A stretch of DNA of 64,000 bases from Micrococcales bacterium (GCA_016703125.1 JADJCR010000003.1:129267-193266); one strand, 5' to 3'; counted from the stretch's first letter, positions 1 through 64,000 are shown. A program made the numbers and translations. Notes: generated by a model from the sequence alone, not told the origin.

Positions 1-53
1 GCTGATTGCCGAGAGGGTCACTGATCGCTGAGCACCACGTCGCCCACCCGGCA

Positions 54-1757
54 CTAGCCACCAACCACGCAGCGCTGCGGCAGCTCGAACCACCGCAAGT
101 GTTCGAACTCCGGTGACATCTGTGCAGAGGGGCTCACGTCCGGGTCCGGCCGGGCGGCCAGCACATCCACCGCCTCCTGCAGGTACCCCGCGAGGGCGGA
201 CTCCTCGGCGGTGTCCTGGTGGTGGGGGTAGGCGAGACGGCCCTGCTCGTAGCGCAGTTGGTCCAGCCGCAGCGGTGGTTCCACCGGGCCGTTGCGGTGG
301 CGCCACAAACCGGAGGCCGCATCGAACGTGTAGTCCTCGATGAGCCGGTAGCCCAGGTCGGCGATGAGTTCCACGGCTGCCACCACGTAGGCGAACACGG
401 TCTCCGAGACGAAGTAGTTGAAGTTCACCCGGACCCACCCGGGCTTGATCCCCTCACACCCCCGGGAGATCTCAGTGCGCAACTCCTCGGAGCGATCGAG
501 GTCGATGCCCAGGAGTCGGTGGCCGTATGGCCCGGCGCACGAACAACCACCGCGGGCCTGGATCCCGAAGAGGTCGTTGAGGATCGCCACCACCAGGTTG
601 TGGTGCAGATACATGCCGCCCGGCCGGCGGATCACGAAACTCACGATCGACAACCGTTCCGCCTGCGGGTTGCCGAGTACCTCGATGTCCGGATGCCTTC
701 GCCACGCGGTGATGGCTCGGCGCAGGAAGTCCTCCTCGTGGGCCCGGATGACGTCGGCACCCACGGCCTGTTTGAGTTGGAAGACGAGGCCCGCACGGAT
801 CGATTCCACGATCGCGGGCGTGCCGGCTTCCTCCCGGTGCTCGATGTCGGCGATGTAGAAGTGGTTCTCCGGGTTGACGTACTCCACGGTGCCGCCGCCC
901 ACAGCCTCGGGCACGCTGTTGTGCACCACGTCGCGACGCACGATCAGCAGTCCGGGGGTGCCGGGCCCCCCGATGAACTTGTGCGGCGAGAGGAACACCG
1001 CATCTGCGTAGGCTCCCGGCTCGGGCGGGTTCATGTCGATGTCGACGTAGGGACCCGCCGCCGCATAGTCCCAGAAGGCCAGGGCCCCATGCTCGTGCAG
1101 CAATGAGGAGATGGTCCTGGTGTCTGTCACGATGCCGGTGACGTTCGACGCGGCGCTGAACGAGCCGATCTTCAACGGCCGCTCGGCGTAGTCGACGAGC
1201 GCGGCACGCAGGCCCTGCACGTCCACGTGGCCGTCGATGTCCTCGGGAATGGTCACCACGGTCGCGATCGACTCCCGCCAGGGCAACTCGTTGCTGTGAT
1301 GCTCGTACGGACCCACGAAGACGACCGGCCGCTGCTCCGGTGGGATGTGGGCGAGCAGCCCGTACTGACGGTCGAGGTCCGCCGGGATCCGCAGATTGAG
1401 CATCCCCACGAGTTTGTTGATCGCCCCGGTGGTTCCGGACCCGCAGAAGATGACGGCCGCGTCGCGGGCGTTGACGGCCTCCCCGATGATCCGCCGGGCA
1501 TCCTCGCGAAGCCGGGTGGTCTGCAGGCCGGTGCCCGAGGACTCGGTGTGGGTATTGGCGTAGCGGGGCAGCACCTCGTCGCAGATGAAGTCCTCGATGA
1601 ACCCCAGCGCCCGGCCGCTGGCCGTGTAGTCGGCGTATGTCACGCGACGCGGACCGTACGGCCCCGGCATCACCTGGTCGTCGCCGATGACTGCGGCCCG
1701 GATCGTCTCGAGGATCGCCGGCTGGGGCAGATCCGGGTCGGCTGGCGGCAGGTCCAT
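54..1757 (-). CDS. class V aminotransferase-fold PLP-dependent enzyme (cysteine desulfurase-like), ~567 aa
   Basis: Track ORF 54..1925 trimmed to ATG 1757 (MDLPPADPD...). Motifs YADYTASGR, GSGTTGAINK and the PLP-lysine context FLSPHKFIGGPG fit the class V fold. The first 56 codons of the track ORF are not protein-like. Confidence 0.75.
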   Translation of the reverse strand: MDLPPADPDLPQPAILETIRAAVIGDDQVMPGPYGPRRVTYADYTASGRALGFIEDFICDEVLPRYANTHTESSGTGLQTTRLREDARRIIGEAVNARDAAVIFCGSGTTGAINKLVGMLNLRIPADLDRQYGLLAHIPPEQRPVVFVGPYEHHSNELPWRESIATVVTIPEDIDGHVDVQGLRAALVDYAERPLKIGSFSAASNVTGIVTDTRTISSLLHEHGALAFWDYAAAGPYVDIDMNPPEPGAYADAVFLSPHKFIGGPGTPGLLIVRRDVVHNSVPEAVGGGTVEYVNPENHFYIADIEHREEAGTPAIVESIRAGLVFQLKQAVGADVIRAHEEDFLRRAITAWRRHPDIEVLGNPQAERLSIVSFVIRRPGGMYLHHNLVVAILNDLFGIQARGGCSCAGPYGHRLLGIDLDRSEELRTEISRGCEGIKPGWVRVNFNYFVSETVFAYVVAAVELIADLGYRLIEDYTFDAASGLWRHRNGPVEPPLRLDQLRYEQGRLAYPHHQDTAEESALAGYLQEAVDVLAARPDPDVSPSAQMSPEFEHLRWFELPQRCVVGG

Positions 1758-1809
1758 GGCCGTACCGTAACTCCCAGCCCACACACAATCGCGCCCGTCG
1801 CGGGCACAA

Positions 1810-2112
1810 GTGGAACAATCGACCGTGATGAACGTCGCACCCGCCGAGTTGGAGTCCCCGGACACCGAGGTCGCCGCGGAACCTCCGTGGATCTGTCTGG
1901 TGTGGAACGACCCCATCAACCTCATGAGTTATGTGACGTATGTGTTCATGCAGTACTTCGGGTACGGCCGCGAGAAGGCCGAGTCCCTGATGTGGGACGT
2001 GCACACGAAGGGACGGGCAGTGGTCAACTCGGGCACCAGGGAACAGATGGAGCGCGACGCGACCGCGATGCACGAGTACGGGTTGTGGTCCACCGTGCAG
2101 AAGGACGACTGA
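1810..2112 (+). CDS. clpS: ATP-dependent Clp protease adaptor ClpS
   Basis: 100-aa ORF. The core WICLVWNDPINLMSYVTYVFMQYFGY...AESLMWDVHTKGRAVV is the ClpS signature. GTG start at 1810; an alternative in-frame ATG lies at 1828. Confidence 0.9.
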   Translation: MEQSTVMNVAPAELESPDTEVAAEPPWICLVWNDPINLMSYVTYVFMQYFGYGREKAESLMWDVHTKGRAVVNSGTREQMERDATAMHEYGLWSTVQKDD

Positions 2113-2639
2113 TGGGCCGCCGACGGCCGTTCTCGGTGAAGAAGGGGGAACTCGTCGCCCGCCTCAACGATCAGGAGCGCCGCGTGCTGGAGTTCGTCTG
2201 CGACGAGCTCACCTTGGTGCTCGCCGATCCCATGCCGGAGCCCGACGTCCCGGAATGGGCCCGCGAACTCGGGCTGTCCGGCGTCGGGGATGCCCGGCAG
2301 GCCCCGCGGGACCCGGTGGTGGCCCGGCTGCTGCCCGACGCCTACGACGATCCGAAAGAGGCCTCCGAGTTCCGCGGCCTGACCGAGGCGGGACTGCGCG
2401 CGACCAAGCTGGCGCACGTCTCGGTGGTGCGCGAGCAACTGCATCATGAGCCCACCGTCATCACCGACGACGTGAAGGCGTGGCTGGCCTTCTTGGCCGA
2501 CGCGCGACTGATGCTGGGCACGCGACTGGACGTCACGGAGGACGACGACCTCGTGCCCAGCGACGACCCCGAGTTCAACCTGTACCTCTACCTCGGCTAC
2601 CTGCAGCAGTCCCTGGTGGAGGAGTTGATGGGGCGCTGA
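2112..2639 (+). CDS. DUF2017-family protein (conserved ClpS partner, Rv1332-like)
   Basis: ATG 2112 overlaps the clpS stop (ATGA). This is the tail of track ORF 1227..2639 (MGRRRPFSVKKGELVARL...LYLYLGYLQQSLVEELMGR). Position next to clpS is conserved in actinobacteria as I recall. Confidence 0.7.
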   Translation: MGRRRPFSVKKGELVARLNDQERRVLEFVCDELTLVLADPMPEPDVPEWARELGLSGVGDARQAPRDPVVARLLPDAYDDPKEASEFRGLTEAGLRATKLAHVSVVREQLHHEPTVITDDVKAWLAFLADARLMLGTRLDVTEDDDLVPSDDPEFNLYLYLGYLQQSLVEELMGR

Positions 2640-2705
2640 GGGGCTGGCGCTGCCCTGTCAGGTCCGGTCGCAGTACCTGCGCCGGGGCCCCGGCACAATG
2701 GTCGG

Positions 2706-3122
2706 GTGCTGAAGATCCGCCGTGCACTCGTCGACGCGATGATCGCCCATGCCCGTAGCGACCACCCGGACGAGGCCTGCGGGGTGATCGCCGGTCCGGG
2801 GGGCAGCGACACCCCGACCCGCTTCATCCCCATGGCCAACGCAGCGCGCTCGACCACGTTCTACGAGTTCGAGTCCGGTGACCTGTTGCGCTTGTACCGG
2901 GAGATGGACGCCAACGACGAGGAGCCGGTGGTGATCTACCACTCCCACACCGCGACCGAGGCCTACCCTTCGCGCACCGACGTCAGCTACGCCTCCGAGC
3001 CGAACGCCCATTACGTGCTCGTTTCCACTCGATTGCCCGACACCGCAGAGGTGCGCAGCTACCGGATCGTGGATGCAGAGGTGACCGAGGAGGAAGTCCA
3101 GATCGTCGACTCCGTACCCTAG
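2706..3122 (+). CDS. mec: JAMM/MPN+ metalloprotease Mec (CysO-cysteine peptidase)
   Basis: EACG and HSHTATEAYPSRTD (HxH...S..D JAMM motif). It lies directly upstream of cysO-cysM, as Rv1334 does. Confidence 0.85.
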   Translation: MLKIRRALVDAMIAHARSDHPDEACGVIAGPGGSDTPTRFIPMANAARSTTFYEFESGDLLRLYREMDANDEEPVVIYHSHTATEAYPSRTDVSYASEPNAHYVLVSTRLPDTAEVRSYRIVDAEVTEEEVQIVDSVP

Positions 3123-3127
3123 TGTTC

Positions 3128-5148
<2,021 letters not shown>

Positions 5149-5152
<4 letters not shown>

Positions 5153-5895
5153 AGCTGACCGTGGTGGGGTGCACCGGCTCGTTCCCGGGGCCTGACAGCC
5201 CGGCGTCCTGCTACCTGCTCGAGCACGAGGACGCGCGTATCCTGCTGGATCTCGGCAACGGGTCGCTGGGACAGTTGCAGCGGTACGCCGACATCTACGA
5301 CATCGACGCGGTGTTCCTCTCGCACCTGCACGTGGACCACTGCATCGACCTCTGTTCCTATTACGTCGCGCGCAAGTACCACCCCGATGGGGCGGCTGCG
5401 CGCATCCCGGTCTTCGGCCCGAAAGGCACTGCCGACCGCATGGCCGCGGCGTACGGGCTGCCGCTGACTCCCGGCATGCACGACGAGTTCAACTTCGTAC
5501 GCCACGCACCAGACCCGACAGTGGTGGGGCCGTTCACGATCGAGACGGCGCGGGTCGCACACCCGGTGGAGGCCTACGCCATCAAGGTCACGGCCGGCGG
5601 GCGCTCGCTCGTCTACTCCGGGGACACCGGCCCCACCGATGCGCTGGTCGAGTTGGCCCGGGGGGCGGATCTGGCGCTGTTCGAGGCGTCCTTCGTGGAC
5701 TGCCCCGGAAACCCCGTGAACCTGCACATGACCGGCGGTCAGGCAGCCGATGCGGCGCGGCGGGCCGGCGTGGGTCGCCTGCTCCTGACGCACCTGGTTC
5801 CGTGGAACGACGCTGCCGTGGTGCGGGCGGAGGCGGCGGCGGGGTTCGACGGTGACTTGCAGCTGGCCAGCAGCGGCCTCCGGGTGGAGGTTTAG
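5149..5895 (+). CDS. MBL-fold metallo-hydrolase (Rv1339-like; that family was reported as an atypical cAMP phosphodiesterase)
   Basis: HLHVDHCID (HxHxDH) motif. GTG 5149 overlaps the murI stop. Same position as Rv1339 between murI and rph. Confidence 0.75.
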
Positions 5896-6794
5896 CCCGC
5901 CCGGCGGACGTGACGGGCCGACCTGTGGTGCAGACGTTCCATCTCGCTGCTCGGGTCGGCAAACAGGTGCTCGACGAAGACCCGGTGGAAGCCCAGGCCG
6001 GTCTCGCGCAGATCGTCCTCGCGAAGTTTCTCGGCCGTCAGGGCCTCCAGGCCCGTGTACTTGACAGCACCGTCGATCTCGATGGCCAGACCGTCCAGCA
6101 GGATGTCCACGAAGAACTGCTTGCCCGACGCCCCTCGCCGGGGCACCCCGCAGCGGGACTCGGGGAATCCCGCCACCAGCATGTGGCCGCGGTAGAACGA
6201 CTCGGCCGGGGATTCCGCGGCCGGGTCCGCCAAGCGGGTGACCGGGAGGTCGGCCCTTTCCTGCAGCAAACGCCGCACCCGCGTCCGGCACTGTTGCGAG
6301 GCCAGCGTGAACCTGTCCATGGTGCCTGCCAGAAGGGTGGCCACGGGGTCGACGACCATCAGGGCCTGCGGCAGTGGCAGATCGGCAGCTACGCCGATGG
6401 CAGCGGTGACCGGATCGACCGCCGGTCCCCACGGGGTTTCGACCGGTTCGAGCCGGCCGGCGGGTTCGATGTGGCGGTCGGGCCTGGACCTCGGTCCGGC
6501 GATCCGCGCCGGTCTTGAGGACCATGGTGCGAACCAGGGGTTGGGCAGTTCGTGGAATGCGGCTGCGGAGTCCGCGATGGCGAAGTGGTCCCTGCGGGTG
6601 ACGAGTTCAGCGGCCACCCGCTGGGCATACCGCGTGCGGTCATCACGACCTGTCTCCTGAACGTAGACCCCGCGACGCAGCCGTGACAGGGCCCCGGACT
6701 CAATGGCCTCCCGCCACTTGTGTGCCGGAAGGCCCGCAGCCAGAATCTGCGCCCTGCTGAAGGGATGGGGCCCGAGCGGATGTGGAAAGTCCAT
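5892..6794 (-). CDS. DUF559/Vsr-like endonuclease-fold protein with AbiEi-like N-terminal region
   Basis: Track ORF 5892..7019 trimmed to ATG 6794 (MDFPHPLGP...). The C-terminus FFVDILLDGLAIEIDGAVKY...REDDLRETGLGFHRV recalls DUF559 proteins. Convergent 4-nt overlap with the MBL gene. Confidence 0.55.
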   Translation of the reverse strand: MDFPHPLGPHPFSRAQILAAGLPAHKWREAIESGALSRLRRGVYVQETGRDDRTRYAQRVAAELVTRRDHFAIADSAAAFHELPNPWFAPWSSRPARIAGPRSRPDRHIEPAGRLEPVETPWGPAVDPVTAAIGVAADLPLPQALMVVDPVATLLAGTMDRFTLASQQCRTRVRRLLQERADLPVTRLADPAAESPAESFYRGHMLVAGFPESRCGVPRRGASGKQFFVDILLDGLAIEIDGAVKYTGLEALTAEKLREDDLRETGLGFHRVFVEHLFADPSSEMERLHHRSARHVRRAG

Positions 6795-6862
6795 TGATCC
6801 AGGGTGGTGGCCGCAGGGCGGGTCCGGGTGTGGCGATCGGAATCTGTGGACAGCCGGTGGCG

Positions 6863-7004
6863 ACACCACAAGTGGGCGCCGGGGGTCTGTTTCAAGATCA
6901 TTTCGCCCAGTTGTGGGCCGGATTTGGGCTGGATGTCGGAAATGACCGGCGTGCTGGGCGCCACAACTGGGCGTGGGGGCAGGCTGCGCGCCCACTTGTG
7001 GTGT
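6863..7004. repeat. nested inverted repeats in the divergent DUF559/rph intergenic region
   Basis: Outer arms 6863-6879 (acaccacaagtgggcgc) and 6988-7004 (gcgcccacttgtggtgt) are perfect 17-nt reverse complements. Inner arms 6904-6916 (cgcccagttgtgg) and 6961-6973 (ccacaactgggcg) are perfect 13-nt reverse complements. All four share the core CCACAA(G/C)TGGGCG. Confidence 0.85.
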
Positions 7005-7051
7005 GAGACGGCGGCGCACCCGTTGCCAAGTGCCTCAGTAAAGTCGGAGCC

Positions 7052-7843
7052 ATGCGTACTGACGGCCGAGCTGCCGACCAACTGCGTCCGATCCGCTTCC
7101 ACCGCGGCTGGCAGGACAACGGCGAGGGCTCCTGCCTGGTCGAGTTCGGCCGCACCCGCGTGCTGTGTGTGGCGTCGTTCGCCGCCGGGGTGCCGCGCTG
7201 GCGCCGCGACTCTGGCAAGGGGTGGATCACCGCGGAGTACGCGATGCTGCCCCGGTCCACGGACACTCGCGGCGCCCGGGAGTCCATCAAGGGCCGTCCC
7301 GGCGGCCGCACCCAGGAGATCTCCCGCCTGATCGGCCGGGCGCTGCGCGCGGCCATCGACGACTCGCTGCTCGGTGAGAACACCATCCAGGTGGACTGCG
7401 ACGTGCTGCAGGCCGACGGGGGTACCCGCACTGCAGCGATCACCGGCGCGTACCTCGCGGTGGCAGATGCCTGCGCTTGGGCCCAGGAGAAGGGACTGAT
7501 CCGCCAGTCGCCACTGCGCAACTCCGTGGCCGCGGTCAGCGTCGGGGTGGTCGACGGCGAGCCGCGCCTCGACCTGCACTACGACGACGACGTCAACGCG
7601 GACACCGACATGAACGTCGTGATGACCGGAGACGGGCGCTTCATCGAGGTGCAGGGCACGGCCGAGGGGGAGCCCTTCGAGAAGGCCACCCTGGATGCAC
7701 TGCTCGACCTCGCGGTTGCCGGTTGCGCCGAACTCACGGGACTGCAGGAAAAGGCCCTGGCTACCGAGGGCCCACGCCCCGGGCGCCTGCTCGACGGCGG
7801 CCCGGCCGTGGTGAGCGACGGTGCCGCCCCGGGCGGGTCCTGA
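7052..7843 (+). CDS. rph: ribonuclease PH
   Basis: [16 protein letters not shown]...[14 protein letters not shown]...[23 protein letters not shown] lies 4 nt upstream of the ATG. Confidence 0.92.
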
Positions 7844-8457
7844 TGACGTGGGTCCTCGCCACTCGCAACCGCGGCAAACTCGCGGAACTATCGGTCATCC
7901 TCGCTGATGCCGGGTTGCACGACGAGGTCCTCGACCTCGACGACGTGCATGTCCCCGACACCCGGGAGACCGGGGTCACCTTCGACGAGAACGCGCTGCT
8001 CAAGGCCCGGGAGGTCGTCGCCGGTACGGGGCTGCCGGCCATCGCCGACGATTCCGGGCTGGCAGTGGACGTCCTGGGGGGAGCGCCGGGCGTGTTCTCC
8101 GCGCGGTGGTGCGGGCGCCACGGTGACGATGCGGCGAACCTTCGTCTGCTGCTCGCGCAGTTGGCGGATGTACCTTCTGAACACCGCACCGCGCGGTTCG
8201 TGTGCGCGGCGGTGGCTGTCTGGCCCGACGGCCGGGAGGTGGTGGAGCGCGGGGAGCTCCACGGGACGCTGACCTTCGCCCCCCGTGGCAGCAACGGGTT
8301 CGGCTACGATCCGGTCTTCGAGGTGCAGACCCCGGCGGGACCGCGCACGACCGCTGAACTCGACGCGGAACACAAACACGCGATCAGCCACCGCGGTCGG
8401 GCGTTCCGGGCGCTGGTGACGCGTCACCTGGTCGCAGGTGCGGCGCCGCCCATTTAG
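7843..8457 (+). CDS. rdgB: RdgB/HAM1 non-canonical purine NTP pyrophosphatase
   Basis: Tail of track ORF 7477..8457. ATG 7843 overlaps the rph stop. LATRNRGKLAEL..., GFGYDPVF, HKHAISHRGRA motifs. Confidence 0.9.
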   Translation: MTWVLATRNRGKLAELSVILADAGLHDEVLDLDDVHVPDTRETGVTFDENALLKAREVVAGTGLPAIADDSGLAVDVLGGAPGVFSARWCGRHGDDAANLRLLLAQLADVPSEHRTARFVCAAVAVWPDGREVVERGELHGTLTFAPRGSNGFGYDPVFEVQTPAGPRTTAELDAEHKHAISHRGRAFRALVTRHLVAGAAPPI

Positions 8458-8466
8458 GGTGGCTGC

Positions 8467-10404
8467 ATGACACTCAACCTGCAATGGCAGGACCACGGCG
8501 TGCGGCCGCAGGACGACTTCTACCGGCACTGGCTGGGTCGGTGGCTCGACACCTTCGAGATCCCCGCGGACAAGGCGGAGTTCGCCTCGTTCACGGATCT
8601 GCATGACACCGCCCAGGAGCAACTCAAGGCCATCATCGAGGACCTGTCTGCGCAGCAACCCGACCCGGGCACCAACGCCGGCCGGATCGCGCTGCTGTTC
8701 AACGCCTTCATGGACACCGACGAGATCGACCGAGTGGGACTGGATGCGATCGCGGACCTGTTCGCGCAGGTCGACGCCCTGGTCTCCACCGCCGAGTTGC
8801 CTGCCCTGTTCGGCCGGCTGGAACGGCTGGGGGTCGGCTCGCCGCTGGGCGGTGCGGTGCACCAGGACAACCGGGACTCCAGCCGCTACGTCCTGGACAT
8901 GTGGCAGAGCGGGCTGGGCATGCCGGACCGCGACTACTACCTGGAGGAGACCTTCACGTCGCAGCGGGAGGCCTACCGCGAGCACGTGGCGGCCATGCTG
9001 CAGCGCTGCGGTCTGGGTGGTGGCGAGGATGCAGACCGCATCGTGACGCTGGAGACCAGGCTGGCGCAGGGCCATTGGACCCAGGTCGCCAACCGCGATC
9101 CGGTGCGGACCTACAACCAGTACCGGCTCGGGGAGTTGAGCGACCTGACGCCGGGCTACGACTGGGGTGCCTACCTCGACGCCATCGGCGTGACGGGTCG
9201 CATCGAGACCCTGAACATCGCACAGCCCGACTACGCCCAGGCCTGTGCGCGCTTGCTCGATGAGGTCGACCTGGCCGATTGGCGGCCCTACCTGCGCTGG
9301 CGGATCCTGAACTCGTTCACCGGGCTGCTGTCCGAGGAAACGGTCCAGGCCTCGTTCGAGTTCTACGGCAAGGTCCTGCGGGGGGTTCCGCAGATGCGGC
9401 CCCGCTGGAAGCGCGGAGTGGACCTGGTGGAAGGCATGGTCGGCGAGGCGCTCGGCCAGGAGTACGTGGGCCGCCACTTCCCGCCGGAGAACAAGGCCCG
9501 CATGGTCGAACTGGTGGACAACCTGCTGGCGGCGTTCGAGGTGTCCATCGATGGCCTGGCCTGGATGACGGAGCAGACGAAGCAGGAGGCCCACGCCAAA
9601 CTCAAGCGCTTCACGGCCAAGATCGGCTACCCGGAGGTCTGGAAGGACTACTCCGACATGGACTTGGTGCCCGGGCAGTTGATTGCGTCGGTACGGGCGG
9701 CCCGGGAGTGGCACCACGACTACGAGGTGAACAAGCTCGGCGGCCCGGTCGACCGCCACGAGTGGCACATGAACCCGCAGACGGTCAACGCCTACTACAA
9801 CCCCGAGATGAACGAGATCGTCTTCCCGGCAGCGATACTGCAGCCGCCGTTCTTCACCATGGCCGCCGACGACGCCGTCAACTACGGCGCCATCGGGGCG
9901 GTCATCGGCCACGAGATCTCGCACGGCTTTGACGACCAGGGCTCGCAGTTCGACGGGGACGGCAACCTGCGCAACTGGTGGACCGACGCCGACGACGAGG
10001 CGTTCTCCGACCGCACCCGGGCGCTCATCGACCAGTACGCAGCGTACGAACCGGTCGATGGTCACACACTCAACGGTGAGTTGACGCTGGGGGAGAACAT
10101 CGCCGACGTGTCGGGGCTTGCCGTTGCGTACCGGGCCTACCAACTCTCGCTGGGTGGGCGACCCGCGCCGGTCGTTGACGGGCTGACGGGGCAGCAGCGG
10201 TTCTTCGTCGGCTTCACCCACGTATGGCGGGCCAAGACCCGTCCGGAGGAGACTGTCCGCCGGATCACGATCGACCCGCATTCCCCGCCCGAGTACCGGG
10301 TGTTCGGGACGCTGGTCAACACCGACGCCTTCTTCGACGCCTTCGATGTCAAACTCGGCGACGGCATGTGGCGCGAACCCTCCGACCGTGTGCGGATCTG
10401 GTGA
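8467..10404 (+). CDS. M13-family zinc metallopeptidase (PepO/neprilysin-like)
   Basis: 645 aa. HEISHGFDD (HExxH) and GENIADVSGL motifs. C-terminal ...REPSDRVRIW is typical of M13. Confidence 0.85.
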   Translation: MTLNLQWQDHGVRPQDDFYRHWLGRWLDTFEIPADKAEFASFTDLHDTAQEQLKAIIEDLSAQQPDPGTNAGRIALLFNAFMDTDEIDRVGLDAIADLFAQVDALVSTAELPALFGRLERLGVGSPLGGAVHQDNRDSSRYVLDMWQSGLGMPDRDYYLEETFTSQREAYREHVAAMLQRCGLGGGEDADRIVTLETRLAQGHWTQVANRDPVRTYNQYRLGELSDLTPGYDWGAYLDAIGVTGRIETLNIAQPDYAQACARLLDEVDLADWRPYLRWRILNSFTGLLSEETVQASFEFYGKVLRGVPQMRPRWKRGVDLVEGMVGEALGQEYVGRHFPPENKARMVELVDNLLAAFEVSIDGLAWMTEQTKQEAHAKLKRFTAKIGYPEVWKDYSDMDLVPGQLIASVRAAREWHHDYEVNKLGGPVDRHEWHMNPQTVNAYYNPEMNEIVFPAAILQPPFFTMAADDAVNYGAIGAVIGHEISHGFDDQGSQFDGDGNLRNWWTDADDEAFSDRTRALIDQYAAYEPVDGHTLNGELTLGENIADVSGLAVAYRAYQLSLGGRPAPVVDGLTGQQRFFVGFTHVWRAKTRPEETVRRITIDPHSPPEYRVFGTLVNTDAFFDAFDVKLGDGMWREPSDRVRIW

Positions 10405-11558
10405 GCGAGGACGACGACGCGTTCTACGAGCCGTGGCGCGACCCCGACCGGGACTACGCGGCCACGCCGCCCCCCACCTCCCACACCGGCGCCGCCGGCC
10501 GTGTGGAGAACGTGGTCCTGGGGGTCGGGCGGCTGGTGGACAGGGCGCAGTCCCGGTTCGCGCCGGTGGCCTTCGGGTACGCGGTCTTCAAGAAGTACGC
10601 CGACGACGAGGGCAGCCGGCTGGCGGCGCTGCTGGCCTACTACTTCTTCCTGAGCATCTTCCCGCTGGCCATCGGTGGTTATGCCATCCTGCGCACCATC
10701 GCGGACAACAACCCCGACCTCATCAACCAGCTGGTCGAGCAGGTCGTGCCACCGGAGTACCAGGAGCAGATCATTGCCTCCTACGACACGCTGCCCAGCG
10801 GCGGGGCGGCGCTGGCGATCGCGCTCATCGGTCTTCTCATCGCCGGTACCGGGGGCGCATTCGCGCTCTATGCCATGGTCAACCAGGTCTTCTGCGTGCC
10901 GTACCGCTTCCGTTACGGTTTCGGCCCACGTTACCTGCGGGTCCTGCTGACGCTGCTGCTCATCGGGATCGGGGTGGTCGTCATCGCCGGCACATCCCTG
11001 CTGATCGGGCAGTACGTCCCCGGCAGCTTGCAGGGACTGGCCAGTTCGGTGATCACGTTCGCGGTGGTGGCGGGGATTCTGTTCGCCGCGCCCAAGATCC
11101 TGACACGTCGGCACGTGCACTCCGCGGAAGTCGTCGTCGGGGCTGTGGCCGGTGCGCTCGTGTTTACCGCGATCCTGGCGCTGGCCGGCTTCATCACCGG
11201 CCGGACGCTCGCCAATTCCTCGGCCATATACGGCGCGATGACGACGGTGGTGGCCTTCATCTCGGTGCTGTTCCTGGCGTCCAACGCGATCGTCTTCTGC
11301 TACGAGGCCTCCGTGGTCTGGGCGTGGCGCCTGTGGCCGCGCGGCGTCGACATCAACAACCTGTTCCCAGCAGACGAGCGGGCGTACGCATTGTTGTCGC
11401 TGATGGACGAGCGGATGCCCTCGCAGCGCAACGGCATCTACTTCGACGCCCACGGGCATGAGGACGACCGGCGGCCGGAGCTGGAGGCGTTGATGCGCCG
11501 CCCGGAGGGTGTGCCGCGATCACCGTACGACGTGCCGCCGGACGATTCCGAGGGGTAA
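10401..11558 (+). CDS. YihY/BrkB-family membrane protein
   Basis: GTG 10401 overlaps the peptidase stop (GTGA). FKKYADDEGSRLAALLAYYFFLSIFPL signature followed by several hydrophobic segments. Confidence 0.8.
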   Translation: MSEDDDAFYEPWRDPDRDYAATPPPTSHTGAAGRVENVVLGVGRLVDRAQSRFAPVAFGYAVFKKYADDEGSRLAALLAYYFFLSIFPLAIGGYAILRTIADNNPDLINQLVEQVVPPEYQEQIIASYDTLPSGGAALAIALIGLLIAGTGGAFALYAMVNQVFCVPYRFRYGFGPRYLRVLLTLLLIGIGVVVIAGTSLLIGQYVPGSLQGLASSVITFAVVAGILFAAPKILTRRHVHSAEVVVGAVAGALVFTAILALAGFITGRTLANSSAIYGAMTTVVAFISVLFLASNAIVFCYEASVVWAWRLWPRGVDINNLFPADERAYALLSLMDERMPSQRNGIYFDAHGHEDDRRPELEALMRRPEGVPRSPYDVPPDDSEG

Positions 11559-11594
11559 CCGCAGCCGTCGCAGCGGCGCGCCCGAAGCAGGGCG

Positions 11595-12437
11595 TCACCC
11601 GAACTCCGAGACCGCCAGGCGTTCACAGGGCGACCAGTCCTGGTCGGGGTTGGTGTCCTCCAGGCGCAGCAAGGCGCCGTAGATGTCGTCGGGCTTGACC
11701 GAAACGCCCAGGTGCGTGAATGGCGTGGCGAACATGCTCAGGGCCCCGACCACGCCCATCGTGAAGACCAGGCATGAGCCGATGAGGACGATGGCCAGGC
11801 GGGGACGGTCCGGCAGGCTGACCATCATCAGCGTCGCGAAGACGAGCACTCCGAGATCGATGACGAGCCACACGATCAGGGGTAGTTGGAAGGCCGAACT
11901 GAGGATACGTTTCTGGCGGGCGTTCTGCGCGTCCTGGAAGGCCGACATCGTCTGGGCCTGGGCCTCCTGCTGCGTGCTGGTGCGTACGGGGAGGTCCCCG
12001 ATGCTGGCGCGCGTCCGCGCGGCCCAGGCAGCGGTGTTCTCGTCGCCGGTGAGGTCACCGTTTTCCGCGGAGGTCCAGGAATCTGTGGCCACAGACCGCA
12101 TGAGGCAGACGGTGTCACGGCGGACCTGATCGGCCGGTGATGAGGGGAAGTAGTCGGCGTTCTCGAACACGTCGGCGAGGGCGACGGCCTCCTCGCGCGC
12201 GCTCTGCCGTACCTCCTCGTAGACCTGCACGGAGAAGAAGAGCATCAGGCCAAGCATGATCCCGAGCACGCCGCTGACGTAGGCGAGCGCGTCGGTAAGC
12301 ACCCCGCCAGCGGCGTGTTCGGAATCGTCCTCACGACTGGCGACGTAGCGACGCAGGAGGATGCCCGTGCCGATGCCCAGTGCGGTGCCGAGCAGCAGTC
12401 CGAGCCAATTGAGCGCAACCAGCGTCACGCCGGACAT
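11595..12437 (-). CDS. membrane protein of unknown function (DUF4239-like by recollection)
   Basis: 280-aa ORF. It has an N-terminal TM (LVALNWLGLLLGTALGIGTGILL), two further hydrophobic segments and a soluble middle region. Same strand as, and downstream of, the giant surface-protein gene. Confidence 0.5.
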   Translation of the reverse strand: MSGVTLVALNWLGLLLGTALGIGTGILLRRYVASREDDSEHAAGGVLTDALAYVSGVLGIMLGLMLFFSVQVYEEVRQSAREEAVALADVFENADYFPSSPADQVRRDTVCLMRSVATDSWTSAENGDLTGDENTAAWAARTRASIGDLPVRTSTQQEAQAQTMSAFQDAQNARQKRILSSAFQLPLIVWLVIDLGVLVFATLMMVSLPDRPRLAIVLIGSCLVFTMGVVGALSMFATPFTHLGVSVKPDDIYGALLRLEDTNPDQDWSPCERLAVSEFG

Positions 12438-12545
12438 CCTGGCAGAATCCAGCGGCCGTGGTGATGCCAGACGAGGACGATCCGTGTCCGTGGCAGCGCG
12501 AGGACTGCCGTTGCTCCTGGCGATCGAGGACAGCTGGATCCCGCG

Positions 12546-15500
12546 TCACCTCCGGCGCTGGATCGTCACGCCATCGATGATTACCGGTCCTCCGCCCAGC
12601 GACACGAGCCGCAGGTAGCCACGTGCCGAGGCGGGCCAATCCACGGAGAACTCCTTGGCATGCCTGCCAGCGGCCGTGCCCTGTCGGTCGGCGCCGGCCT
12701 GCGAGAGGTCGATGACCTTGAGCAGTTGACCCCTGTGCCGGACTTCCAGTCGTCCGCAGTCGCTGCACGCCACCGCGGTCACGGACACGGCTTCCGTGCG
12801 CCCGATCCGGATCGACAACGCAGAACGGTAGTCCACGGCCCTGAGTGCCTTCTTCTCGGAGAAGAACCGGCCCTTGAGCGGGGCCCACCTCCCCGACGCC
12901 TTCAGGGGAGGCCTGATCGAGCGGGCGGCTCACGCAACTCCAATCAGACCACCCGGACCAGTGGCCGACCCCGTCGACGGCGCGAACGCTGGCACAGACG
13001 GTCTTGCCCCGCCCGATCGTGAGCCGACGTACGCGCTCCGGGGACGAGTCGGCGTCATTGACGATTACTGGTTCTTCGAAGTTCCCCAGGACCCCGCTCT
13101 GGCGTGTACGGATCTGGTAGGAAGCGAGGCCGGAACCGCCGCGGTCGGCACCTGAGTACCGAAGCCTCGGGATCCCCTTCCTGGCAATTGCCGGCAGGTC
13201 GTCGATGGCGACCTTCGGATCCTGGCTGTCGACCATCCACGAAAGCAGTGGCGTCTGCGCCGCACCCCCCGGGCCTTCCGCCTTTGCGCGGAAGGTGTGC
13301 TTCCCGTCGGCGAGTCCGGTCAGCCGCAGCGGCGATGCGCACGGCTGTCCGACACCGTCGATGAAGCAGGTGACGGCAGCGCCATCGATGGACGTGGCGA
13401 ACTCGATCGTGGCGTCCGGCGTGGTGAACGACCCCTCCGCAGGCCCGCGAACGATGGCGATGTCGGGAGCTGCCGCCAGCGAGACCTCGGGAGTCGTGGC
13501 AGGCGGCGACTCGAGGCCGGCCTCGTTGCGTCCGGTCACGGTGAAGATCAGCGGTGTCTCCGCGGTCAGACCGGTGAACGTGGACTGCTGGCTCGACCCC
13601 GCCTCGTCCTGGCATGTCCCACCCAGCAGGCAGACCCGGTAACTGTCCATAGGCACGCCGCCGTTGCTGGCCGGCGGGATCCAGGAGACGACCGCCGAAC
13701 CCGGCGCCGACCCTGCCGCCGCACGCACGTTGCGAGGGGCGCTCGGCGCGTCAGGCAGGGTCAAGGGGTTGCTCTGGTCCGACTCCGGACCCCGACCCGT
13801 GGCACTGATCGGCGTCACGGTGAACGTGTAGGTCACGCCTGTCTGCAGCCCCGGAACCGTGGCCGTGACCGCATCGCCGGGGAACTGGAAGAGGGTTCCA
13901 CCCGGCGACACCGCGATCTCATAGGAAGTGACGCCCGCCCGGGCCGATGACGGCGTCGGCGGCTTCCAGGTGATCTCCGCCTCTCCAGGGCCACCGCGCT
14001 TGGCCTTCACGTCGGTCACCTTCTCAGGCACGCCCAGCGGAGTGACCGGTGCACTTGGGGAGGACTGGTCACCAGGCGCCGCACCGTTGATCGCTTGCAC
14101 GGTGAACCGGTACGGGCGTCCGTTGGTCAGGCCGGACAGCGTCATCGCCGTGGTGGTTCCGGTCACCGTGGTGTCGATCGGAGTCTCCGGGAAGGTTTCG
14201 CCCGGCTGCCGGAACTCGCGGATCCGGTAACTGTCGATCGGCGCCCCACCGGTGGCGGAGGGCGGATCCCACTGCAGACCGATCGACTGGTCTCCGGCGT
14301 ACCCGTGACGTTGGACGGCGCGCTGGGAGCCTCCGTGACCACGTCGATGGGTTCGGACGGGTGAGATGCCGGTGACTCGGTTCCTCCCGAGATCGAGAAC
14401 ACGGCGACTCGGTAGCGGCCCGGCGCGACGTCGGGGAACGACGTTGCGGTCTGACCACCGGGAACCAGCTTCTCGAGAGGGCTGGACCCGTCCTCCGGAT
14501 AGGCCACGACGCGCCAGTCGTGTCCGGTCGGCTGAACCGGCCCGAGCGGATCGGACCACTGGATGTCCAGGGTCCGGCCGGGGCTGAGGTCGACCTCGAC
14601 GTCCTCCGGTGCTCGAGGCGCAACGGACGTAACGGCCACGATGCGGTGCGAGCGGTAGCCCTTGTTGTTGTCCTCGTGGACCTCGTCGGCCACCCCGTCG
14701 GAGTCCACCTTCGCGAAGAAGCGCGGAGCGCCGCCCGCGTACCTCGCGTCGGGCGTCCAGTCCAGGTAGGCGAATTGCGACCCGCGCGCCGGGATGGCGC
14801 CGAGGTTCGAGATCTTGCCGATCGACACGCCACCTACGTCGGGATCGGCGTCGAAGAACTCGACGGCGACACCCGCGGGCTGGTCCTTCAGGCTGTAGTT
14901 CTCGACCTGTGCGCGCAGGCACAAGGGCACTCCGGGCGCTGCGTACTCGGTGGTGGGCACCCGTGGGTCGTTCGGGGCGCACGGCCCACGGAACACCTGG
15001 ACGCCCGGTGAGATGAAGCGTGCGGAATCCGACGAGATACCGGCTTGCTTCTCGTAGTCCAGCAGCCGCGGCAGTTTCAAGGTGACGTCCGGCTTCTTGC
15101 CGTACATCTGCTGCCACCATGTCCTCGGAGAGCCCGGTGGCGCGATGCCCGGACTGACCGCGTAGTCGAGGACCAGCGCCGCACTCTCGTTCCAGTACGC
15201 GAACGGCTTCACCGTGTACGCGGTCTCCCCGAAGCTCTCATCGATGCCGCCGAGGATCGCGGCCAGCTTCGTCGTGTCGCCGACGGACGTCTTGGTGTTG
15301 GTCAGGCTGGAGTTCTTGTAGTCGCCGGAGACCTCGACGCTGACCTTGACCAGGCCGGCGACGTTCCCGCCACCCTTCAAGGTGCCACCGACGTTCCAGT
15401 CCTTCTCGGTGGACGCCTCCTCGGCGGTCACCTTCTCCTTCGTCAACGTATAGGTGAAGTCGCTGAAGTCGGACAGTTCGAACTCCTGCTGTGCGAAGGG

Positions 15501-17473
15501 CCCCACGGGCGGACTCTGGGCGTCCTTGGCAGTGGGCGAGATGAAGGGGTTCTCCTGCTCAGTGAGGTCTTCGGGGTAACTGAGGATGTTCCCCGGCTGG
15601 TGGTTCACGTTGAGATCCACCGCGTCCGGCGAGTTGATGTCGATCCACCGCTTGGTGATGGTGTGCGGGTCGTGGTGAGTACGTACGCCGAAGGCTGCGT
15701 GCCACCCGGCTGGTAGATCGGGTACTCGAGGGTGTCATAGGCCCGCCGGATCGCGTAGATCTTGTCGGTGTTGCGCGCCTTGACGTTGACCTCAATGGTG
15801 TCCTTCGTCGTAGTGGCATCGACGTTCTTGAACTTCTCGCCGTAGCCGCCGCGGATCTCCGCCTCGACGTCGACGACGTCGAACAGCGAGAACTCGGCGC
15901 TGGCCTTGGCGCTGACCGCCCAGTCCTCGGTTGACTCGCTTGTCACCTCGGTGGTCGCCTCGGTCTTCTTCTCGTACTCCGAGGTGAAGAAGCAGACCGG
16001 TGGCACCAGATATTGATTGCCGGCGTAGCAGAAGTTCGGGTCGTACATGCGGCCGTCGAGGACGTCGAAATGGGTAGGCGGAGCGTTGAGGATCACCGAC
16101 GGCTCGAGTGTCGTGTACCGGCCCGGGACCGGGTCCCCGAGTTCAGCCCGGCCGTCGAGGGCCATGGAGGCGAGCTCCGGGGTGTCAGGAGCGCCACAGT
16201 CCGAAATGAACTGTGGGCTGCCGAAGGTCATCTTCCCTTGGCTGTTCAGACTCGCGAAGTTGAAGAAGGCCCGTTCTCCGGAGGAACAGCCCGAGTCCGT
16301 CCTGGCCGCCACAGCGATCTGTGGGAACGCCCGCACAGACGCCTGTCCCGGCACGGGCGCGACCACCTGTTCATTGGTGGGACGGGTGTCCAGAACCGTC
16401 ATCTCGGCGAAGGGGATTGTGAACTGCGAGTCCAAGGTTCTGAACACATTCTCGTAGGTGCCGACATCAACGACATCGATGAAACCGTTGGGCTGGTTCA
16501 AGATGCCCCACTCGGGCATGGACACCAACTCATCGACACCGTCACCGGTCAGGTCGCCGACCGATTCGATCTGCGAGTGGAAGTTGCGCCACTGGCCAGT
16601 GTCCAGCACCGCGCCGTCCATCGTTCCCATCAACTTCTCTTTGAGCGTGAACGAGGCGCCTGACGGTACCAACTCCGTCAGCCTGCCGTTCCCCTGGATC
16701 CCGGAGCCGACGAACAGCCGGGGCTTCTCCGGCCCGTTGCCGCTGGTGTCGCGGACAACCGCAGCCCCCGGACCAGCCTGCTCGTCACCGCTGCCCGGCA
16801 ATCCTGACAACGAAGGAGTGATCGTCTGGGGCGGTACTGCTTCCTGCAGATCGCCCTGGCCATCGACCTTGAGCAATGCAGCCCTGTAATGCCGGTCCGC
16901 CGCGGTGCTGCTCTGGGGTGCCCACAGGACCGCGACCTGATCGGAGCCGGCCCCGGTGAAGTCCGCCACCGCCAACGACGGACTAGTGGCGACACCCCCG
17001 TTGTTGGAGTACACGGGGCCATAACTCAGAACGGGCCCTGCAACCGACAGTCCCGTCACTCGGCCATTCGCATCACGCTGCACCCCGATGCGTGCGACCC
17101 TCAGTTCGTTCGTGCCCGCCTGCACGTAGGACACGACCAGAGACCGGGCGGCATCAGTGCCGAATCTGCCAGGAACGAGCGCCACCTCTGTGAGATCGCT
17201 CGGTTGACCCCCCGGCAGCGCGACGTGGAATGTCTGGGCGAAGCCGTTGAGTTGGTGGTTCGCGTCATAGGCCGGCCGTGACCAGGTCACGCAGATGGCG
17301 GACTGCCCGCTGCATCCGATGCCGGTTCCTGCATGCGCCAGGCCCGGTTCCAGCGAGGGCCGCCACACGTCATCGGGGTACTTGATGAGATCGAGGTCGG
17401 CTTCCACAGCCCTCGATCGGTACTGCGACGTTGAGGACTTGGACAGGCTGGCCGCCACGCTGGTCCCGTTCAC
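12546..17473 (-). pseudogene. giant secreted multidomain surface protein read in four successive frames
   Basis: Track ORFs 15605..17473, 14163..15620, 12331..15120 (middle part only) and 12546..12836 join into one protein. Domains in order: FG-GAP/VCBS-like region, beta-rich module, CARDB-like domain, four FN3 repeats, an Ig-like domain, an FN3-like domain and a C-terminal module. The joins are ...YVLTTT|HTITKRWIDINSPDAVDLNVNHQ..., ...APSAPSNVT|GYAGDQSIGLQWDPP... and ...CVSRPLD|..LKASGRWAPLKGRFFSEKKALRAVDYRS... Frame changes lie at about 15667-15669, 14302-14304 and 12890-12925. FG-GAP-like motifs are ADFTGAGSDQVAVLW and VGDLTGDGVDELV. The CARDB-like stretch is VENYSLKD...ADEVHEDNNKG. FN3 signatures include LQWDPP...YRFTVQAIN. 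Confidence 0.75.
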
Positions 17474-17826
17474 GACCGGGGGTTGATGACCTTGAGCTCG
17501 CCGTCGATCTGCAGACTGGCCCGGCGCACGTCGATCTTGGGGATCCGTCCCAGTTGTTGATCCAGTTGCCCCCTGCTTTCGACGAGGACCAACCCTTCTC
17601 GCCCGATGGACCGACGGTTCTCGAAGCGGTCGACGGGGCCCGGGGTCTGGACTGCCGCCGGAACAGCCTGGGCGACGCCCGGAGCCGCCGCGACTGCGGC
17701 CGTGGGAGTTGCGGCGAGGGCCGGGCCAGCCGCGCTCATGGGGAGCGCGATGACGCCGGCCACACCGAAACTCAGGACCGTTCTGGCCGTGACAACAGAG
17801 GTGCGTTTCGCGATCCCACTGACCAT
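17470..17826 (-). CDS. 118-aa ORF with a Sec signal peptide; probably the true N-terminus of the giant protein
   Basis: MVSGIAKRTSVVTARTVLSFGVAGVIALPMSAAGPALA|ATP. GGGAGG lies 6 nt upstream of the ATG. The stop overlaps the GTG of the giant ORF, immediately after a G5 run (17478-17482, plus strand). Adding one base there would read ...KVINPPVVNGTSVAAS... as a single protein. Confidence 0.6.
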   Translation of the reverse strand: MVSGIAKRTSVVTARTVLSFGVAGVIALPMSAAGPALAATPTAAVAAAPGVAQAVPAAVQTPGPVDRFENRRSIGREGLVLVESRGQLDQQLGRIPKIDVRRASLQIDGELKVINPRS

Positions 17827-17922
17827 TGCGGACCTCCCAGGGTCAAGAGCCCCGAAACTACGGGACGTCGACAGGGAGGTTCAACTCGAGCGGTGGAACG
17901 GTAGGGGGCGTCTGCACTTCGG

Positions 17923-18004
17923 TGCGGGTGGGGAGACTTGAACTCCCACGTCCTAGGACACAGGAACCTAAATCCTGCGCGTCTGCCAGTTCCGCCACAC
18001 CCGC
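17923..18004 (-). tRNA. tRNA-Leu (anticodon TAG)
   Basis: 82-nt reverse complement GCGGGTGTGGCGGAACTGGCAGACGCGCAGGATTTAGGTTCCTGTGTCCTAGGACGTGGGAGTTCAAGTCTCCCCACCCGCA. Acceptor GCGGGTG/CACCCGC, anticodon loop TTTAGGT, long variable arm, GTTCAAGTC T-loop. CCA is not encoded. Confidence 0.9.
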
Positions 18005-18019
18005 GTGGCTACCAGCGTA

Positions 18020-18035
18020 GGCGCGACGTCGCGCC
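18020..18035 (-). terminator. GC-rich perfect palindrome (hairpin) between the bcp stop and tRNA-Leu
   Basis: ggcgcgacgtcgcgcc is a 16-nt perfect palindrome starting 7 nt after the bcp stop. No clear U-tract, so terminator function is inferred only. Confidence 0.4.
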
Positions 18036-18041
18036 CCGGGT

Positions 18042-18509
18042 TCAGAGGCCCAATTCGGCGCGCAGTTTCGCGACGTGTCCCTTGGCCTTGACGTTGTACA
18101 TGGCCCGGTCGATCTTCCCGTCACTGTTGATGACGAACGTCGAACGGATCACGCCGACGTACTTCTTGCCGTAGAGGCTCTTCTCGCCCCACGCTCCGTA
18201 GGCCTCCAGCACCTCGTGGTGCGGGTCACTGACCAGCGGGAAAGTGAGTGTGTCGCGATCGCGGAACTTGGCCAGCTTCTCCGGTGCGTCGGGGCTGATC
18301 CCGACCACTTTCACGCCGGCGGCGTTCAGGGCGTCCAGCGAGTCGCGGAAGTCGCAGGCCTGTGTCGTGCAGCCCGGAGTCATGGCGGCGGGGTAGGCGT
18401 AGAGCACAACCGTGGAGCCGGCGAAGTCGGACAGGCGCACGGTGTTGCCCTGATCGTCGGTGAGGGCGAAATCGGGGGCGGGGTCGCCGGGTTCAAGTCG
18501 GACGTTCAT
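18042..18509 (-). CDS. bcp: thioredoxin-dependent thiol peroxidase (peroxiredoxin Bcp)
   Basis: PAPDFALTDDQG...VVLYAYPAAMTPGCTTQACDFRD (peroxidatic Cys context), ...FPLVSDP... ATG 18509 is preferred over the TTG at 18515 used by the track. Confidence 0.9.
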   Translation of the reverse strand: MNVRLEPGDPAPDFALTDDQGNTVRLSDFAGSTVVLYAYPAAMTPGCTTQACDFRDSLDALNAAGVKVVGISPDAPEKLAKFRDRDTLTFPLVSDPHHEVLEAYGAWGEKSLYGKKYVGVIRSTFVINSDGKIDRAMYNVKAKGHVAKLRAELGL

Positions 18510-18572
18510 GGACAAAGGGTAGGTTCGGCGTCAAGGGTCTGCAAATGGACACTGCAGGGACCGTCAGCCGGG

Positions 18573-18601
18573 TCCTTATTGCGAACTGTTCGCAATAAGG
18601 A
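18573..18601. promoter_or_regulatory. perfect 14-1-14 palindromic operator candidate (Fur-family/Nur-box-like) in the bcp / Ni-Co transporter divergent region
   Basis: tccttattgcgaac-t-gttcgcaataagga is a 29-bp perfect inverted repeat and is AT-rich in a GC-rich genome. The core TTGCGA-N5-TCGCAA (18579-18595) resembles the Streptomyces Nur box tTGCaa-N5-ttGCAA as I recall it. A -10-like TAGACT lies at 18604-18609, and the ATG of the transporter gene is at 18632. Confidence 0.55.
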
Positions 18602-18631
18602 TTTAGACTGGCCGATGTGAACACTGTCGCC

Positions 18632-19318
18632 ATGCACATACCGGATGGGTTCCTGGATGTCCCCGTGAGCCTGCTGTCGTACTTGGTGACCGGGGTGATC
18701 CTCGCGATAGCCGTGGTCAAGGCGCGCACGGAACTCGACGATCGCACTGCGCCGCTGGCTGGGTTGACTGCGGTGTTCATCTTCGCCGCGCAGATGATCA
18801 ACTTCCCGGTCGCGGCCGGCACGAGCGGGCACCTGCTCGGCGGCGCGCTTGCGGCGATCCTGGTGGGCCCGTGGGTGGGCATGCTGGTGATCGCGGTGGT
18901 GCTGGCGGTGCAGGCGCTGCTCTTCGCCGACGGCGGGTTGACCGCGCTCGGCGCGAACATGCTGAACATGGCCATCATTGCCACAGTCGTGGGCTGGATC
19001 GTGTTCCGCCTGGGGCTGCGGTTCGTGCGCTCCCGGACAGGAGCCGCGGTAGTTGCCGGTGTCGCCGGCTTCGTGTCCGTCCCGGCCGCCGCCCTGGGTT
19101 TCGTCGCTGAATACGCCGTGGGTGGCACGGCCCCGGTGTCGATCTCCGCAGTGGCTGCCGCGATGGGTGGGGTGCACGTTCTCATCGGCATCGGCGAAGG
19201 TGTCATCACCGGCATGGTGGTTGCCGCGGTACTCGCATCCCGGCCCGACATCGTCGTCGGCGTGCGAGGGACTGCATTGGCCGGTCCGGTCGTGCGCCCC
19301 GAGGCGGTGACAGTATGA
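18632..19318 (+). CDS. cbiM: ECF-type Ni/Co transporter substrate-capture component (NikM/CbiM)
   Basis: Track ORF starts at GTG 18617, but the family needs the N-terminus MHIPDGF (Met1 amino group and His2 ligate the metal in NikM structures). ATG 18632 gives exactly MHIPDGFLD. Polytopic membrane protein. Confidence 0.85.
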   Translation: MHIPDGFLDVPVSLLSYLVTGVILAIAVVKARTELDDRTAPLAGLTAVFIFAAQMINFPVAAGTSGHLLGGALAAILVGPWVGMLVIAVVLAVQALLFADGGLTALGANMLNMAIIATVVGWIVFRLGLRFVRSRTGAAVVAGVAGFVSVPAAALGFVAEYAVGGTAPVSISAVAAAMGGVHVLIGIGEGVITGMVVAAVLASRPDIVVGVRGTALAGPVVRPEAVTV

Positions 19319-19599
19319 AGCGCCTGTTGATCATCGGTGCGCTGTTGGCGGTCGTTCTGGCAGCCGTGGTGAGTTTCTACGCATCCTCCCAGCCCGACGG
19401 ACTGGAGAAGGTCGCTGGCGACCACGGCATCCTGGCTCAGGAGCGGGAGTCCGCGACCTCCACGTCGCCGCTGGCGGGTTACAGCCTCAGCGGGGTGGGC
19501 GATCAGCGGGTCAGCGGAGCGGCCGCCGGCCTGGTCGGCGTCGCGGTGACCGCGGCGGCCGGATTCGGCCTCTTCTACGCCGTGCGGCGGCGGTCCTGA
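19315..19599 (+). CDS. PDGLE-domain small membrane protein (NikN/CbiN-type accessory component)
   Basis: 94 aa. N-terminal TM, SSQPDGLEKV motif, C-terminal TM. ATG overlaps the cbiM stop (ATGA). Confidence 0.75.
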   Translation: MKRLLIIGALLAVVLAAVVSFYASSQPDGLEKVAGDHGILAQERESATSTSPLAGYSLSGVGDQRVSGAAAGLVGVAVTAAAGFGLFYAVRRRS

Positions 19600-19643
19600 G
19601 CGCGACCGGTCTGCTCGACCGCGGTTATGTCGATGCGGCCTCC

Positions 19644-20351
19644 GTGCCGCATCGCCTGAACCCCGCGGCGAAGGTGGTGGCGATCACGGTATTCGTGTTC
19701 GTCGTCGTCCTCACGCCGCGGGAATGGTTCGCGGTCTTCGCGGGGTACGCCGCATTGCTGCTGTCGGTGCTGGTGGGGGTGGGTGTGCGGCCGGGGCGCA
19801 TCGCGCGCAGTCTCACCCTCGAGATCCCCTTCGTCGCCTTCGCTCTGCTGTTGCCTTTCGTAGGGCCGGATCCGGCCGGATTCGCGGGCCTCTCGGTCCC
19901 GGGCATGTGGGCGGCATGGAACATCCTGGTCAAGGCCTCGCTGGGAGTGCTGGCGGCGACGCTGCTGGCGGCGACCACGTTGCCGGTGGACATGGTCGCC
20001 GGTTTGCAGGCGTTGCGGCTGCCCGCGCCCATCGTGGCGATCTTCACCTTCTTCATCCGGTACGTCGACGTGGTCGCCGACCAATGGCGTCGCATGCGCG
20101 TGGCACAGCAGGCGCGCGGCTTCAACGCCTCCTCGCCGCGGTCGTGGCCGGCCCTGGCCAGGACGCTCGGTGCGCTGTTCGTGCGGTCCTTCGAGCGCGG
20201 GGAGCGGGTCCACCTCGCGCTGGTGAGCCGGGGCTATGACGGGAAATTGCCACCGGCGCCGGCGGGTCTGCCGCGATCATGGGCCATCGCGAGCCTGTTG
20301 CCCGGCACCGCGGCGGCAATCCTGCTGATCGGGGTGATCGCAGCGTGGTGA
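19644..20351 (+). CDS. cbiQ: ECF transporter transmembrane (T) component CbiQ/NikQ
   Basis: PHRLNPAAKVVAITVFVFVVVL...ARGF...RSFERGERVHLALVSRGY is typical of CbiQ/EcfT. The start (GTG 19644) is uncertain. Confidence 0.8.
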   Translation: MPHRLNPAAKVVAITVFVFVVVLTPREWFAVFAGYAALLLSVLVGVGVRPGRIARSLTLEIPFVAFALLLPFVGPDPAGFAGLSVPGMWAAWNILVKASLGVLAATLLAATTLPVDMVAGLQALRLPAPIVAIFTFFIRYVDVVADQWRRMRVAQQARGFNASSPRSWPALARTLGALFVRSFERGERVHLALVSRGYDGKLPPAPAGLPRSWAIASLLPGTAAAILLIGVIAAW

Positions 20352-21076
20352 TCGAACTGGACGCGGTGGACTACACGTACCCCGATGGAACGCCTGCGCT
20401 GCGGCAGGTGTCGCTCGCGGTGGAGTCCGGGGAGCGCGTCGCCCTGCTCGGCCCGAACGGTGCCGGAAAGACCACCTTGGCGCTACACCTCAACGGGGTG
20501 CTGACCCCGCAAGCCGGCGAGGTGCGCGTCGCCGGTCGGCCCGTGGGCCCTGACACGGTGCGGGAGACGCGCAGGATCGTGGGTCTGGTCTTCCAGGACC
20601 CCGACGACCAGCTGTTCATGCCGACCGTGCGCCAGGACGTGGCGTTCGGGCCGCAGAACTTCGGCCTCGACGACCTGGATGGCCGGGTGGCGCGGGCACT
20701 GTCCGCTGTCGGTATGCAGGATGCCCGTGACCGGGCCCCGCACCATCTGTCGTTCGGCCAGCGGCGTCGGGTGGCGATCGCGACAGTGCTGAGCATGGAT
20801 CCGCAGATCCTGGTCCTCGACGAGCCGAGTTCGAACCTGGACCCGGCCAGCAGGCGGGAATTGGCCGACGTCCTGACCTCATTGGACGTGACCATGCTCA
20901 TGGTGACCCACGACCTGCTGTTCGCCCTGCAACTATGCCCGCGCAGTGTGGTGCTGGCCGAGGGCCGGGTGCAGTACGACGGTCCCACCCGGGAGTTGCT
21001 GGCGGACCCGGATCTGCTGACCCGCTTCCGGTTGGAGTTGCCGTACGGCGTCGTTCTCGACCCTGCGGATGGATAG
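20348..21076 (+). CDS. cbiO: ECF transporter ATPase CbiO/NikO
   Basis: GTG 20348 overlaps the cbiQ stop. Walker A GPNGAGKTT, signature LSFGQRRRVAIA, Walker B ILVLDEPSSNLD. Confidence 0.9.
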   Translation: MIELDAVDYTYPDGTPALRQVSLAVESGERVALLGPNGAGKTTLALHLNGVLTPQAGEVRVAGRPVGPDTVRETRRIVGLVFQDPDDQLFMPTVRQDVAFGPQNFGLDDLDGRVARALSAVGMQDARDRAPHHLSFGQRRRVAIATVLSMDPQILVLDEPSSNLDPASRRELADVLTSLDVTMLMVTHDLLFALQLCPRSVVLAEGRVQYDGPTRELLADPDLLTRFRLELPYGVVLDPADG

Positions 21077-21085
21077 AGTGGGGGC

Positions 21086-21424
21086 ATGTCTGATGCGTCC
21101 GATGCTGTGGTGCCCGTTGCGCCCACCGGAGTCGAGAAGAAGCCGTCGCCGGAGGTCGTGAAGGGGCAGCCGCAGCCGGTTCAGCGCTCGATCGCGGAGA
21201 TCGAGTCGGACATGGAGGCCACCCGCGCCCGGCTCGCAGCCACGCTGGGCGAGTTGAAGGTGGCCGCGCAACCCAAGACGATCCTCAACCGCCAGGCCGA
21301 GAAGGTGAAGGGCTTCTACGTCGATGAGTACGGTGCCGTGCGCATCGACCACGTCGCCATCACCGTCGGCGTGGTCGTCGGCGTCATCGTCCTGCGACGC
21401 ACGTGGAGGCGGGTCACCAGCTGA
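21086..21424 (+). CDS. DUF3618-like protein with a C-terminal membrane anchor
   Basis: 112 aa. SIAEIESDMEATRARLAATLGELK coiled segment and a hydrophobic tail ITVGVVVGVIVL. Family name is from recollection. Confidence 0.55.
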   Translation: MSDASDAVVPVAPTGVEKKPSPEVVKGQPQPVQRSIAEIESDMEATRARLAATLGELKVAAQPKTILNRQAEKVKGFYVDEYGAVRIDHVAITVGVVVGVIVLRRTWRRVTS

Positions 21425-21730
21425 TGGTCCCGATCAAGCTCCTGCACGATCGGGTGCTGGTGTCCGAAGAGGCCGAGGGGGAGCGGCAGTCCAGCGGTGG
21501 CATCCTGATCCCCGCCACCGCGTCGGTGGGCAAGCGGCTCTACTGGGCGAAGGTGGTCGCGACCGGTCCGAACGTCCGGCACATGACCCCGGTGACCGGG
21601 TCCTCTTCGAGCCGGAGGACCGCGCGGTGGTCGGTTGCAGGGCAGCAGTTACGTGATGCTGCGCGAACGCGACGTGCATGCGGTAGCAGCGGAGCACGTC
21701 GATGTCGAGGAGACCGGGCTCTATCTGTAG
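21424..21730 (+). pseudogene. GroES-family co-chaperonin paralogue, interrupted by two single-base frame shifts
   Basis: ATG 21424 overlaps the upstream stop. Frame 1 reads MVPIKLLHDRVLVSEEAEGERQSSGGILIPATASVGKRLYWAKVVATGPNVRHM. Next frame reads PGDRVLFEPEDRAVV. Third frame reads QGSSYVMLRERDVHAVAAEHVDVEETGLYL*. Shifts lie at C4 run 21587-21590 and GG 21633-21634. The restored length of ~102 aa fits GroES. Confidence 0.7.
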
Positions 21731-21861
21731 GCGTCCACGGCGTCGCTGAGAGATCGTGCGCGTCACGTCCGGCCCTTGCGCCCACCACCGCTGGCCGGCC
21801 TGTGTCTGAGGCCCCCGGGGCGGGAGTGCACGGGCGGACCGCTGCTATGCTCGGGGACGTT

Positions 21862-21934
21862 GCGCCGCTAGCTCAATTGGCAGAGCAGCTGGCTCTTAAC
21901 CAGCGGGTTCGGGGTTCGAGTCCCTGGCGGCGCA
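21862..21934 (+). tRNA. tRNA-Lys (anticodon CTT)
   Basis: 73 nt GCGCCGCTAGCTCAATTGGCAGAGCAGCTGGCTCTTAACCAGCGGGTTCGGGGTTCGAGTCCCTGGCGGCGCA. Acceptor GCGCCGC/GCGGCGC, anticodon loop CTCTTAA, GGTTCGAGTCC T-arm. CCA is not encoded. Confidence 0.92.
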
Positions 21935-22000
21935 CTTCTCGTGTTGGGCCCGACTCCGGGTCCTGAGGAAGGTGGCCTACGGCCCCTCCTGGTGCCTGAT

Positions 22001-23596
22001 TCATGTCGCTGACGCGGCGGAATCGTGCGGGAACCGTCTTCGGGACCAAAGGAATACCACCAAGCAGACGCCGGTGAACGCGGCTCCGCTGACTCCGTGT
22101 GCGCGCAGGCCGTCGACCATGGCGTCGCGCTGCGCGTCCGCGATCTGTTCCACCTGCTCGACCGGTACCGCGTAGTTGGCCGCGACGTTCTCGGATGTCA
22201 CGCCCTCACGGATGCTCTCAGCGATCTGGACAGACTGCGGCGACGTCAGGCCCTCGCTCTCCAGCGTGCTCGACAGAGAGGCGGAGAAGGTGTTGAACAC
22301 GATCGTGGACATCACGATCACCCCGACGGCACCGCCGATGTTGCCAGCGGCACTGCGGAAGGCGGACGCACTGCCGTCCTCGCCCGGGGGAGCCAGGTCC
22401 ATCACGGCGTTGGTCAGTGGGATGCCTGCCCCGACGGAGGCGACAGCGTAGAGCCCGGTCACCAGGACCAGGACCCACATCGGCGATCCAGGACTGATCA
22501 GAGCGCTGAGGAGCAGGCTCACCGCCAGCCCCAGGAGCATGACGGAACCGGCGACAGTGATGCCGCGCTCCCGAAGAAGCCATCGGGTGATCACCGCTCC
22601 GACGATGGCTGCCGCCTGAGCGGGCAGCAGCGCGACCGCGGTCTGCAGGGCGTTGAGGCCGTAGATGTACTGGAGTCCGACGGTCATGTAGAACCACAGG
22701 TTCGCGAACGACATGAGGATGACAATGATCAGCAGGAGGAACATTCCGCCCTGTTCCAGCGCCGCCAGCGACAGGGACGGGGATTCTGTGCGGCGCAGAG
22801 CCCAGGCCAACGCGGCGAACGCGATCACTGTCATGCCCAACCGGACGAGGGCGCCGGCCGAGAGCAAACCGTCCCGGTTCGCCGCGCTCAAGAACTGGAC
22901 GGCCGCCATCAACAACACACCAGCCAATGCCGGGGTGAGCAACTCGCGCGAGTCGCCCGAGTCCTCCGTCCGAGGCAGGTACTTGCGCGACGCCATGAGT
23001 ATGACCAGCCCGCTCAGAGCCCAGACCGCCGCCACGAGCCGCCAGCTGCTGTGGTCGAGGAGTAGTCCTGTCAACAGCGGCATGGCGAGGTAGACGATGG
23101 GACCGACCATCGCGTAGGTGGAGAACGCAGAAGCGCGCGCCTGCTTGTCCGACACCGTCGAACTGAGCAGGGCGAGCGCGACCACGATGAACCCCGAGGC
23201 GCCGATGCTTTCGAGCACGAGGCCCGCCACGGCGACAGCCATGACGGGCGCCACCGCGACCACGGCGTTTCCAACGGTGAAAAGGATCCCGCACCTGGTG
23301 ATGAAGCGACGCTCTCCCCAGCGGTGACCGAGGATGCCGGCGAGGAAGATGACGAGGAGTCCGGCGATGCTGGGGAGCTGCCGCAACAGCGAGCCCTGCT
23401 CCTCACTTGCCCCGAGGCCCTCCAGCATGGGGACGACCATGTAGTTGTAACTGGCCGGGACTGTGGTGGCCGCGCCCACCACGATGCAGACCCCCGCGAG
23501 TACACGACGCTGGTCACCGGTGAGCAGGTCGCGTCGCGACGCGGAGGTGCGTCCCGAGTGGCGGAGGTTGCGATGGCGCGTTCGCACGACGCACAT
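22001..23596 (-). CDS. MFS transporter (14-TM drug/H+ antiporter-like size)
   Basis: 531-aa ORF made almost entirely of hydrophobic helices, with a short polar N-terminus. The substrate cannot be read from the sequence. Confidence 0.7.
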   Translation of the reverse strand: MCVVRTRHRNLRHSGRTSASRRDLLTGDQRRVLAGVCIVVGAATTVPASYNYMVVPMLEGLGASEEQGSLLRQLPSIAGLLVIFLAGILGHRWGERRFITRCGILFTVGNAVVAVAPVMAVAVAGLVLESIGASGFIVVALALLSSTVSDKQARASAFSTYAMVGPIVYLAMPLLTGLLLDHSSWRLVAAVWALSGLVILMASRKYLPRTEDSGDSRELLTPALAGVLLMAAVQFLSAANRDGLLSAGALVRLGMTVIAFAALAWALRRTESPSLSLAALEQGGMFLLLIIVILMSFANLWFYMTVGLQYIYGLNALQTAVALLPAQAAAIVGAVITRWLLRERGITVAGSVMLLGLAVSLLLSALISPGSPMWVLVLVTGLYAVASVGAGIPLTNAVMDLAPPGEDGSASAFRSAAGNIGGAVGVIVMSTIVFNTFSASLSSTLESEGLTSPQSVQIAESIREGVTSENVAANYAVPVEQVEQIADAQRDAMVDGLRAHGVSGAAFTGVCLVVFLWSRRRFPHDSAASAT

Positions 23597-23761
23597 ACCC
23601 TTCCCTGCGACGCCTTGCGGGTCGATCCGCGGCCCGCAGCGGTTCGAGTGCCGACCCTCTCGCGAAGTTCAGTACTCCACCATTCTGACGCAGCAGGCGA
23701 GCGATGGTGTGGGGAACGGCTTATCAAGCCACGGTCCGGAAGGTGCGCCCGTCCATCCTGT

Positions 23762-24274
23762 CTACATGTAGAAGTACGGCGGCATCCATCCGAGATAGGC
23801 GTCGTCGGCGAACCCCCGGATGGGCAGGATCGCCACCGCGGACGATGTCGTCGAGACCATGCGGCCGTCGCCGAGGGACACCGCGATGTGACCGTGACCT
23901 CCGCCGATGGCACTGGACCACACGACCACGGCCCCGCGCGGGGGTGTGCCCTCCGTGTGGTGCAGTTCGGGTGGGGACTGCGTCCACACCAGGTGCGCCG
24001 AGGGCGGGCCGCTAGCGCGACCGAAGGCCAGGTCCACGAACCGCAGGCAGAACCCGCTGTCGCGCACGGCGCCGACCTGGGACAGCGCCCAGCGCACAGC
24101 CAGCTCGGCGGAACGCGGGTTGCGGAACCCGGACGGCAGCATCGCGTCGACGTCGGCAGCGTCACCTGGGGCGAGGGTCGATATCGCCGGACTGCTGACA
24201 GCCGATGCCCCCACCACGGCGGTGCCGGCAGTGGCGAGTGTGAAGACGGCGACGACGGCGGCAAGCAGTTTCAT
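23762..24274 (-). CDS. secreted CHAP/NlpC-P60-type cell-wall hydrolase
   Basis: Track ORF 23762..24745 trimmed to ATG 24274. Signal peptide MKLLAAVVAVFTLATAGTAVVGA. Candidate catalytic Cys in RDSGFCLRFVDLAF and His in GGGHGHIAVSLGDG. Divergent from the T4SS-like operon. Confidence 0.7.
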   Translation of the reverse strand: MKLLAAVVAVFTLATAGTAVVGASAVSSPAISTLAPGDAADVDAMLPSGFRNPRSAELAVRWALSQVGAVRDSGFCLRFVDLAFGRASGPPSAHLVWTQSPPELHHTEGTPPRGAVVVWSSAIGGGHGHIAVSLGDGRMVSTTSSAVAILPIRGFADDAYLGWMPPYFYM

Positions 24275-24424
24275 CCGGGCATCTCCAGTGGTCGGGCATG
24301 CACCGACTCTGTCGGGCACGACCGGTGGTCTCGGCGCTTCTCCACATGTCCACAGGTCGTGATGCACGACAGCCGTGATGTCCCCGCCGCGTGGCACGGT
24401 GGCTGCAGTCGAGAGGGGAGAAAC

Positions 24425-24706
24425 GTGAGTCTCTGGGGCTTTCTGGACGTTGTTGCGGACCTGAGCAACCCGTCGCCTGCGGCGCCCTCGGAAGTGACGG
24501 CGCAGTGGGCGAAGATCATGGGACTGGCCAAGTGGGTCGCCTTCGCCGCCGGAGCCATCGGCTTGGTCGCCGCCGGGGTCATGATGAGCGTCGGGCGCCG
24601 GCACCGGTCGAGCGCTGCAGCCGACGGTGCCGCTGGCATCCCCTGGGTGATCGGTGGATTGTCCACGATCGCGTTGGCGGTACCCCTCGTGAACCTGTTC
24701 ATGTGA
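24425..24706 (+). CDS. small two-TM protein, VirB2/TrbC-like position (DUF6112-like by recollection)
   Basis: Tail of track ORF 23324..24706. GTG 24425 is preceded by GAGGGGAG. Two hydrophobic helices (LAKWVAFAAGAIGLVAAGVMM and IPWVIGGLSTIALAVPLVNLF) flank a basic loop. Confidence 0.6.
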   Translation: MSLWGFLDVVADLSNPSPAAPSEVTAQWAKIMGLAKWVAFAAGAIGLVAAGVMMSVGRRHRSSAAADGAAGIPWVIGGLSTIALAVPLVNLFM

Positions 24707-25437
24707 TGGAGCAGGTCGCGCAATCCTTCGCGCACACATACGCATCGCTGCTGGCCTGGGCGCTGACGTGGTGGGCGGACGGTGGGGGGTGGGGACTTCC
24801 CGAGGTCAGGGCGCAGGTAGGGGACCTGCGCCCCGTGACGCGGTGGGCGACGGCCGCCCTCCTGGCACTCGGGCTGGTGGCCGTCGGCTTGGTGATGGTC
24901 GTGCGCCGGCGAGGTGAGGACGTCGCGGCCGCGGTCGTCGGCGCGGGAAGGGCGCTGTTGGCTGTGTCTGCCGGGTGGCTGATCCTGGCCAGCGGCTGGT
25001 CGCTCGGCAACCACGTGGCCAGCTGGATCCTGGGGCGGTCCACAGGTGTCGGCGAATACCGCCGCGAGGTCGAGGAGGCGGTCTCCGCGGCCGACCCGGT
25101 GGTCGCGCTGACCCTGTCGATCGTGGGGATCGCCTGCTGCCTCGGCTTCATCAGCGCGGTTCTGGTGCGCTTGGTGGTGGCTGTCCTGATCGTCGTCGGC
25201 ATGCCGGTGATCGCTGCCGGTTCGCTGTTCGGCGCACGGGCGCTGCGGACCGTGGCTGCCTGGGGGGTGGCGGTCATCGCGTTCGAACCCCTCAGTGCTG
25301 TGGTGTACCGGGTGGGTCATGCGCTCGCGCTCAACGCCCGGGAACCGGTACTCGTGTTGCTGGTGGCAGCGGTGACCTCGTTCCTGGCCGCGAGCATGCT
25401 GCCGCTGACCGCGCGCCTCGTGGGACCTGGGCCATGA
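24706..25437 (+). CDS. polytopic membrane protein, VirB6/TrbL-like position
   Basis: ATG 24706 overlaps the upstream stop (ATGA). 243 aa with at least 5 hydrophobic segments. The assignment rests on position and topology only. Confidence 0.5.
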   Translation: MEQVAQSFAHTYASLLAWALTWWADGGGWGLPEVRAQVGDLRPVTRWATAALLALGLVAVGLVMVVRRRGEDVAAAVVGAGRALLAVSAGWLILASGWSLGNHVASWILGRSTGVGEYRREVEEAVSAADPVVALTLSIVGIACCLGFISAVLVRLVVAVLIVVGMPVIAAGSLFGARALRTVAAWGVAVIAFEPLSAVVYRVGHALALNAREPVLVLLVAAVTSFLAASMLPLTARLVGPGP

Positions 25438-26721
25438 ACGCCGACGTACGCACGTACGGCGGGTGGCGGGAACGGCGCGGCTTCGGGGTGGCGGGGCTGT
25501 CGGGCACGCAGACGGGCTTGGCGCTCGCCGGGGTCGTGGTGTGCCTGGCGACGGCACTTGTGCGCCCGCAGGGCGTTGATGGTGATGGCAGTCCCGTTGT
25601 TGGCGCTGGTGGCGTTGGTGGCCATGCGCGTCCGTGGTGAGCCCGTGGCGGCCGTGCTTGGGCGGCACGGCCGCTTCCAGTGGGTCCGGCGACGAGGTGG
25701 ACTGTCCTTCCGGGGCTCCGAGTCGGGTCGGCTGCCGGGAGTCCTGGCCGACGCCCACGTCATCGACGCCACCGACGGTGCGGGTCGCGGGGTGGGTATG
25801 TTCTGGTCGCCGGGCCGCAGGACCCTGACCGCGCTGGTGCCGCTTGAGCCGTGGTGGCCGGACCTCGTCGACACCGATGACATCGCGGGCTGGGTGTCCG
25901 GCTGGTCCGACTGGCTGGCGCACCTCGGCTACGCCCCACTGCTCGAGCACGTGGCAGTGACCATTCGCACCGCGCCGACCGGACAACCCGCTCGCACAGT
26001 GATGGGCATCACCGTCGGTCAAGCGGCCCGCTCCGCGCTGGATCAGGCCACGGCCGCGCTCTTCGACGCCCTGAGCGGTGCCCGTGGTCTCGGTGCCTGT
26101 GGCATGTCCGTGCTCGAGCCCTTGAACCCGGAGGAGATCATGACCTGGGTGCGCCAGGGCTACGACCAGGCCGCGGCGGGTGCCGCCGCAGTGGCCGCGG
26201 ACATGCGCCCGACCGCGGTGGATGAGGGATGGGAGACCTACCGCCACGACGGCTGGCTCTCTGCGGCCTACGCGTGGCACGAGCCACCGGGCGGGGCCAT
26301 CACCCCGGCCGGCCTGGCTCGGTTCCTGGGACCGGCGGAGTACCACAAGTCGGTCACCATGGTCTTCACGCCCGTGCCTGCGCACGAGGCAGCGCGGGAG
26401 GTGGATGGGCAGGCCCAGGCGGCGCTGTTCAGGCGCGAGTACCGCCGGCGGCTCGGCCGCGATGAGACGGCCCGGGATGCCGTCGACCTCCGGCGGGCGC
26501 GCCGCACTGCGGAGGAACAGGCGGCGGGTGCGGGCATCGTGGACGTGGGACTGTTCGCCGTGGCCACTACCCGGGATCCGGTGTCGCTCGCGTCGGCCGC
26601 GGCCGATCTCGAGAACCGTGCGGGAGAGGCCCGGCTGCGGCTGCGCCGCTGCTACGGCGAACAGGAACGGGCTTTCGCGTGCGCGCTCGGGGTCGGGTTC
26701 GTCCCGGGCAGGTGGTGGTGA
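25434..26721 (+). pseudogene. SCO6880-family protein of actinobacterial T4SS-type conjugation modules, with one frame shift near the N-terminus
   Basis: ATG 25434 (MNADVRTYGGWRERRGFGVAGLSGTQTGLALAGVVVCLATAL, tail of track ORF 24975..25640) continues in track ORF 25558..26721 (...LMVMAVPLLALVALVAMRVRGEPVAAVLGRHGRFQW...). The frame change lies at about 25545-25580. Family name is recalled from NCBI annotations. Confidence 0.6.
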
Positions 26722-28115
26722 TGCGCACCTTCACGGCGAGCACCCTGACGGCGGCGTCGATGTTCCCGTTCGTGGTCGGATCCGGGGCTCCGCGTGACGG
26801 CGTGTGCGTCGGTCGTCATCTGGTCTGGGGTGAGCCTGTCCGCGTTGATCCCTTTGCGTGGCTGGCTGCCGGGCTGACTACGAACACCGGCATGTTCCAG
26901 CTCGGGCAGCCGGGCACCGGCAAGTCCGCCTTCGCCAAGCGCCAACTGCTGGGCCTCGTCGCGACCGGGGTACGACCAGTCGTCCTCGGCGACCCCAAGG
27001 GGGAGTACACACCCGTCGTGGAGCACCTGGGCGGGCAGGTGATCCGCGTGGGTCGCGGGCTCGACCGACTCAACCCGCTGGACCCGCAGACCTTGCGCGG
27101 GGCGCCCGCCGACGAGGTTCGCGGCCGGCGTCTGAGCCTGCTGATGGCCCTGTGCGCGCTGGTTCGGCGGGACCAAGGGCTCACCAATGGGGAGGAGGTG
27201 GTGCTGGCCGCCGCGCTGGACGAGGTCGCGGTACGCACCGACGATCCGGTGGTGCCCGAGGTGCTGGCTGCGGTGCAGACCCCGGGTGAACGGGTGCTGG
27301 CCGCCGCCCAGGTGCGGTCACACGCCGACTACGACACCGCCACCCAGCACCTGCGGTGGACGTTGGCGCTGCTGTGCGGGGGCACGTTGGCCGGGGTCTT
27401 CGACAGCCGCAGCACGCAAGCGTTCGATCCGGCGGCCCCAGCGATGGCCGTGGATCTGCGCGCTGTGCAGGACGAGACCCTGCTGGGCGCCGCAATGCTG
27501 TGCAGCTGGGCGTGGGGCCAGAACGCAGTGGCGTCGGCGCTGGCCCAGGATGCCGGATCCCGCTGGTTGCTGGTGCTGGATGAGCTCTGGCGGGCCCTGC
27601 GAGGCGCGCCGGGCCTTGTCGACCATGCCGACGCGCTCACCAGGCTCAACCGCTCGCGGGGCGTGGCCAGCCTGATGGTTACGCACTCGCTGCGGGACCT
27701 CGAGGCCCTGCCCGGAGCGCAGGACGTGGCCAAGGCGATGGGATTCGTGGAGCGCAGCGCGGTCGTGGTGCTGTCCGGCCTCCCGCGCCGGGAACTGGAG
27801 GTGGTCAGCCAGATCGTGCCGCTGTCGCGCCCGGAGATCGCACTGGTCTCCAGTTGGGCCTCCGCGCAGTCGTGGCGCGCTGGCGCCCGTCATCCCGGGC
27901 GCGGAAAGTACCTCATCAAGACCGGGCACCGCCCGGGGCTGCCGGTAGCGATGGAACTCAGTGCGGCCGAGGAGTCGCTGTACGACACGGATGTGCCGAT
28001 GGCGTCACACCCGCACGGCCACGGACCGGCGCGGCAGGAAGCGGTAGCCGGCGGTGCGCTTGTACGGCAGCAGGCGCTTGCTCCCTTTGGCGCGTTGCAC
28101 GACTTTGACCCGTAG
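26721..28115 (+). CDS. VirB4/TraE-like conjugation ATPase
   Basis: ATG 26721 overlaps the upstream stop. Walker A GQPGTGKSAFAKRQ. Walker B-like WLLVLDELWRAL. ...MVTHSLRDLE.. The last ~37 codons overlap the convergent PLD gene and may be read-through. Confidence 0.7.
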   Translation: MRTFTASTLTAASMFPFVVGSGAPRDGVCVGRHLVWGEPVRVDPFAWLAAGLTTNTGMFQLGQPGTGKSAFAKRQLLGLVATGVRPVVLGDPKGEYTPVVEHLGGQVIRVGRGLDRLNPLDPQTLRGAPADEVRGRRLSLLMALCALVRRDQGLTNGEEVVLAAALDEVAVRTDDPVVPEVLAAVQTPGERVLAAAQVRSHADYDTATQHLRWTLALLCGGTLAGVFDSRSTQAFDPAAPAMAVDLRAVQDETLLGAAMLCSWAWGQNAVASALAQDAGSRWLLVLDELWRALRGAPGLVDHADALTRLNRSRGVASLMVTHSLRDLEALPGAQDVAKAMGFVERSAVVVLSGLPRRELEVVSQIVPLSRPEIALVSSWASAQSWRAGARHPGRGKYLIKTGHRPGLPVAMELSAAEESLYDTDVPMASHPHGHGPARQEAVAGGALVRQQALAPFGALHDFDP

Positions 28116-29609
28116 CGGGCGCTTGGAGTTCAGGATCAGCGTCGGCAGGCCCTTGCGCTTCACGACCCGGCAACGGTACTGCTTGCGCAACTTCCCGCCA
28201 GAACCGGCGGGCCTGCAGTACGCGGTGGTGCGCAGCTTTCGTCCCTGCGCCGTCTTCGGCGGTCGCAGCGCCTGCCGCTCGCGCAGTTTGCGCGGCAGTG
28301 CGCGCTTGACCGTCTGCGCGCGCCGCGCGATCTTCGTCACCTCGGTGTCACCGCTCTTCTCCACCGAGGCGTTGTCCTTCGCGCCGGCGCGACTGCAGCC
28401 CGAACTCATCGCGGGGTCGTTCCACAGCCGGTCCCAGTTGGTGGCGAAGGCGCCGGAGACGTCCGGGTCTGTGAGTTGCAGGAATGTCTCGTCGTTGCGT
28501 TCGAGGGCGTTGTCGGTGAAGTTGTGGCTGCCCACCCAGGTGATGCGCTGGTCGAGCCCACCACCGTACGAGCCGTCGACGAGCACGTACTTGGCGTGGA
28601 TCGTGACCCGGTCCCGGGTGGGCGCGGGGGCGATCTTCACGGCAACCTTGCTGGGATCGAGCCGGTCACAGAAGTCGCGGGTCATCGTGTCCTGGCGGGC
28701 CAGGACCTGGACCCCGCATCCCGCGTTCGCCATGTCCCGCAGAGTGTTGCGAACGCGCTTGCGGGAGAAGAACGGCGCCATGACCCGCACCGTGGTGGGC
28801 TGCGCGGCGCAGTTGGTGGTGCGCAGCGCCGCTGCCAGGGTGTCGACGTCGTCGGTGCGCGGGAAGAAGTGCGCCGTCACGGGGCCGGAGGTGACCGGCC
28901 GGCGGTAGGCGTCGTAGTTGTCCTCGCTGACGCGGCGTTCGGAGTAGAGGTCGTCGAAGTATCCGACGTACTGGTCGTAGGTCGTCCGGTCACCGCGCAG
29001 GACCACAGCTGCGTTGTAGGCGCTGTCTCCGCTGCCATCGGCGCGCAGGTTGCCCGTGCCCTGGAACGTCACATACTCGGCGTCGTCGGTGCGGGAGAAC
29101 GCCGCGAACTTGTTGTGGTTGATGCTCTCGGGTTCGTCCGTGATGCACGAACGGTTGCACTGGCGGGCGAAAGAGTCGCCCGCCGTGCCGAGCATCTCGG
29201 CCAGCCGTGCGTAGGCGGCGTCGACCGCGGCGTTCTTCTTGGCCTTCTGCCCGTCGCCGCTGTCCAGCACTACGCGTACACGCACCCCGCGGCCGTAGGC
29301 ACGCAGCAAGGCGTCGATCACCGGGTGGTGGGGCTGGATGACGAAGTAGGACAACACGATCGCTTCACCGGACGGGGTGCGGTCGATGAGCCCGACCAGG
29401 GCGTCGCTGATGGACAGATCGGGGGTGCCGGGCACCGGGTAGTTGAAGAGAACCTCGCGGCCCGTGCGCAGTGCCGGCGGGGCGGTCGGGCTGGGTTTCG
29501 GGTCCGCCGGTGGGTCCACCGGCGGCGGGTCGCCGGCGGCCGGCGCGAGTGTCCCTGCGAGCAGTACGGTGGCCACAGTGGCCGCGCACATCTGCAGGAT
29601 CCGCTTCAT
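28005..29609 (-). CDS. secreted phospholipase D-superfamily (two HKD-like motifs) protein with a polybasic C-terminal tail
   Basis: Signal peptide MKRILQMCAATVATVLLAGTLAPAAG. Motif 1 is SINHNKFAAF...GTGNL. Motif 2 is IHAKYVLVDG...WVGSHNFT (HxKxxxxD...GSxN). The last ~110 aa are Lys/Arg-rich (KRALPRKLRERQ...RCRVVKRKGLPTL...RVKVVQRAKGSKR). Confidence 0.75.
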   Translation of the reverse strand: MKRILQMCAATVATVLLAGTLAPAAGDPPPVDPPADPKPSPTAPPALRTGREVLFNYPVPGTPDLSISDALVGLIDRTPSGEAIVLSYFVIQPHHPVIDALLRAYGRGVRVRVVLDSGDGQKAKKNAAVDAAYARLAEMLGTAGDSFARQCNRSCITDEPESINHNKFAAFSRTDDAEYVTFQGTGNLRADGSGDSAYNAAVVLRGDRTTYDQYVGYFDDLYSERRVSEDNYDAYRRPVTSGPVTAHFFPRTDDVDTLAAALRTTNCAAQPTTVRVMAPFFSRKRVRNTLRDMANAGCGVQVLARQDTMTRDFCDRLDPSKVAVKIAPAPTRDRVTIHAKYVLVDGSYGGGLDQRITWVGSHNFTDNALERNDETFLQLTDPDVSGAFATNWDRLWNDPAMSSGCSRAGAKDNASVEKSGDTEVTKIARRAQTVKRALPRKLRERQALRPPKTAQGRKLRTTAYCRPAGSGGKLRKQYRCRVVKRKGLPTLILNSKRPLRVKVVQRAKGSKRLLPYKRTAGYRFLPRRSVAVRV

Positions 29610-29613
29610 CAGG

Positions 29614-31218
29614 TCAGTCTCGCACGGCGCGCTTCGGCCGTTTGTAGGCGTAGTCCTGGTGCCGGCGGAACGGCAGGAGGGTCGCGCTGCCGACCGCAGA
29701 CTGGACGATGCGGACCTTCAGCCGGCGCTGCTTCTTCGTGGGCCTGAGGACGAGGGTCGGGTCTGACTTCGGCTTCACGATGCGGCAGATCTTGCGCTTC
29801 TTGAGCCGCTGCGAGGTGCCCTTCACCCGGCACGTGGCCACGTGGGTGAGCCGCTGGCCTTCGACCGTGTGGGTGGACCTCAGTGGTGTGCGCTTCTTCA
29901 GTCTCTTGGGCAGCCTGCGTTGAACGGTCTGCTGCTCCTTGATCAGCGGCGTGACCTCGGTATTGGCTTCCTCCTCGATCTGCTCCTCGCTGGTACCCCC
30001 TGCCCGTCCGCAACCGGCGGTGAGGCTGGGATCGGCCCAGATCCGGTCGAAGTTGCCCACGAATGCGTCATGCAGGCCGACGTCGTCGACGAGCAGGAAC
30101 GTCTCGTCGTTGCGCACCAGCGCGTTGCGGGTCAGGTTGTGGCTGCCCACCCACACCACGCGCGCGCCGGGCGAACCGTTGAAGCCGCCGCTGACCGTGA
30201 GGTACTTGCCGTGGATCCCCACAGCACTGACAGACGGCTTGTTGGCGATCCGCACATCGACCGGAGCGAGCAGCGAGTCGCAGAATTCGCGCGTGATCGT
30301 GTCGGTGCGCGCGATCACCCGGACACCGCAGCCGGCCGCCGCCATGTCGTTGAGCCGGTTGCGCACCTTCGGCCGCGTGAAGAACGAGGCCATCACGGAC
30401 ACGGTGGTCGGCGCCAATGAGCAGTCGACGTTCATGAGCGTCTGGGAGACCGAGTCGGTGCCGTCGGTACGCGGGAAGAAGTAGGGCGTGGCGTTGCCGA
30501 AGGCGGTGGCTGGCCGGACCGCGTGGTAGTTGTCGTCGGGGACGGCCAGAAGGGCGGCGAGGTCCGCGGCGTACCCGATGTACGAGCCGTACACCTGCGG
30601 ATTGCCGCTGGACACGACCGCGGCGTTCCAGGCGCCGTCGCCCGACCCGTCGCTGCGGATGTTGGCAGTCGACTGGAAGACCACATCACTGAGGTCCCCG
30701 GCGGCCGACATGGCCACGAACTTGTTGTGGTTGATGCTCTCCGATGCCTTGGAGATGCACGACAGCACGCACTGCACGGCGTACGAGGTCGCCGCGGGAT
30801 CGTTCCCGAGCGTTGCGGCCAATCGGGCGAAGGTCTCGTCCACTGCCTGATTGGTCGACGCCGACTGCCCGTCACCGCTGTCCAGCACCACCTTCACCCG
30901 TGCGCCGCGGGTGAACGCGTTGATCAGGGCATCGACCACGGGGTAGTTCGGCTGGATGACGAAGAAGGCAGCGGTGATATCGGCGTCAGAAGGAACCTGG
31001 TCGAGCAGACGCACGAGGTCGTTGTTGATGGCCGGGTCGGGCACGCCCACCTGCGGGTAGTTGAACACCGGCTACCGCGCCGCCTCCCGCGCGGAGGCGC
31101 CCGGCCTCGCACTCGGAGCCGTCGAGGGGTCGTCGGTGCCACCGGCCGCCGCGGGCAGAACACCGGCCGCCAGAAGCAGGGACACCAGGATCACTGTGAG
31201 CCAACGCATCCGTTCCAT
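29614..31218 (-). pseudogene. PLD-superfamily paralogue of the downstream gene, with an in-frame TAG between signal peptide and mature domain
   Basis: Track ORF 29614..31068 (GTG start, MFNYPQVGVPD...) is preceded in the same frame by MERMRWLTVILVSLLLAAGVLPAAAGGTDDPSTAPSARPGASAREAAR-TAG(31072-31074)-P. Motifs SINHNKFVAM and IHGKYLTVSG...WVGSHNLT. The basic tail is homologous to the paralogue. Its stop lies 4 nt before the PLD1 start. Confidence 0.7.
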
Positions 31219-31274
31219 CGTTACATGCGATGCGGCCGGGACCGTCCATCCGGCGCGCTGCGTAGACTTCGAGC

Positions 31275-32942
31275 ATGGATGCCGAGCAGATCGCCGAGGG
31301 CCGCCGGCGGTGGCAGCAGCGCTACGAGCAGGCGGATACCCGGGACACTGATTTCACCACGCTGAGCGGGGTGGAAGTGGAACCCGTCTACGGTCCGGAC
31401 TCCGACACGCCGGGCTTCGACCGCATCGGCTGGCCGGGCGAGTACCCGTTCACCCGGGGGCTCTATCCGACCGGATATCGGGGACGACCCTGGACCATCC
31501 GGCAGTTTGCCGGGTTCGGCAACGCCGAGCAGACCAACGCCCGCTACAAGATGCTGCTGGCGGCCGGTGGCGGAGGTTTGAGCGTTGCCTTCGACATGCC
31601 CACTCTGATGGGCCGCGACTCCGATGACCCCCGTTCGCAGGGCGAGGTCGGCCACTGTGGGGTGGCGATCGACTCCGCCGCGGACATGGACGCCCTGTTC
31701 TCCGGGATCCCGCTGGGCACCACCACGACCTCGATGACCATCTCCGGGCCGGCCGTCCCGATCTTCTGCATGTATCTGGTCGCCGCAGAACGCCAGGGCT
31801 TTTCCCATGGTGAGCTCGACGGCACGCTGCAGACCGACATCTTCAAGGAGTACACCGCCCAGAAGGAGTGGATCTTCCCGCCCGAGCCGCACCTGCGGCT
31901 GATCGGCGATCTCATGGCGTACACCGACGCGCACATGCCGCGGTACAAGCCGCTGAGTGTGTCGGGGTACCACATCCGGGAGGCCGGAGCCACCGCCGCG
32001 CAGGAGTTGGCGTTCACGCTTGCCGATGGCTTCGGCTACGTGGAACTGGGACGCTCCCGCGGTCTGGATGTCGACCGGTTCGCCCCCGGTCTGAGTTTCT
32101 TCTTCGACGCGCACATTGACTTCTTCGAGGAGATCGCCAAGTTCCGGGCCGCTCGCCGGATCTGGGCCCGCTGGTTGCGCGAGCGCTACGGTGCCACGAC
32201 GCAGCGCGCCCAATGGCTGAGGTTCCACACCCAGACCGCCGGGGTGTCGTTGACCGCCCAGCAGCCGGACAACAACGTGGTCCGCACGGCAGTGGAGGCC
32301 TTGGCGGCTGTGCTCGGCGGAACCAACTCGCTGCACACCAACGCCCTCGACGAGGTCCTCGCGTTACCCAGTGAGAAGGCCGCGGAGATCGCGTTGCGGA
32401 CCCAGCAGGTCATCGCGGAAGAGACCGGAGTCATGAATGTGGCCGACCCCCTCGGTGGTTCGTGGTACGTCGAGGCGCTCACCGATCGGCTCGAGCAGGA
32501 GGCGGAGAAGATCTTCGAGCACATCGAGCAGATGGGCGGCGACGGCACCATCCTCTCCGGGCTGCTGCGCGGCATCGAGGACGGCTGGTTCACCGGTGAG
32601 ATCGCCGATGCTGCGTTCGCCTATCAGCGAGCGCTGGAGAAGGGCGACAAGCAGCAGGTCGGGGTGACGGTGCACACCGAGTCGATCGAGGCCCCTCTGG
32701 ACATCCTGCGGATCTCGCACGAGGTCGAGAGTGCGCAGGTGGCGCTGCTGCGTGGCCGCCGGGAACAGCGCGACCGGGCTGCGATCGACGCGAGTCTCGA
32801 AGCCCTGCGCGCCGCAGCGCGGTCGGAGGAGAACATGATCCCCGTGATGGTCGAAGCCTGCCGCCGGGAGGCCACGCTGGGCGAGATCTGCGACGTGCTG
32901 CGCCAGGAGTGGGGCGAGTACAGCGAACCGGCCTGGATCTAG
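31275..32942 (+). CDS. acyl-CoA mutase large (substrate-binding) subunit, IcmA/HcmA-like; no B12-binding domain
   Basis: 555 aa. FTRGLYPTGYRGRPWTIRQFAGFGNAEQTN, GGGGLSVAFDMPTLMGRDSDDP, TTSMTISGPA. It ends before any B12-binding (DxHxxG) domain. Confidence 0.8.
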   Translation: MDAEQIAEGRRRWQQRYEQADTRDTDFTTLSGVEVEPVYGPDSDTPGFDRIGWPGEYPFTRGLYPTGYRGRPWTIRQFAGFGNAEQTNARYKMLLAAGGGGLSVAFDMPTLMGRDSDDPRSQGEVGHCGVAIDSAADMDALFSGIPLGTTTTSMTISGPAVPIFCMYLVAAERQGFSHGELDGTLQTDIFKEYTAQKEWIFPPEPHLRLIGDLMAYTDAHMPRYKPLSVSGYHIREAGATAAQELAFTLADGFGYVELGRSRGLDVDRFAPGLSFFFDAHIDFFEEIAKFRAARRIWARWLRERYGATTQRAQWLRFHTQTAGVSLTAQQPDNNVVRTAVEALAAVLGGTNSLHTNALDEVLALPSEKAAEIALRTQQVIAEETGVMNVADPLGGSWYVEALTDRLEQEAEKIFEHIEQMGGDGTILSGLLRGIEDGWFTGEIADAAFAYQRALEKGDKQQVGVTVHTESIEAPLDILRISHEVESAQVALLRGRREQRDRAAIDASLEALRAAARSEENMIPVMVEACRREATLGEICDVLRQEWGEYSEPAWI

Positions 32943-33538
32943 GGTCGCTGCAGCGAGCCCAGGTTGTAGACGAACCGGGTCAGCGCACCGTAGCGCTTCA
33001 CGAAGTCCTCATCGATCGGCACCTGCCGGATCAGGGCGCGATGGACGAGCGTCCCCATCAGGACGTCGAACGCGAACTCCGGGGAGGCCTGCGGGTCCGC
33101 CTCGCCCTGCGCGCAGGCGTCGGCCAGGACAGCCCGGCTCCGCTCATCGAGCGGGCCCAGCACCTTTTCGGCGAACAACGCGTGCCCCTCGGGATCATTG
33201 GCGGCAGCGGCAGCCACCGAGAGGAATGCGTGCTGGGCGCTGCGAGAGGCGAACCGGCCCCCGAACTCGTTCAGGCCCAGTTCGACGCTCTCCTCGAGGG
33301 TCTCCGCCGGCTCCCACGCGGGGCTGATGAGTTCAGCGACTGCCGCCACGGCGAGTGCGAGTTTGGTCGGATACCGGCGGTACACGGTGGTCTTGGCAAC
33401 ACCGGCGAGTTGGGCGGTGCCCTCCACGGTGAGGTTCTCGATGCCGCCGTCGGCCATCAGGTCGCGGGCCGCAGCCAGGATTGCCTGATCCGCGTGCGGA
33501 TCCCGAGGACGGCCGGGCCGGGCACTGTGATCACCCAT
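32939..33538 (-). CDS. TetR/AcrR-family transcriptional regulator
   Basis: 199 aa. N-terminal HTH AILAAARDLMADGGIENLTVEGTAQLAGVAKTTVYRRYPTK. Convergent 4-nt overlap with the mutase gene. Confidence 0.85.
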   Translation of the reverse strand: MGDHSARPGRPRDPHADQAILAAARDLMADGGIENLTVEGTAQLAGVAKTTVYRRYPTKLALAVAAVAELISPAWEPAETLEESVELGLNEFGGRFASRSAQHAFLSVAAAAANDPEGHALFAEKVLGPLDERSRAVLADACAQGEADPQASPEFAFDVLMGTLVHRALIRQVPIDEDFVKRYGALTRFVYNLGSLQRP

Positions 33539-33657
33539 CAGAGTGCAGCGTACGCTCCTGCGCGGGCACGGCCGGGGCCGGGTCAGGCAGGTTCGCAGCG
33601 TCGTCGGATTCCGACGCCCCGGCTGGCCCGGACCTGCCGATGCGGAACAATGTGCTC

Positions 33658-34581
33658 ATGACCACACAGCCCAACCCGAACCTCGCGCTGCGCGGCGCAG
33701 TCGACCTCGGCGCGCTCGCCGCAGCCCGGCAGGCCCAGGAGCAGGCAGCCGCCCGCAAGATCGACCCCACGGCGTCGAAAGTCATCATCGACGTCACCGA
33801 GGCGACCTTCGAGACAGATGTCATCGCCGCCTCACAGTCGGTGCCGGTCATCGTGGACCTGTGGGCGACGTGGTGCGGTCCGTGCAAGCAACTCAGCCCG
33901 ATCCTCGAGAAGCTGGCCGTCGAACACGCCGGCAGTTGGGTACTGGCCAAAGTCGACGTCGATGCCCAACCGCAGATTGCTGCGGCATTCCGGGTGCAGT
34001 CGATCCCGACGATCGTCGCCGTCATCGGCGGGCAGGTTCTGCCCATGTTCCAGGGTGCGTTGCCCGAGCCGCAGGTGCGGCAGTACATCGACGAGGTGCT
34101 CAAGGTCGCCCAGCAGGCCGGTATCGCGGGGACCGTCGCGGAGGACGAGGCCGTGACCACCGAGCAGCCGCAGGAGGACCCCCGCTGGGACCAGGCGGCA
34201 GACGCCATCGAAGCCGGTGACTGGGACGGCGCGGTCACCTTGTACGAGCAGTTGCGGGCCGTCGACCCGGAGCAGGCCGAGGCGGCCCTGGCCCAAGTGG
34301 CGCTGGCCCGGCGCACCGACGGGGTCGATGCCGCCGCCGCGGTCGCGGCTGCCGACGCCGATCCCGGGGATCTGGCTAAGGCGAGGGCGGCTGCCGACGT
34401 CGAGGTCTCGCGCGGCGACGCCGAGGCGGCCTTCGAGCGCCTGCTGGCCGTGGTGCGCACCAGTGCAGGGGAGCAGAAGACCGCCGCCCGCGACGCGCTC
34501 GTCGAGTTGTTCGGGCTCGTGGGTGACGCCGATCCGGCGGTCATCGCCGCGCGGACGAAACTGGCGAACGCGCTGTTCTGA
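33658..34581 (+). CDS. thioredoxin-domain plus TPR-like co-chaperone (YbbN/Trx-TPR type)
   Basis: Track ORF 33481..34581 trimmed to ATG 33658 (MTTQPNPNLALRG...). VIVDLWATWCGPCKQL thioredoxin motif, then an Ala/Asp-rich helical C-terminal half. Confidence 0.8.
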   Translation: MTTQPNPNLALRGAVDLGALAAARQAQEQAAARKIDPTASKVIIDVTEATFETDVIAASQSVPVIVDLWATWCGPCKQLSPILEKLAVEHAGSWVLAKVDVDAQPQIAAAFRVQSIPTIVAVIGGQVLPMFQGALPEPQVRQYIDEVLKVAQQAGIAGTVAEDEAVTTEQPQEDPRWDQAADAIEAGDWDGAVTLYEQLRAVDPEQAEAALAQVALARRTDGVDAAAAVAAADADPGDLAKARAAADVEVSRGDAEAAFERLLAVVRTSAGEQKTAARDALVELFGLVGDADPAVIAARTKLANALF

Positions 34582-34584
34582 GGG

Positions 34585-35283
34585 TCAGCCCAGAACGGTG
34601 CGCAGGCGCTCCTCTCGCAACTGCGTCACCTCTGCCTCCTCGATGAACGGCAGGTGCTGATCCGTTGCCCAGCCGAGCAGCACGTCGGCGATCTGCGGGT
34701 TGCGGGCCAGACATGGCCCGTGCAGATAAGTGCCCATGATGTGCCCACGGATCGCCCCCTCGGAACCGTCGCCGTTGCCGATGCCGCTGCGGACCATGCC
34801 CAGTGGGCCGACGCCGGGCCCCCGGTGGGTGGCGCCGGCGTGGTTCTCGTACCCGCTGAGAGTCTGGTCCAAGGGTGGCTTCGGCGCCGCTGCCAGTTCG
34901 CCCACAGCACGTTTGGGGAGGCGGTCGGTGCGAAGGTCGAGGATGCCGAGCCCGGCCGCCGGGGTGCTGGTGGCGTCCGGGAAGTACTCGCCGAGCAACT
35001 GGTACCCCGCGCAGATGGCCAGCACCGCAGCACCGCGCTCAGCCGCGCGCACCAGCGCCCCGTCGGCACGCAATGCGTTGGCCGCGGCCGTCTGCGCGCT
35101 GTCCTCCCCGCCACCGAGCACGTACAGGTCCGCGGATTCGGGAACCGGGTCGCCCGGGTCCACCTGCACGATCTGAACGTCGATGCCGTGAAGACGGGCG
35201 CGGTGGCGCAGGGCCGTGACGTTGCCCCCGTCGCCGTAGGTGCCCAGCAGGGTGGGATAGATCGACACCAGGGTGATGCTCAT
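34585..35283 (-). CDS. gatD: lipid II isoglutaminyl synthase glutaminase subunit GatD
   Basis: MSITLVSIYPTLLGTYGDGGN..., AICAGYQLLG catalytic Cys, ...YLHGP... Overlaps the murT stop. Confidence 0.85.
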   Translation of the reverse strand: MSITLVSIYPTLLGTYGDGGNVTALRHRARLHGIDVQIVQVDPGDPVPESADLYVLGGGEDSAQTAAANALRADGALVRAAERGAAVLAICAGYQLLGEYFPDATSTPAAGLGILDLRTDRLPKRAVGELAAAPKPPLDQTLSGYENHAGATHRGPGVGPLGMVRSGIGNGDGSEGAIRGHIMGTYLHGPCLARNPQIADVLLGWATDQHLPFIEEAEVTQLREERLRTVLG

Positions 35284-36536
35284 CGCTGCTCCGCGGTTGT
35301 GCGCAGGTGGTGGAACGCGGTGTACGTGGCCGCGCAGTCAACAACGTCGAGGTCGCGCATGCCCGCCGCAAGTGGCGCACCGGGGGCATAGGGGTCCTCG
35401 ATGACGACATGTTCGACCTCGGCGTGCAGCAGGCGCACTGCGAGGTCCCGGCGGCGATCACCAGTGGCGACGACCGTGCGTCCGCGCAACCTCTCGAAAG
35501 GAACGTCCCACAGCCAGGACGGATCCCGGCCGTCGGCGGCGTTGGAGTTGATCGTGACGATCACCGGGGTGGGTGCCGGGGGCATCACATCCACGAGTTC
35601 GGACCACCCCGCAGGGTTCTTGGCCAGGAGCAGGCGGATGGTCAGTTCGCCCACTCGGACGATCGCGTACCGTCCGGACACCGACTCCACAGTCGCCATG
35701 CGCCGGGCGGACTGCTCCGGATCCAGTCCCAGTTCGACCGTGGCGACGAGAGCGAGCGCGCCGTTGGCGGCGTTGAAGCGACCGGGTAACTGCAGGTCGA
35801 GGCGGTGCTGCGCCCCGTCGGGGCCGTGCACGATGCCGTGCTCTCCGGTCCACTCCAGCGTCCACGACGGCTGGGGGCGGGCGAATCCGCACTCGGGGCA
35901 ACCCCAGGAGTCATCCGCGCGGCGCAGCAAGGCTCCGCAGTCCAAGCACACGGCGGAATCGGCGGTCCACACCTGACCGGCGGCGACCCAGACCACGTGC
36001 GGGGCGTGCCGGGCCGCCCAGACGATGGACGGGTCGTCGGCGTTCGCGACGACGGTGGTGGAACCTGCGTCGACCAGCATGTCGCGCCAGCGCCGGGCCA
36101 CCATCGCGACCTCGTTCATCCTGTCGAGCTGATCACGGCTGAGGTTGCCCAGCAGCACCACCCGGGGTCGTGTGGCCTCGAAGACTGTCGGCAGGTAGGC
36201 CTCGTCGACCTCCAGCACGGCCTGCGCGGCAGGGTCACCGCTGGCCAGCGTCACCGCCACTCCGGAGGTCATGTTCGCCCCGGTGTGCTGACTGATCACG
36301 GGGCCCGCCTGCTCCACGGCGGTGGCCAGCAGCCGGGTCGTGGAGGTCTTGCCGTTGGTCGCGCTGACCAGAGCCGCTACGCGGTCGTGGGCGAGGTCGC
36401 GGATCGCATCGGGCGCCAGGCGCAGGATCACCCGGCCACCGATGACCATACCTTCGCCGCGGCCCATGCGCCGGGAGAGCGAGGAGGTGAGCAGACCGAG
36501 GCGGGCAGCAGCGCGGGTTCGGGCGGGCACTGTCAC
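35280..36536 (-). CDS. murT: lipid II isoglutaminyl synthase ligase subunit MurT (Mur ligase family with DUF1727)
   Basis: Track ORF 35280..36734 trimmed to GTG 36536 (start uncertain). SATNGKTSTTRLL P-loop. Cys4 ribbon CLDCGALLRRADDSWGCPECG. The C-terminal region pairs with gatD. Confidence 0.85.
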   Translation of the reverse strand: MTVPARTRAAARLGLLTSSLSRRMGRGEGMVIGGRVILRLAPDAIRDLAHDRVAALVSATNGKTSTTRLLATAVEQAGPVISQHTGANMTSGVAVTLASGDPAAQAVLEVDEAYLPTVFEATRPRVVLLGNLSRDQLDRMNEVAMVARRWRDMLVDAGSTTVVANADDPSIVWAARHAPHVVWVAAGQVWTADSAVCLDCGALLRRADDSWGCPECGFARPQPSWTLEWTGEHGIVHGPDGAQHRLDLQLPGRFNAANGALALVATVELGLDPEQSARRMATVESVSGRYAIVRVGELTIRLLLAKNPAGWSELVDVMPPAPTPVIVTINSNAADGRDPSWLWDVPFERLRGRTVVATGDRRRDLAVRLLHAEVEHVVIEDPYAPGAPLAAGMRDLDVVDCAATYTAFHHLRTTAEQR

Positions 36537-36586
36537 ATCCGCGACTCTACGCCACGCCCCGGTGCCGAACGGGTGCCCTCGCGCGG

Positions 36587-39210
36587 GTGCGTCTGCCACG
36601 CTTGCGTGTTGTGGACGATGTGGGGCAACGCCTGGCGGCCGCCCGGCTACCTGCCCTACGGGCGCATCAGGCCGCCTGCCTCGCGGCCTTCGACGCGGAC
36701 CCTGGTTCCGGCAGGTACCACTTCGTGCTGCCACCGGGGGCGGGCAAGACGGTGCTGGGCGCGGCAGTGGCGCAGCGGGCCGGTCGCAGGACGCTGGTGC
36801 TGGTGCCGAACACCGCGATCCAGGAGCAGTGGCTGCGCTTGTGGACCGGCGCCGGCGCGGTCACCGTCGGCGACGACCGGTCCCTGGCCAGCGATGTCAC
36901 GGTGCTGACCTACCAAGCACTGGCCACCTTCGACGACGACGCGGATCCGACGGACGAGTCGATGGTGGCGCGGTTGCACCCGAACGCGCTCGAGATCATC
37001 GACGCGCTGCACGACGGTGAGCCGTTCACGGTGGTGCTGGACGAGGCGCACCATCTGGCGCAGACCTGGGGCCGGTTGCTGGCCGAGGTGCTGCAGCAGG
37101 CGCACGCCGGGCAGCAGGAGGGCCCGGTTGTGGTGGCCCTCACCGCGACCCCGCGAGAGTCGTTGTCGCCGGCCGAGGCTGAGCTCGTGGAGACGCTGTT
37201 CGGTCCCGTGCGCTATGCGGTGAGCACCCCGGCCCTGGTGCGTGACGGGGTGCTCGCCCCGTACCGGGAACTCGCGTGGTTCGTGACCCCCACCGACGCC
37301 GAACGCGATTACCTGGCCCGGTCCGCGCAGCACTGGCAGCAACTCATCGTGGGGGTGATGGAACCCGAGTTCGCCCAGCCGGGCCTGCTGGCCTACCTCG
37401 ACCCCGCATGGGTGGCACATGAGGGCGTCTCCTGGGCGCATATCGAACGCACTCGACCGGAGTTGGCGCGGGCGCTGCTGCGAGCCTCCCACCAGGGTCT
37501 GTTGGCCCTGCCCGAAGGCGCGCGCCTGCGTGACGAGCACCGGCAGCCCGTGCAGGTCGACGACTGGGTGGAGATCCTTTCGGACTACGCGCGCACGGCC
37601 CTGGCCGGCTCGGACGCACCTGGGTCGGCCTGGCAGCAGTTGCGTGCCGCGATGTCGTCAGTCGGCTGGACCCTGACCCGCAAGGGGGCCCGGCGCGGGC
37701 AGTCTCCGGTCGACCGGGTGCTCGCCCGCAGTGCGGCCAAGGCCACGGCGGCGGGTTACCTCGTGCAGCAGGAGTACCTGGTGCGCGGTGACGACTTGCG
37801 GGCCATCGTGCTGACCGATTACGAGAACGTGGGCGCCACGGCACCGGTCGACCTGCAGCAGATCCTCACCCGGCATGCCGGGAGCGCATGGGAGGCCCTC
37901 CGGCAGGTGCAGGCATCCAACCCAGCGTTGCGCTGCGTGCTGATGACGGGGACATCTGTCGGGGGCGACCCGGACGTACTGGCCGGACTGCTGCCCCAGG
38001 GACTGACGGCGGTACCCCGCGATGACGGACTGAGCAGGGTGGAGGGCGGGTGGACGCCACGGGCGTGGGTGGCTCACCTGACGGCAGCCTTTCAAGCGGG
38101 CGAGATCGACGTGCTCGTCGGGACCCGTGGCATGTGGGGGAAGGCTGGGACGCGCCGGCCGCCAACGTCGTGGTGGACCTCACGGCCGCCACGACTGCCA
38201 CAGCGGTCGTGCAGATCCGCGGGCGGGCCATCCGCCGCGACCCGGTCCGCGCGGACAAACTCGCACACGTGTGGTCAGTGGCGGCGGTGGACGACGGGCA
38301 CCCCCGCGGGGACCTGGACTACAGGCGCCTGGTCGCCAAGCATCGCGGCTACCTGGCCCCGGATGCCCAGGGCCGGATCGTCGCCGGGGTCGCGCACCTG
38401 GATGCCCGCTGCACGCCGTTCGCCGCTCCGCCGCCGGATCAGCGCGCGGGCATCAACGCCGACGCGCTCGAGGCCGCCGGGCGCATCGCACAGTCCCGCG
38501 AGGCGTGGGCCATCGGCACGCCCTACCGGGATGTCACGGAGATCGTGGTGCGGGTGCGTGCTGCGCGCCCTGAGGCTTTGGGAGTGCCCGAGCCGTCGGT
38601 GCGCACAGGCCCGGCGTGGCCGGTTGTGGGGGTCCTCGGCGGTGGGGTCGTGGCCGCAGCGGCAGCGGTCGTGGCGCAGGCCCCGACACTGCTGACCGGC
38701 GTGGCCGCGGCTGCCGGCGCCGGTGCGGGCTGGGTCGCGCAGACAGCGGCCCGGGCCGTGCGGACCCGCCGCGTCGCCGCGGCCCTCGGTGCTGATGGCA
38801 TGCTCCTGGCCTTCGGGCGGGCGGTCGCCGGTGCCATGCAGGCGCCGGGGCAGGTACAGGTCGAACCGGATGCCTCGGGCACGTGGATGGTGCGGCTGGC
38901 GCAGGCGGCCGCAGCGGATTCCCGACGGTTCGCCACCGCGATCGAGCAGCTTCTGCAGCCGGTGGACTTCCCGCGGTACGTCGTGTCGCGGCGCCTGCCC
39001 GGCCATCGGACCGTGATGTGGCACGCGGTGCCCGACGAGTTCGGGGTCAACAAGCAGGCCGCCTCGGCCTTCTTGGTCCACTGGCAGCGGCACGTCTCGC
39101 GGGGCTCGGTGCTCTACACAGGTTCGCCCGAAGGGGCAGGGGTCGCGCAGGCCGTGCGTGGTGAGGATCCCATGGACCTGTCCACCGGGATGTATGCCGA
39201 ATGGGCCTAG
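36587..39210 (+). pseudogene. SF2 DEAH-box helicase-family protein with a large C-terminal extension, one frame shift
   Basis: Track ORF 36587..38695 (motif I PPGAGKTVLG, motif II VLDEAHHL, LTATP) continues in ORF 38050..39210 at ...VLVGTRGM|.GEGWDAPAANVVVDLTAATTATAVVQIRGRAIR (motifs V/VI). One base is missing next to 38134. Confidence 0.7.
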
Positions 39211-39303
39211 TCACGGGTGCGCGCGGGCTGTCGCGGAATGTGATCGCAGGGCCTGATGCACGCTCTCCAACCTCGTCACTGCGGCGCCCTTCGCGTCAGG
39301 TGC

Positions 39304-41466
39304 TCATTCCGGGGTCAGCCAGACCGCCCCGAGCGGCGGAACCGCCAGCCGGGCGCTGAACGGCCGACCGTGCCATTCCCACTCCTCGGCGTCGACCCCG
39401 CCGAAGTTGCCGACCCCGCTGCCGCCGTACTCCTGGGCGTCGGTGTTGACGACCTCCCGCCAGCGCCCGCCGGTGGGCAGGCCCACGCGGTAGTCGAAAT
39501 GCGGGACGGCGCTGAAGTTCACCACGCACGCCAGCAGTTCCCCGTCCTGGCCGCGGCGCAGCCAGGAGAAGGTGTTGCCCCCGGCGTCGTTGGCGTCGAT
39601 CCACTCGAAGCCGTGCGGTTCGACGTCCAGGCTCCACAAAGCGGGGTTCGACCGGTACTCGGCGTTCAGGTCGCGGACCAGGCGGGAGAGGGCGGCGTGA
39701 TCCGGCTGGTCGAGCAGCCACCAGTCCAGGCTGCGGCCCTCGGACCACTCCGACTCCTGGCCGAACTCCTGGCCCATGAACAGCAACTGCTTGCCGGGGT
39801 GGGCCCACATGTACGCGAGGAATGCGCGCAGGTTGGCACGCTTCTGCCAGTGGTCGCCCGGCATCTTCGCCAGCAGCGAACCTTTGCCGTGCACCACCTC
39901 GTCGTGGGAGATGGGCAGCACGTAGCAGTTCTCCGACCAGGCGTAGACCAAGGCGAAGGTCATCTCGTTGTGGTGCCATTGCCGGTGCACGGGTTCGCGG
40001 TGCACGTAACCCAGCGAGTCGTGCATCCAGCCCATGTTCCATTTGAGGCCGAAGCCCAGGCCGCCCAGGTGTGTGGCCCTGGTGACACCCGGCCACGCGG
40101 TCGACTCCTCGGCCACCGTGAACGCGCCCGGTTGGCGGCGGTACACCGTGGCGTTCATCTCCTGCAGGAACTGCACGGCGTCGAGGTTCTCCCGGCCGCC
40201 GTAAGCGTTGGGCGACCATTCGCCCTCGTTGCGGGAGTAGTCCAGGTACAGCATGGAGGCCACCGCATCCACCCGCAGGGCGTCGATGTGGAACTCCTCG
40301 CACCAGTACACCGCATTGGCCACGAGGAAGTTGCGGACCTCCGGGCGGCCGAAGTCGAAAACGTACGTGCCCCAGTCGGGGTGCTCTCCGCGGCGGGGGT
40401 CGGCATGCTCGTACAGCGGCGTACCGTCGAAGCGCGCGAGTGCGAACTCGTCCTTCGGGAAGTGCGCGGGGACCCAGTCGACGATGACGCCGACACCGGC
40501 CTGGTGCAACCGGTCCACAAGGTGCCGGAAGTCGTCGGGGTTGCCGAAGCGGGCGGTCGGAGCGTAGTAGGCGCTGACCTGGTAGCCCCACGAGCCTCCG
40601 AACGGGTGCTCCATGACAGGCAGTAACTCCACATGGGTGAAGCCGTGGGCGACCACGTAGTCGGTGAGTTCCTCGGCCAGCTGTTGGTAGGACAGGCCCT
40701 GCCGCCAGGAGGCGAGGTGCACCTCGCAGACGCTCATGGGTCCGGCGTGGACGGGACGGTCGGCACGATGGGTGATCCACTCGGCGTCGGCCCAGGTGTA
40801 CCCGGAGTCGAAGACGACCGAAGCGGTGGCTGGCGGCACCTCCGTGGCCTGGGCGAGCGGGTCCGCCTTCAGCCGGCGCACTCCGTCGCGGCCGATGATC
40901 TCGTACTTGTAGCGGGTGCCCGCACCGATCTCGGGGACGAAGACCTCCCACACGCCGCTGGATCCCAGCGAACGCATCGGGGTGGCGGTGCCGTTCCAGT
41001 AGTTGAAGTCACCCACCACGCGCACCCCTTGGGCGTTGGGTGCCCAGACGGCGAAGGCCACGCCGCGGATGGGTCCGTTGGGGGTCTCGTAGACGTGGAC
41101 ATGCGCCCCGAGCACTGTCCACAGTTGCTCGTGGCGGCCCTCGGAGATCAGATGCTGGTCCATCTCACCGAGGGTGGGCAGGAAGCGGTAGGGATCGTCG
41201 GCGGGGATCTTGTCACCGCCGTACGCGACGGCCAGCCGGTAGTCCGGCACGTCGGAATAGGGCACCTCGGCGACCCAGACCCCCGAGTGCTCGTGCTGCA
41301 TCGGGAACCGCTCGGCTCCGATGACCACGTCTACCTCGGTGGCATCCGGGCGCAGCACCCGGATGGTGAGGCCGTCGTCGTCGGCGTGCGGCCCCAGGAT
41401 CTGGTGCGGCTGGCTGTGCGTACCGTCGACCAGTGAGGCTAGTGCTGCAGTGTCTACCTTGATCAT
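39304..41466 (-). CDS. glgB: 1,4-alpha-glucan branching enzyme
   Basis: Track ORF trimmed to ATG 41466 ([12 protein letters not shown]...), which shares a base with the glgE stop. GH13 motifs [55 protein letters not shown]. Confidence 0.92.
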
Positions 41467-43505
41467 CAGATGACTCCCGGCCTGATCGACATGATGTGAG
41501 CGCACGACAAGTGGGGGTCGAGTCGCACGAAGTTGGTTGCGGACCACGAGAAACTCTGTCCGCTGATGAGATCCTGCGCCACGAAGCGGTCGTGCCAGTC
41601 GAAGCCGAGCGCCGGCATGTCCAGGTGCAGCGTCGCCTCCCGCGGGCCGAACGGGTCGAGCGTCACGACGACGATGACGGTGTCGTCACCGTCACGCTTG
41701 CTGTACGCGATCATGCGGTCGCTGTCGATCTGGTGGAACACGATGTGCCGCAGCTGTTGCAGGCCGCGGTGCTTGCGCCGGATGTCGTTGAGCAGCGTGA
41801 GGTACGGGGCCAGCGATGTGCCGCCGGTTTCCGCCGCCTGCCAGTCCCGGGGGCGGTACTGGTACTTCTCGGAATCCAGGTATTCCTCGCTGCCCGGGCG
41901 CACTGCGACGTGCTCGAACAATTCGTAGCCGCTGTAGACGCCCCAGGTCGGCGACATGGTGGCCGCCAGGGTGGCGCGGATGGCGAAGGCAGCCGGCCCG
42001 CCGTACTGCAGATACGCGTGCAGGATGTCAGGGGTGTTCACGAAGAAGTTGGGGCGCATGTACGCAGACGACGGGCCGCTGAGCTCCCGCAGGTACTCCT
42101 CGAGTTCCCACTTGTCGGTGCGCCAGGTGAAGTACGTATAGGACTGGTCGAAGCCGACCTCGGCCAGTGCGCGCATCATCGGGGGGCGGGTGAACGCCTC
42201 TGCCAGGAACAGCACGTCGGGATCGGTGCGCTTGATCTCGTGCAGGACGTGGTCCCAGAAGCGCACAGGTTTGGTGTGCGGGTTGTCGACACGGAAGATC
42301 CGCACGCCGTGAGCCATCCAGAACCGGATGACCCGCAGCACCTCGGCGGTGAGGCCGGCCGGGTCGCCGTCGAACCACATGGGGTAGATGTCCTGGTACT
42401 TCTTCGGTGGGTTCTCGGCGTACGCGATCGTGCCGTCGGCGCGGACGGTGAACCAGGGCTTGCCGGCCGTGGGCCACGGGTGGTCCGGAGCCACCTGCAG
42501 CGCGAGGTCCAGCGCCACTTCCATCCCGAGTTCCTCGGTGCGAGCCACGAACCGGTCGAAGTCGTCGATCGTCCCCAGGTCCGCGTGGACCGCGTCGTGC
42601 CCGCCTTGCGCCGAACCGATCGCCCAGGGAGAGCCGGGGTCCCCGGGGCCGGGGGTGAGGGTGTTGTTCGGACCCTTGCGGTTCACTGTCCCGATCGGGT
42701 GGATCGGTGGCAGGTAGACCACGTCGAAGCCCATGGCGGCGATGGCCGGCAGGCGCTTCTGCGCGTCAGCGAACGTGCCGCTGGCCGGTGGGTCCAGGGT
42801 GGCGCCTTCGCTGCGGGGGAAGAACTCGTACCAGGATCCGAAGAGCGCCCGGCGCCTAACCGCCTGCACCGGCCAGGGCCCGCACGGCGACTCCAGGTCC
42901 CGGATGGGGTGCTCGCGCAGCATCTTCCACAGCGTCGGGTCGAGGCCGGCGGCGAGCCTGCGGGCCGGCGACATGCTCACGTCGCGCAGCCCGGCGATGG
43001 CCTTGCTGATCAGGGTCTGGTCGGGCACGTCAGCGCGTGAGAGGATGCGTGCGCCCTCCTCGAGTTCGAGTTCCACATCCACGCCCACGGGGATCTTCAC
43101 TTCAGCGCGATGCCGCCAGGTGCTCAGGATGTCGGCGTAGGCCACGATCGTGAACGTCCATGCTCCCTCGGTGTTGGGCCGGAAGTTGCCATCCCACACG
43201 TCGGTGCCGTTGTCGCGCGAGATCATCGGCACGCGCACCGAACGGCCCTGCGGATCGGTGGCCACGAGGTCCACGCCGATCGTGTCGTGCCCCTCGCGGA
43301 AGGCCACGCAGTTGACCATGACCATCTCCCCGACGACGGCCTTCACCGGCCGGCGGCCACCCTCGACCCGCGGCCAGACGTCGAGTACGGGGAAGCGGCC
43401 GGTGAGCGTCTCCGGCGGCGTGAGGTTGTGCGAGGGCAGGGTGTTCCAGTAGTCGACGGCGGCCGCCGATGGCGCACCCGAGCCTGCTGTGGAGTTGTCG
43501 CTCAC
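41466..43505 (-). CDS. glgE: alpha-1,4-glucan:maltose-1-phosphate maltosyltransferase
   Basis: 679 aa. [25 protein letters not shown]-terminus, [33 protein letters not shown]. Classic glgE-glgB arrangement. Confidence 0.9.
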
Positions 43506-43756
43506 GGATTCGACGGTAGTCGCTGCGAGCGACGGATGGCGCGGCGCGTCCGTCCGGGGAGGCGGCGCCTGGCCCCGGTTGCGATCAGAAGATGGCGCGG
43601 GGTCGAATCCGTCCGATGTCGCGTTCTTGCGGTCTCAGCGCGGCAAAGCCGGCACACGATCAGCCCCACGCGGGTGACAGCTTCGTGACGGCTTTCAGTC
43701 GTGGCTGCTGACTGCTTCAGGTGTAGTATCGGCCGAACCGGTGCGAGGAGTGGGCC

Positions 43757-44719
43757 ATGACAGCTAGAGCAACGATCGTCATTGCGACCGCGGCGGCCCT
43801 CACTTCGGCTCCGGTGGTGCTGGGGGCGCCTGCTCAGGCGGCGGAGGGCCGTCCGGCGACAGTCCAGGCCAAGAATGATCTGGCCCCGCTGCTCAAGACC
43901 AGGCAGTTGATCGCGGGGGACACCTGGCGCCAGACCGTGCGGGTCAAGGGCTACCGACAGATCAAGCTTCAGGTCAGGTCCGGCGGTGGGCCGTTCCGGA
44001 CCGTCAAGTCCTACAAGGTGCCGAAGAACGGGAAGGTCAAGTTGTCCCGCACCTTCGCGACCCCCGGGCAGTACTCCTTGCGCAGCATCGCGGTACCCGA
44101 CGGTGCGGGGCGCGATGTGAAGTCGCGGCCGGTCATCATCACGGTGTTCGCGAGGCAGTACCAAGGGAGTTTCGGCGGGGAACAGAACTCCGGCACGTCG
44201 TGGAACGGATCCATCACGTACCAGTACCAGGAGCGCGACCCCATCATCAACACCCGGTGGAACGACGGCGCGATCCACTACACAGGCATCGCGGGCTCGG
44301 TGACGTGGAACTACGACGCCTCCGTGCTCAACGGCGGGATCCGGCGCAACTGTTCAACGGCGCAGAGCAGCGGACAGTTGGACGTCAGCACCTTGGATGC
44401 GACGATGACCGTCGACCAGAAGACGGATGATACGTACAAGGGCCGCAGGTACGACCTGAACGTGTCCGTGTCCCCGACGCCGCGGATCTCCTACACCTGC
44501 GAGTACTTCGATGGTGAGTTCTGGGTGGCCGAGACGCGCGAAGCGGGCCTGACGTTCGGGCCGAACCTGGGGGATCTGTTGACGAACGGCCTCAGCGTCG
44601 ATGCGACCGGAGTCGCTGGCCGTTACACCAAGAGTCTGGCCGCGCCCCTGGTCGGCGACATCAACCGCCCGCCGGAGGCCGTGACGAACCGGTGGTACTG
44701 GAACCTCACGGCCGGCTGA
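43757..44719 (+). CDS. secreted protein of unknown function
   Basis: 320 aa. Signal peptide MTARATIVIATAAALTSAPVVLGAPAQA|AEG. GAGGAG lies upstream. An Ig-like first half (KLQVRSGGGPFRTVKSYKVPKNGKVKL...YSLRSIAV) is followed by a Ser/Thr/Asn/Tyr/Trp-rich second half. I recognise no family. Confidence 0.6.
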   Translation: MTARATIVIATAAALTSAPVVLGAPAQAAEGRPATVQAKNDLAPLLKTRQLIAGDTWRQTVRVKGYRQIKLQVRSGGGPFRTVKSYKVPKNGKVKLSRTFATPGQYSLRSIAVPDGAGRDVKSRPVIITVFARQYQGSFGGEQNSGTSWNGSITYQYQERDPIINTRWNDGAIHYTGIAGSVTWNYDASVLNGGIRRNCSTAQSSGQLDVSTLDATMTVDQKTDDTYKGRRYDLNVSVSPTPRISYTCEYFDGEFWVAETREAGLTFGPNLGDLLTNGLSVDATGVAGRYTKSLAAPLVGDINRPPEAVTNRWYWNLTAG

Positions 44720-44722
44720 GGT

Positions 44723-46726
44723 CTACTCGTCCTCGGGGAGCACCTCGGCGACCACGATCGAGTAGCAAGGAACTCTCACCCCGGCGGAGGGGTCGACGCC
44801 GGTCAGTGTCACGTCCTCGCTGGCGAGCACCACCCGCGCGGGCATGGGGAAGATCATCTCGACGATCTCCGGGCCCGTGTTCAGGCACAGCAGGACCGAC
44901 GGCTCGCCCTTGAACATGGCCTGCACCACCCGGACGTCGGGGTCGTTCCACTGCTCGGAGGTGAGCACCGTGCCCTCCTCGTTGAACCAGTGGAGATCCT
45001 CCGGGGAGGGGTGCACGCTGGGTCGCAGCACGGCGTAGCGATCACGGATCCGGAGCAGCAGCTTCGTCCAGTCGATGAGTCCGCGGTCCAGGTTCTCCCA
45101 GTCCGTCCAGGACAACTCGTTGTCCTGGCAGTACACGTTGTTGTTCCCCTGCTGGGTGCGTCCGGCCTCGTCGCCGGACAGGATCATCGGGGTGCCCGCG
45201 GACAACAGCAGCGTGGCCAGCAACGACCGTTGCCGGGCCCGGCGGTTGGCCAGCACATCGGGGTCGTCGGTCGGGCCCTCCGCGCCGCCGTTCCAGCTGC
45301 GGTTGTCGTTGCTGCCGTCGTTGTTGTCCTCGCCGTTGGCCTCGTTGTGCTTGTCGTTGTACGAGACCAGGTCGGCCAGGGTGAAACCGTCATGGGCGGT
45401 GATGAAGTTCACCGAGTGGTAGGGGCGCCGCCCGTTGTGGGCGAACCGGTCGGCCGAGCCGGTCAGCCTCGCGCCGAGTTCCGACAGCGAGCCGATGGAG
45501 CGCCACGTGTCGCGCACAGTGCCACGGAAGACGTCGTTCCATTCGGCCCAGGGTCCGGGGAAGCTACCGGCCTGGTACCCACCGATGCCGATGTCCCAGG
45601 GCTCGGCGATCAATTTGACCTGTGACAGCACCGGGTCGGCGGCCATGGCCGACAGGACGGGGGCCCAGGTCGTGACCATGGCCGAGGTCCGGGCGAGTGT
45701 GGAGGCCAGGTCGAAGCGGAAGCCGTCGACGTGCAGGTCCGTCACCCAGTAACGCAGCGACGACAGGATCAGCTCGACCATGCGTGGCGACTCCGCCCGG
45801 ATGGCGTTGCCACACCCGGTCGGGTTGTCGTACATCCCGCCGTCGAGCATCCAGTAGGTGTCGGCGTTGGCCGCGCCCTTCCACGCCAGCGTGGGTCCGA
45901 GGTGGTCGCCCTCGGCGGTGTGGTTGTAGACGACGTCGATGATGACCTCGAGCCCGGCGGCGTGCAGCGTGTCGACCATGTCCCGGAACTCCGCGATCTG
46001 CTCCCCGCGCTCACCGGCGGCGGAGTACGCGGCGTGGGGCGCGAAGAAGCCCACGGGGTTGTACCCCCAGTAGTTCGTGCGCCCGCTGCCGAGCAGCAGC
46101 GGCTCGGGTACGAAGTGCTGTACGGGCAGCAACTCGATACTGGTGACGCCGAGGTCCTTCAGGTACTCCACGACCGGCGGTTGGGCCAGCCCGGCGTAGG
46201 TCCCGCGCAGTTCCTCGGGGACCTCCGGGTGGAGTTTCGTGAAGCCCTTGACGTGGGTCTCGTAGATGACCGTGCGGTCCCACGGGATGCGCGGCGGGGA
46301 GTTCGGGCTCGGCGCGAGCGGTGGCACGTACACGCTGTGCGGGACGTAAGGGGCCGAGTCGGTGTCGTCGATCAGGTCCGGATCCTGCATCTGGTAGGAG
46401 TGGATCGCGTCGTTGACCTGTAACTCGCCGGTGATGGCCAGGGCGTACGGGTCGAGCAGGAGTTTGGCCGGGTTCAGCCGCAGGCCGAACTCCGGCTCCC
46501 AGGGTCCGGTCACCCGAAATCCGTAGGTGGTGCCGGTGGGCGGGGCGGGAAGCTCAGCGGTCCAGTGCCCGTACGGGCCGGGGGCGAGGTCGACGTGGTC
46601 GCCGGACTCCAGGAACTCGAGGGTCACACTCTGGGCGGCGGGGGCGAAGTGGTTGACGGTCGCCCCTCCCGGGTTGTCCGGATCCGGACGCAAGCCCATC
46701 GGCGGCAGACCCTCAGGCGTTCGCAT
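44723..46726 (-). CDS. glgX: glycogen debranching enzyme GlgX
   Basis: Track ORF 44723..47131 trimmed to ATG 46726. GH13 motifs YWGYNPVGFFAPH, LEVIIDVVYNHT, VDGFRFDLAS, LIAEPWD, FITAHDGFTL. Confidence 0.9.
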   Translation of the reverse strand: MRTPEGLPPMGLRPDPDNPGGATVNHFAPAAQSVTLEFLESGDHVDLAPGPYGHWTAELPAPPTGTTYGFRVTGPWEPEFGLRLNPAKLLLDPYALAITGELQVNDAIHSYQMQDPDLIDDTDSAPYVPHSVYVPPLAPSPNSPPRIPWDRTVIYETHVKGFTKLHPEVPEELRGTYAGLAQPPVVEYLKDLGVTSIELLPVQHFVPEPLLLGSGRTNYWGYNPVGFFAPHAAYSAAGERGEQIAEFRDMVDTLHAAGLEVIIDVVYNHTAEGDHLGPTLAWKGAANADTYWMLDGGMYDNPTGCGNAIRAESPRMVELILSSLRYWVTDLHVDGFRFDLASTLARTSAMVTTWAPVLSAMAADPVLSQVKLIAEPWDIGIGGYQAGSFPGPWAEWNDVFRGTVRDTWRSIGSLSELGARLTGSADRFAHNGRRPYHSVNFITAHDGFTLADLVSYNDKHNEANGEDNNDGSNDNRSWNGGAEGPTDDPDVLANRRARQRSLLATLLLSAGTPMILSGDEAGRTQQGNNNVYCQDNELSWTDWENLDRGLIDWTKLLLRIRDRYAVLRPSVHPSPEDLHWFNEEGTVLTSEQWNDPDVRVVQAMFKGEPSVLLCLNTGPEIVEMIFPMPARVVLASEDVTLTGVDPSAGVRVPCYSIVVAEVLPEDE

Positions 46727-46805
46727 CTTCCTCCTGTCGACAGACCTCCCGACGGTGAGGTCTGTGTGTGAGGTTAGCCTGCCGTCGTGGACGAAGGAGA
46801 CGGAC

Positions 46806-47606
46806 GTGGGCAATGAAGGCACCGGCGGTACTGGGTACGTGACCCTCGAAGTGGTCGACGGGGTGGGCGTGCTGACGCTCGCGCGGCCTCCCATGAATGC
46901 GCTGTCCGTGGCGGTGCAGCAGCAGATCGCAGCGGCCGCCCGGGAGGCCGACCAGCGCCGGGACGTGGCCGCGCTCGTGGTGTATGGCGGCCCGAAGGTG
47001 TTCGCGGCGGGCGCCGACGTCAAGGAGATGGCCGACTGGGACCACCAGACCACGGTGGAGCGCTCCCCGGCCCTGCAGGCGGCGTTCACCGCCCTCGCCG
47101 AGGTCGGCAAGCCCACGATCGCCGCCATCACCGGCTACGCCCTCGGCGGTGGCCTGGAACTGGCGCTGTGCTGTGACTTCCGGGTGTGCGCAGACAGCGC
47201 CAAACTCGGCCTGCCGGAGATCCAGTTGGGCATCATCCCGGGCGCCGGCGGCACGCAGCGCCTCCCGCGACTCGTGGGCCCGGCCCGCGCCAAGGAGATG
47301 ATCTTCTCCGGGCGCCACGTGAAGGCCGACGAGGCGCAGCGCATAGGACTGGTGGACCTCGTGGTCCCGGCGGATGCGGTCCACGACGAAGCCATGACCT
47401 GGGCGCGACGTTACGTGGGCGGTCCGGCGATGGCGCTGCGGGCGGCGAAGACCGCCGTGGACCGCGGGATCGAGGTCGACCTCTGCAGTGGCCTGGAGTT
47501 GGAGCGCCAGCAGTTCGCCGGGCTGTTCGCCACGCACGACCGCACCGTCGGCATGGGTACGTTCCTGGAATCCGGACCCGGCCAGGCCCGATTCGAAGGA
47601 CGATGA
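46806..47606 (+). CDS. enoyl-CoA hydratase/isomerase family protein
   Basis: GTG 46806 is preceded by AAGGAG (46794-46799). ...FAAGADVKEM..., ITGYALGGGLELALCCDFRV, GIIPGAGGTQRLPRLVG. Confidence 0.85.
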   Translation: MGNEGTGGTGYVTLEVVDGVGVLTLARPPMNALSVAVQQQIAAAAREADQRRDVAALVVYGGPKVFAAGADVKEMADWDHQTTVERSPALQAAFTALAEVGKPTIAAITGYALGGGLELALCCDFRVCADSAKLGLPEIQLGIIPGAGGTQRLPRLVGPARAKEMIFSGRHVKADEAQRIGLVDLVVPADAVHDEAMTWARRYVGGPAMALRAAKTAVDRGIEVDLCSGLELERQQFAGLFATHDRTVGMGTFLESGPGQARFEGR

Positions 47607-47609
47607 AGC

Positions 47610-48546
47610 ATGACCCCACCCACCTCTGAGCAGATCCAGCAGGCCTGGGACGACCCGAAACTGGCCAACCTCCTCTACCACGACTGGGAGGCCGACAGTT
47701 ACGACGACAAGTGGTCGATCTCCTTCGACGAGCGCTGCATCACCTACGCGACGGACCGCTTCCGCAACGTCGCCGGCGAGGATGCCTGGCCGTACGGCAG
47801 CGCGCTGGAGCTGGGCTGCGGGACGGGCTTCTTCCTGCTGAACCTCAAGCTCGGCGGCGTGCTGGACGAGGGCCACGTCACCGATCTGTCCCCGGGTATG
47901 GTCGACGTCGCCAAGCGCAACGGTGCCCACCTGGGCTTCGACGTCGAGGGCCGGGTCGCCGACGCCGAGACGCTGCCGTATCCCGACGAGAGTTTCGACC
48001 TGGTGATCGGGCACGCGGTGCTGCACCACATCCCGGACCTCGACCAGGCCATGCGCGAGGTCTTGCGCGTGCTCAAGCCCGGGGGCCGGTTCGTGTTCGC
48101 CGGCGAGCCGACCGCAAAGGGGGACATCGTGGCGCGCCGGCTGTCGCACCTGACGTGGAACGTCGCCAAACGGATCACCCACCTGCCCGGCCTGCGCGAC
48201 AAGTACGCCAAGACGGATGCGGAACTCGACGAGTCGTCGCGGGCAGCGGTACTCGAGGCAGTGGTGGACATCCACACCTTCGACCCGGCCGAACTGCGGC
48301 GGCTGTGCGCGCGTGCGGGTGCCATCGACGTGCGGACCGTGACCGAGGAGCTGACCGCCTCCTGGTTCGGCTGGCCCGTGCGCACGGTCGAGGCCGCGGT
48401 GAAACCCGGCTCGCTGGGCTTCCGGGCGGGCGTACTTCGCCTACGGGACGTGGCTGGCCCTGTCGGCACTGGACGCCAAGGTCATGACCAGGATCGTGCC
48501 CGCGCAGTACTTCTACAACGTGAGTGTCACCGGAACCAAGGCGTGA
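47610..48546 (+). pseudogene. class I SAM-dependent methyltransferase (Rv3037c/Rv3038c-like position), one frame shift near the C-terminus
   Basis: LELGCGTGFFLLNL, VLKPGGRFVFAGEP. After about 48424-48430 the true frame continues AYFAYGTWLALSALDAKVMTRIVPAQYFYNVSVTGTKA* with its stop at 48544-48546. The track instead reads through and fuses it to the next gene. Confidence 0.7.
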
Positions 48547-49244
48547 GCCGGGACCCGCGCAACGCACGCTTCCTCACCTGGGCGTCGCTGAAGTGGGTCG
48601 TGCGCAATCGTGCCTGGTCGTTCTGGTACCTCGTTCGCTACTGGCGGTTCTTCTGGTTGAAAGTGCGCCATCCGCACATCGTCACCGAGGGCTTCGTCTT
48701 CATCGGCCGGCGTGCGGAACTCTACGCCCGGAAGGGATACGGTCAACTGATCCTCGGGCGCTGGGTGCATGTTGGGGAGGAGAACCGCCTGCGCGTGCAC
48801 GAGGGGACGCTGCGGGTCGGCGACAAGACGGTCTTCGGCCGCGACAACACCATCAACACCTACCTGGACATCGAGATCGGCGCCAGCTGCATCGTCGCGG
48901 ATTGGGTGTACATCTGCGACTTCGACCACGTCTTCGACGATGTGAGCCTGCCGATCAAGGACCAGGGGATCGTGAAGAGTCCGGTGCGGATCGGCCCGGA
49001 CTGCTGGCTGGGCGCGAAGGTCACCGTCACCCGCGGCACCTTCGTGGGCGAGGGCTGTGTGCTGGCCGCCAACTCCGTGGTCCGCGGCACGATCCCGCCG
49101 AAGTCCGTGGTGGGTGGGGTGCCTGCCCGCGTGCTCAAGGACCGGCAGGTGCAGTTCGACGCGGCCGCCGCGCGCCGGGCGGCGCTGGCCGACATCGCGC
49201 GCAAGACCCGGGTGGCCGCCGAGGAGCAGCGCCGGCAGGGATGA
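48543..49244 (+). CDS. hexapeptide-repeat (left-handed beta-helix) acyl/acetyltransferase (Rv3034c-like)
   Basis: GTG 48543 overlaps the methyltransferase stop (GTGA). VSRDPRNARFLTW... Repeats ...IGASCIVADWVYI..., IGPDCWLGAKVTVTRGTFVGEGCVLAANSVV. Confidence 0.8.
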   Translation: MSRDPRNARFLTWASLKWVVRNRAWSFWYLVRYWRFFWLKVRHPHIVTEGFVFIGRRAELYARKGYGQLILGRWVHVGEENRLRVHEGTLRVGDKTVFGRDNTINTYLDIEIGASCIVADWVYICDFDHVFDDVSLPIKDQGIVKSPVRIGPDCWLGAKVTVTRGTFVGEGCVLAANSVVRGTIPPKSVVGGVPARVLKDRQVQFDAAAARRAALADIARKTRVAAEEQRRQG

Positions 49245-49298
49245 CAGGCCGGGCGAACACGGGCCCTCCGGACCCCGTTTACGGCTACCCTGATCGGC

Positions 49299-50768
49299 AT
49301 GAACGGGCACCCCGAATTCGAGGCACTCGAAGCCGCTCTGCCCGACATGGCCCGCACCTTCGTGGCCGATCCCGCGGCGCCGCACTGCCTCGTGGTGGTG
49401 CCGAGCATGTCGTTCGACCAGCAGTTGCTGCGCAACGTGGTCGGCGTCGAGCACTACGAGGAGCGATTGCTGGCGATGCTGCTGCAGTTGCACACCCCCA
49501 ACGTCCATGTGGTGTTCTGCTCCAGCGGCCCGATCAAGGATGTCATCGTCGAGTACTACCTTGACCTCATCCCGGGGGTGCCGGTGTCGCACTCCCGGCC
49601 CCGGTTGACCATGATCAGCTGCGACGACCTCTCGCACCGCCCGCTGACGGAGAAACTGCTCGAACGGCCCGGCCGCCTGCGGGAGATCCGTGAGGAGGTG
49701 GACCGTTCCCGGGCCGCCGCCATCGTGTGTATGAACACCACTGACCTGGAACGCAAGCTCGCGACGGAACTCGGCGTGCCGTTGCTGGGCAACCCGCCCG
49801 ACCGCGACCACCTGGGCTCCAAGTCCGGCAGCCGGGACGCCTTCCGCGAGGCCGGCATCGACTTGCCCGCCGGCTTCGAGCACCTGACCTCCATGGACGA
49901 CGTGGTCACCGCGCTGGCCGCCCTCAAGCGCGAACATCCCGACCTGCTGGCGGGGGTGGTCAAACTCGAGGAGGGCTTCTCCGGCGAGGGCAATGCGATC
50001 TTCCGCTACGAGCACGGCACGGATGAGGCGTCGATCCGGGAGGCGCTGCCGAAGCACCTGAAGATGCAGGCGCCGGCGGAGGACTACGCGTCGTTCAGCG
50101 CCCGCTTCGAGGACATGGGTGGCATCGTCGAGGAGTTCGTCAACGGGGTCTCGGCCTCCCCATCCGGGCAGGGCTACATCGGCCCGCTGGGCACCCTGCG
50201 GGCGCTGAGCACGCACGACCAACTCCTCGGCGGCGCCGATGGTCAAGTGTTCGAGGGCTCGACGTTCCCCGCGGCCGCGCGGTACCGGCGGCGCGTTCAG
50301 GACGACACCATGAGAGTCGGCGAGGTGCTGCAGGCGCAGGGCGCCCGGGGACGCTTCGCTGTGGACTTCGTGGAGGCGGGCGACCGGCTGTGCGCCATCG
50401 AGATCAACCTGCGCAAGGGCGGCACGACACACCCGATGCTCACGATGGCGGTGATCACCGAGGGGCACTACGACCCCGGATCCGGAGTGTTCCGAACCGG
50501 GTCGGGTGCCGAGAAGTGCTACTACGCCACCGACAACCTGCGTTCGGAGTCCTACCGGGGGATCTCGGTGCCGGACCTGCTCGACGCTGCGGTGACCCGC
50601 CGGTTGACGTTCGACCCGGTCACTGAGCGCGGCTGTGTGTTCCACATGCTCGGCGCACTCTCGGAATACGGCAAGGTCGGCGTCACCTGCATCGCCGACA
50701 CGCTAGAGGACGCGATCAGCGACTACCGTGCTGTCGTGGACATGGTGGACGCACTGGGCGCCCACTGA
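49299..50768 (+). CDS. ATP-grasp-like ligase family protein (PGM1-related peptide-ligase family by recollection)
   Basis: 489 aa. CLVVVPSMSFDQQLL...EHYEERLLAMLLQL pre-ATP-grasp-like N-terminus. VKLEEGFSGEGNAIF, GRFAVDFV, AIEINLRKGGTTHP ATP-grasp-like core. Confidence 0.55.
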   Translation: MNGHPEFEALEAALPDMARTFVADPAAPHCLVVVPSMSFDQQLLRNVVGVEHYEERLLAMLLQLHTPNVHVVFCSSGPIKDVIVEYYLDLIPGVPVSHSRPRLTMISCDDLSHRPLTEKLLERPGRLREIREEVDRSRAAAIVCMNTTDLERKLATELGVPLLGNPPDRDHLGSKSGSRDAFREAGIDLPAGFEHLTSMDDVVTALAALKREHPDLLAGVVKLEEGFSGEGNAIFRYEHGTDEASIREALPKHLKMQAPAEDYASFSARFEDMGGIVEEFVNGVSASPSGQGYIGPLGTLRALSTHDQLLGGADGQVFEGSTFPAAARYRRRVQDDTMRVGEVLQAQGARGRFAVDFVEAGDRLCAIEINLRKGGTTHPMLTMAVITEGHYDPGSGVFRTGSGAEKCYYATDNLRSESYRGISVPDLLDAAVTRRLTFDPVTERGCVFHMLGALSEYGKVGVTCIADTLEDAISDYRAVVDMVDALGAH

Positions 50769-50784
50769 AGGCCGGAGGTCACCC

Positions 50785-51069
50785 ATGTGTGGTTGCTTCG
50801 TCGTGGCGCTTGGCGCCTTCTTCCCGCGCGTCGCACTGGTGTTGCTGTGGCTGTTCGGCGACACCGTGGAGAGGGCGTTCGACAACAACTGGCTCATCCC
50901 GCTGCTGGGCCTGCTCCTGCTGCCGTACACGACCCTGTCCTACGTGCTGCTCTACTGGTGGCTCGGCGAGGTGACCGGCTTCACGTGGTTCTTCATCGTG
51001 CTGGCCTTCTTCCTCGACCTCGGGTCCTACGCGAGTTCGGCGCGGACGCGCAACTACCGGGCGGCCTGA
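50785..51069 (+). CDS. small integral membrane protein, unknown function
   Basis: Track ORF 50728..51069 trimmed to ATG 50785, preceded by GGAGGT. 94 aa with three hydrophobic helices (MCGCFVVALGAFFPRVALVLLWLF...). Confidence 0.55.
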   Translation: MCGCFVVALGAFFPRVALVLLWLFGDTVERAFDNNWLIPLLGLLLLPYTTLSYVLLYWWLGEVTGFTWFFIVLAFFLDLGSYASSARTRNYRAA

Positions 51070-51070
51070 G

Positions 51071-52267
51071 TCACCAGACCGGGTGGCGCGGGGCGGCCGT
51101 TGCCCTTTGCGGGTGCGGTCCGCGGGTGCAGGTGCGGTACACCTGATCGGTGCGCGCCGCGATGTCGGACCACCGGTAGTGGCGCAGAGCCGCTGTTGCG
51201 GCATCGCGGCGGCGAGCGGTCCCGACCGGGTCGGACCACGCAGCGTTGATCTGGTCGGCCAGGTCCTGCGGGTCACCAGGTCGGCAGCGGCGGCCCCGGT
51301 CGTCGGTGACGAATTCGGCGAGACCTCCGGTGTCGCCGACGACGAGCGGCACCCCGGCCGCAGCACCCTCGAGGGCCACGATCCCGAACGGTTCGTAGGA
51401 ACTGGGTGCGATGAGCAGGTCGGAACTCCCGTACACCGCCTGCAGGGTCGCTTCGTCGACGTGTCCGAGCAGGGACACGTGGGACTGCAGGCCGGCCGCG
51501 GCGATCCGGTCGGCGACCTCATGGGACTTGCCGCCGGTGCCCACCATCCGCAACCGGGCTTGTGGGTGTGCGCGCAGGACGTGCGGCATGGCGTCCACGG
51601 CGGTGAAGACGCCCTTCTCCCATTCGAGGCGTCCAACGAAACTGATGCGTGGCGACCCGTCGAGAAGATCCGCGGGCACGCGGACGGGTTCGGTCCGGGC
51701 CGCAGGGTCGATCCCGTTCGGGATGACCGTGATGCGGCTGCGGTCCACGTGGTGGCCGCGGACCACCTCCTCGGCCATGCTCGACGAGCACACGATCAGG
51801 CCATCGGCCTCGTCGACGAGCCACTGCTCCACAAGATGGACCCCGCGCGCGACGTCGTCGGGGAGCCAGCCGTTGTGCCGCCCCGCCTCGGTGGCGTGCA
51901 CAGTCGCGATCAGCGTCACCCCCAGGTGCGTCGCAGCGGTGCTGCCGGCGCGTCCGACCACCCAGTCGTGGGCGTGCAGGACATCCGCGCCCGTCACAGC
52001 GCGCGCCGCCTGCCCGATGCGGGCATCCAGGCTGCCGACCCAGGTGAGCAGGGACGGGAGGTGGTAGGGGAACGGTCCGTCCGGTGCCACCCGCACGACC
52101 TCGACCCCGGCCAGTTCCTCGCGTGACGCTGCACCTTCGGGCTGCTGGGTGACCACAGTGACCTCGTCGCCATTGGCTGCCTGCGCGGTCGCGAGTGCAT
52201 GCACGTGCCGGCCCAGACCGCCGTAGACGACCGGTGGGTACTCCCAGGTCAGGTGGACGACGTGCAC
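51071..52267 (-). CDS. GT4 glycosyltransferase (Rv3032-like alpha-1,4-glucosyltransferase / glycogen-synthase-like)
   Basis: This is the C-terminal 398 aa of track ORF 51071..53716, starting at GTG 52267 (VHVVHLTWEYPPVVYGGLGRHV...). FVGRLEWEKG and PSSYEPFGIVALEGAAAGVPLV are the GT4 EX7E region. Confidence 0.85.
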   Translation of the reverse strand: MHVVHLTWEYPPVVYGGLGRHVHALATAQAANGDEVTVVTQQPEGAASREELAGVEVVRVAPDGPFPYHLPSLLTWVGSLDARIGQAARAVTGADVLHAHDWVVGRAGSTAATHLGVTLIATVHATEAGRHNGWLPDDVARGVHLVEQWLVDEADGLIVCSSSMAEEVVRGHHVDRSRITVIPNGIDPAARTEPVRVPADLLDGSPRISFVGRLEWEKGVFTAVDAMPHVLRAHPQARLRMVGTGGKSHEVADRIAAAGLQSHVSLLGHVDEATLQAVYGSSDLLIAPSSYEPFGIVALEGAAAGVPLVVGDTGGLAEFVTDDRGRRCRPGDPQDLADQINAAWSDPVGTARRRDAATAALRHYRWSDIAARTDQVYRTCTRGPHPQRATAAPRHPVW

Positions 52268-53706
52268 TACAACAACCGCGGGTCTAGGTGGCCGAACGGC
52301 CGTTCCGCCAGAGGTGCCTGCGGCCGGCCGGTCTCGATGGCTGCGGCGATGCGTTCGAAGTGCCGGTGGTGCTCGTCGTGGCGTTGCCGCGCGTACCCGG
52401 CAGCGCTGTCCTTGGTCACCATGAAGGCCCAGTCGCTGGAAAGGGCCAGCAGGGCCTGGGTCGCGAGGTCCACCCTTCGGGCGTCGCGGCTCTCGGGGTC
52501 CGCCGATTTCAGCCAGCGCCGAACGAGATCTTCGTTGTCGTCGATCATGTCCGACACCTGCGGACCGGCCCACACCCGGAAGTCCTTGCCGCTGCCCCAT
52601 GAGCCCGGCCCGGGGTCGATGCGCCCGGCAACATCGGTGCTGGCGCGGGCCAGGGTGGTGATCTCGACGCCGGCCTGCGGCAACAAGGTGAGGACCCGTT
52701 CCAGCCACTGCGGCCCCTCGTGCCACCAATGCCCGAACAACTCGGTGTCGTAGGCGGCAACGACCAGTGGATCGGGCCGGGTCCGGCGCAGTTCCAGGAG
52801 GCGCCGGCGGACCACGGTGACGAAGTCCTCGGCGTCGCGTTCCACGGCCCGGGCTGCGGCAGCCTCGTCGTAGGGTGCCTTGTCCGTGCCGTGGACGGCG
52901 CCGGAGGTCACCCGGCGGGTCCGGAAGCCCGCATCGTCCACCACGTGGAAGTCCCGGTACTCGTGGTGACCCGGGTATCCCTTGCGCGGCGACCAGACGC
53001 GGTACGTCACATCCAGGTCGCGGCCGAACGCGACCACGCCGGTGTCCCCGACGGTCCACGCACTGTGCGTTCCCCGGCCGACGTGCAGCATCGTCGGGCC
53101 GTCCAGGAGGAAATGACGTACGCCGGCGCGGTCGTAGACCTCCTCCAGCCCCGGCCGGTACCCGCACTCGGGCGCCCAGATGCCCTGCGGGGCGGTGCCG
53201 AAGCGGACGGTGTGGTCGTCGAGTCCCGTCCGCAGGCTGAACGCCGCGACCCGGTCCTCGAGCAGCGGCTGGAACGGGTGCGTGGCGGGCCCTGCGAGCA
53301 ACTCGATGACACCGGTGTCGGCCAGGGCACGCAGCGCAGGTGAGAAGCCGGCCCGGTATCGGCCCTCGAGGGCTTCTAGCGCCGCGCGCGCGGCCCGGGC
53401 CTCGCGCGCCGCCGCTCCGGGATCGTGAGCGGCGAGTTCCTGGGTGCGCCACAGCCAGTCGGCGACCCACGTGCGGGCTCCTGCCAGGCACTGCGGATCG
53501 TCGAGTTGCGCTGCGAGGACTGGGGTGACGCCGATGGTCACGAGGTCGCGGGCGCCGGTGTCGGCCAACCGTCGCAGGGCGTCGAGCACGGGGATATAGC
53601 TGGTAGCGACGGCCTGGTTGAGCCATTCCTCGCCGACCGGCCACCTGCCGTGCCCGCGCAGCCATGGCAGGTGGCTGTGCAGGACGAGTGCGAACCGCCC
53701 GATCAT
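52267..53706 (-). CDS. GH57-family 1,4-alpha-glucan branching-type enzyme (DUF1957; Rv3031-like)
   Basis: Track ORF 52267..54321 trimmed to ATG 53706 (MIGRFALVLHSHLPWLRGHGRWPVGEEWL...). ...AAYDTELFGHWWHEG... Its start overlaps the upstream stop (ATGA). Confidence 0.85.
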   Translation of the reverse strand: MIGRFALVLHSHLPWLRGHGRWPVGEEWLNQAVATSYIPVLDALRRLADTGARDLVTIGVTPVLAAQLDDPQCLAGARTWVADWLWRTQELAAHDPGAAAREARAARAALEALEGRYRAGFSPALRALADTGVIELLAGPATHPFQPLLEDRVAAFSLRTGLDDHTVRFGTAPQGIWAPECGYRPGLEEVYDRAGVRHFLLDGPTMLHVGRGTHSAWTVGDTGVVAFGRDLDVTYRVWSPRKGYPGHHEYRDFHVVDDAGFRTRRVTSGAVHGTDKAPYDEAAAARAVERDAEDFVTVVRRRLLELRRTRPDPLVVAAYDTELFGHWWHEGPQWLERVLTLLPQAGVEITTLARASTDVAGRIDPGPGSWGSGKDFRVWAGPQVSDMIDDNEDLVRRWLKSADPESRDARRVDLATQALLALSSDWAFMVTKDSAAGYARQRHDEHHRHFERIAAAIETGRPQAPLAERPFGHLDPRLL

Positions 53707-54458
53707 GAGGCCACAACCACGAGGTCCAGGCTTGTGTCCACGTCGTAGCCCGTGACGGTGAAGTCGTTCACCGTCACACTGCTGACGAATTCCTCGAGTT
53801 CGGCCGGCCAGTGCCCCGACAACGACGCATCGATCTGATCGGCGATGATGGCTGGGCGCTGGGACAGACGTGCCCCGTGGTGCACGCCGAACATCTCGAT
53901 ACGGGTGAACCCCGCTGCGCTCAGCAGGTCCACGAGCTGTTCGGCGTCGAACTCCTCGACGTGGAACGGGTTGGTGGGCTTGGCCCCCCGCGGCAGGCCG
54001 GGGGAGAACGTGAGCCGGTTGGGTGTGCTCAAGCAGGCCCACCCCGCGATGCGCCGGACCTCGCGCAGGAAGCCCGGCAGGTCCCACAGATGCTCCACCA
54101 CCTGCAGGCTGACGACGGCGTCGAGCGGCGCGAAGGGCAGCCCGGCGAGGTTCGCCCGCACGTGTGGCAGGTCGTAGGTCGCCGCGCTGTGCTCGATCGC
54201 AGCCCGGTCGTAGTCGACGGCGACCACCCACGCGCCGGCCTCCCGCAGGATCTGCGCGCCGTACCCCTCCCCGGAGCCCGCCTCGAGGATGCGCTGGCCC
54301 GGGCAGCGGCCCGCGAGCCACCGGTAGACGACCTCGTGCCGGGCGAACCAGTACTGCTCGCGGGCGATCCCGGGCACGGTCCGCTCGCCGGTGAGGGGCA
54401 GGGGGGAGGGCACGCTTCCCAGGCTACGGGCAGGGTGAGGGGGCAGTTCTGGCGCCAT
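53703..54458 (-). CDS. class I SAM-dependent methyltransferase (Rv3030-like)
   Basis: Tail of track ORF 53703..55337. ATG 54458 is the candidate start. RILEAGSGEGYGAQIL motif I. VVSLQVVEHLWDLPGFLREV. Confidence 0.75.
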   Translation of the reverse strand: MAPELPPHPARSLGSVPSPLPLTGERTVPGIAREQYWFARHEVVYRWLAGRCPGQRILEAGSGEGYGAQILREAGAWVVAVDYDRAAIEHSAATYDLPHVRANLAGLPFAPLDAVVSLQVVEHLWDLPGFLREVRRIAGWACLSTPNRLTFSPGLPRGAKPTNPFHVEEFDAEQLVDLLSAAGFTRIEMFGVHHGARLSQRPAIIADQIDASLSGHWPAELEEFVSSVTVNDFTVTGYDVDTSLDLVVVAS

Positions 54459-54539
54459 TCCTACTGGCGAGTAACATTGGTACACGTGCCGCGTGCGACA
54501 GTGCCCGGCCAAGCGCACCCGAGGAGGTTGACCGCGCCC

Positions 54540-55322
54540 ATGAAGATCGTCGTCTGCGTCAAGCAGGTCCCCGACACCTGGTCGGAGAAGAAGCTCGACC
54601 CCGCCACCAAGACCCTCGACCGGGCCTCCGTGGACGGAGTGATGAACGAACTCGACGAGTACGCCGTCGAGGAAGGCCTGAAGATCGCCGAGGCCACCAG
54701 CGGTGAGGTGGTCGTGCTGTCCATGGGTCCCGAGCAGTCCACCGAGACCATCCGCAAGGCCCTGAGCATGGGAGCCGATGCCGGCATCCACATCGTCGAC
54801 GACGGCCTGGCCGGCTCCGACGCCGTCGCCACCTCCCTGGCCATCGCCAAGGTGATCGAGGGCCGAGGCGTCGACCTGATCCTCTTCGGCTCGGAGTCCA
54901 CTGATGCGCGCATGAGCGTGGTGCCGGCGATGGTGGCCGAGCGCCTGGGCCTGCCGCAGTTGACCTTCGCGAACAAGGTGGAAGCCCCGGGCGACGGCTC
55001 GGTGAAGGCCCACCGTGTGACCGACTACGGCTACGACGTTGTCGAGGCCAGCACGCCTGCAGTCGTCTCTGTCGTCGAGAAGATCAACGAGCCCCGCTAC
55101 CCGTCCTTCAAGGGCATCATGGCCGCGAAGAAGAAGCCCGTCGAGACGATCTCCGTGGCCGATGCCGGGATCGAGCCGGCCGCCGTCGGCCTGGGTGCCG
55201 CCTGGAGTGAGGTGGCCGAATTCGCCGCCGCGCCGGCCCGCGCCGCGGGCACGATCGTCACCGACGAGGGTGACGGTGGCGTGAAGATCGCCGATTACCT
55301 GTCCGAGCAGAAGTTCATCTAG
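54540..55322 (+). CDS. etfB: electron transfer flavoprotein beta subunit
   Basis: ATG 54540 is preceded by GAGGAGG. MKIVVCVKQVPDTWSEKKLD... (FixA/EtfB N-terminus). Confidence 0.92.
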   Translation: MKIVVCVKQVPDTWSEKKLDPATKTLDRASVDGVMNELDEYAVEEGLKIAEATSGEVVVLSMGPEQSTETIRKALSMGADAGIHIVDDGLAGSDAVATSLAIAKVIEGRGVDLILFGSESTDARMSVVPAMVAERLGLPQLTFANKVEAPGDGSVKAHRVTDYGYDVVEASTPAVVSVVEKINEPRYPSFKGIMAAKKKPVETISVADAGIEPAAVGLGAAWSEVAEFAAAPARAAGTIVTDEGDGGVKIADYLSEQKFI

Positions 55323-55336
55323 GGAGAACGAACACA

Positions 55337-56290
55337 ATGGCTGAGATTCTGGTACTCGTCGACCACGTCGACGGCTCGGTGAAGAAGACCACCCTCGAAC
55401 TGCTGACGCTGGCCCGGTCCCTGGGTGAGCCGTCGGCGGTGTTCGTCGGCGGTGGCAGCGACAGTGCGGCGGCCACCCTGGCCGAGTACGGCGCGGCGAA
55501 CATCTACGTCGCCGACGCCGCAGAACTGACCGACCACGTGGTCGCCCCCAAGGCCGAACTGCTCGCGCAGCTCGTGTCGGAGAAGTCCCCGGCGGCGGTG
55601 CTCATCACCTCCACCGCTGAGGGCAAGGAGATCGCCGGTCGGCTGGCGATCAAGGCCGGCAGCGGCGTCATCACCGACGCCGTGGGTGTGTCCTCCGATC
55701 TAGTCGCCACGCAGTCGATCTTCGGCGGCTCGACCATCGTGCAGTCGAAGGTCACCCACGGCACCCCGATCATCACGGTGCGTCCGAACTCCACGGCGCC
55801 GGAGGCGGCCCCCGCGGCCGGTGCCCGCAGCGACGTGTCGGTGTCCCTGAGCCCGTCGGCCACGGCGGCGAAGGTCGTGGACCGGGTCAAGGAGGAGAAG
55901 GGCGCTCGCCCCGAACTCACCGAGGCCGCGATCGTGGTCTCCGGCGGTCGTGGTGTGGGCGGTCCGGAGGGCTTCGCACTCATGGAGAAGCTCGCTGACT
56001 CCCTCGACGCAGCGGTGGGTGCCTCGCGGGCGGCCACCGACGCCGGCTGGTACCCCCACCAGTACCAGGTGGGCCAGACCGGCAAGACCGTGTCGCCGCA
56101 GTTGTACATCGCCAACGGCATCTCCGGGGCGATCCAGCACCGCGCCGGCATGCAGACCTCGAAGACGATCATCGTGGTCAACAAGGACCCCGAGGCGCCG
56201 ATCTTCGAACTCGCCGACTACGGCGTGGTGGGTGACCTCTTCGAGGTCGTCCCGCAACTGACCGACGAGATCAGCAAGCGCAAGGCCTGA
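55337..56290 (+). CDS. etfA: electron transfer flavoprotein alpha subunit
   Basis: [13 protein letters not shown]... C-terminal FAD-binding region [13 protein letters not shown]...[19 protein letters not shown]...[12 protein letters not shown]. Confidence 0.92.
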
Positions 56291-56298
56291 TCCGCGAG

Positions 56299-56336
56299 CA
56301 GGCCCCGCCACCAACGCATCCCGGTGGCGGGGCCTG
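56299..56336 (+). terminator. strong GC hairpin 9 nt after the etfA stop
   Basis: caggccccgccacc (56299-56312) and ggtggcggggcctg (56323-56336) are perfect 14-nt complements with a 10-nt loop. It is followed by gtcgtgtt, a weak U-tract. Confidence 0.65.
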
Positions 56337-56383
56337 GTCGTGTTCAGGTGGGCCGGGCCACGGTTCGGTTCCGGGGCGGGGGC

Positions 56384-56660
56384 GGTGGCCGCGGGTTTCG
56401 TAGGCGGGAGTGGTTCGGACGTTGGGGAGTGAAGGAGACCGGTTGGATCGCTCCCGGGTGTACGGATCTCTCCCGGGTGAGTCTGGAGGGCAGCCAGCGC
56501 TCCCCGGTGGCCGCGGGTTTCGTAGGCGGGAGTGATTCGGATGTTGGGGAGTGAAGGAGACCGGTGGGATCGCTCCCCGTTGTACGGATCTCTCCCGGGT
56601 GAGGCTGGAGGGCGCCGCCAGGCCCGTCTCCCGGGTGAGGCTGGAGGGCGCCGCCAGGCC
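56384..56660. repeat. intergenic minisatellite: 2 x 122-bp tandem unit with a nested 36-bp sub-repeat (3 copies)
   Basis: Units 56384-56505 and 56506-~56627 are near identical over their first ~105 nt (about 6 mismatches). The sub-unit tctcccgggtgaggctggagggcgccgccaggcc occurs at 56591-56624 and 56627-56660, with a diverged copy at 56469-56502. Confidence 0.9.
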
Positions 56661-56795
56661 CCGAGCCCGGGTGACCCGCGACCCGCCGACGTCGCCTGAG
56701 CGCGAATGTCCCCACCCCGGGTTAGCCTCGCGATAAGTCACGCGAGCCCTTCCCCATCGCGTGACCCAGGCAGGTGATGGACCGAGGGGTTGCGC

Positions 56796-58316
56796 GTGGT
56801 TTTTCCGACGATCGAGTTCGCGGCGTTCTTCGTCGTGGTGCTGCTCGCGTCGTGGTTGCTCATGCCCACGCCGAAGTACTGGAAGCCGTTCATCTTCGCC
56901 GCGTCGTTGGCGTTCTACGCGGCGGCCGACTGGCGCTGGGTGTTCCTGCTGCTCGCCTCGATCATTGGCAACCAGGCCGCCGCGACACTGATCAGCCGGA
57001 TGGCGCGGGGACCCGGGCGCAAGGCCGTGCTCGTCGCGGCGGTCGCGGGCAATCTGCTTCTGCTTGGGGTGTTCAAGTACCTCGGGTTCTTCGTCGACAG
57101 CGTGAACGGGCTGGTGAGCGCGTTCGGCTTCGAGGGCGAGCAGCAGGTGCTGGAACTGGCCCTGCCGGTCGGGATCTCGTTCTTCACGTTCCAGGCGATC
57201 AGTTACGTGGTCGATGTGTACCGCGAAAGGGCGCCGCTGGCCACGCCGATCAACACCGCCGTCTACCTGTCGTTCTTCCCGCATCTGGTCGCCGGACCGA
57301 TCGTGCGGGCCACGGAATTCATCCCGCAACTGGCCACGCCGCGCAGCCCGCGTAGCATCCCGGCAGCGCCGGCGCTTTTCCTCATCGCCGGCGGCTTGTT
57401 CAAGAAGGTCGTGCTCGCGGATTTCCTGGCCGTCAACCTGGTGGATCCGGTCTTCGGCAGTCCGCAGGCGTTCGGAGCCGTCGACACCGGTGTCGCGATC
57501 CTCGGGTACGCCGCGCAGATCTACTGCGACTTCTCCGGCTACACCGACATCGCGATCGGCCTGGCGATGCTGCTGGGATTCTGGTTCCCGCAGAACTTCG
57601 ACCAGCCCTACCGGGCGGCCAGCCTGCAGGAGTTCTGGCACCGCTGGCATATGACCCTGTCCCGCTGGCTGCGCGACTACGTGTACATCCCGCTCGGCGG
57701 CAGCCACAAGGGTCCCCGTCGCACCTACATCAACCTCATGCTCACGATGATCCTCGGTGGGCTGTGGCACGGCGCGGCGTGGACGTTCGTGATCTGGGGC
57801 ACCATGCACGGGTCGGGGCTGGCGGTGGAGCGCTGGGCCCGGCAGCGCGCTGCGAGCCTGCGCGCCCCCCGGGACATCGACCTGCGCGATGAACCGGAAC
57901 CGGCAGGTGGTGGCGACGTCACCCGCACGATGGTGATGGTCAAGCCGGCCCGCCTCGACGCGGTCGTCTCCCGCACGTACCCGAAGCCCGTGCTGTGGCT
58001 GGTGACGTTCGCGTTCGTGTGCTTCGCGTGGGTGTTCTTCCGGTCCCCGGATGTCGGCACCGCGCTCACGGTCCTGTCCCGGTTGGTGGTCGGATGGACC
58101 ACTGCCGCGACGCTGGTCACGCCGGCCGTTCTGGTCGCTCTGGTCGTGGCGTTCAGCACGCAGGTGACGCCCGCACGGCTGTGGGACCGCGTGGCGGTGC
58201 AGTTCAGCCGGCTGCCCTACTGGGCGCAGGGTGTGCTGTTCGGTGTGTTCCTGATCGTCATCGACACACTGGTCGGCCAGCAGGGTGTGGCCCCGTTCAT
58301 CTACTTCCGATTCTGA
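56796..58316 (+). CDS. MBOAT-family O-acyltransferase (AlgI/DltB/PatA-like)
   Basis: The track ORF starts at TTG 56790. GTG 56796, preceded by GAGGGG, gives VVFPTIEFAAFF... It is polytopic. The conserved His region is QEFWHRWHMTLSRWLRDYVYIPLGG. Confidence 0.85.
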   Translation: MVFPTIEFAAFFVVVLLASWLLMPTPKYWKPFIFAASLAFYAAADWRWVFLLLASIIGNQAAATLISRMARGPGRKAVLVAAVAGNLLLLGVFKYLGFFVDSVNGLVSAFGFEGEQQVLELALPVGISFFTFQAISYVVDVYRERAPLATPINTAVYLSFFPHLVAGPIVRATEFIPQLATPRSPRSIPAAPALFLIAGGLFKKVVLADFLAVNLVDPVFGSPQAFGAVDTGVAILGYAAQIYCDFSGYTDIAIGLAMLLGFWFPQNFDQPYRAASLQEFWHRWHMTLSRWLRDYVYIPLGGSHKGPRRTYINLMLTMILGGLWHGAAWTFVIWGTMHGSGLAVERWARQRAASLRAPRDIDLRDEPEPAGGGDVTRTMVMVKPARLDAVVSRTYPKPVLWLVTFAFVCFAWVFFRSPDVGTALTVLSRLVVGWTTAATLVTPAVLVALVVAFSTQVTPARLWDRVAVQFSRLPYWAQGVLFGVFLIVIDTLVGQQGVAPFIYFRF

Positions 58317-58326
58317 AGGCCCGGCC

Positions 58327-59439
58327 ATGACACACACCCTCCACGAGCCCCCCAAGGCCGACACCCCTGCGCCGCAGAAGCGCAACCGCGCGGACAGCTA
58401 TCACCCAGCCATGCACGGCTTCGAGGGCAAGCGGATGCCTGCCGGGCACATCTGGCTGGTCGTGGTCATCGCCCTGGGTGTGGCCGTCATCTTCAACTCC
58501 GGCGGCTTCCTGCGTGACGCCAACGGCATGCGACCCGGTGTCCTGAGGACGGTGGTCGTCGCGCTGGCCACTCCGATCGACGCCGCCGCGCAGTGGCTGC
58601 GCCTGGATCGTCCGCAGCAGGCGCTGGCGGGCGTGCTCGGCCAGGACACCGATGATGCCGACGGTGCGGCGCTGGTTTCCGACGAACCGGTCGCCGAGCC
58701 CGCCCCGGTGGCCACGGCCCCACCGATCACCAGCCCCACGGCTGCCGATCCGTTGCAGGTACTGGTCCTCGGTGACTCCCTGTCGACTTTCGTCGGCCAG
58801 CAGATGGCGGCGCAACTGGCCGACTCCCGGCTGGTGGACTTCACTTCCGTGTGGCGCAACGGCACTGGACTGACCAACCCGGCGTTCTTCAACTGGGAAT
58901 CCGGAGCCCGGTCGATCATCCGTGACAAGCGCCCAGAAGCCGTCGTGATGCTCGTGGGAGGCAATGAACGCAACGACATGACCGTGCGCGGGCAGACGCT
59001 GGTCCCCGGCACCGAAGCCTGGGAGAACGAGTACGAGCGCAGGGCGCGGGTGGTGATGCGGGCCATGATGCAGGAGGGCGTGCAGCGAGTCTTCTGGTCG
59101 GGGCCCCCGACTGCGCGCGACCCGCAGTGGAACGACGTCTACGCCGACGTCAACGCCGCACTGGCCCGCGCCGCCGCGTCCGTACCCGGGGTCACGTACG
59201 TCGACCTCTACGACGAGGATGCCGGGTTCGCCATGGAGGAGGTGGTCGACGGCGAGCAGGTGGTGGTACGGCAGCGCGACGGCATCCACTGGACGTACCC
59301 GGGATCGCTCACACCTGCCCGCGCCGAGATCGCGGCCATAGAGAGCGCATATGGTGATCTCCGGAACCAACGCCCGCCCACCACGGAGGTCCCCAGTGAC
59401 ACGCAGCCAACGACCGGGGCCGAACCTTCACGACCCTGA
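58327..59439 (+). CDS. membrane-anchored SGNH/GDSL-type hydrolase (DUF459-like), partner of the MBOAT gene
   Basis: Track ORF 58285..59439 trimmed to ATG 58327. One TM (IWLVVVIALGVAVIF). VLVLGDSLS (GDS block I), LVGGNE, DGIHW (block V). Confidence 0.75.
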   Translation: MTHTLHEPPKADTPAPQKRNRADSYHPAMHGFEGKRMPAGHIWLVVVIALGVAVIFNSGGFLRDANGMRPGVLRTVVVALATPIDAAAQWLRLDRPQQALAGVLGQDTDDADGAALVSDEPVAEPAPVATAPPITSPTAADPLQVLVLGDSLSTFVGQQMAAQLADSRLVDFTSVWRNGTGLTNPAFFNWESGARSIIRDKRPEAVVMLVGGNERNDMTVRGQTLVPGTEAWENEYERRARVVMRAMMQEGVQRVFWSGPPTARDPQWNDVYADVNAALARAAASVPGVTYVDLYDEDAGFAMEEVVDGEQVVVRQRDGIHWTYPGSLTPARAEIAAIESAYGDLRNQRPPTTEVPSDTQPTTGAEPSRP

Positions 59440-61851
59440 GAAGTTCGCCCGGGAATTCACCGAAGAACTTCGCTTCGGCCAGGGCGTCGACTTCGTCCGC
59501 GCCTCCGAGAGCGACCTGTACATGGCGCTGGCGCGCACTGTCCGCCAGGCGATGATCTCGCGCTGGATCGACACCCTCGAGACCCAGATCGGCCGGGGTT
59601 CCAAGGCGGTGGTCTACCTGTCGGCGGAGTACCTGCTGGGCAGGCAGTTGGACAATGCTTTGCTGGCGACAAACCTGCAAGCCACCGCCCGCCACGCGCT
59701 GGCCTCCCTGGATCTCGACCTCGACGAGTTGCGCGAGTTCGAGATCGAGCCGGGTCTGGGCAATGGCGGTCTGGGTCGCTTGGCGGCATGCTTCCTCGAC
59801 TCGCTGGCCACGATGTCCATCCCGGCGGTCGGGTACGGCATCCGCTACGAGTACGGGATCTTCCAGCAGAAGTTCAATGAGGACGGCCGGCAGGTCGAGG
59901 TGCCGGACTCGTGGCTGCGGCATGGCAACCCGTGGGAGTTCCCGCACCCGGAGATGTCCGTCAAAGTTGGCTTCGGCGGCACGATCACGCACAGCAACAA
60001 CGGAAGCCGCCGGGCGACGTGGACTCCGGAGACCACCATCGTCGCCGTGCCCTACAACTACATGGTTCCCGGCTATCGCTCGGACGCGGTGAACACCCTG
60101 CGGCTGTGGCGGGCCCAGGCGGCCGAGAACCTGGACCTGAAAGAGTTCAATTCGGGGACTTCCAGGCGGCGGTGCGCGCCCAGACCCAGGCTGAGTCGAT
60201 CTCCAAGATCCTGTACCCCGAGGACTCCACCCCGGCGGGCAAGCGCCTGCGCCTGCAGCAGCAGTACTTCTTCGTCGCGGCGTCCATCCACGACTTCATC
60301 CACAACGTCCTGCCCGGTGACTTCGACCTGCGCCGCCTGCACGAGCGGGTGGTGTTCCAGCTCAACGACACCCACCCCGTGATCGCCATCCCGGAACTCA
60401 TGCGCGTGCTGATGGACGAGAACGGCTTGCGCTGGGAGGAGGCCTGGGCGGTCACGCGCAAGTGCTTCGCCTACACCTGTCACACCTTGCTGCCGGAGGC
60501 GCTGGAGGTCTGGTCGGTCGAGTTGCTGGAGGAGTTGCTACCCCGGCACATGGAGATCATCTACCGCATCAACTCGCTGTTCCTCGAGGAGGTCGCTGAC
60601 GCGTTCCCGGGCAACGACTGGCGCGTGCGCCGGATGTCCATCATCGAGGAGCACCCGGAGCGCGCAGTGCGGATGGCCTACCTGGCCACGGTCGGCAGCA
60701 GCAAGGTCAACGGGGTGGCCGAGTTGCACAGCAAGCTGTTGCGCGAGCGCGTCCTGCCGGACTTCGCGGAGCTCTACCCGGGTCGCTTCACGAACGTGAC
60801 CAACGGGGTCACCCCGCGCCGTTTCCTGAAACTGGCCAACCCCGAACTGTCGGAGCAGATCACCGAACGGATCGGTCCGGACTGGGTCACCGACCTTGAG
60901 CGTCTGCGGGAACTCGACGCCTTCGCCGACGACCCGGAATTCCTCGAGGCGCTTCGCAAGGTCAAGTACCAGAACAAGATCCGGCTGGCAGAGATGCTCA
61001 AGAAGCGCGACGGCCTGAGTCTCAACGTCGACACCATGTTCGATGCGATGGTCAAGCGGCTGCACGAGTACAAGCGGCAGTTGCTCAAACTGCTGCACGT
61101 CGTGGTGCTGCACCAGCGGATCGGCGACGGCCAGCAGATCAAACCCCGCACCGTGCTGTTCGGGGCGAAGGCCGCCCCCGGCTACCTGATGGCCAAGGAG
61201 ATCATTGGCCTCATCAACTCGGTTTCCCAGACCATCGCCGAAGACCCCCGCGTCCAGGGGCAACTGGCCGTGGTCTTCCCGCCGAACTACAACGTCACTC
61301 TGGCCGAAACCCTGATCCCCGCCGCGGACCTGTCCGAGCAGATCTCGCTGGCGGGGAAGGAGGCATCCGGGACCGGCAACATGAAGTTCGCACTGAACGG
61401 TGCGTTGACCGTCGGAACGCTGGACGGTGCGAACGTCGAGATCCGGGACCTGGTCGGGAAGGACAACTTCTTCCTGTTCGGGATGACCGAGGAGCAGGCC
61501 CATGCGACCAAGGAGGCGGGCTACAACCCGCTGACGTACTTCGAGAGCGACCCGGTGCTGCGGCGGGCCCTTGAGGCGATCAGCCGTGGTGACTACTCAG
61601 GTGGGCGGTCGTTCGAATTCGGCCACGTCGTGGACTCGCTGCTCAGCGACGACCCGTACATGGTGTTGGCCGACTTCTCCTCCTACCTCGCCATCCAGGA
61701 CGAGGTAGGAGAGGCGTGGGCCGATCCGCAGCGTTGGGGGCGGATGGTGGTGCACAACATCGCACGTTCCGGGTTCTTCTCCTCGGACCGGTCGATCCGT
61801 GACTACCTCGACCGGATCTGGCACGCACCCGCGGTGCCGGTGCGCCACTGA
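59396..61851 (+). pseudogene. glgP: glycogen/maltodextrin phosphorylase (GT35), one frame shift
   Basis: GTG 59396 is preceded by GGAGG. ORF 59351..60382 (...GLGNGGLGRLAACFLDS...RLWRAQAAENLDLKEFNSG) continues in ORF 59911..61851 (DFQAAVRAQTQAESISKILYPEDS...EASGTGNMKFALNGA PLP-lysine site). The shift lies at G4 run 60154-60157. Confidence 0.85.
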
Positions 61852-61883
61852 TCGGTCCTGCCGGACGCACCTACCATGCACAG

Positions 61884-62993
61884 GTGCACTACCTGGATCA
61901 TGCCGCGACCACCCCGCTGCGCCCCCAGGCGCGCGAGGCGATGCTGCGGCAGTGGGGCGAAGTGGGCAATCCGTCGAGCCTGCACACGGCCGGCCGGCGC
62001 GCGCGGCGGGTGGTGGAGGAGGCCCGCGAGCAGATCGCGGCCCTGATCGGGGCGAAGCCCGCGGCCGTCATCTTCACCAGTGGCGGCACTGAGGCCGACA
62101 ACCTGGCGATCAAGGGTCTGGCGCGAGTGGGCGACCGGCGCCGGGTGCTGGTCTCGGCGATCGAGCACCACGCCGTGCTGGATCCGGCCGTGGCCCTTGC
62201 CGACGAGGGTTTCGTCGTCGATCGGATCCCGGTTGACCGCTGGGGCCGCGTGGACCCTGAGGTGCTTGCTGCGATGCTCGATGACGACGTCGCGCTGGTG
62301 GCTGTCATGTGGGCGAACAACGAGGTGGGCACCATCCAGCCCGTCGCGGACATCGCGCGGGTGTGCCGGACGCGGGGGGTGCCCTTCCATTGCGACGCCG
62401 TGCAGGCACTGGGGCAGATCGATGTGGACGTCGCGGGGATCCCGTCGGTCGCCCTGTCCGCGCACAAGGTCGGTGGCCCGGTGGGCGTGGGCGCCCTGGT
62501 GCTGGACCGGGACCAGCCGGTCGCGCCCCTGGTCCACGGCGGCGGCCAGGAGCGCGATGTCCGGTCCGGCACTCTGGATGCCGCCGGCATCGCGGGGTTC
62601 GCCGCTGCTCTGGCTGCCGACACCCACGACCTCACCGGGCTGCGGGACTCCTTGATCGACGGGATCCACGCGGCGGTTCCGGAAGCGGTGCTCAACGGGC
62701 ATCCGGAGGACCGGCTCGCCAACAACGTCCACTTCTCGTTCCCGGGATGCCCCGGGGATGCCCTGTTGATGCTGCTGGATGCCGCCGGCATCGCAGTGTC
62801 CACCGGGTCGGCCTGCACCGCCGGCATCCCGCAGCCCAGTCATGTGCTGGTGGCCATGGGCGCCGATGAGGCGGTCGCGCGCTCGTCGTTGCGGTTCTCC
62901 CTGGGCTGGAACAGCACGCAGGAGGACGTGACGGCGGTTGTCGAAGCGCTCCCGGCCGTGGTCCAGCGGGCCCGGCGGGCGGGGGGCCTGTGA
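61884..62993 (+). CDS. iscS: cysteine desulfurase (NifS/IscS family)
   Basis: GTG start. [11 protein letters not shown]..., [27 protein letters not shown]-lysine, STGSACTAG catalytic Cys. Immediately upstream of mnmA, as Rv3025c-Rv3024c. Confidence 0.85.
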
Positions 62994-64000
62994 TGCGGGT
63001 CATCGCCGCACTCTCCGGCGGGGTGGATTCCGCGGTGGCGGCCGCACGCTTGGTGGATGCCGGTCACGAGGTGACCGGGGTGCATCTGGCGCTGGCCGAG
63101 AAGCGCTACGCCGGTGGCGGCCGGGGGTGCTGCACGCTCGAGGACGTCCACGACGCACGCCGCGCCGCCGATGTGCTCGGCATCGCGTTCTACGTGTGGG
63201 ACTTCGCCGAACGGTTCCGGGAAACGGTGCTCGACGACTTCATCGAGGAGTACCGCGCCGGGCGCACGCCGAACCCCTGTGTGAGCTGCAACCAGCACAT
63301 CAAGTTCGCCGCGGTCCTCGAACGTGCCGTCGCCTTGGGGTTCGATGCAGTGGGCACCGGCCACTACGCGCGCACGGTCGACGGCCCCCACGGGGTGGAG
63401 CTGCACCGCGGCGTGGATCCGGCCAAGGACCAGTCGTACGTGCTGGCAGTTCTCGATGCGGAGCAACTGCGCCACTCGCTGTTCCCGTTGGGCGACACGT
63501 GCAAGCCCGACATCCGGCGGGAGGCCGCAGAACGCGGCTTGCTGGTCGCCGAGAAGCCGGACAGCCACGACATCTGCTTCATCCCGGACGGCGACACCCG
63601 CGGCTTCTTGCGCGAGCGGATCGGTGCGTCCGCCGGCCCCATCGTGGATGCCGAGTCGGGCCGGACACTGGGCGAGCACCCCGGGGCCGTGGGCTTCACG
63701 ATCGGCCAGCGCCGGGGGTTGCATCTGAGCCAGCCCGCTGCCGACGGTCAGCCGCGGTACGTCGTGGAGGTCGATGTGCCATCGAACACCGTGTTCGTGG
63801 GGACGCCGCGCAGACTGCGCGTGGTGGGCTTCGAGGTGGACCGGTTGCGCTGGACCGGTGACGTGGTGGACCAGGCCGAGGTGGAGGTCCAGATCCGCGC
63901 GCACGCCGATCCGGCGCCGGCTGTGCTGTTGGGCGGGCGTGTGGAACTGCGGCAGGAGATGTCGGGGGTGGCAGCCGGGCAGATCGCCGCGTTCTACGAC
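62993..64000 (+). CDS. mnmA: tRNA 2-thiouridine(34) synthase MnmA (3' end beyond the window)
   Basis: Not in the ORF track because the frame stays open to the window end. My translation from ATG 62993 (which overlaps the iscS stop) reads [32 protein letters not shown]...[16 protein letters not shown]...GTGHYAR...DQSYVL. Confidence 0.85.

Follow-up and report, generated by a model that had tools for sequence, protein, structure and literature searches.

A gene split into five reading frames in a Micrococcales metagenome-assembled genome appears to encode a 1,760-residue secreted multidomain protein

The window analyzed here, a stretch of 64,000 nucleotides from the metagenome-assembled genome of an uncultured Micrococcales bacterium (GCA_016703125.1, JADJCR010000003.1:129267-193266), carries five minus-strand ORFs that, judged by comparison with related sequences, are a single conserved gene for a 1,760-residue, putatively secreted protein. 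The region most likely comprises one intact gene whose five-ORF appearance stems from four 1-base length errors, three missing bases and one extra. We consider it highly probable that the overall best explanation is one intact secreted-protein gene split by consensus errors, with the domain and functional reading given below. The ORFs span 17826-17470 (118 aa), 17473-15605 (622 aa), 15620-14163 (485 aa), the genuine middle portion of 15120-12331, and 12836-12546, and the four frame switches all lie at short G/C runs (runs are quoted as plus strand; Table 1). Once repaired, the sequence comprises 5,283 nt and 1,760 codons with one stop, which is terminal. The sequence-only reading had predicted that an extra G at the first junction would remove the stop between the 118-aa and 622-aa ORFs; the added base does restore the frame, and comparator assembly L006, which has identical flanks (the same surrounding allele), has G6 at this site.

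Table 1. Coordinates of the repaired gene, its predicted domains, the four junctions, and the flanking genes, counted from the first letter of the window.
Feature	Residues (aa)	Position	Strand	Remarks
Whole gene, 1,760-aa secreted multidomain protein after four 1-base corrections		12546..17826	-	Stop codon 12546-12548
Sec-type signal peptide	1-38	17713..17826	-	Read from the sequence by eye; conserved in orthologues
FG-GAP-type beta-propeller	about 134-549	16181..17428	-	Structure model; Ca-loop-like ADFTGAGSDQ and GDLTGDGVDE
Conserved core, ~400 aa	555-960	14949..16165	-	Most conserved part; outside Pfam/NCBIfam families
Long amphipathic beta-hairpin 1 of core	619-688	15764..15973	-	AF2 strands 76-109 and 113-145 of core model
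Long amphipathic beta-hairpin 2 of core	795-863	15240..15446	-	AF2 core model and hydropathy
CARDB domain	968-1068	14625..14927	-	Pfam in 7/10 orthologues, best E 7e-8; fold match
Four FN3 domains	1072-1450	13480..14615	-	First weak; fourth also matches Ig_RIMBP2
Ig-like, then FN3/Ig-like	1452-1536, then 1537-1635	12925..13476	-	Weak Pfam; pair conserved across family
C-terminal 125-aa module	1636-1760	12549..12924	-	Invariant Cys-x-x-Cys pair; GGGxVxIDGV ending
Junction J1		17478..17482	-	Plus-strand G5, should be G6 (1 base short)
Junction J2		15664..15666	-	G3, should be G4 (1 base short); G4 in all four comparator assemblies
Junction J3		14294..14295	-	GG; GGG in comparator assemblies
Junction J4		12902..12905	-	G4 (1 surplus base); G3 in comparator assemblies
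tRNA-Leu(TAG)		17921..18004	-	95 bp upstream, same strand
Bestrophin-like membrane-protein gene		11595..12437	-	Downstream; PF14023, E 1e-19

The proposal that the five ORFs form one gene of ~1,760 aa was borne out by homologs, with the repaired product being collinear with intact orthologues of 1,688-1,812 aa. A search for such orthologues in relatives, which the earlier reading had called for, identified nine that align end to end with the repaired product at 50-84% identity. An intact 1,763-aa protein of the same species (P0042, from locus L007 on ENA ERZ25039527 contig_17089) shows 98.2% identity along its entire length, and a second intact same-species orthologue was identified in JGI data (P0040). 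Ungapped alignments at 99.2% identity were recovered with P0046 (residues 1-1120) and P0041 (residues 578-1760), and the Actinomycetota MAG L008 also has an intact ORF of 1,759 codons. All four junctions fall in conserved alignment columns (NPPVV, TTTPHT, GTPGD, and LDQASLKASGRW). P0042 has the same domain order as the window protein, and its locus likewise features Bcp and tRNA-Leu upstream and a Bestrophin-like gene downstream; it differs from the window gene in lacking frameshifts, in three inserted residues (DWV) close to residue 108, and in scattered substitutions. An exact look-up of the neighboring Bcp protein for further assemblies returned only two contigs, both of which were already in the comparison.

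The most likely origin of the four frameshifts is 1-base consensus error in a long-read metagenome assembly, which would make the five-ORF split an artifact. The indels at J1-J4 are private to the window. Specifically, loci L001, L006, and L007 are intact at all four sites, and two short-read contigs (L004 and L005), which span J2-J4 only and contain no frameshifts, have the intact base at those three. Across the ~25 kb that is comparable among assemblies, the window contains ten private 1-bp indels, eight of which are deletions; 105 bp of intergenic sequence accounts for three of the ten, while a GroES-like gene is disrupted by two and a 428-aa gene by one. Beyond the comparable region, the break in a glycogen phosphorylase gene coincides exactly with Pfam profile position 153, and that in a helicase gene falls between its motifs. 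Each other long-read-style assembly of the species carries its own, different private frameshifts: L006 has them in this gene at sites corresponding to 14468 and 13471, L001 has them at the equivalent of 12856 as well as in the M13 peptidase gene, and nearly all genes of L014 are affected. Of the three GACCCCGCA sites in the region shared among assemblies, two have collapsed in the window, but three more copies found elsewhere in it are unaffected, a pattern that is no more than suggestive of k-mer specificity in the errors. The locus tag IPG68 presumably belongs to the Nanopore-based activated-sludge MAG study PMC8012365.

The same frameshifts could instead record a genuine recent pseudogene, in which a large secreted protein was lost by successive slippage in short G/C runs and later frameshifts accumulated. 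Four of the roughly ten coding frameshifts detected lie in this one gene, which makes up 8% of the window, a density about five-fold over an even spread (Poisson P ~0.01); in the comparable 25 kb alone, there is no enrichment (P ~0.16). The close relatives L001 and L006 also have frameshifts in the gene, at different sites, as might result from repeated loss, and comparison of the window with L001 gives a dN/dS of 0.145 (83 synonymous and 36 non-synonymous changes), slightly above the ~0.1 of neighboring genes and compatible with very recent inactivation. However, this ratio does not approach the value of 1 expected under relaxed selection, and while four neutral indels would normally bring tens of neutral substitutions, the non-synonymous excess is small. 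None of the indels is shared with an independent assembly, and the sites are intact wherever they are covered, including J2-J4 in L004 and L005 and the full set in two same-species 1,763-aa proteins. The same assembly is also frameshifted in the genes for glycogen phosphorylase, the helicase, the GroES-like protein, and another protein. Because the indels are private, because other genes and intergenic DNA in the window are similarly affected, and because dN/dS is near that of the neighboring genes, we favor consensus error and regard a pseudogene as improbable.

A homopolymer run is present at all four junctions, as would be expected of on/off phase variation or programmed ribosomal frameshifting at G/C runs, both of which we rejected as very improbable. 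The runs are just 2-6 bases, well under typical contingency tracts, their lengths are identical across four other assemblies, and simultaneous correction would be needed at four separate sites. The shifts run in both directions (three -1 and one +1), and neither a slippery heptamer nor a stimulatory structure was seen at the junctions. Finally, although gene callers entered the 622-aa ORF as a stand-alone protein (identical to NCBI MBK6762666.1, 'MAG: hypothetical protein IPG68_05020 [Micrococcales bacterium]', encoded on a 479-kb contig), it is scarcely credible that each of the five ORFs is a gene of its own, with the 118-aa one independently encoding a small secreted protein, since no orthologue has the pieces apart, they are fused in ten full-length relatives, the junctions sit within conserved domains, and the 622-aa ORF lacks its own export signal and ends in ~27 residues (RTPSPSGGSTSTRRTRWIST and the out-of-frame stretch before it) that are not conserved.

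The single repaired gene encodes, in order, a putative signal peptide, an FG-GAP-type propeller, the core, CARDB, a run of four FN3 domains, one Ig-like and then one FN3-like domain, and a C-terminal module specific to the family. The view that the 118-aa ORF is the N-terminus and carries the export signal agrees with the hydropathy profile, in which residues 10-38 hold the sole strongly hydrophobic 19-residue stretch of the 1,760 aa, and with orthologues that have the same N-terminus fused. By eye, the putative signal peptide comprises basic residues K7, R8, and R15, hydrophobic residues 16-35, and A36-L37-A38 followed by A39. The label of surface protein is not supported. No LPXTG-like motif was found past residue 343, and the whole protein has no C-terminal hydrophobic segment that would indicate a sortase wall anchor or a C-terminal membrane helix.

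Searches of Pfam with the five uncorrected fragments detected FN3 and Ig-type domains only, with FG-GAP and CARDB absent. For the propeller, AF2 predicted ~26 strands (pLDDT 70-94) in a multi-bladed, all-beta, integrin-alpha-like fold, and the best fourteen Foldseek matches to the model were integrin alpha subunits (E 3e-6 to 4e-4). Pfam FG-GAP models (PF01839, PF13517) did not match the window sequence; one of ten orthologues had a weak match (E 0.0034), and the distant homolog P0067 matched at E 2e-19. The FG-GAP assignment in the sequence-only reading is supported by predicted structure and distant homologs and not by Pfam on the protein's own sequence. The CARDB-like domain proposed at the same time was supported by Pfam in the orthologues and by structure, with the beta-sandwich modeled by AF2 in orthologue P0002 at pLDDT ~90-96; the window's own sequence returned nothing for PF07705 at E <= 0.01. 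The FN3 repeats were recovered directly (PF00041, E 3e-42, 143 bits vs a cut-off of 25), in three strong stretches and one weak one, and when the full alignment was searched as a profile against PDB sequences, the matches were FN3 proteins only, among them titin and receptor FN3 arrays. Pfam matches to the Ig-like pair were weak only (Ig_Rha78A_N, E 8e-4 to 3e-3; Big_13, E 4e-4 in homolog P0054). The C-terminal module matched no known family, and its best PDB match was no better than E 0.5. It had been proposed to end other large actinobacterial FN3 proteins and was found only within the same family; a protein search with the module returned six short fragments only and also missed known full-length members, making that search weak evidence either way.

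The strongly conserved, beta-rich core of ~400 aa was modeled with an alignment of 79 sequences; an AF2 run with 10 sequences yielded the propeller but left the core at pLDDT <40. The model has two long amphipathic hairpins, with ~33 residues per strand and a period-2 hydropathy contrast of ~2 KD units across 27 homologs; the tips of both hairpins have pLDDT <50. Searches of Pfam and NCBIfam with the core returned no family, and a Foldseek search against viral structures was uninformative.

Collectively, the domain types and predicted structure, which form the basis of our functional reading, lead us to favor by a modest margin a protein that would be exported by Sec and act extracellularly in binding or adhesion. 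The propeller and core would form the working head and the CARDB-FN3-Ig array a spacer, while the Cys-pair module at the C-terminus may tether the protein to the cell envelope or to a substrate. An alternative reading, which we hold only tentatively, is that the two hairpins of the core assemble as an oligomeric beta-barrel in the style of pore-forming proteins. The core might be an undescribed domain family whose hairpins form such a barrel, in which case it would represent a new kind of module that forms pores or inserts into membranes and is delivered on a propeller head, a proposal that we consider doubtful. The core would repay structural and biochemical study, and nothing here constitutes evidence of an unusual mechanism.

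The gene had been described as flanked by tRNA-Leu, which is correct for one side and not for both. The downstream membrane-protein gene noted with it is Bestrophin-like (PF14023) and is not a conserved partner. We rejected a conserved operon with this gene, as the neighbor is missing from six more distant loci and the adjacency is within this species only.

These results carry a warning for annotation, in that homopolymer errors in a long-read MAG most likely split a long gene into five 'hypothetical proteins'. The 64-kb window holds at least four more genes affected in this manner, and pseudogene counts or calls of 'small secreted ORFs' from this genome would therefore be wrong.

The top structural match to the N-terminal all-beta region is the FG-GAP propeller of integrin alpha (PDB 7nxd_A and 3fcs; probability >=0.99), with which the window sequence shares Ca-loop-like GDxxGDGxDE motifs. 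Sequence identity to integrin alpha is 8-10% and the TM-scores are depressed by the poorly modeled core, which formed part of the query. The orthologue model of the CARDB region has the same fold as Pyrococcus PF1109 (PDB 3idu; TM 0.79, rmsd 2.9 A, Foldseek probability 1.0), although the window region itself falls under the Pfam reporting threshold used.

The core resembles secretins of type II and type III secretion (InvG, GspD) locally along its long beta-hairpins (Foldseek E 6e-7), and a secretin subunit and the core each have two of these. Unlike secretins, however, the core has no secretin Pfam match and its whole fold is mismatched (TM 0.10-0.13, rmsd >20 A). Micrococcales are not known to possess an outer membrane in which a secretin could sit. 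The secretin resemblance is a lead and not a family assignment, and membership in a secretin or beta-barrel pore-former family is not supported by these TM values or by Pfam and NCBIfam, which match nothing in the core.

The repaired gene is a member of a large, unnamed secreted family defined by the propeller, the conserved core, and CARDB. This unit was identified in 1,263 clusters, mostly of ~1,060-aa proteins, and the family is represented in uncultured Actinomycetota of sludge and soil, as well as by many proteins that bear T9SS sorting domains. A T9SS sorting domain was present in all eight relatives with the unit that were scanned, and two related matches, one from a Rhodothermales MAG and the other from the MAG of an unclassified bacterium, are named at source as 'T9SS type A sorting domain-containing protein'; a literature search on proteins combining FG-GAP, CARDB, and T9SS returned nothing relevant. 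In the ~1,060-aa T9SS proteins (such as P0067, P0160, and P0189), FG-GAP, core, and CARDB are followed by Por_Secre_tail, the type IX sorting domain, in place of the FN3/Ig array and C-terminal module of the window protein, and these relatives presumably use a different export route. They share the propeller-core-CARDB unit with the window protein at 27-37% identity over ~500 aa, including the motifs LNAPPxHFD, YGExF, WEYPVY, NHEVGNILSY, TPYAYW, and LPWRxDPEKG.

Minus-strand positions 17826-12546 hold five open reading frames (ORFs) whose ends overlap or abut, in high-GC DNA (approximately 62–71% GC around the gene). Comparison of the three minus-strand frames revealed that the protein-like reading switches frame at four points, denoted J1 to J4, all of which sit in short G/C runs. 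Four single-base repairs yielded a 5,283-nt ORF that runs through 1,760 codons to its only stop, at the 3' end. A protein search with this repaired product recovered ten full-length relatives of 1,688–1,812 aa, nine of which aligned collinearly with it at 50–84% identity. The sequence-only reading was therefore correct both in describing five ORFs and in reconstructing one protein from them. Alignment of the orthologues placed the four junctions in the conserved blocks NPPVV, TTTPHT, GTPGD, and LDQASLKASGRW, and showed residues 1-118, with the putative signal peptide, to be continuous with the rest of the polypeptide; the 118-aa ORF is thus the N-terminus with the putative export signal, as had been proposed. 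The extra G postulated at J1 is present in L006, a same-species assembly that shares the window's allele around this junction but with a run of G6 in place of G5.

Near-identical intact copies of the gene are already public. The cluster at >=90% identity contains two intact 1,763-aa proteins (P0042 and P0040), and P0042 is 98.2% identical to the repaired product over its whole length. Two further proteins, P0046 (residues 1-1120) and P0041 (residues 578-1760), match it without gaps at 99.2% identity and jointly span all four junctions, and an Actinomycetota MAG (L008) carries an intact ORF of 1,759 codons. The 622-aa ORF is identical in every residue to MBK6762666.1, 'MAG: hypothetical protein IPG68_05020 [Micrococcales bacterium]', which is encoded on a contig of 478,687 bp.

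Positions of junctions, frame disruptions, and domains (nucleotide positions in the window unless marked; aa, repaired protein)
Feature	Position	Strand	Observation
J1	17478-17482		G5 on + strand; repaired by adding one base
J2	15664-15666		repaired by adding one base
J3	14294-14295		repaired by adding one base
J4	12902-12905		repaired by removing one base
GroES/Cpn10-like gene	21421-21730	+	two 1-bp deletions, both private: 21586 (G5 to G4) and 21633
Intergenic DNA	23618-23723		three private 1-bp indels in 105 bp, upstream of MFS transporter gene
428-aa gene	25433-26721	+	one additional, private C at 25571 throws the initial ~46 codons out of frame
SF2 helicase-like gene	36602-39207	+	frame change near 38143
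Glycogen phosphorylase	59342-61848	+	frame switch near 60150-60160
M13 peptidase region	L001 16282-19375; L007 17434-19372		window equivalent ~9252 and ~10142
Putative signal peptide	aa 1-38		basic K7, R8, R15, then hydrophobic stretch, then A-L-A
FG-GAP-type propeller	aa ~134-549		confident all-beta AF2 prediction on P0002 (83%-identical intact orthologue)
Core	aa ~555-960		most conserved part of protein
Core hairpins	core-numbered strands 76-109/113-145 and 252-284/288-320		AF2; tips low-confidence
CARDB	aa 968-1068		TM 0.79 to 3idu; Pfam in 7/10 orthologues
Four FN3 domains			directly after CARDB
Ig-like, then FN3/Ig-like domain			after FN3 array; weak Pfam support
C-terminal module	last 125 aa		invariant CxxC pair

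The gene was compared with four assemblies of the same species: L001 (3.45-Mb contig), L006 (GCA_963853255.1), L007 (815-kb contig), and L004/L005, two short-read Logan contigs spanning J2-J4 only. The intact base was found at J1-J4 in the first three and at J2-J4 in L004/L005, which had no frameshifts over their span of the gene. Across approximately 25 kb of comparable region, the window carried ten private 1-bp indels (8/10 deletions), with four in the gene under study, two in the GroES-like gene, one in the 428-aa gene, and three in intergenic DNA; as the gene makes up 5.3 of the 25.3 kb, its four of the ten indels do not amount to enrichment (Poisson P about 0.16). L001, L006, and L007 have the GroES/Cpn10-like gene unbroken, at 102 aa, and the 428-aa gene is intact in L006 and L007. 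Each other long-read-style assembly had its own, different private frameshifts: L006 had two in the gene under study, elsewhere than those of the window, L001 had one there and two in an M13 peptidase gene, and nearly every gene of L014 was broken.

Several other differences among these assemblies were observed. One intergenic indel at 23618-23723 (GACCC-GCA) has the same 9-mer context as J2. The window and L006 differ from the L001/L007 allele by an in-frame 9 bp at 17499-17502 (three residues, DWV), within a SNP-dense patch (17000-17500); SNPs are also dense at 13000-14000. Such patches suggest allelic differences or recombination among co-occurring strains. The M13 peptidase gene (window 8458-10401) is intact in the window and L006. 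In L001 and L007 one additional base at an identical position (window 9252) splits it, and a further additional base in L001 (~10142) fuses it to a BrkB gene; these differences resemble errors of the two assemblies or variants that they share. L001 carries, at its positions 105-5886, an island of ~5.8 kb beside tRNA-Lys (window 21862-21935) with the tRNA end repeated and encoding a phage integrase, HTH_17, DUF3854, and small ORFs; it is absent from the window, L006, and L007.

The remainder of the window was screened by training a codon-usage model and labelling frames with the Viterbi algorithm. This recovered J2 to J4 and the extra sites already known, together with two more switches of frame on the same strand, neither of them near a stop codon and both confirmed by Pfam. 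The glycogen phosphorylase is cut exactly at position 153 of the Pfam Phosphorylase domain (2-153 and 153-712 are read in successive frames), probably by another single-base consensus error. In the SF2 helicase-like gene, the frame changes between ResIII/DEAD (GAGKT and DEAH motifs) and the end of Helicase_C (GEGWD...QIRGRAIR), and it may also change near 36668. A glycogen/maltose metabolism cluster (39307-47134 and 52270-54423) lies around the far end of the window and includes glgP and genes for a GlgE-like maltosyltransferase, a GlgX-like debranching enzyme, and a GH57-like protein, the latter three appearing intact as long ORFs.

Comparison with L001 gave a dN/dS of 0.145 (83 synonymous and 36 non-synonymous changes), with neighboring genes at about 0.1, a pattern like that of genes under purifying selection. 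Collectively, this pattern, the intact comparators, the other frameshifts in the window, and the relatives' own private frameshifts suggest that the four frameshifts are most likely residual consensus error rather than gene decay. The gene does carry about five times its share of coding frameshifts relative to the whole-window rate, which may be explained by poor polishing of a gene that varies among strains, its SNPs clustering at 13000-14000 and 17000-17500. Real recent loss of the gene would also account for this excess but is less likely, since all four junction bases are intact wherever comparator assemblies cover them. The IPG68-style locus tags presumably denote the Danish activated-sludge MAG set. 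According to the published account of that set, CANU was used to assemble Nanopore reads, and polishing combined Racon and Medaka with one Illumina-based Racon round (PMC8012365).

The putative signal peptide is the sole hydrophobic peak in the repaired protein. The FG-GAP region proposed from sequence is upheld by structure prediction, in that the P0002 model finds its best PDB matches among the FG-GAP propellers of integrin alpha (E 3e-6), and by distant homologues in which Pfam FG-GAP is significant, but not by Pfam on the window sequence, where it fell below significance. The CARDB-like domain and four FN3 repeats C-terminal to it were recovered as described, whereas the Ig-like and further FN3-like domains are placed as expected with weak Pfam support. 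The C-terminal module, for which no known relatives were found, had been described as ending other actinobacterial FN3 proteins; this description is unsupported because, among the sequences compared, the module occurs solely together with the N-terminal unit. The designation "surface protein" is likewise not supported, as the repaired protein has neither an LPXTG motif nor a C-terminal membrane helix.

Searched exhaustively as a profile, the N-terminal unit returned 1,263 representative clusters at E <= 1e-3 (300 at E <= 1e-30), most comprising ~1,060-aa proteins. Seven of eight scanned relatives have FG-GAP, core, CARDB, and a T9SS sorting domain in that order, and two related matches are named 'T9SS type A sorting domain-containing protein' in their sources. 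The long FN3-bearing form was found just in MAGs of uncultured Actinomycetota and Solirubrobacterales from sludge and soil. The downstream Bestrophin-like gene is not a partner, because gene neighbors are not kept beyond the species.

The order of the domains and the conserved state of the core are established, together with a putative export signal. We lean modestly toward an extracellular binding or adhesive protein, in which the propeller-core unit would be the working head and the CARDB-FN3-Ig array a spacer. Because His, Asp, and Glu are conserved in motifs such as LNAPPxHFD and NHEVGN, we leave room for an enzymatic role. The core matched no Pfam or NCBIfam family, and its AF2 model (79-sequence alignment, pLDDT 76, pTM 0.74) is dominated by two very long beta-hairpins, the alternate strand faces of which differ by ~2 Kyte-Doolittle units across 27 homologues. 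A second, rather less likely reading is that these amphipathic hairpins come together as an oligomeric beta-barrel resembling those of pore-forming proteins. Secretin subunits show local Foldseek similarity to the core (E 6e-7), but at TM-scores of just 0.10-0.13 this does not count as a match of fold. The family is uncharacterized, yet it is largely built from familiar secreted-protein domains.
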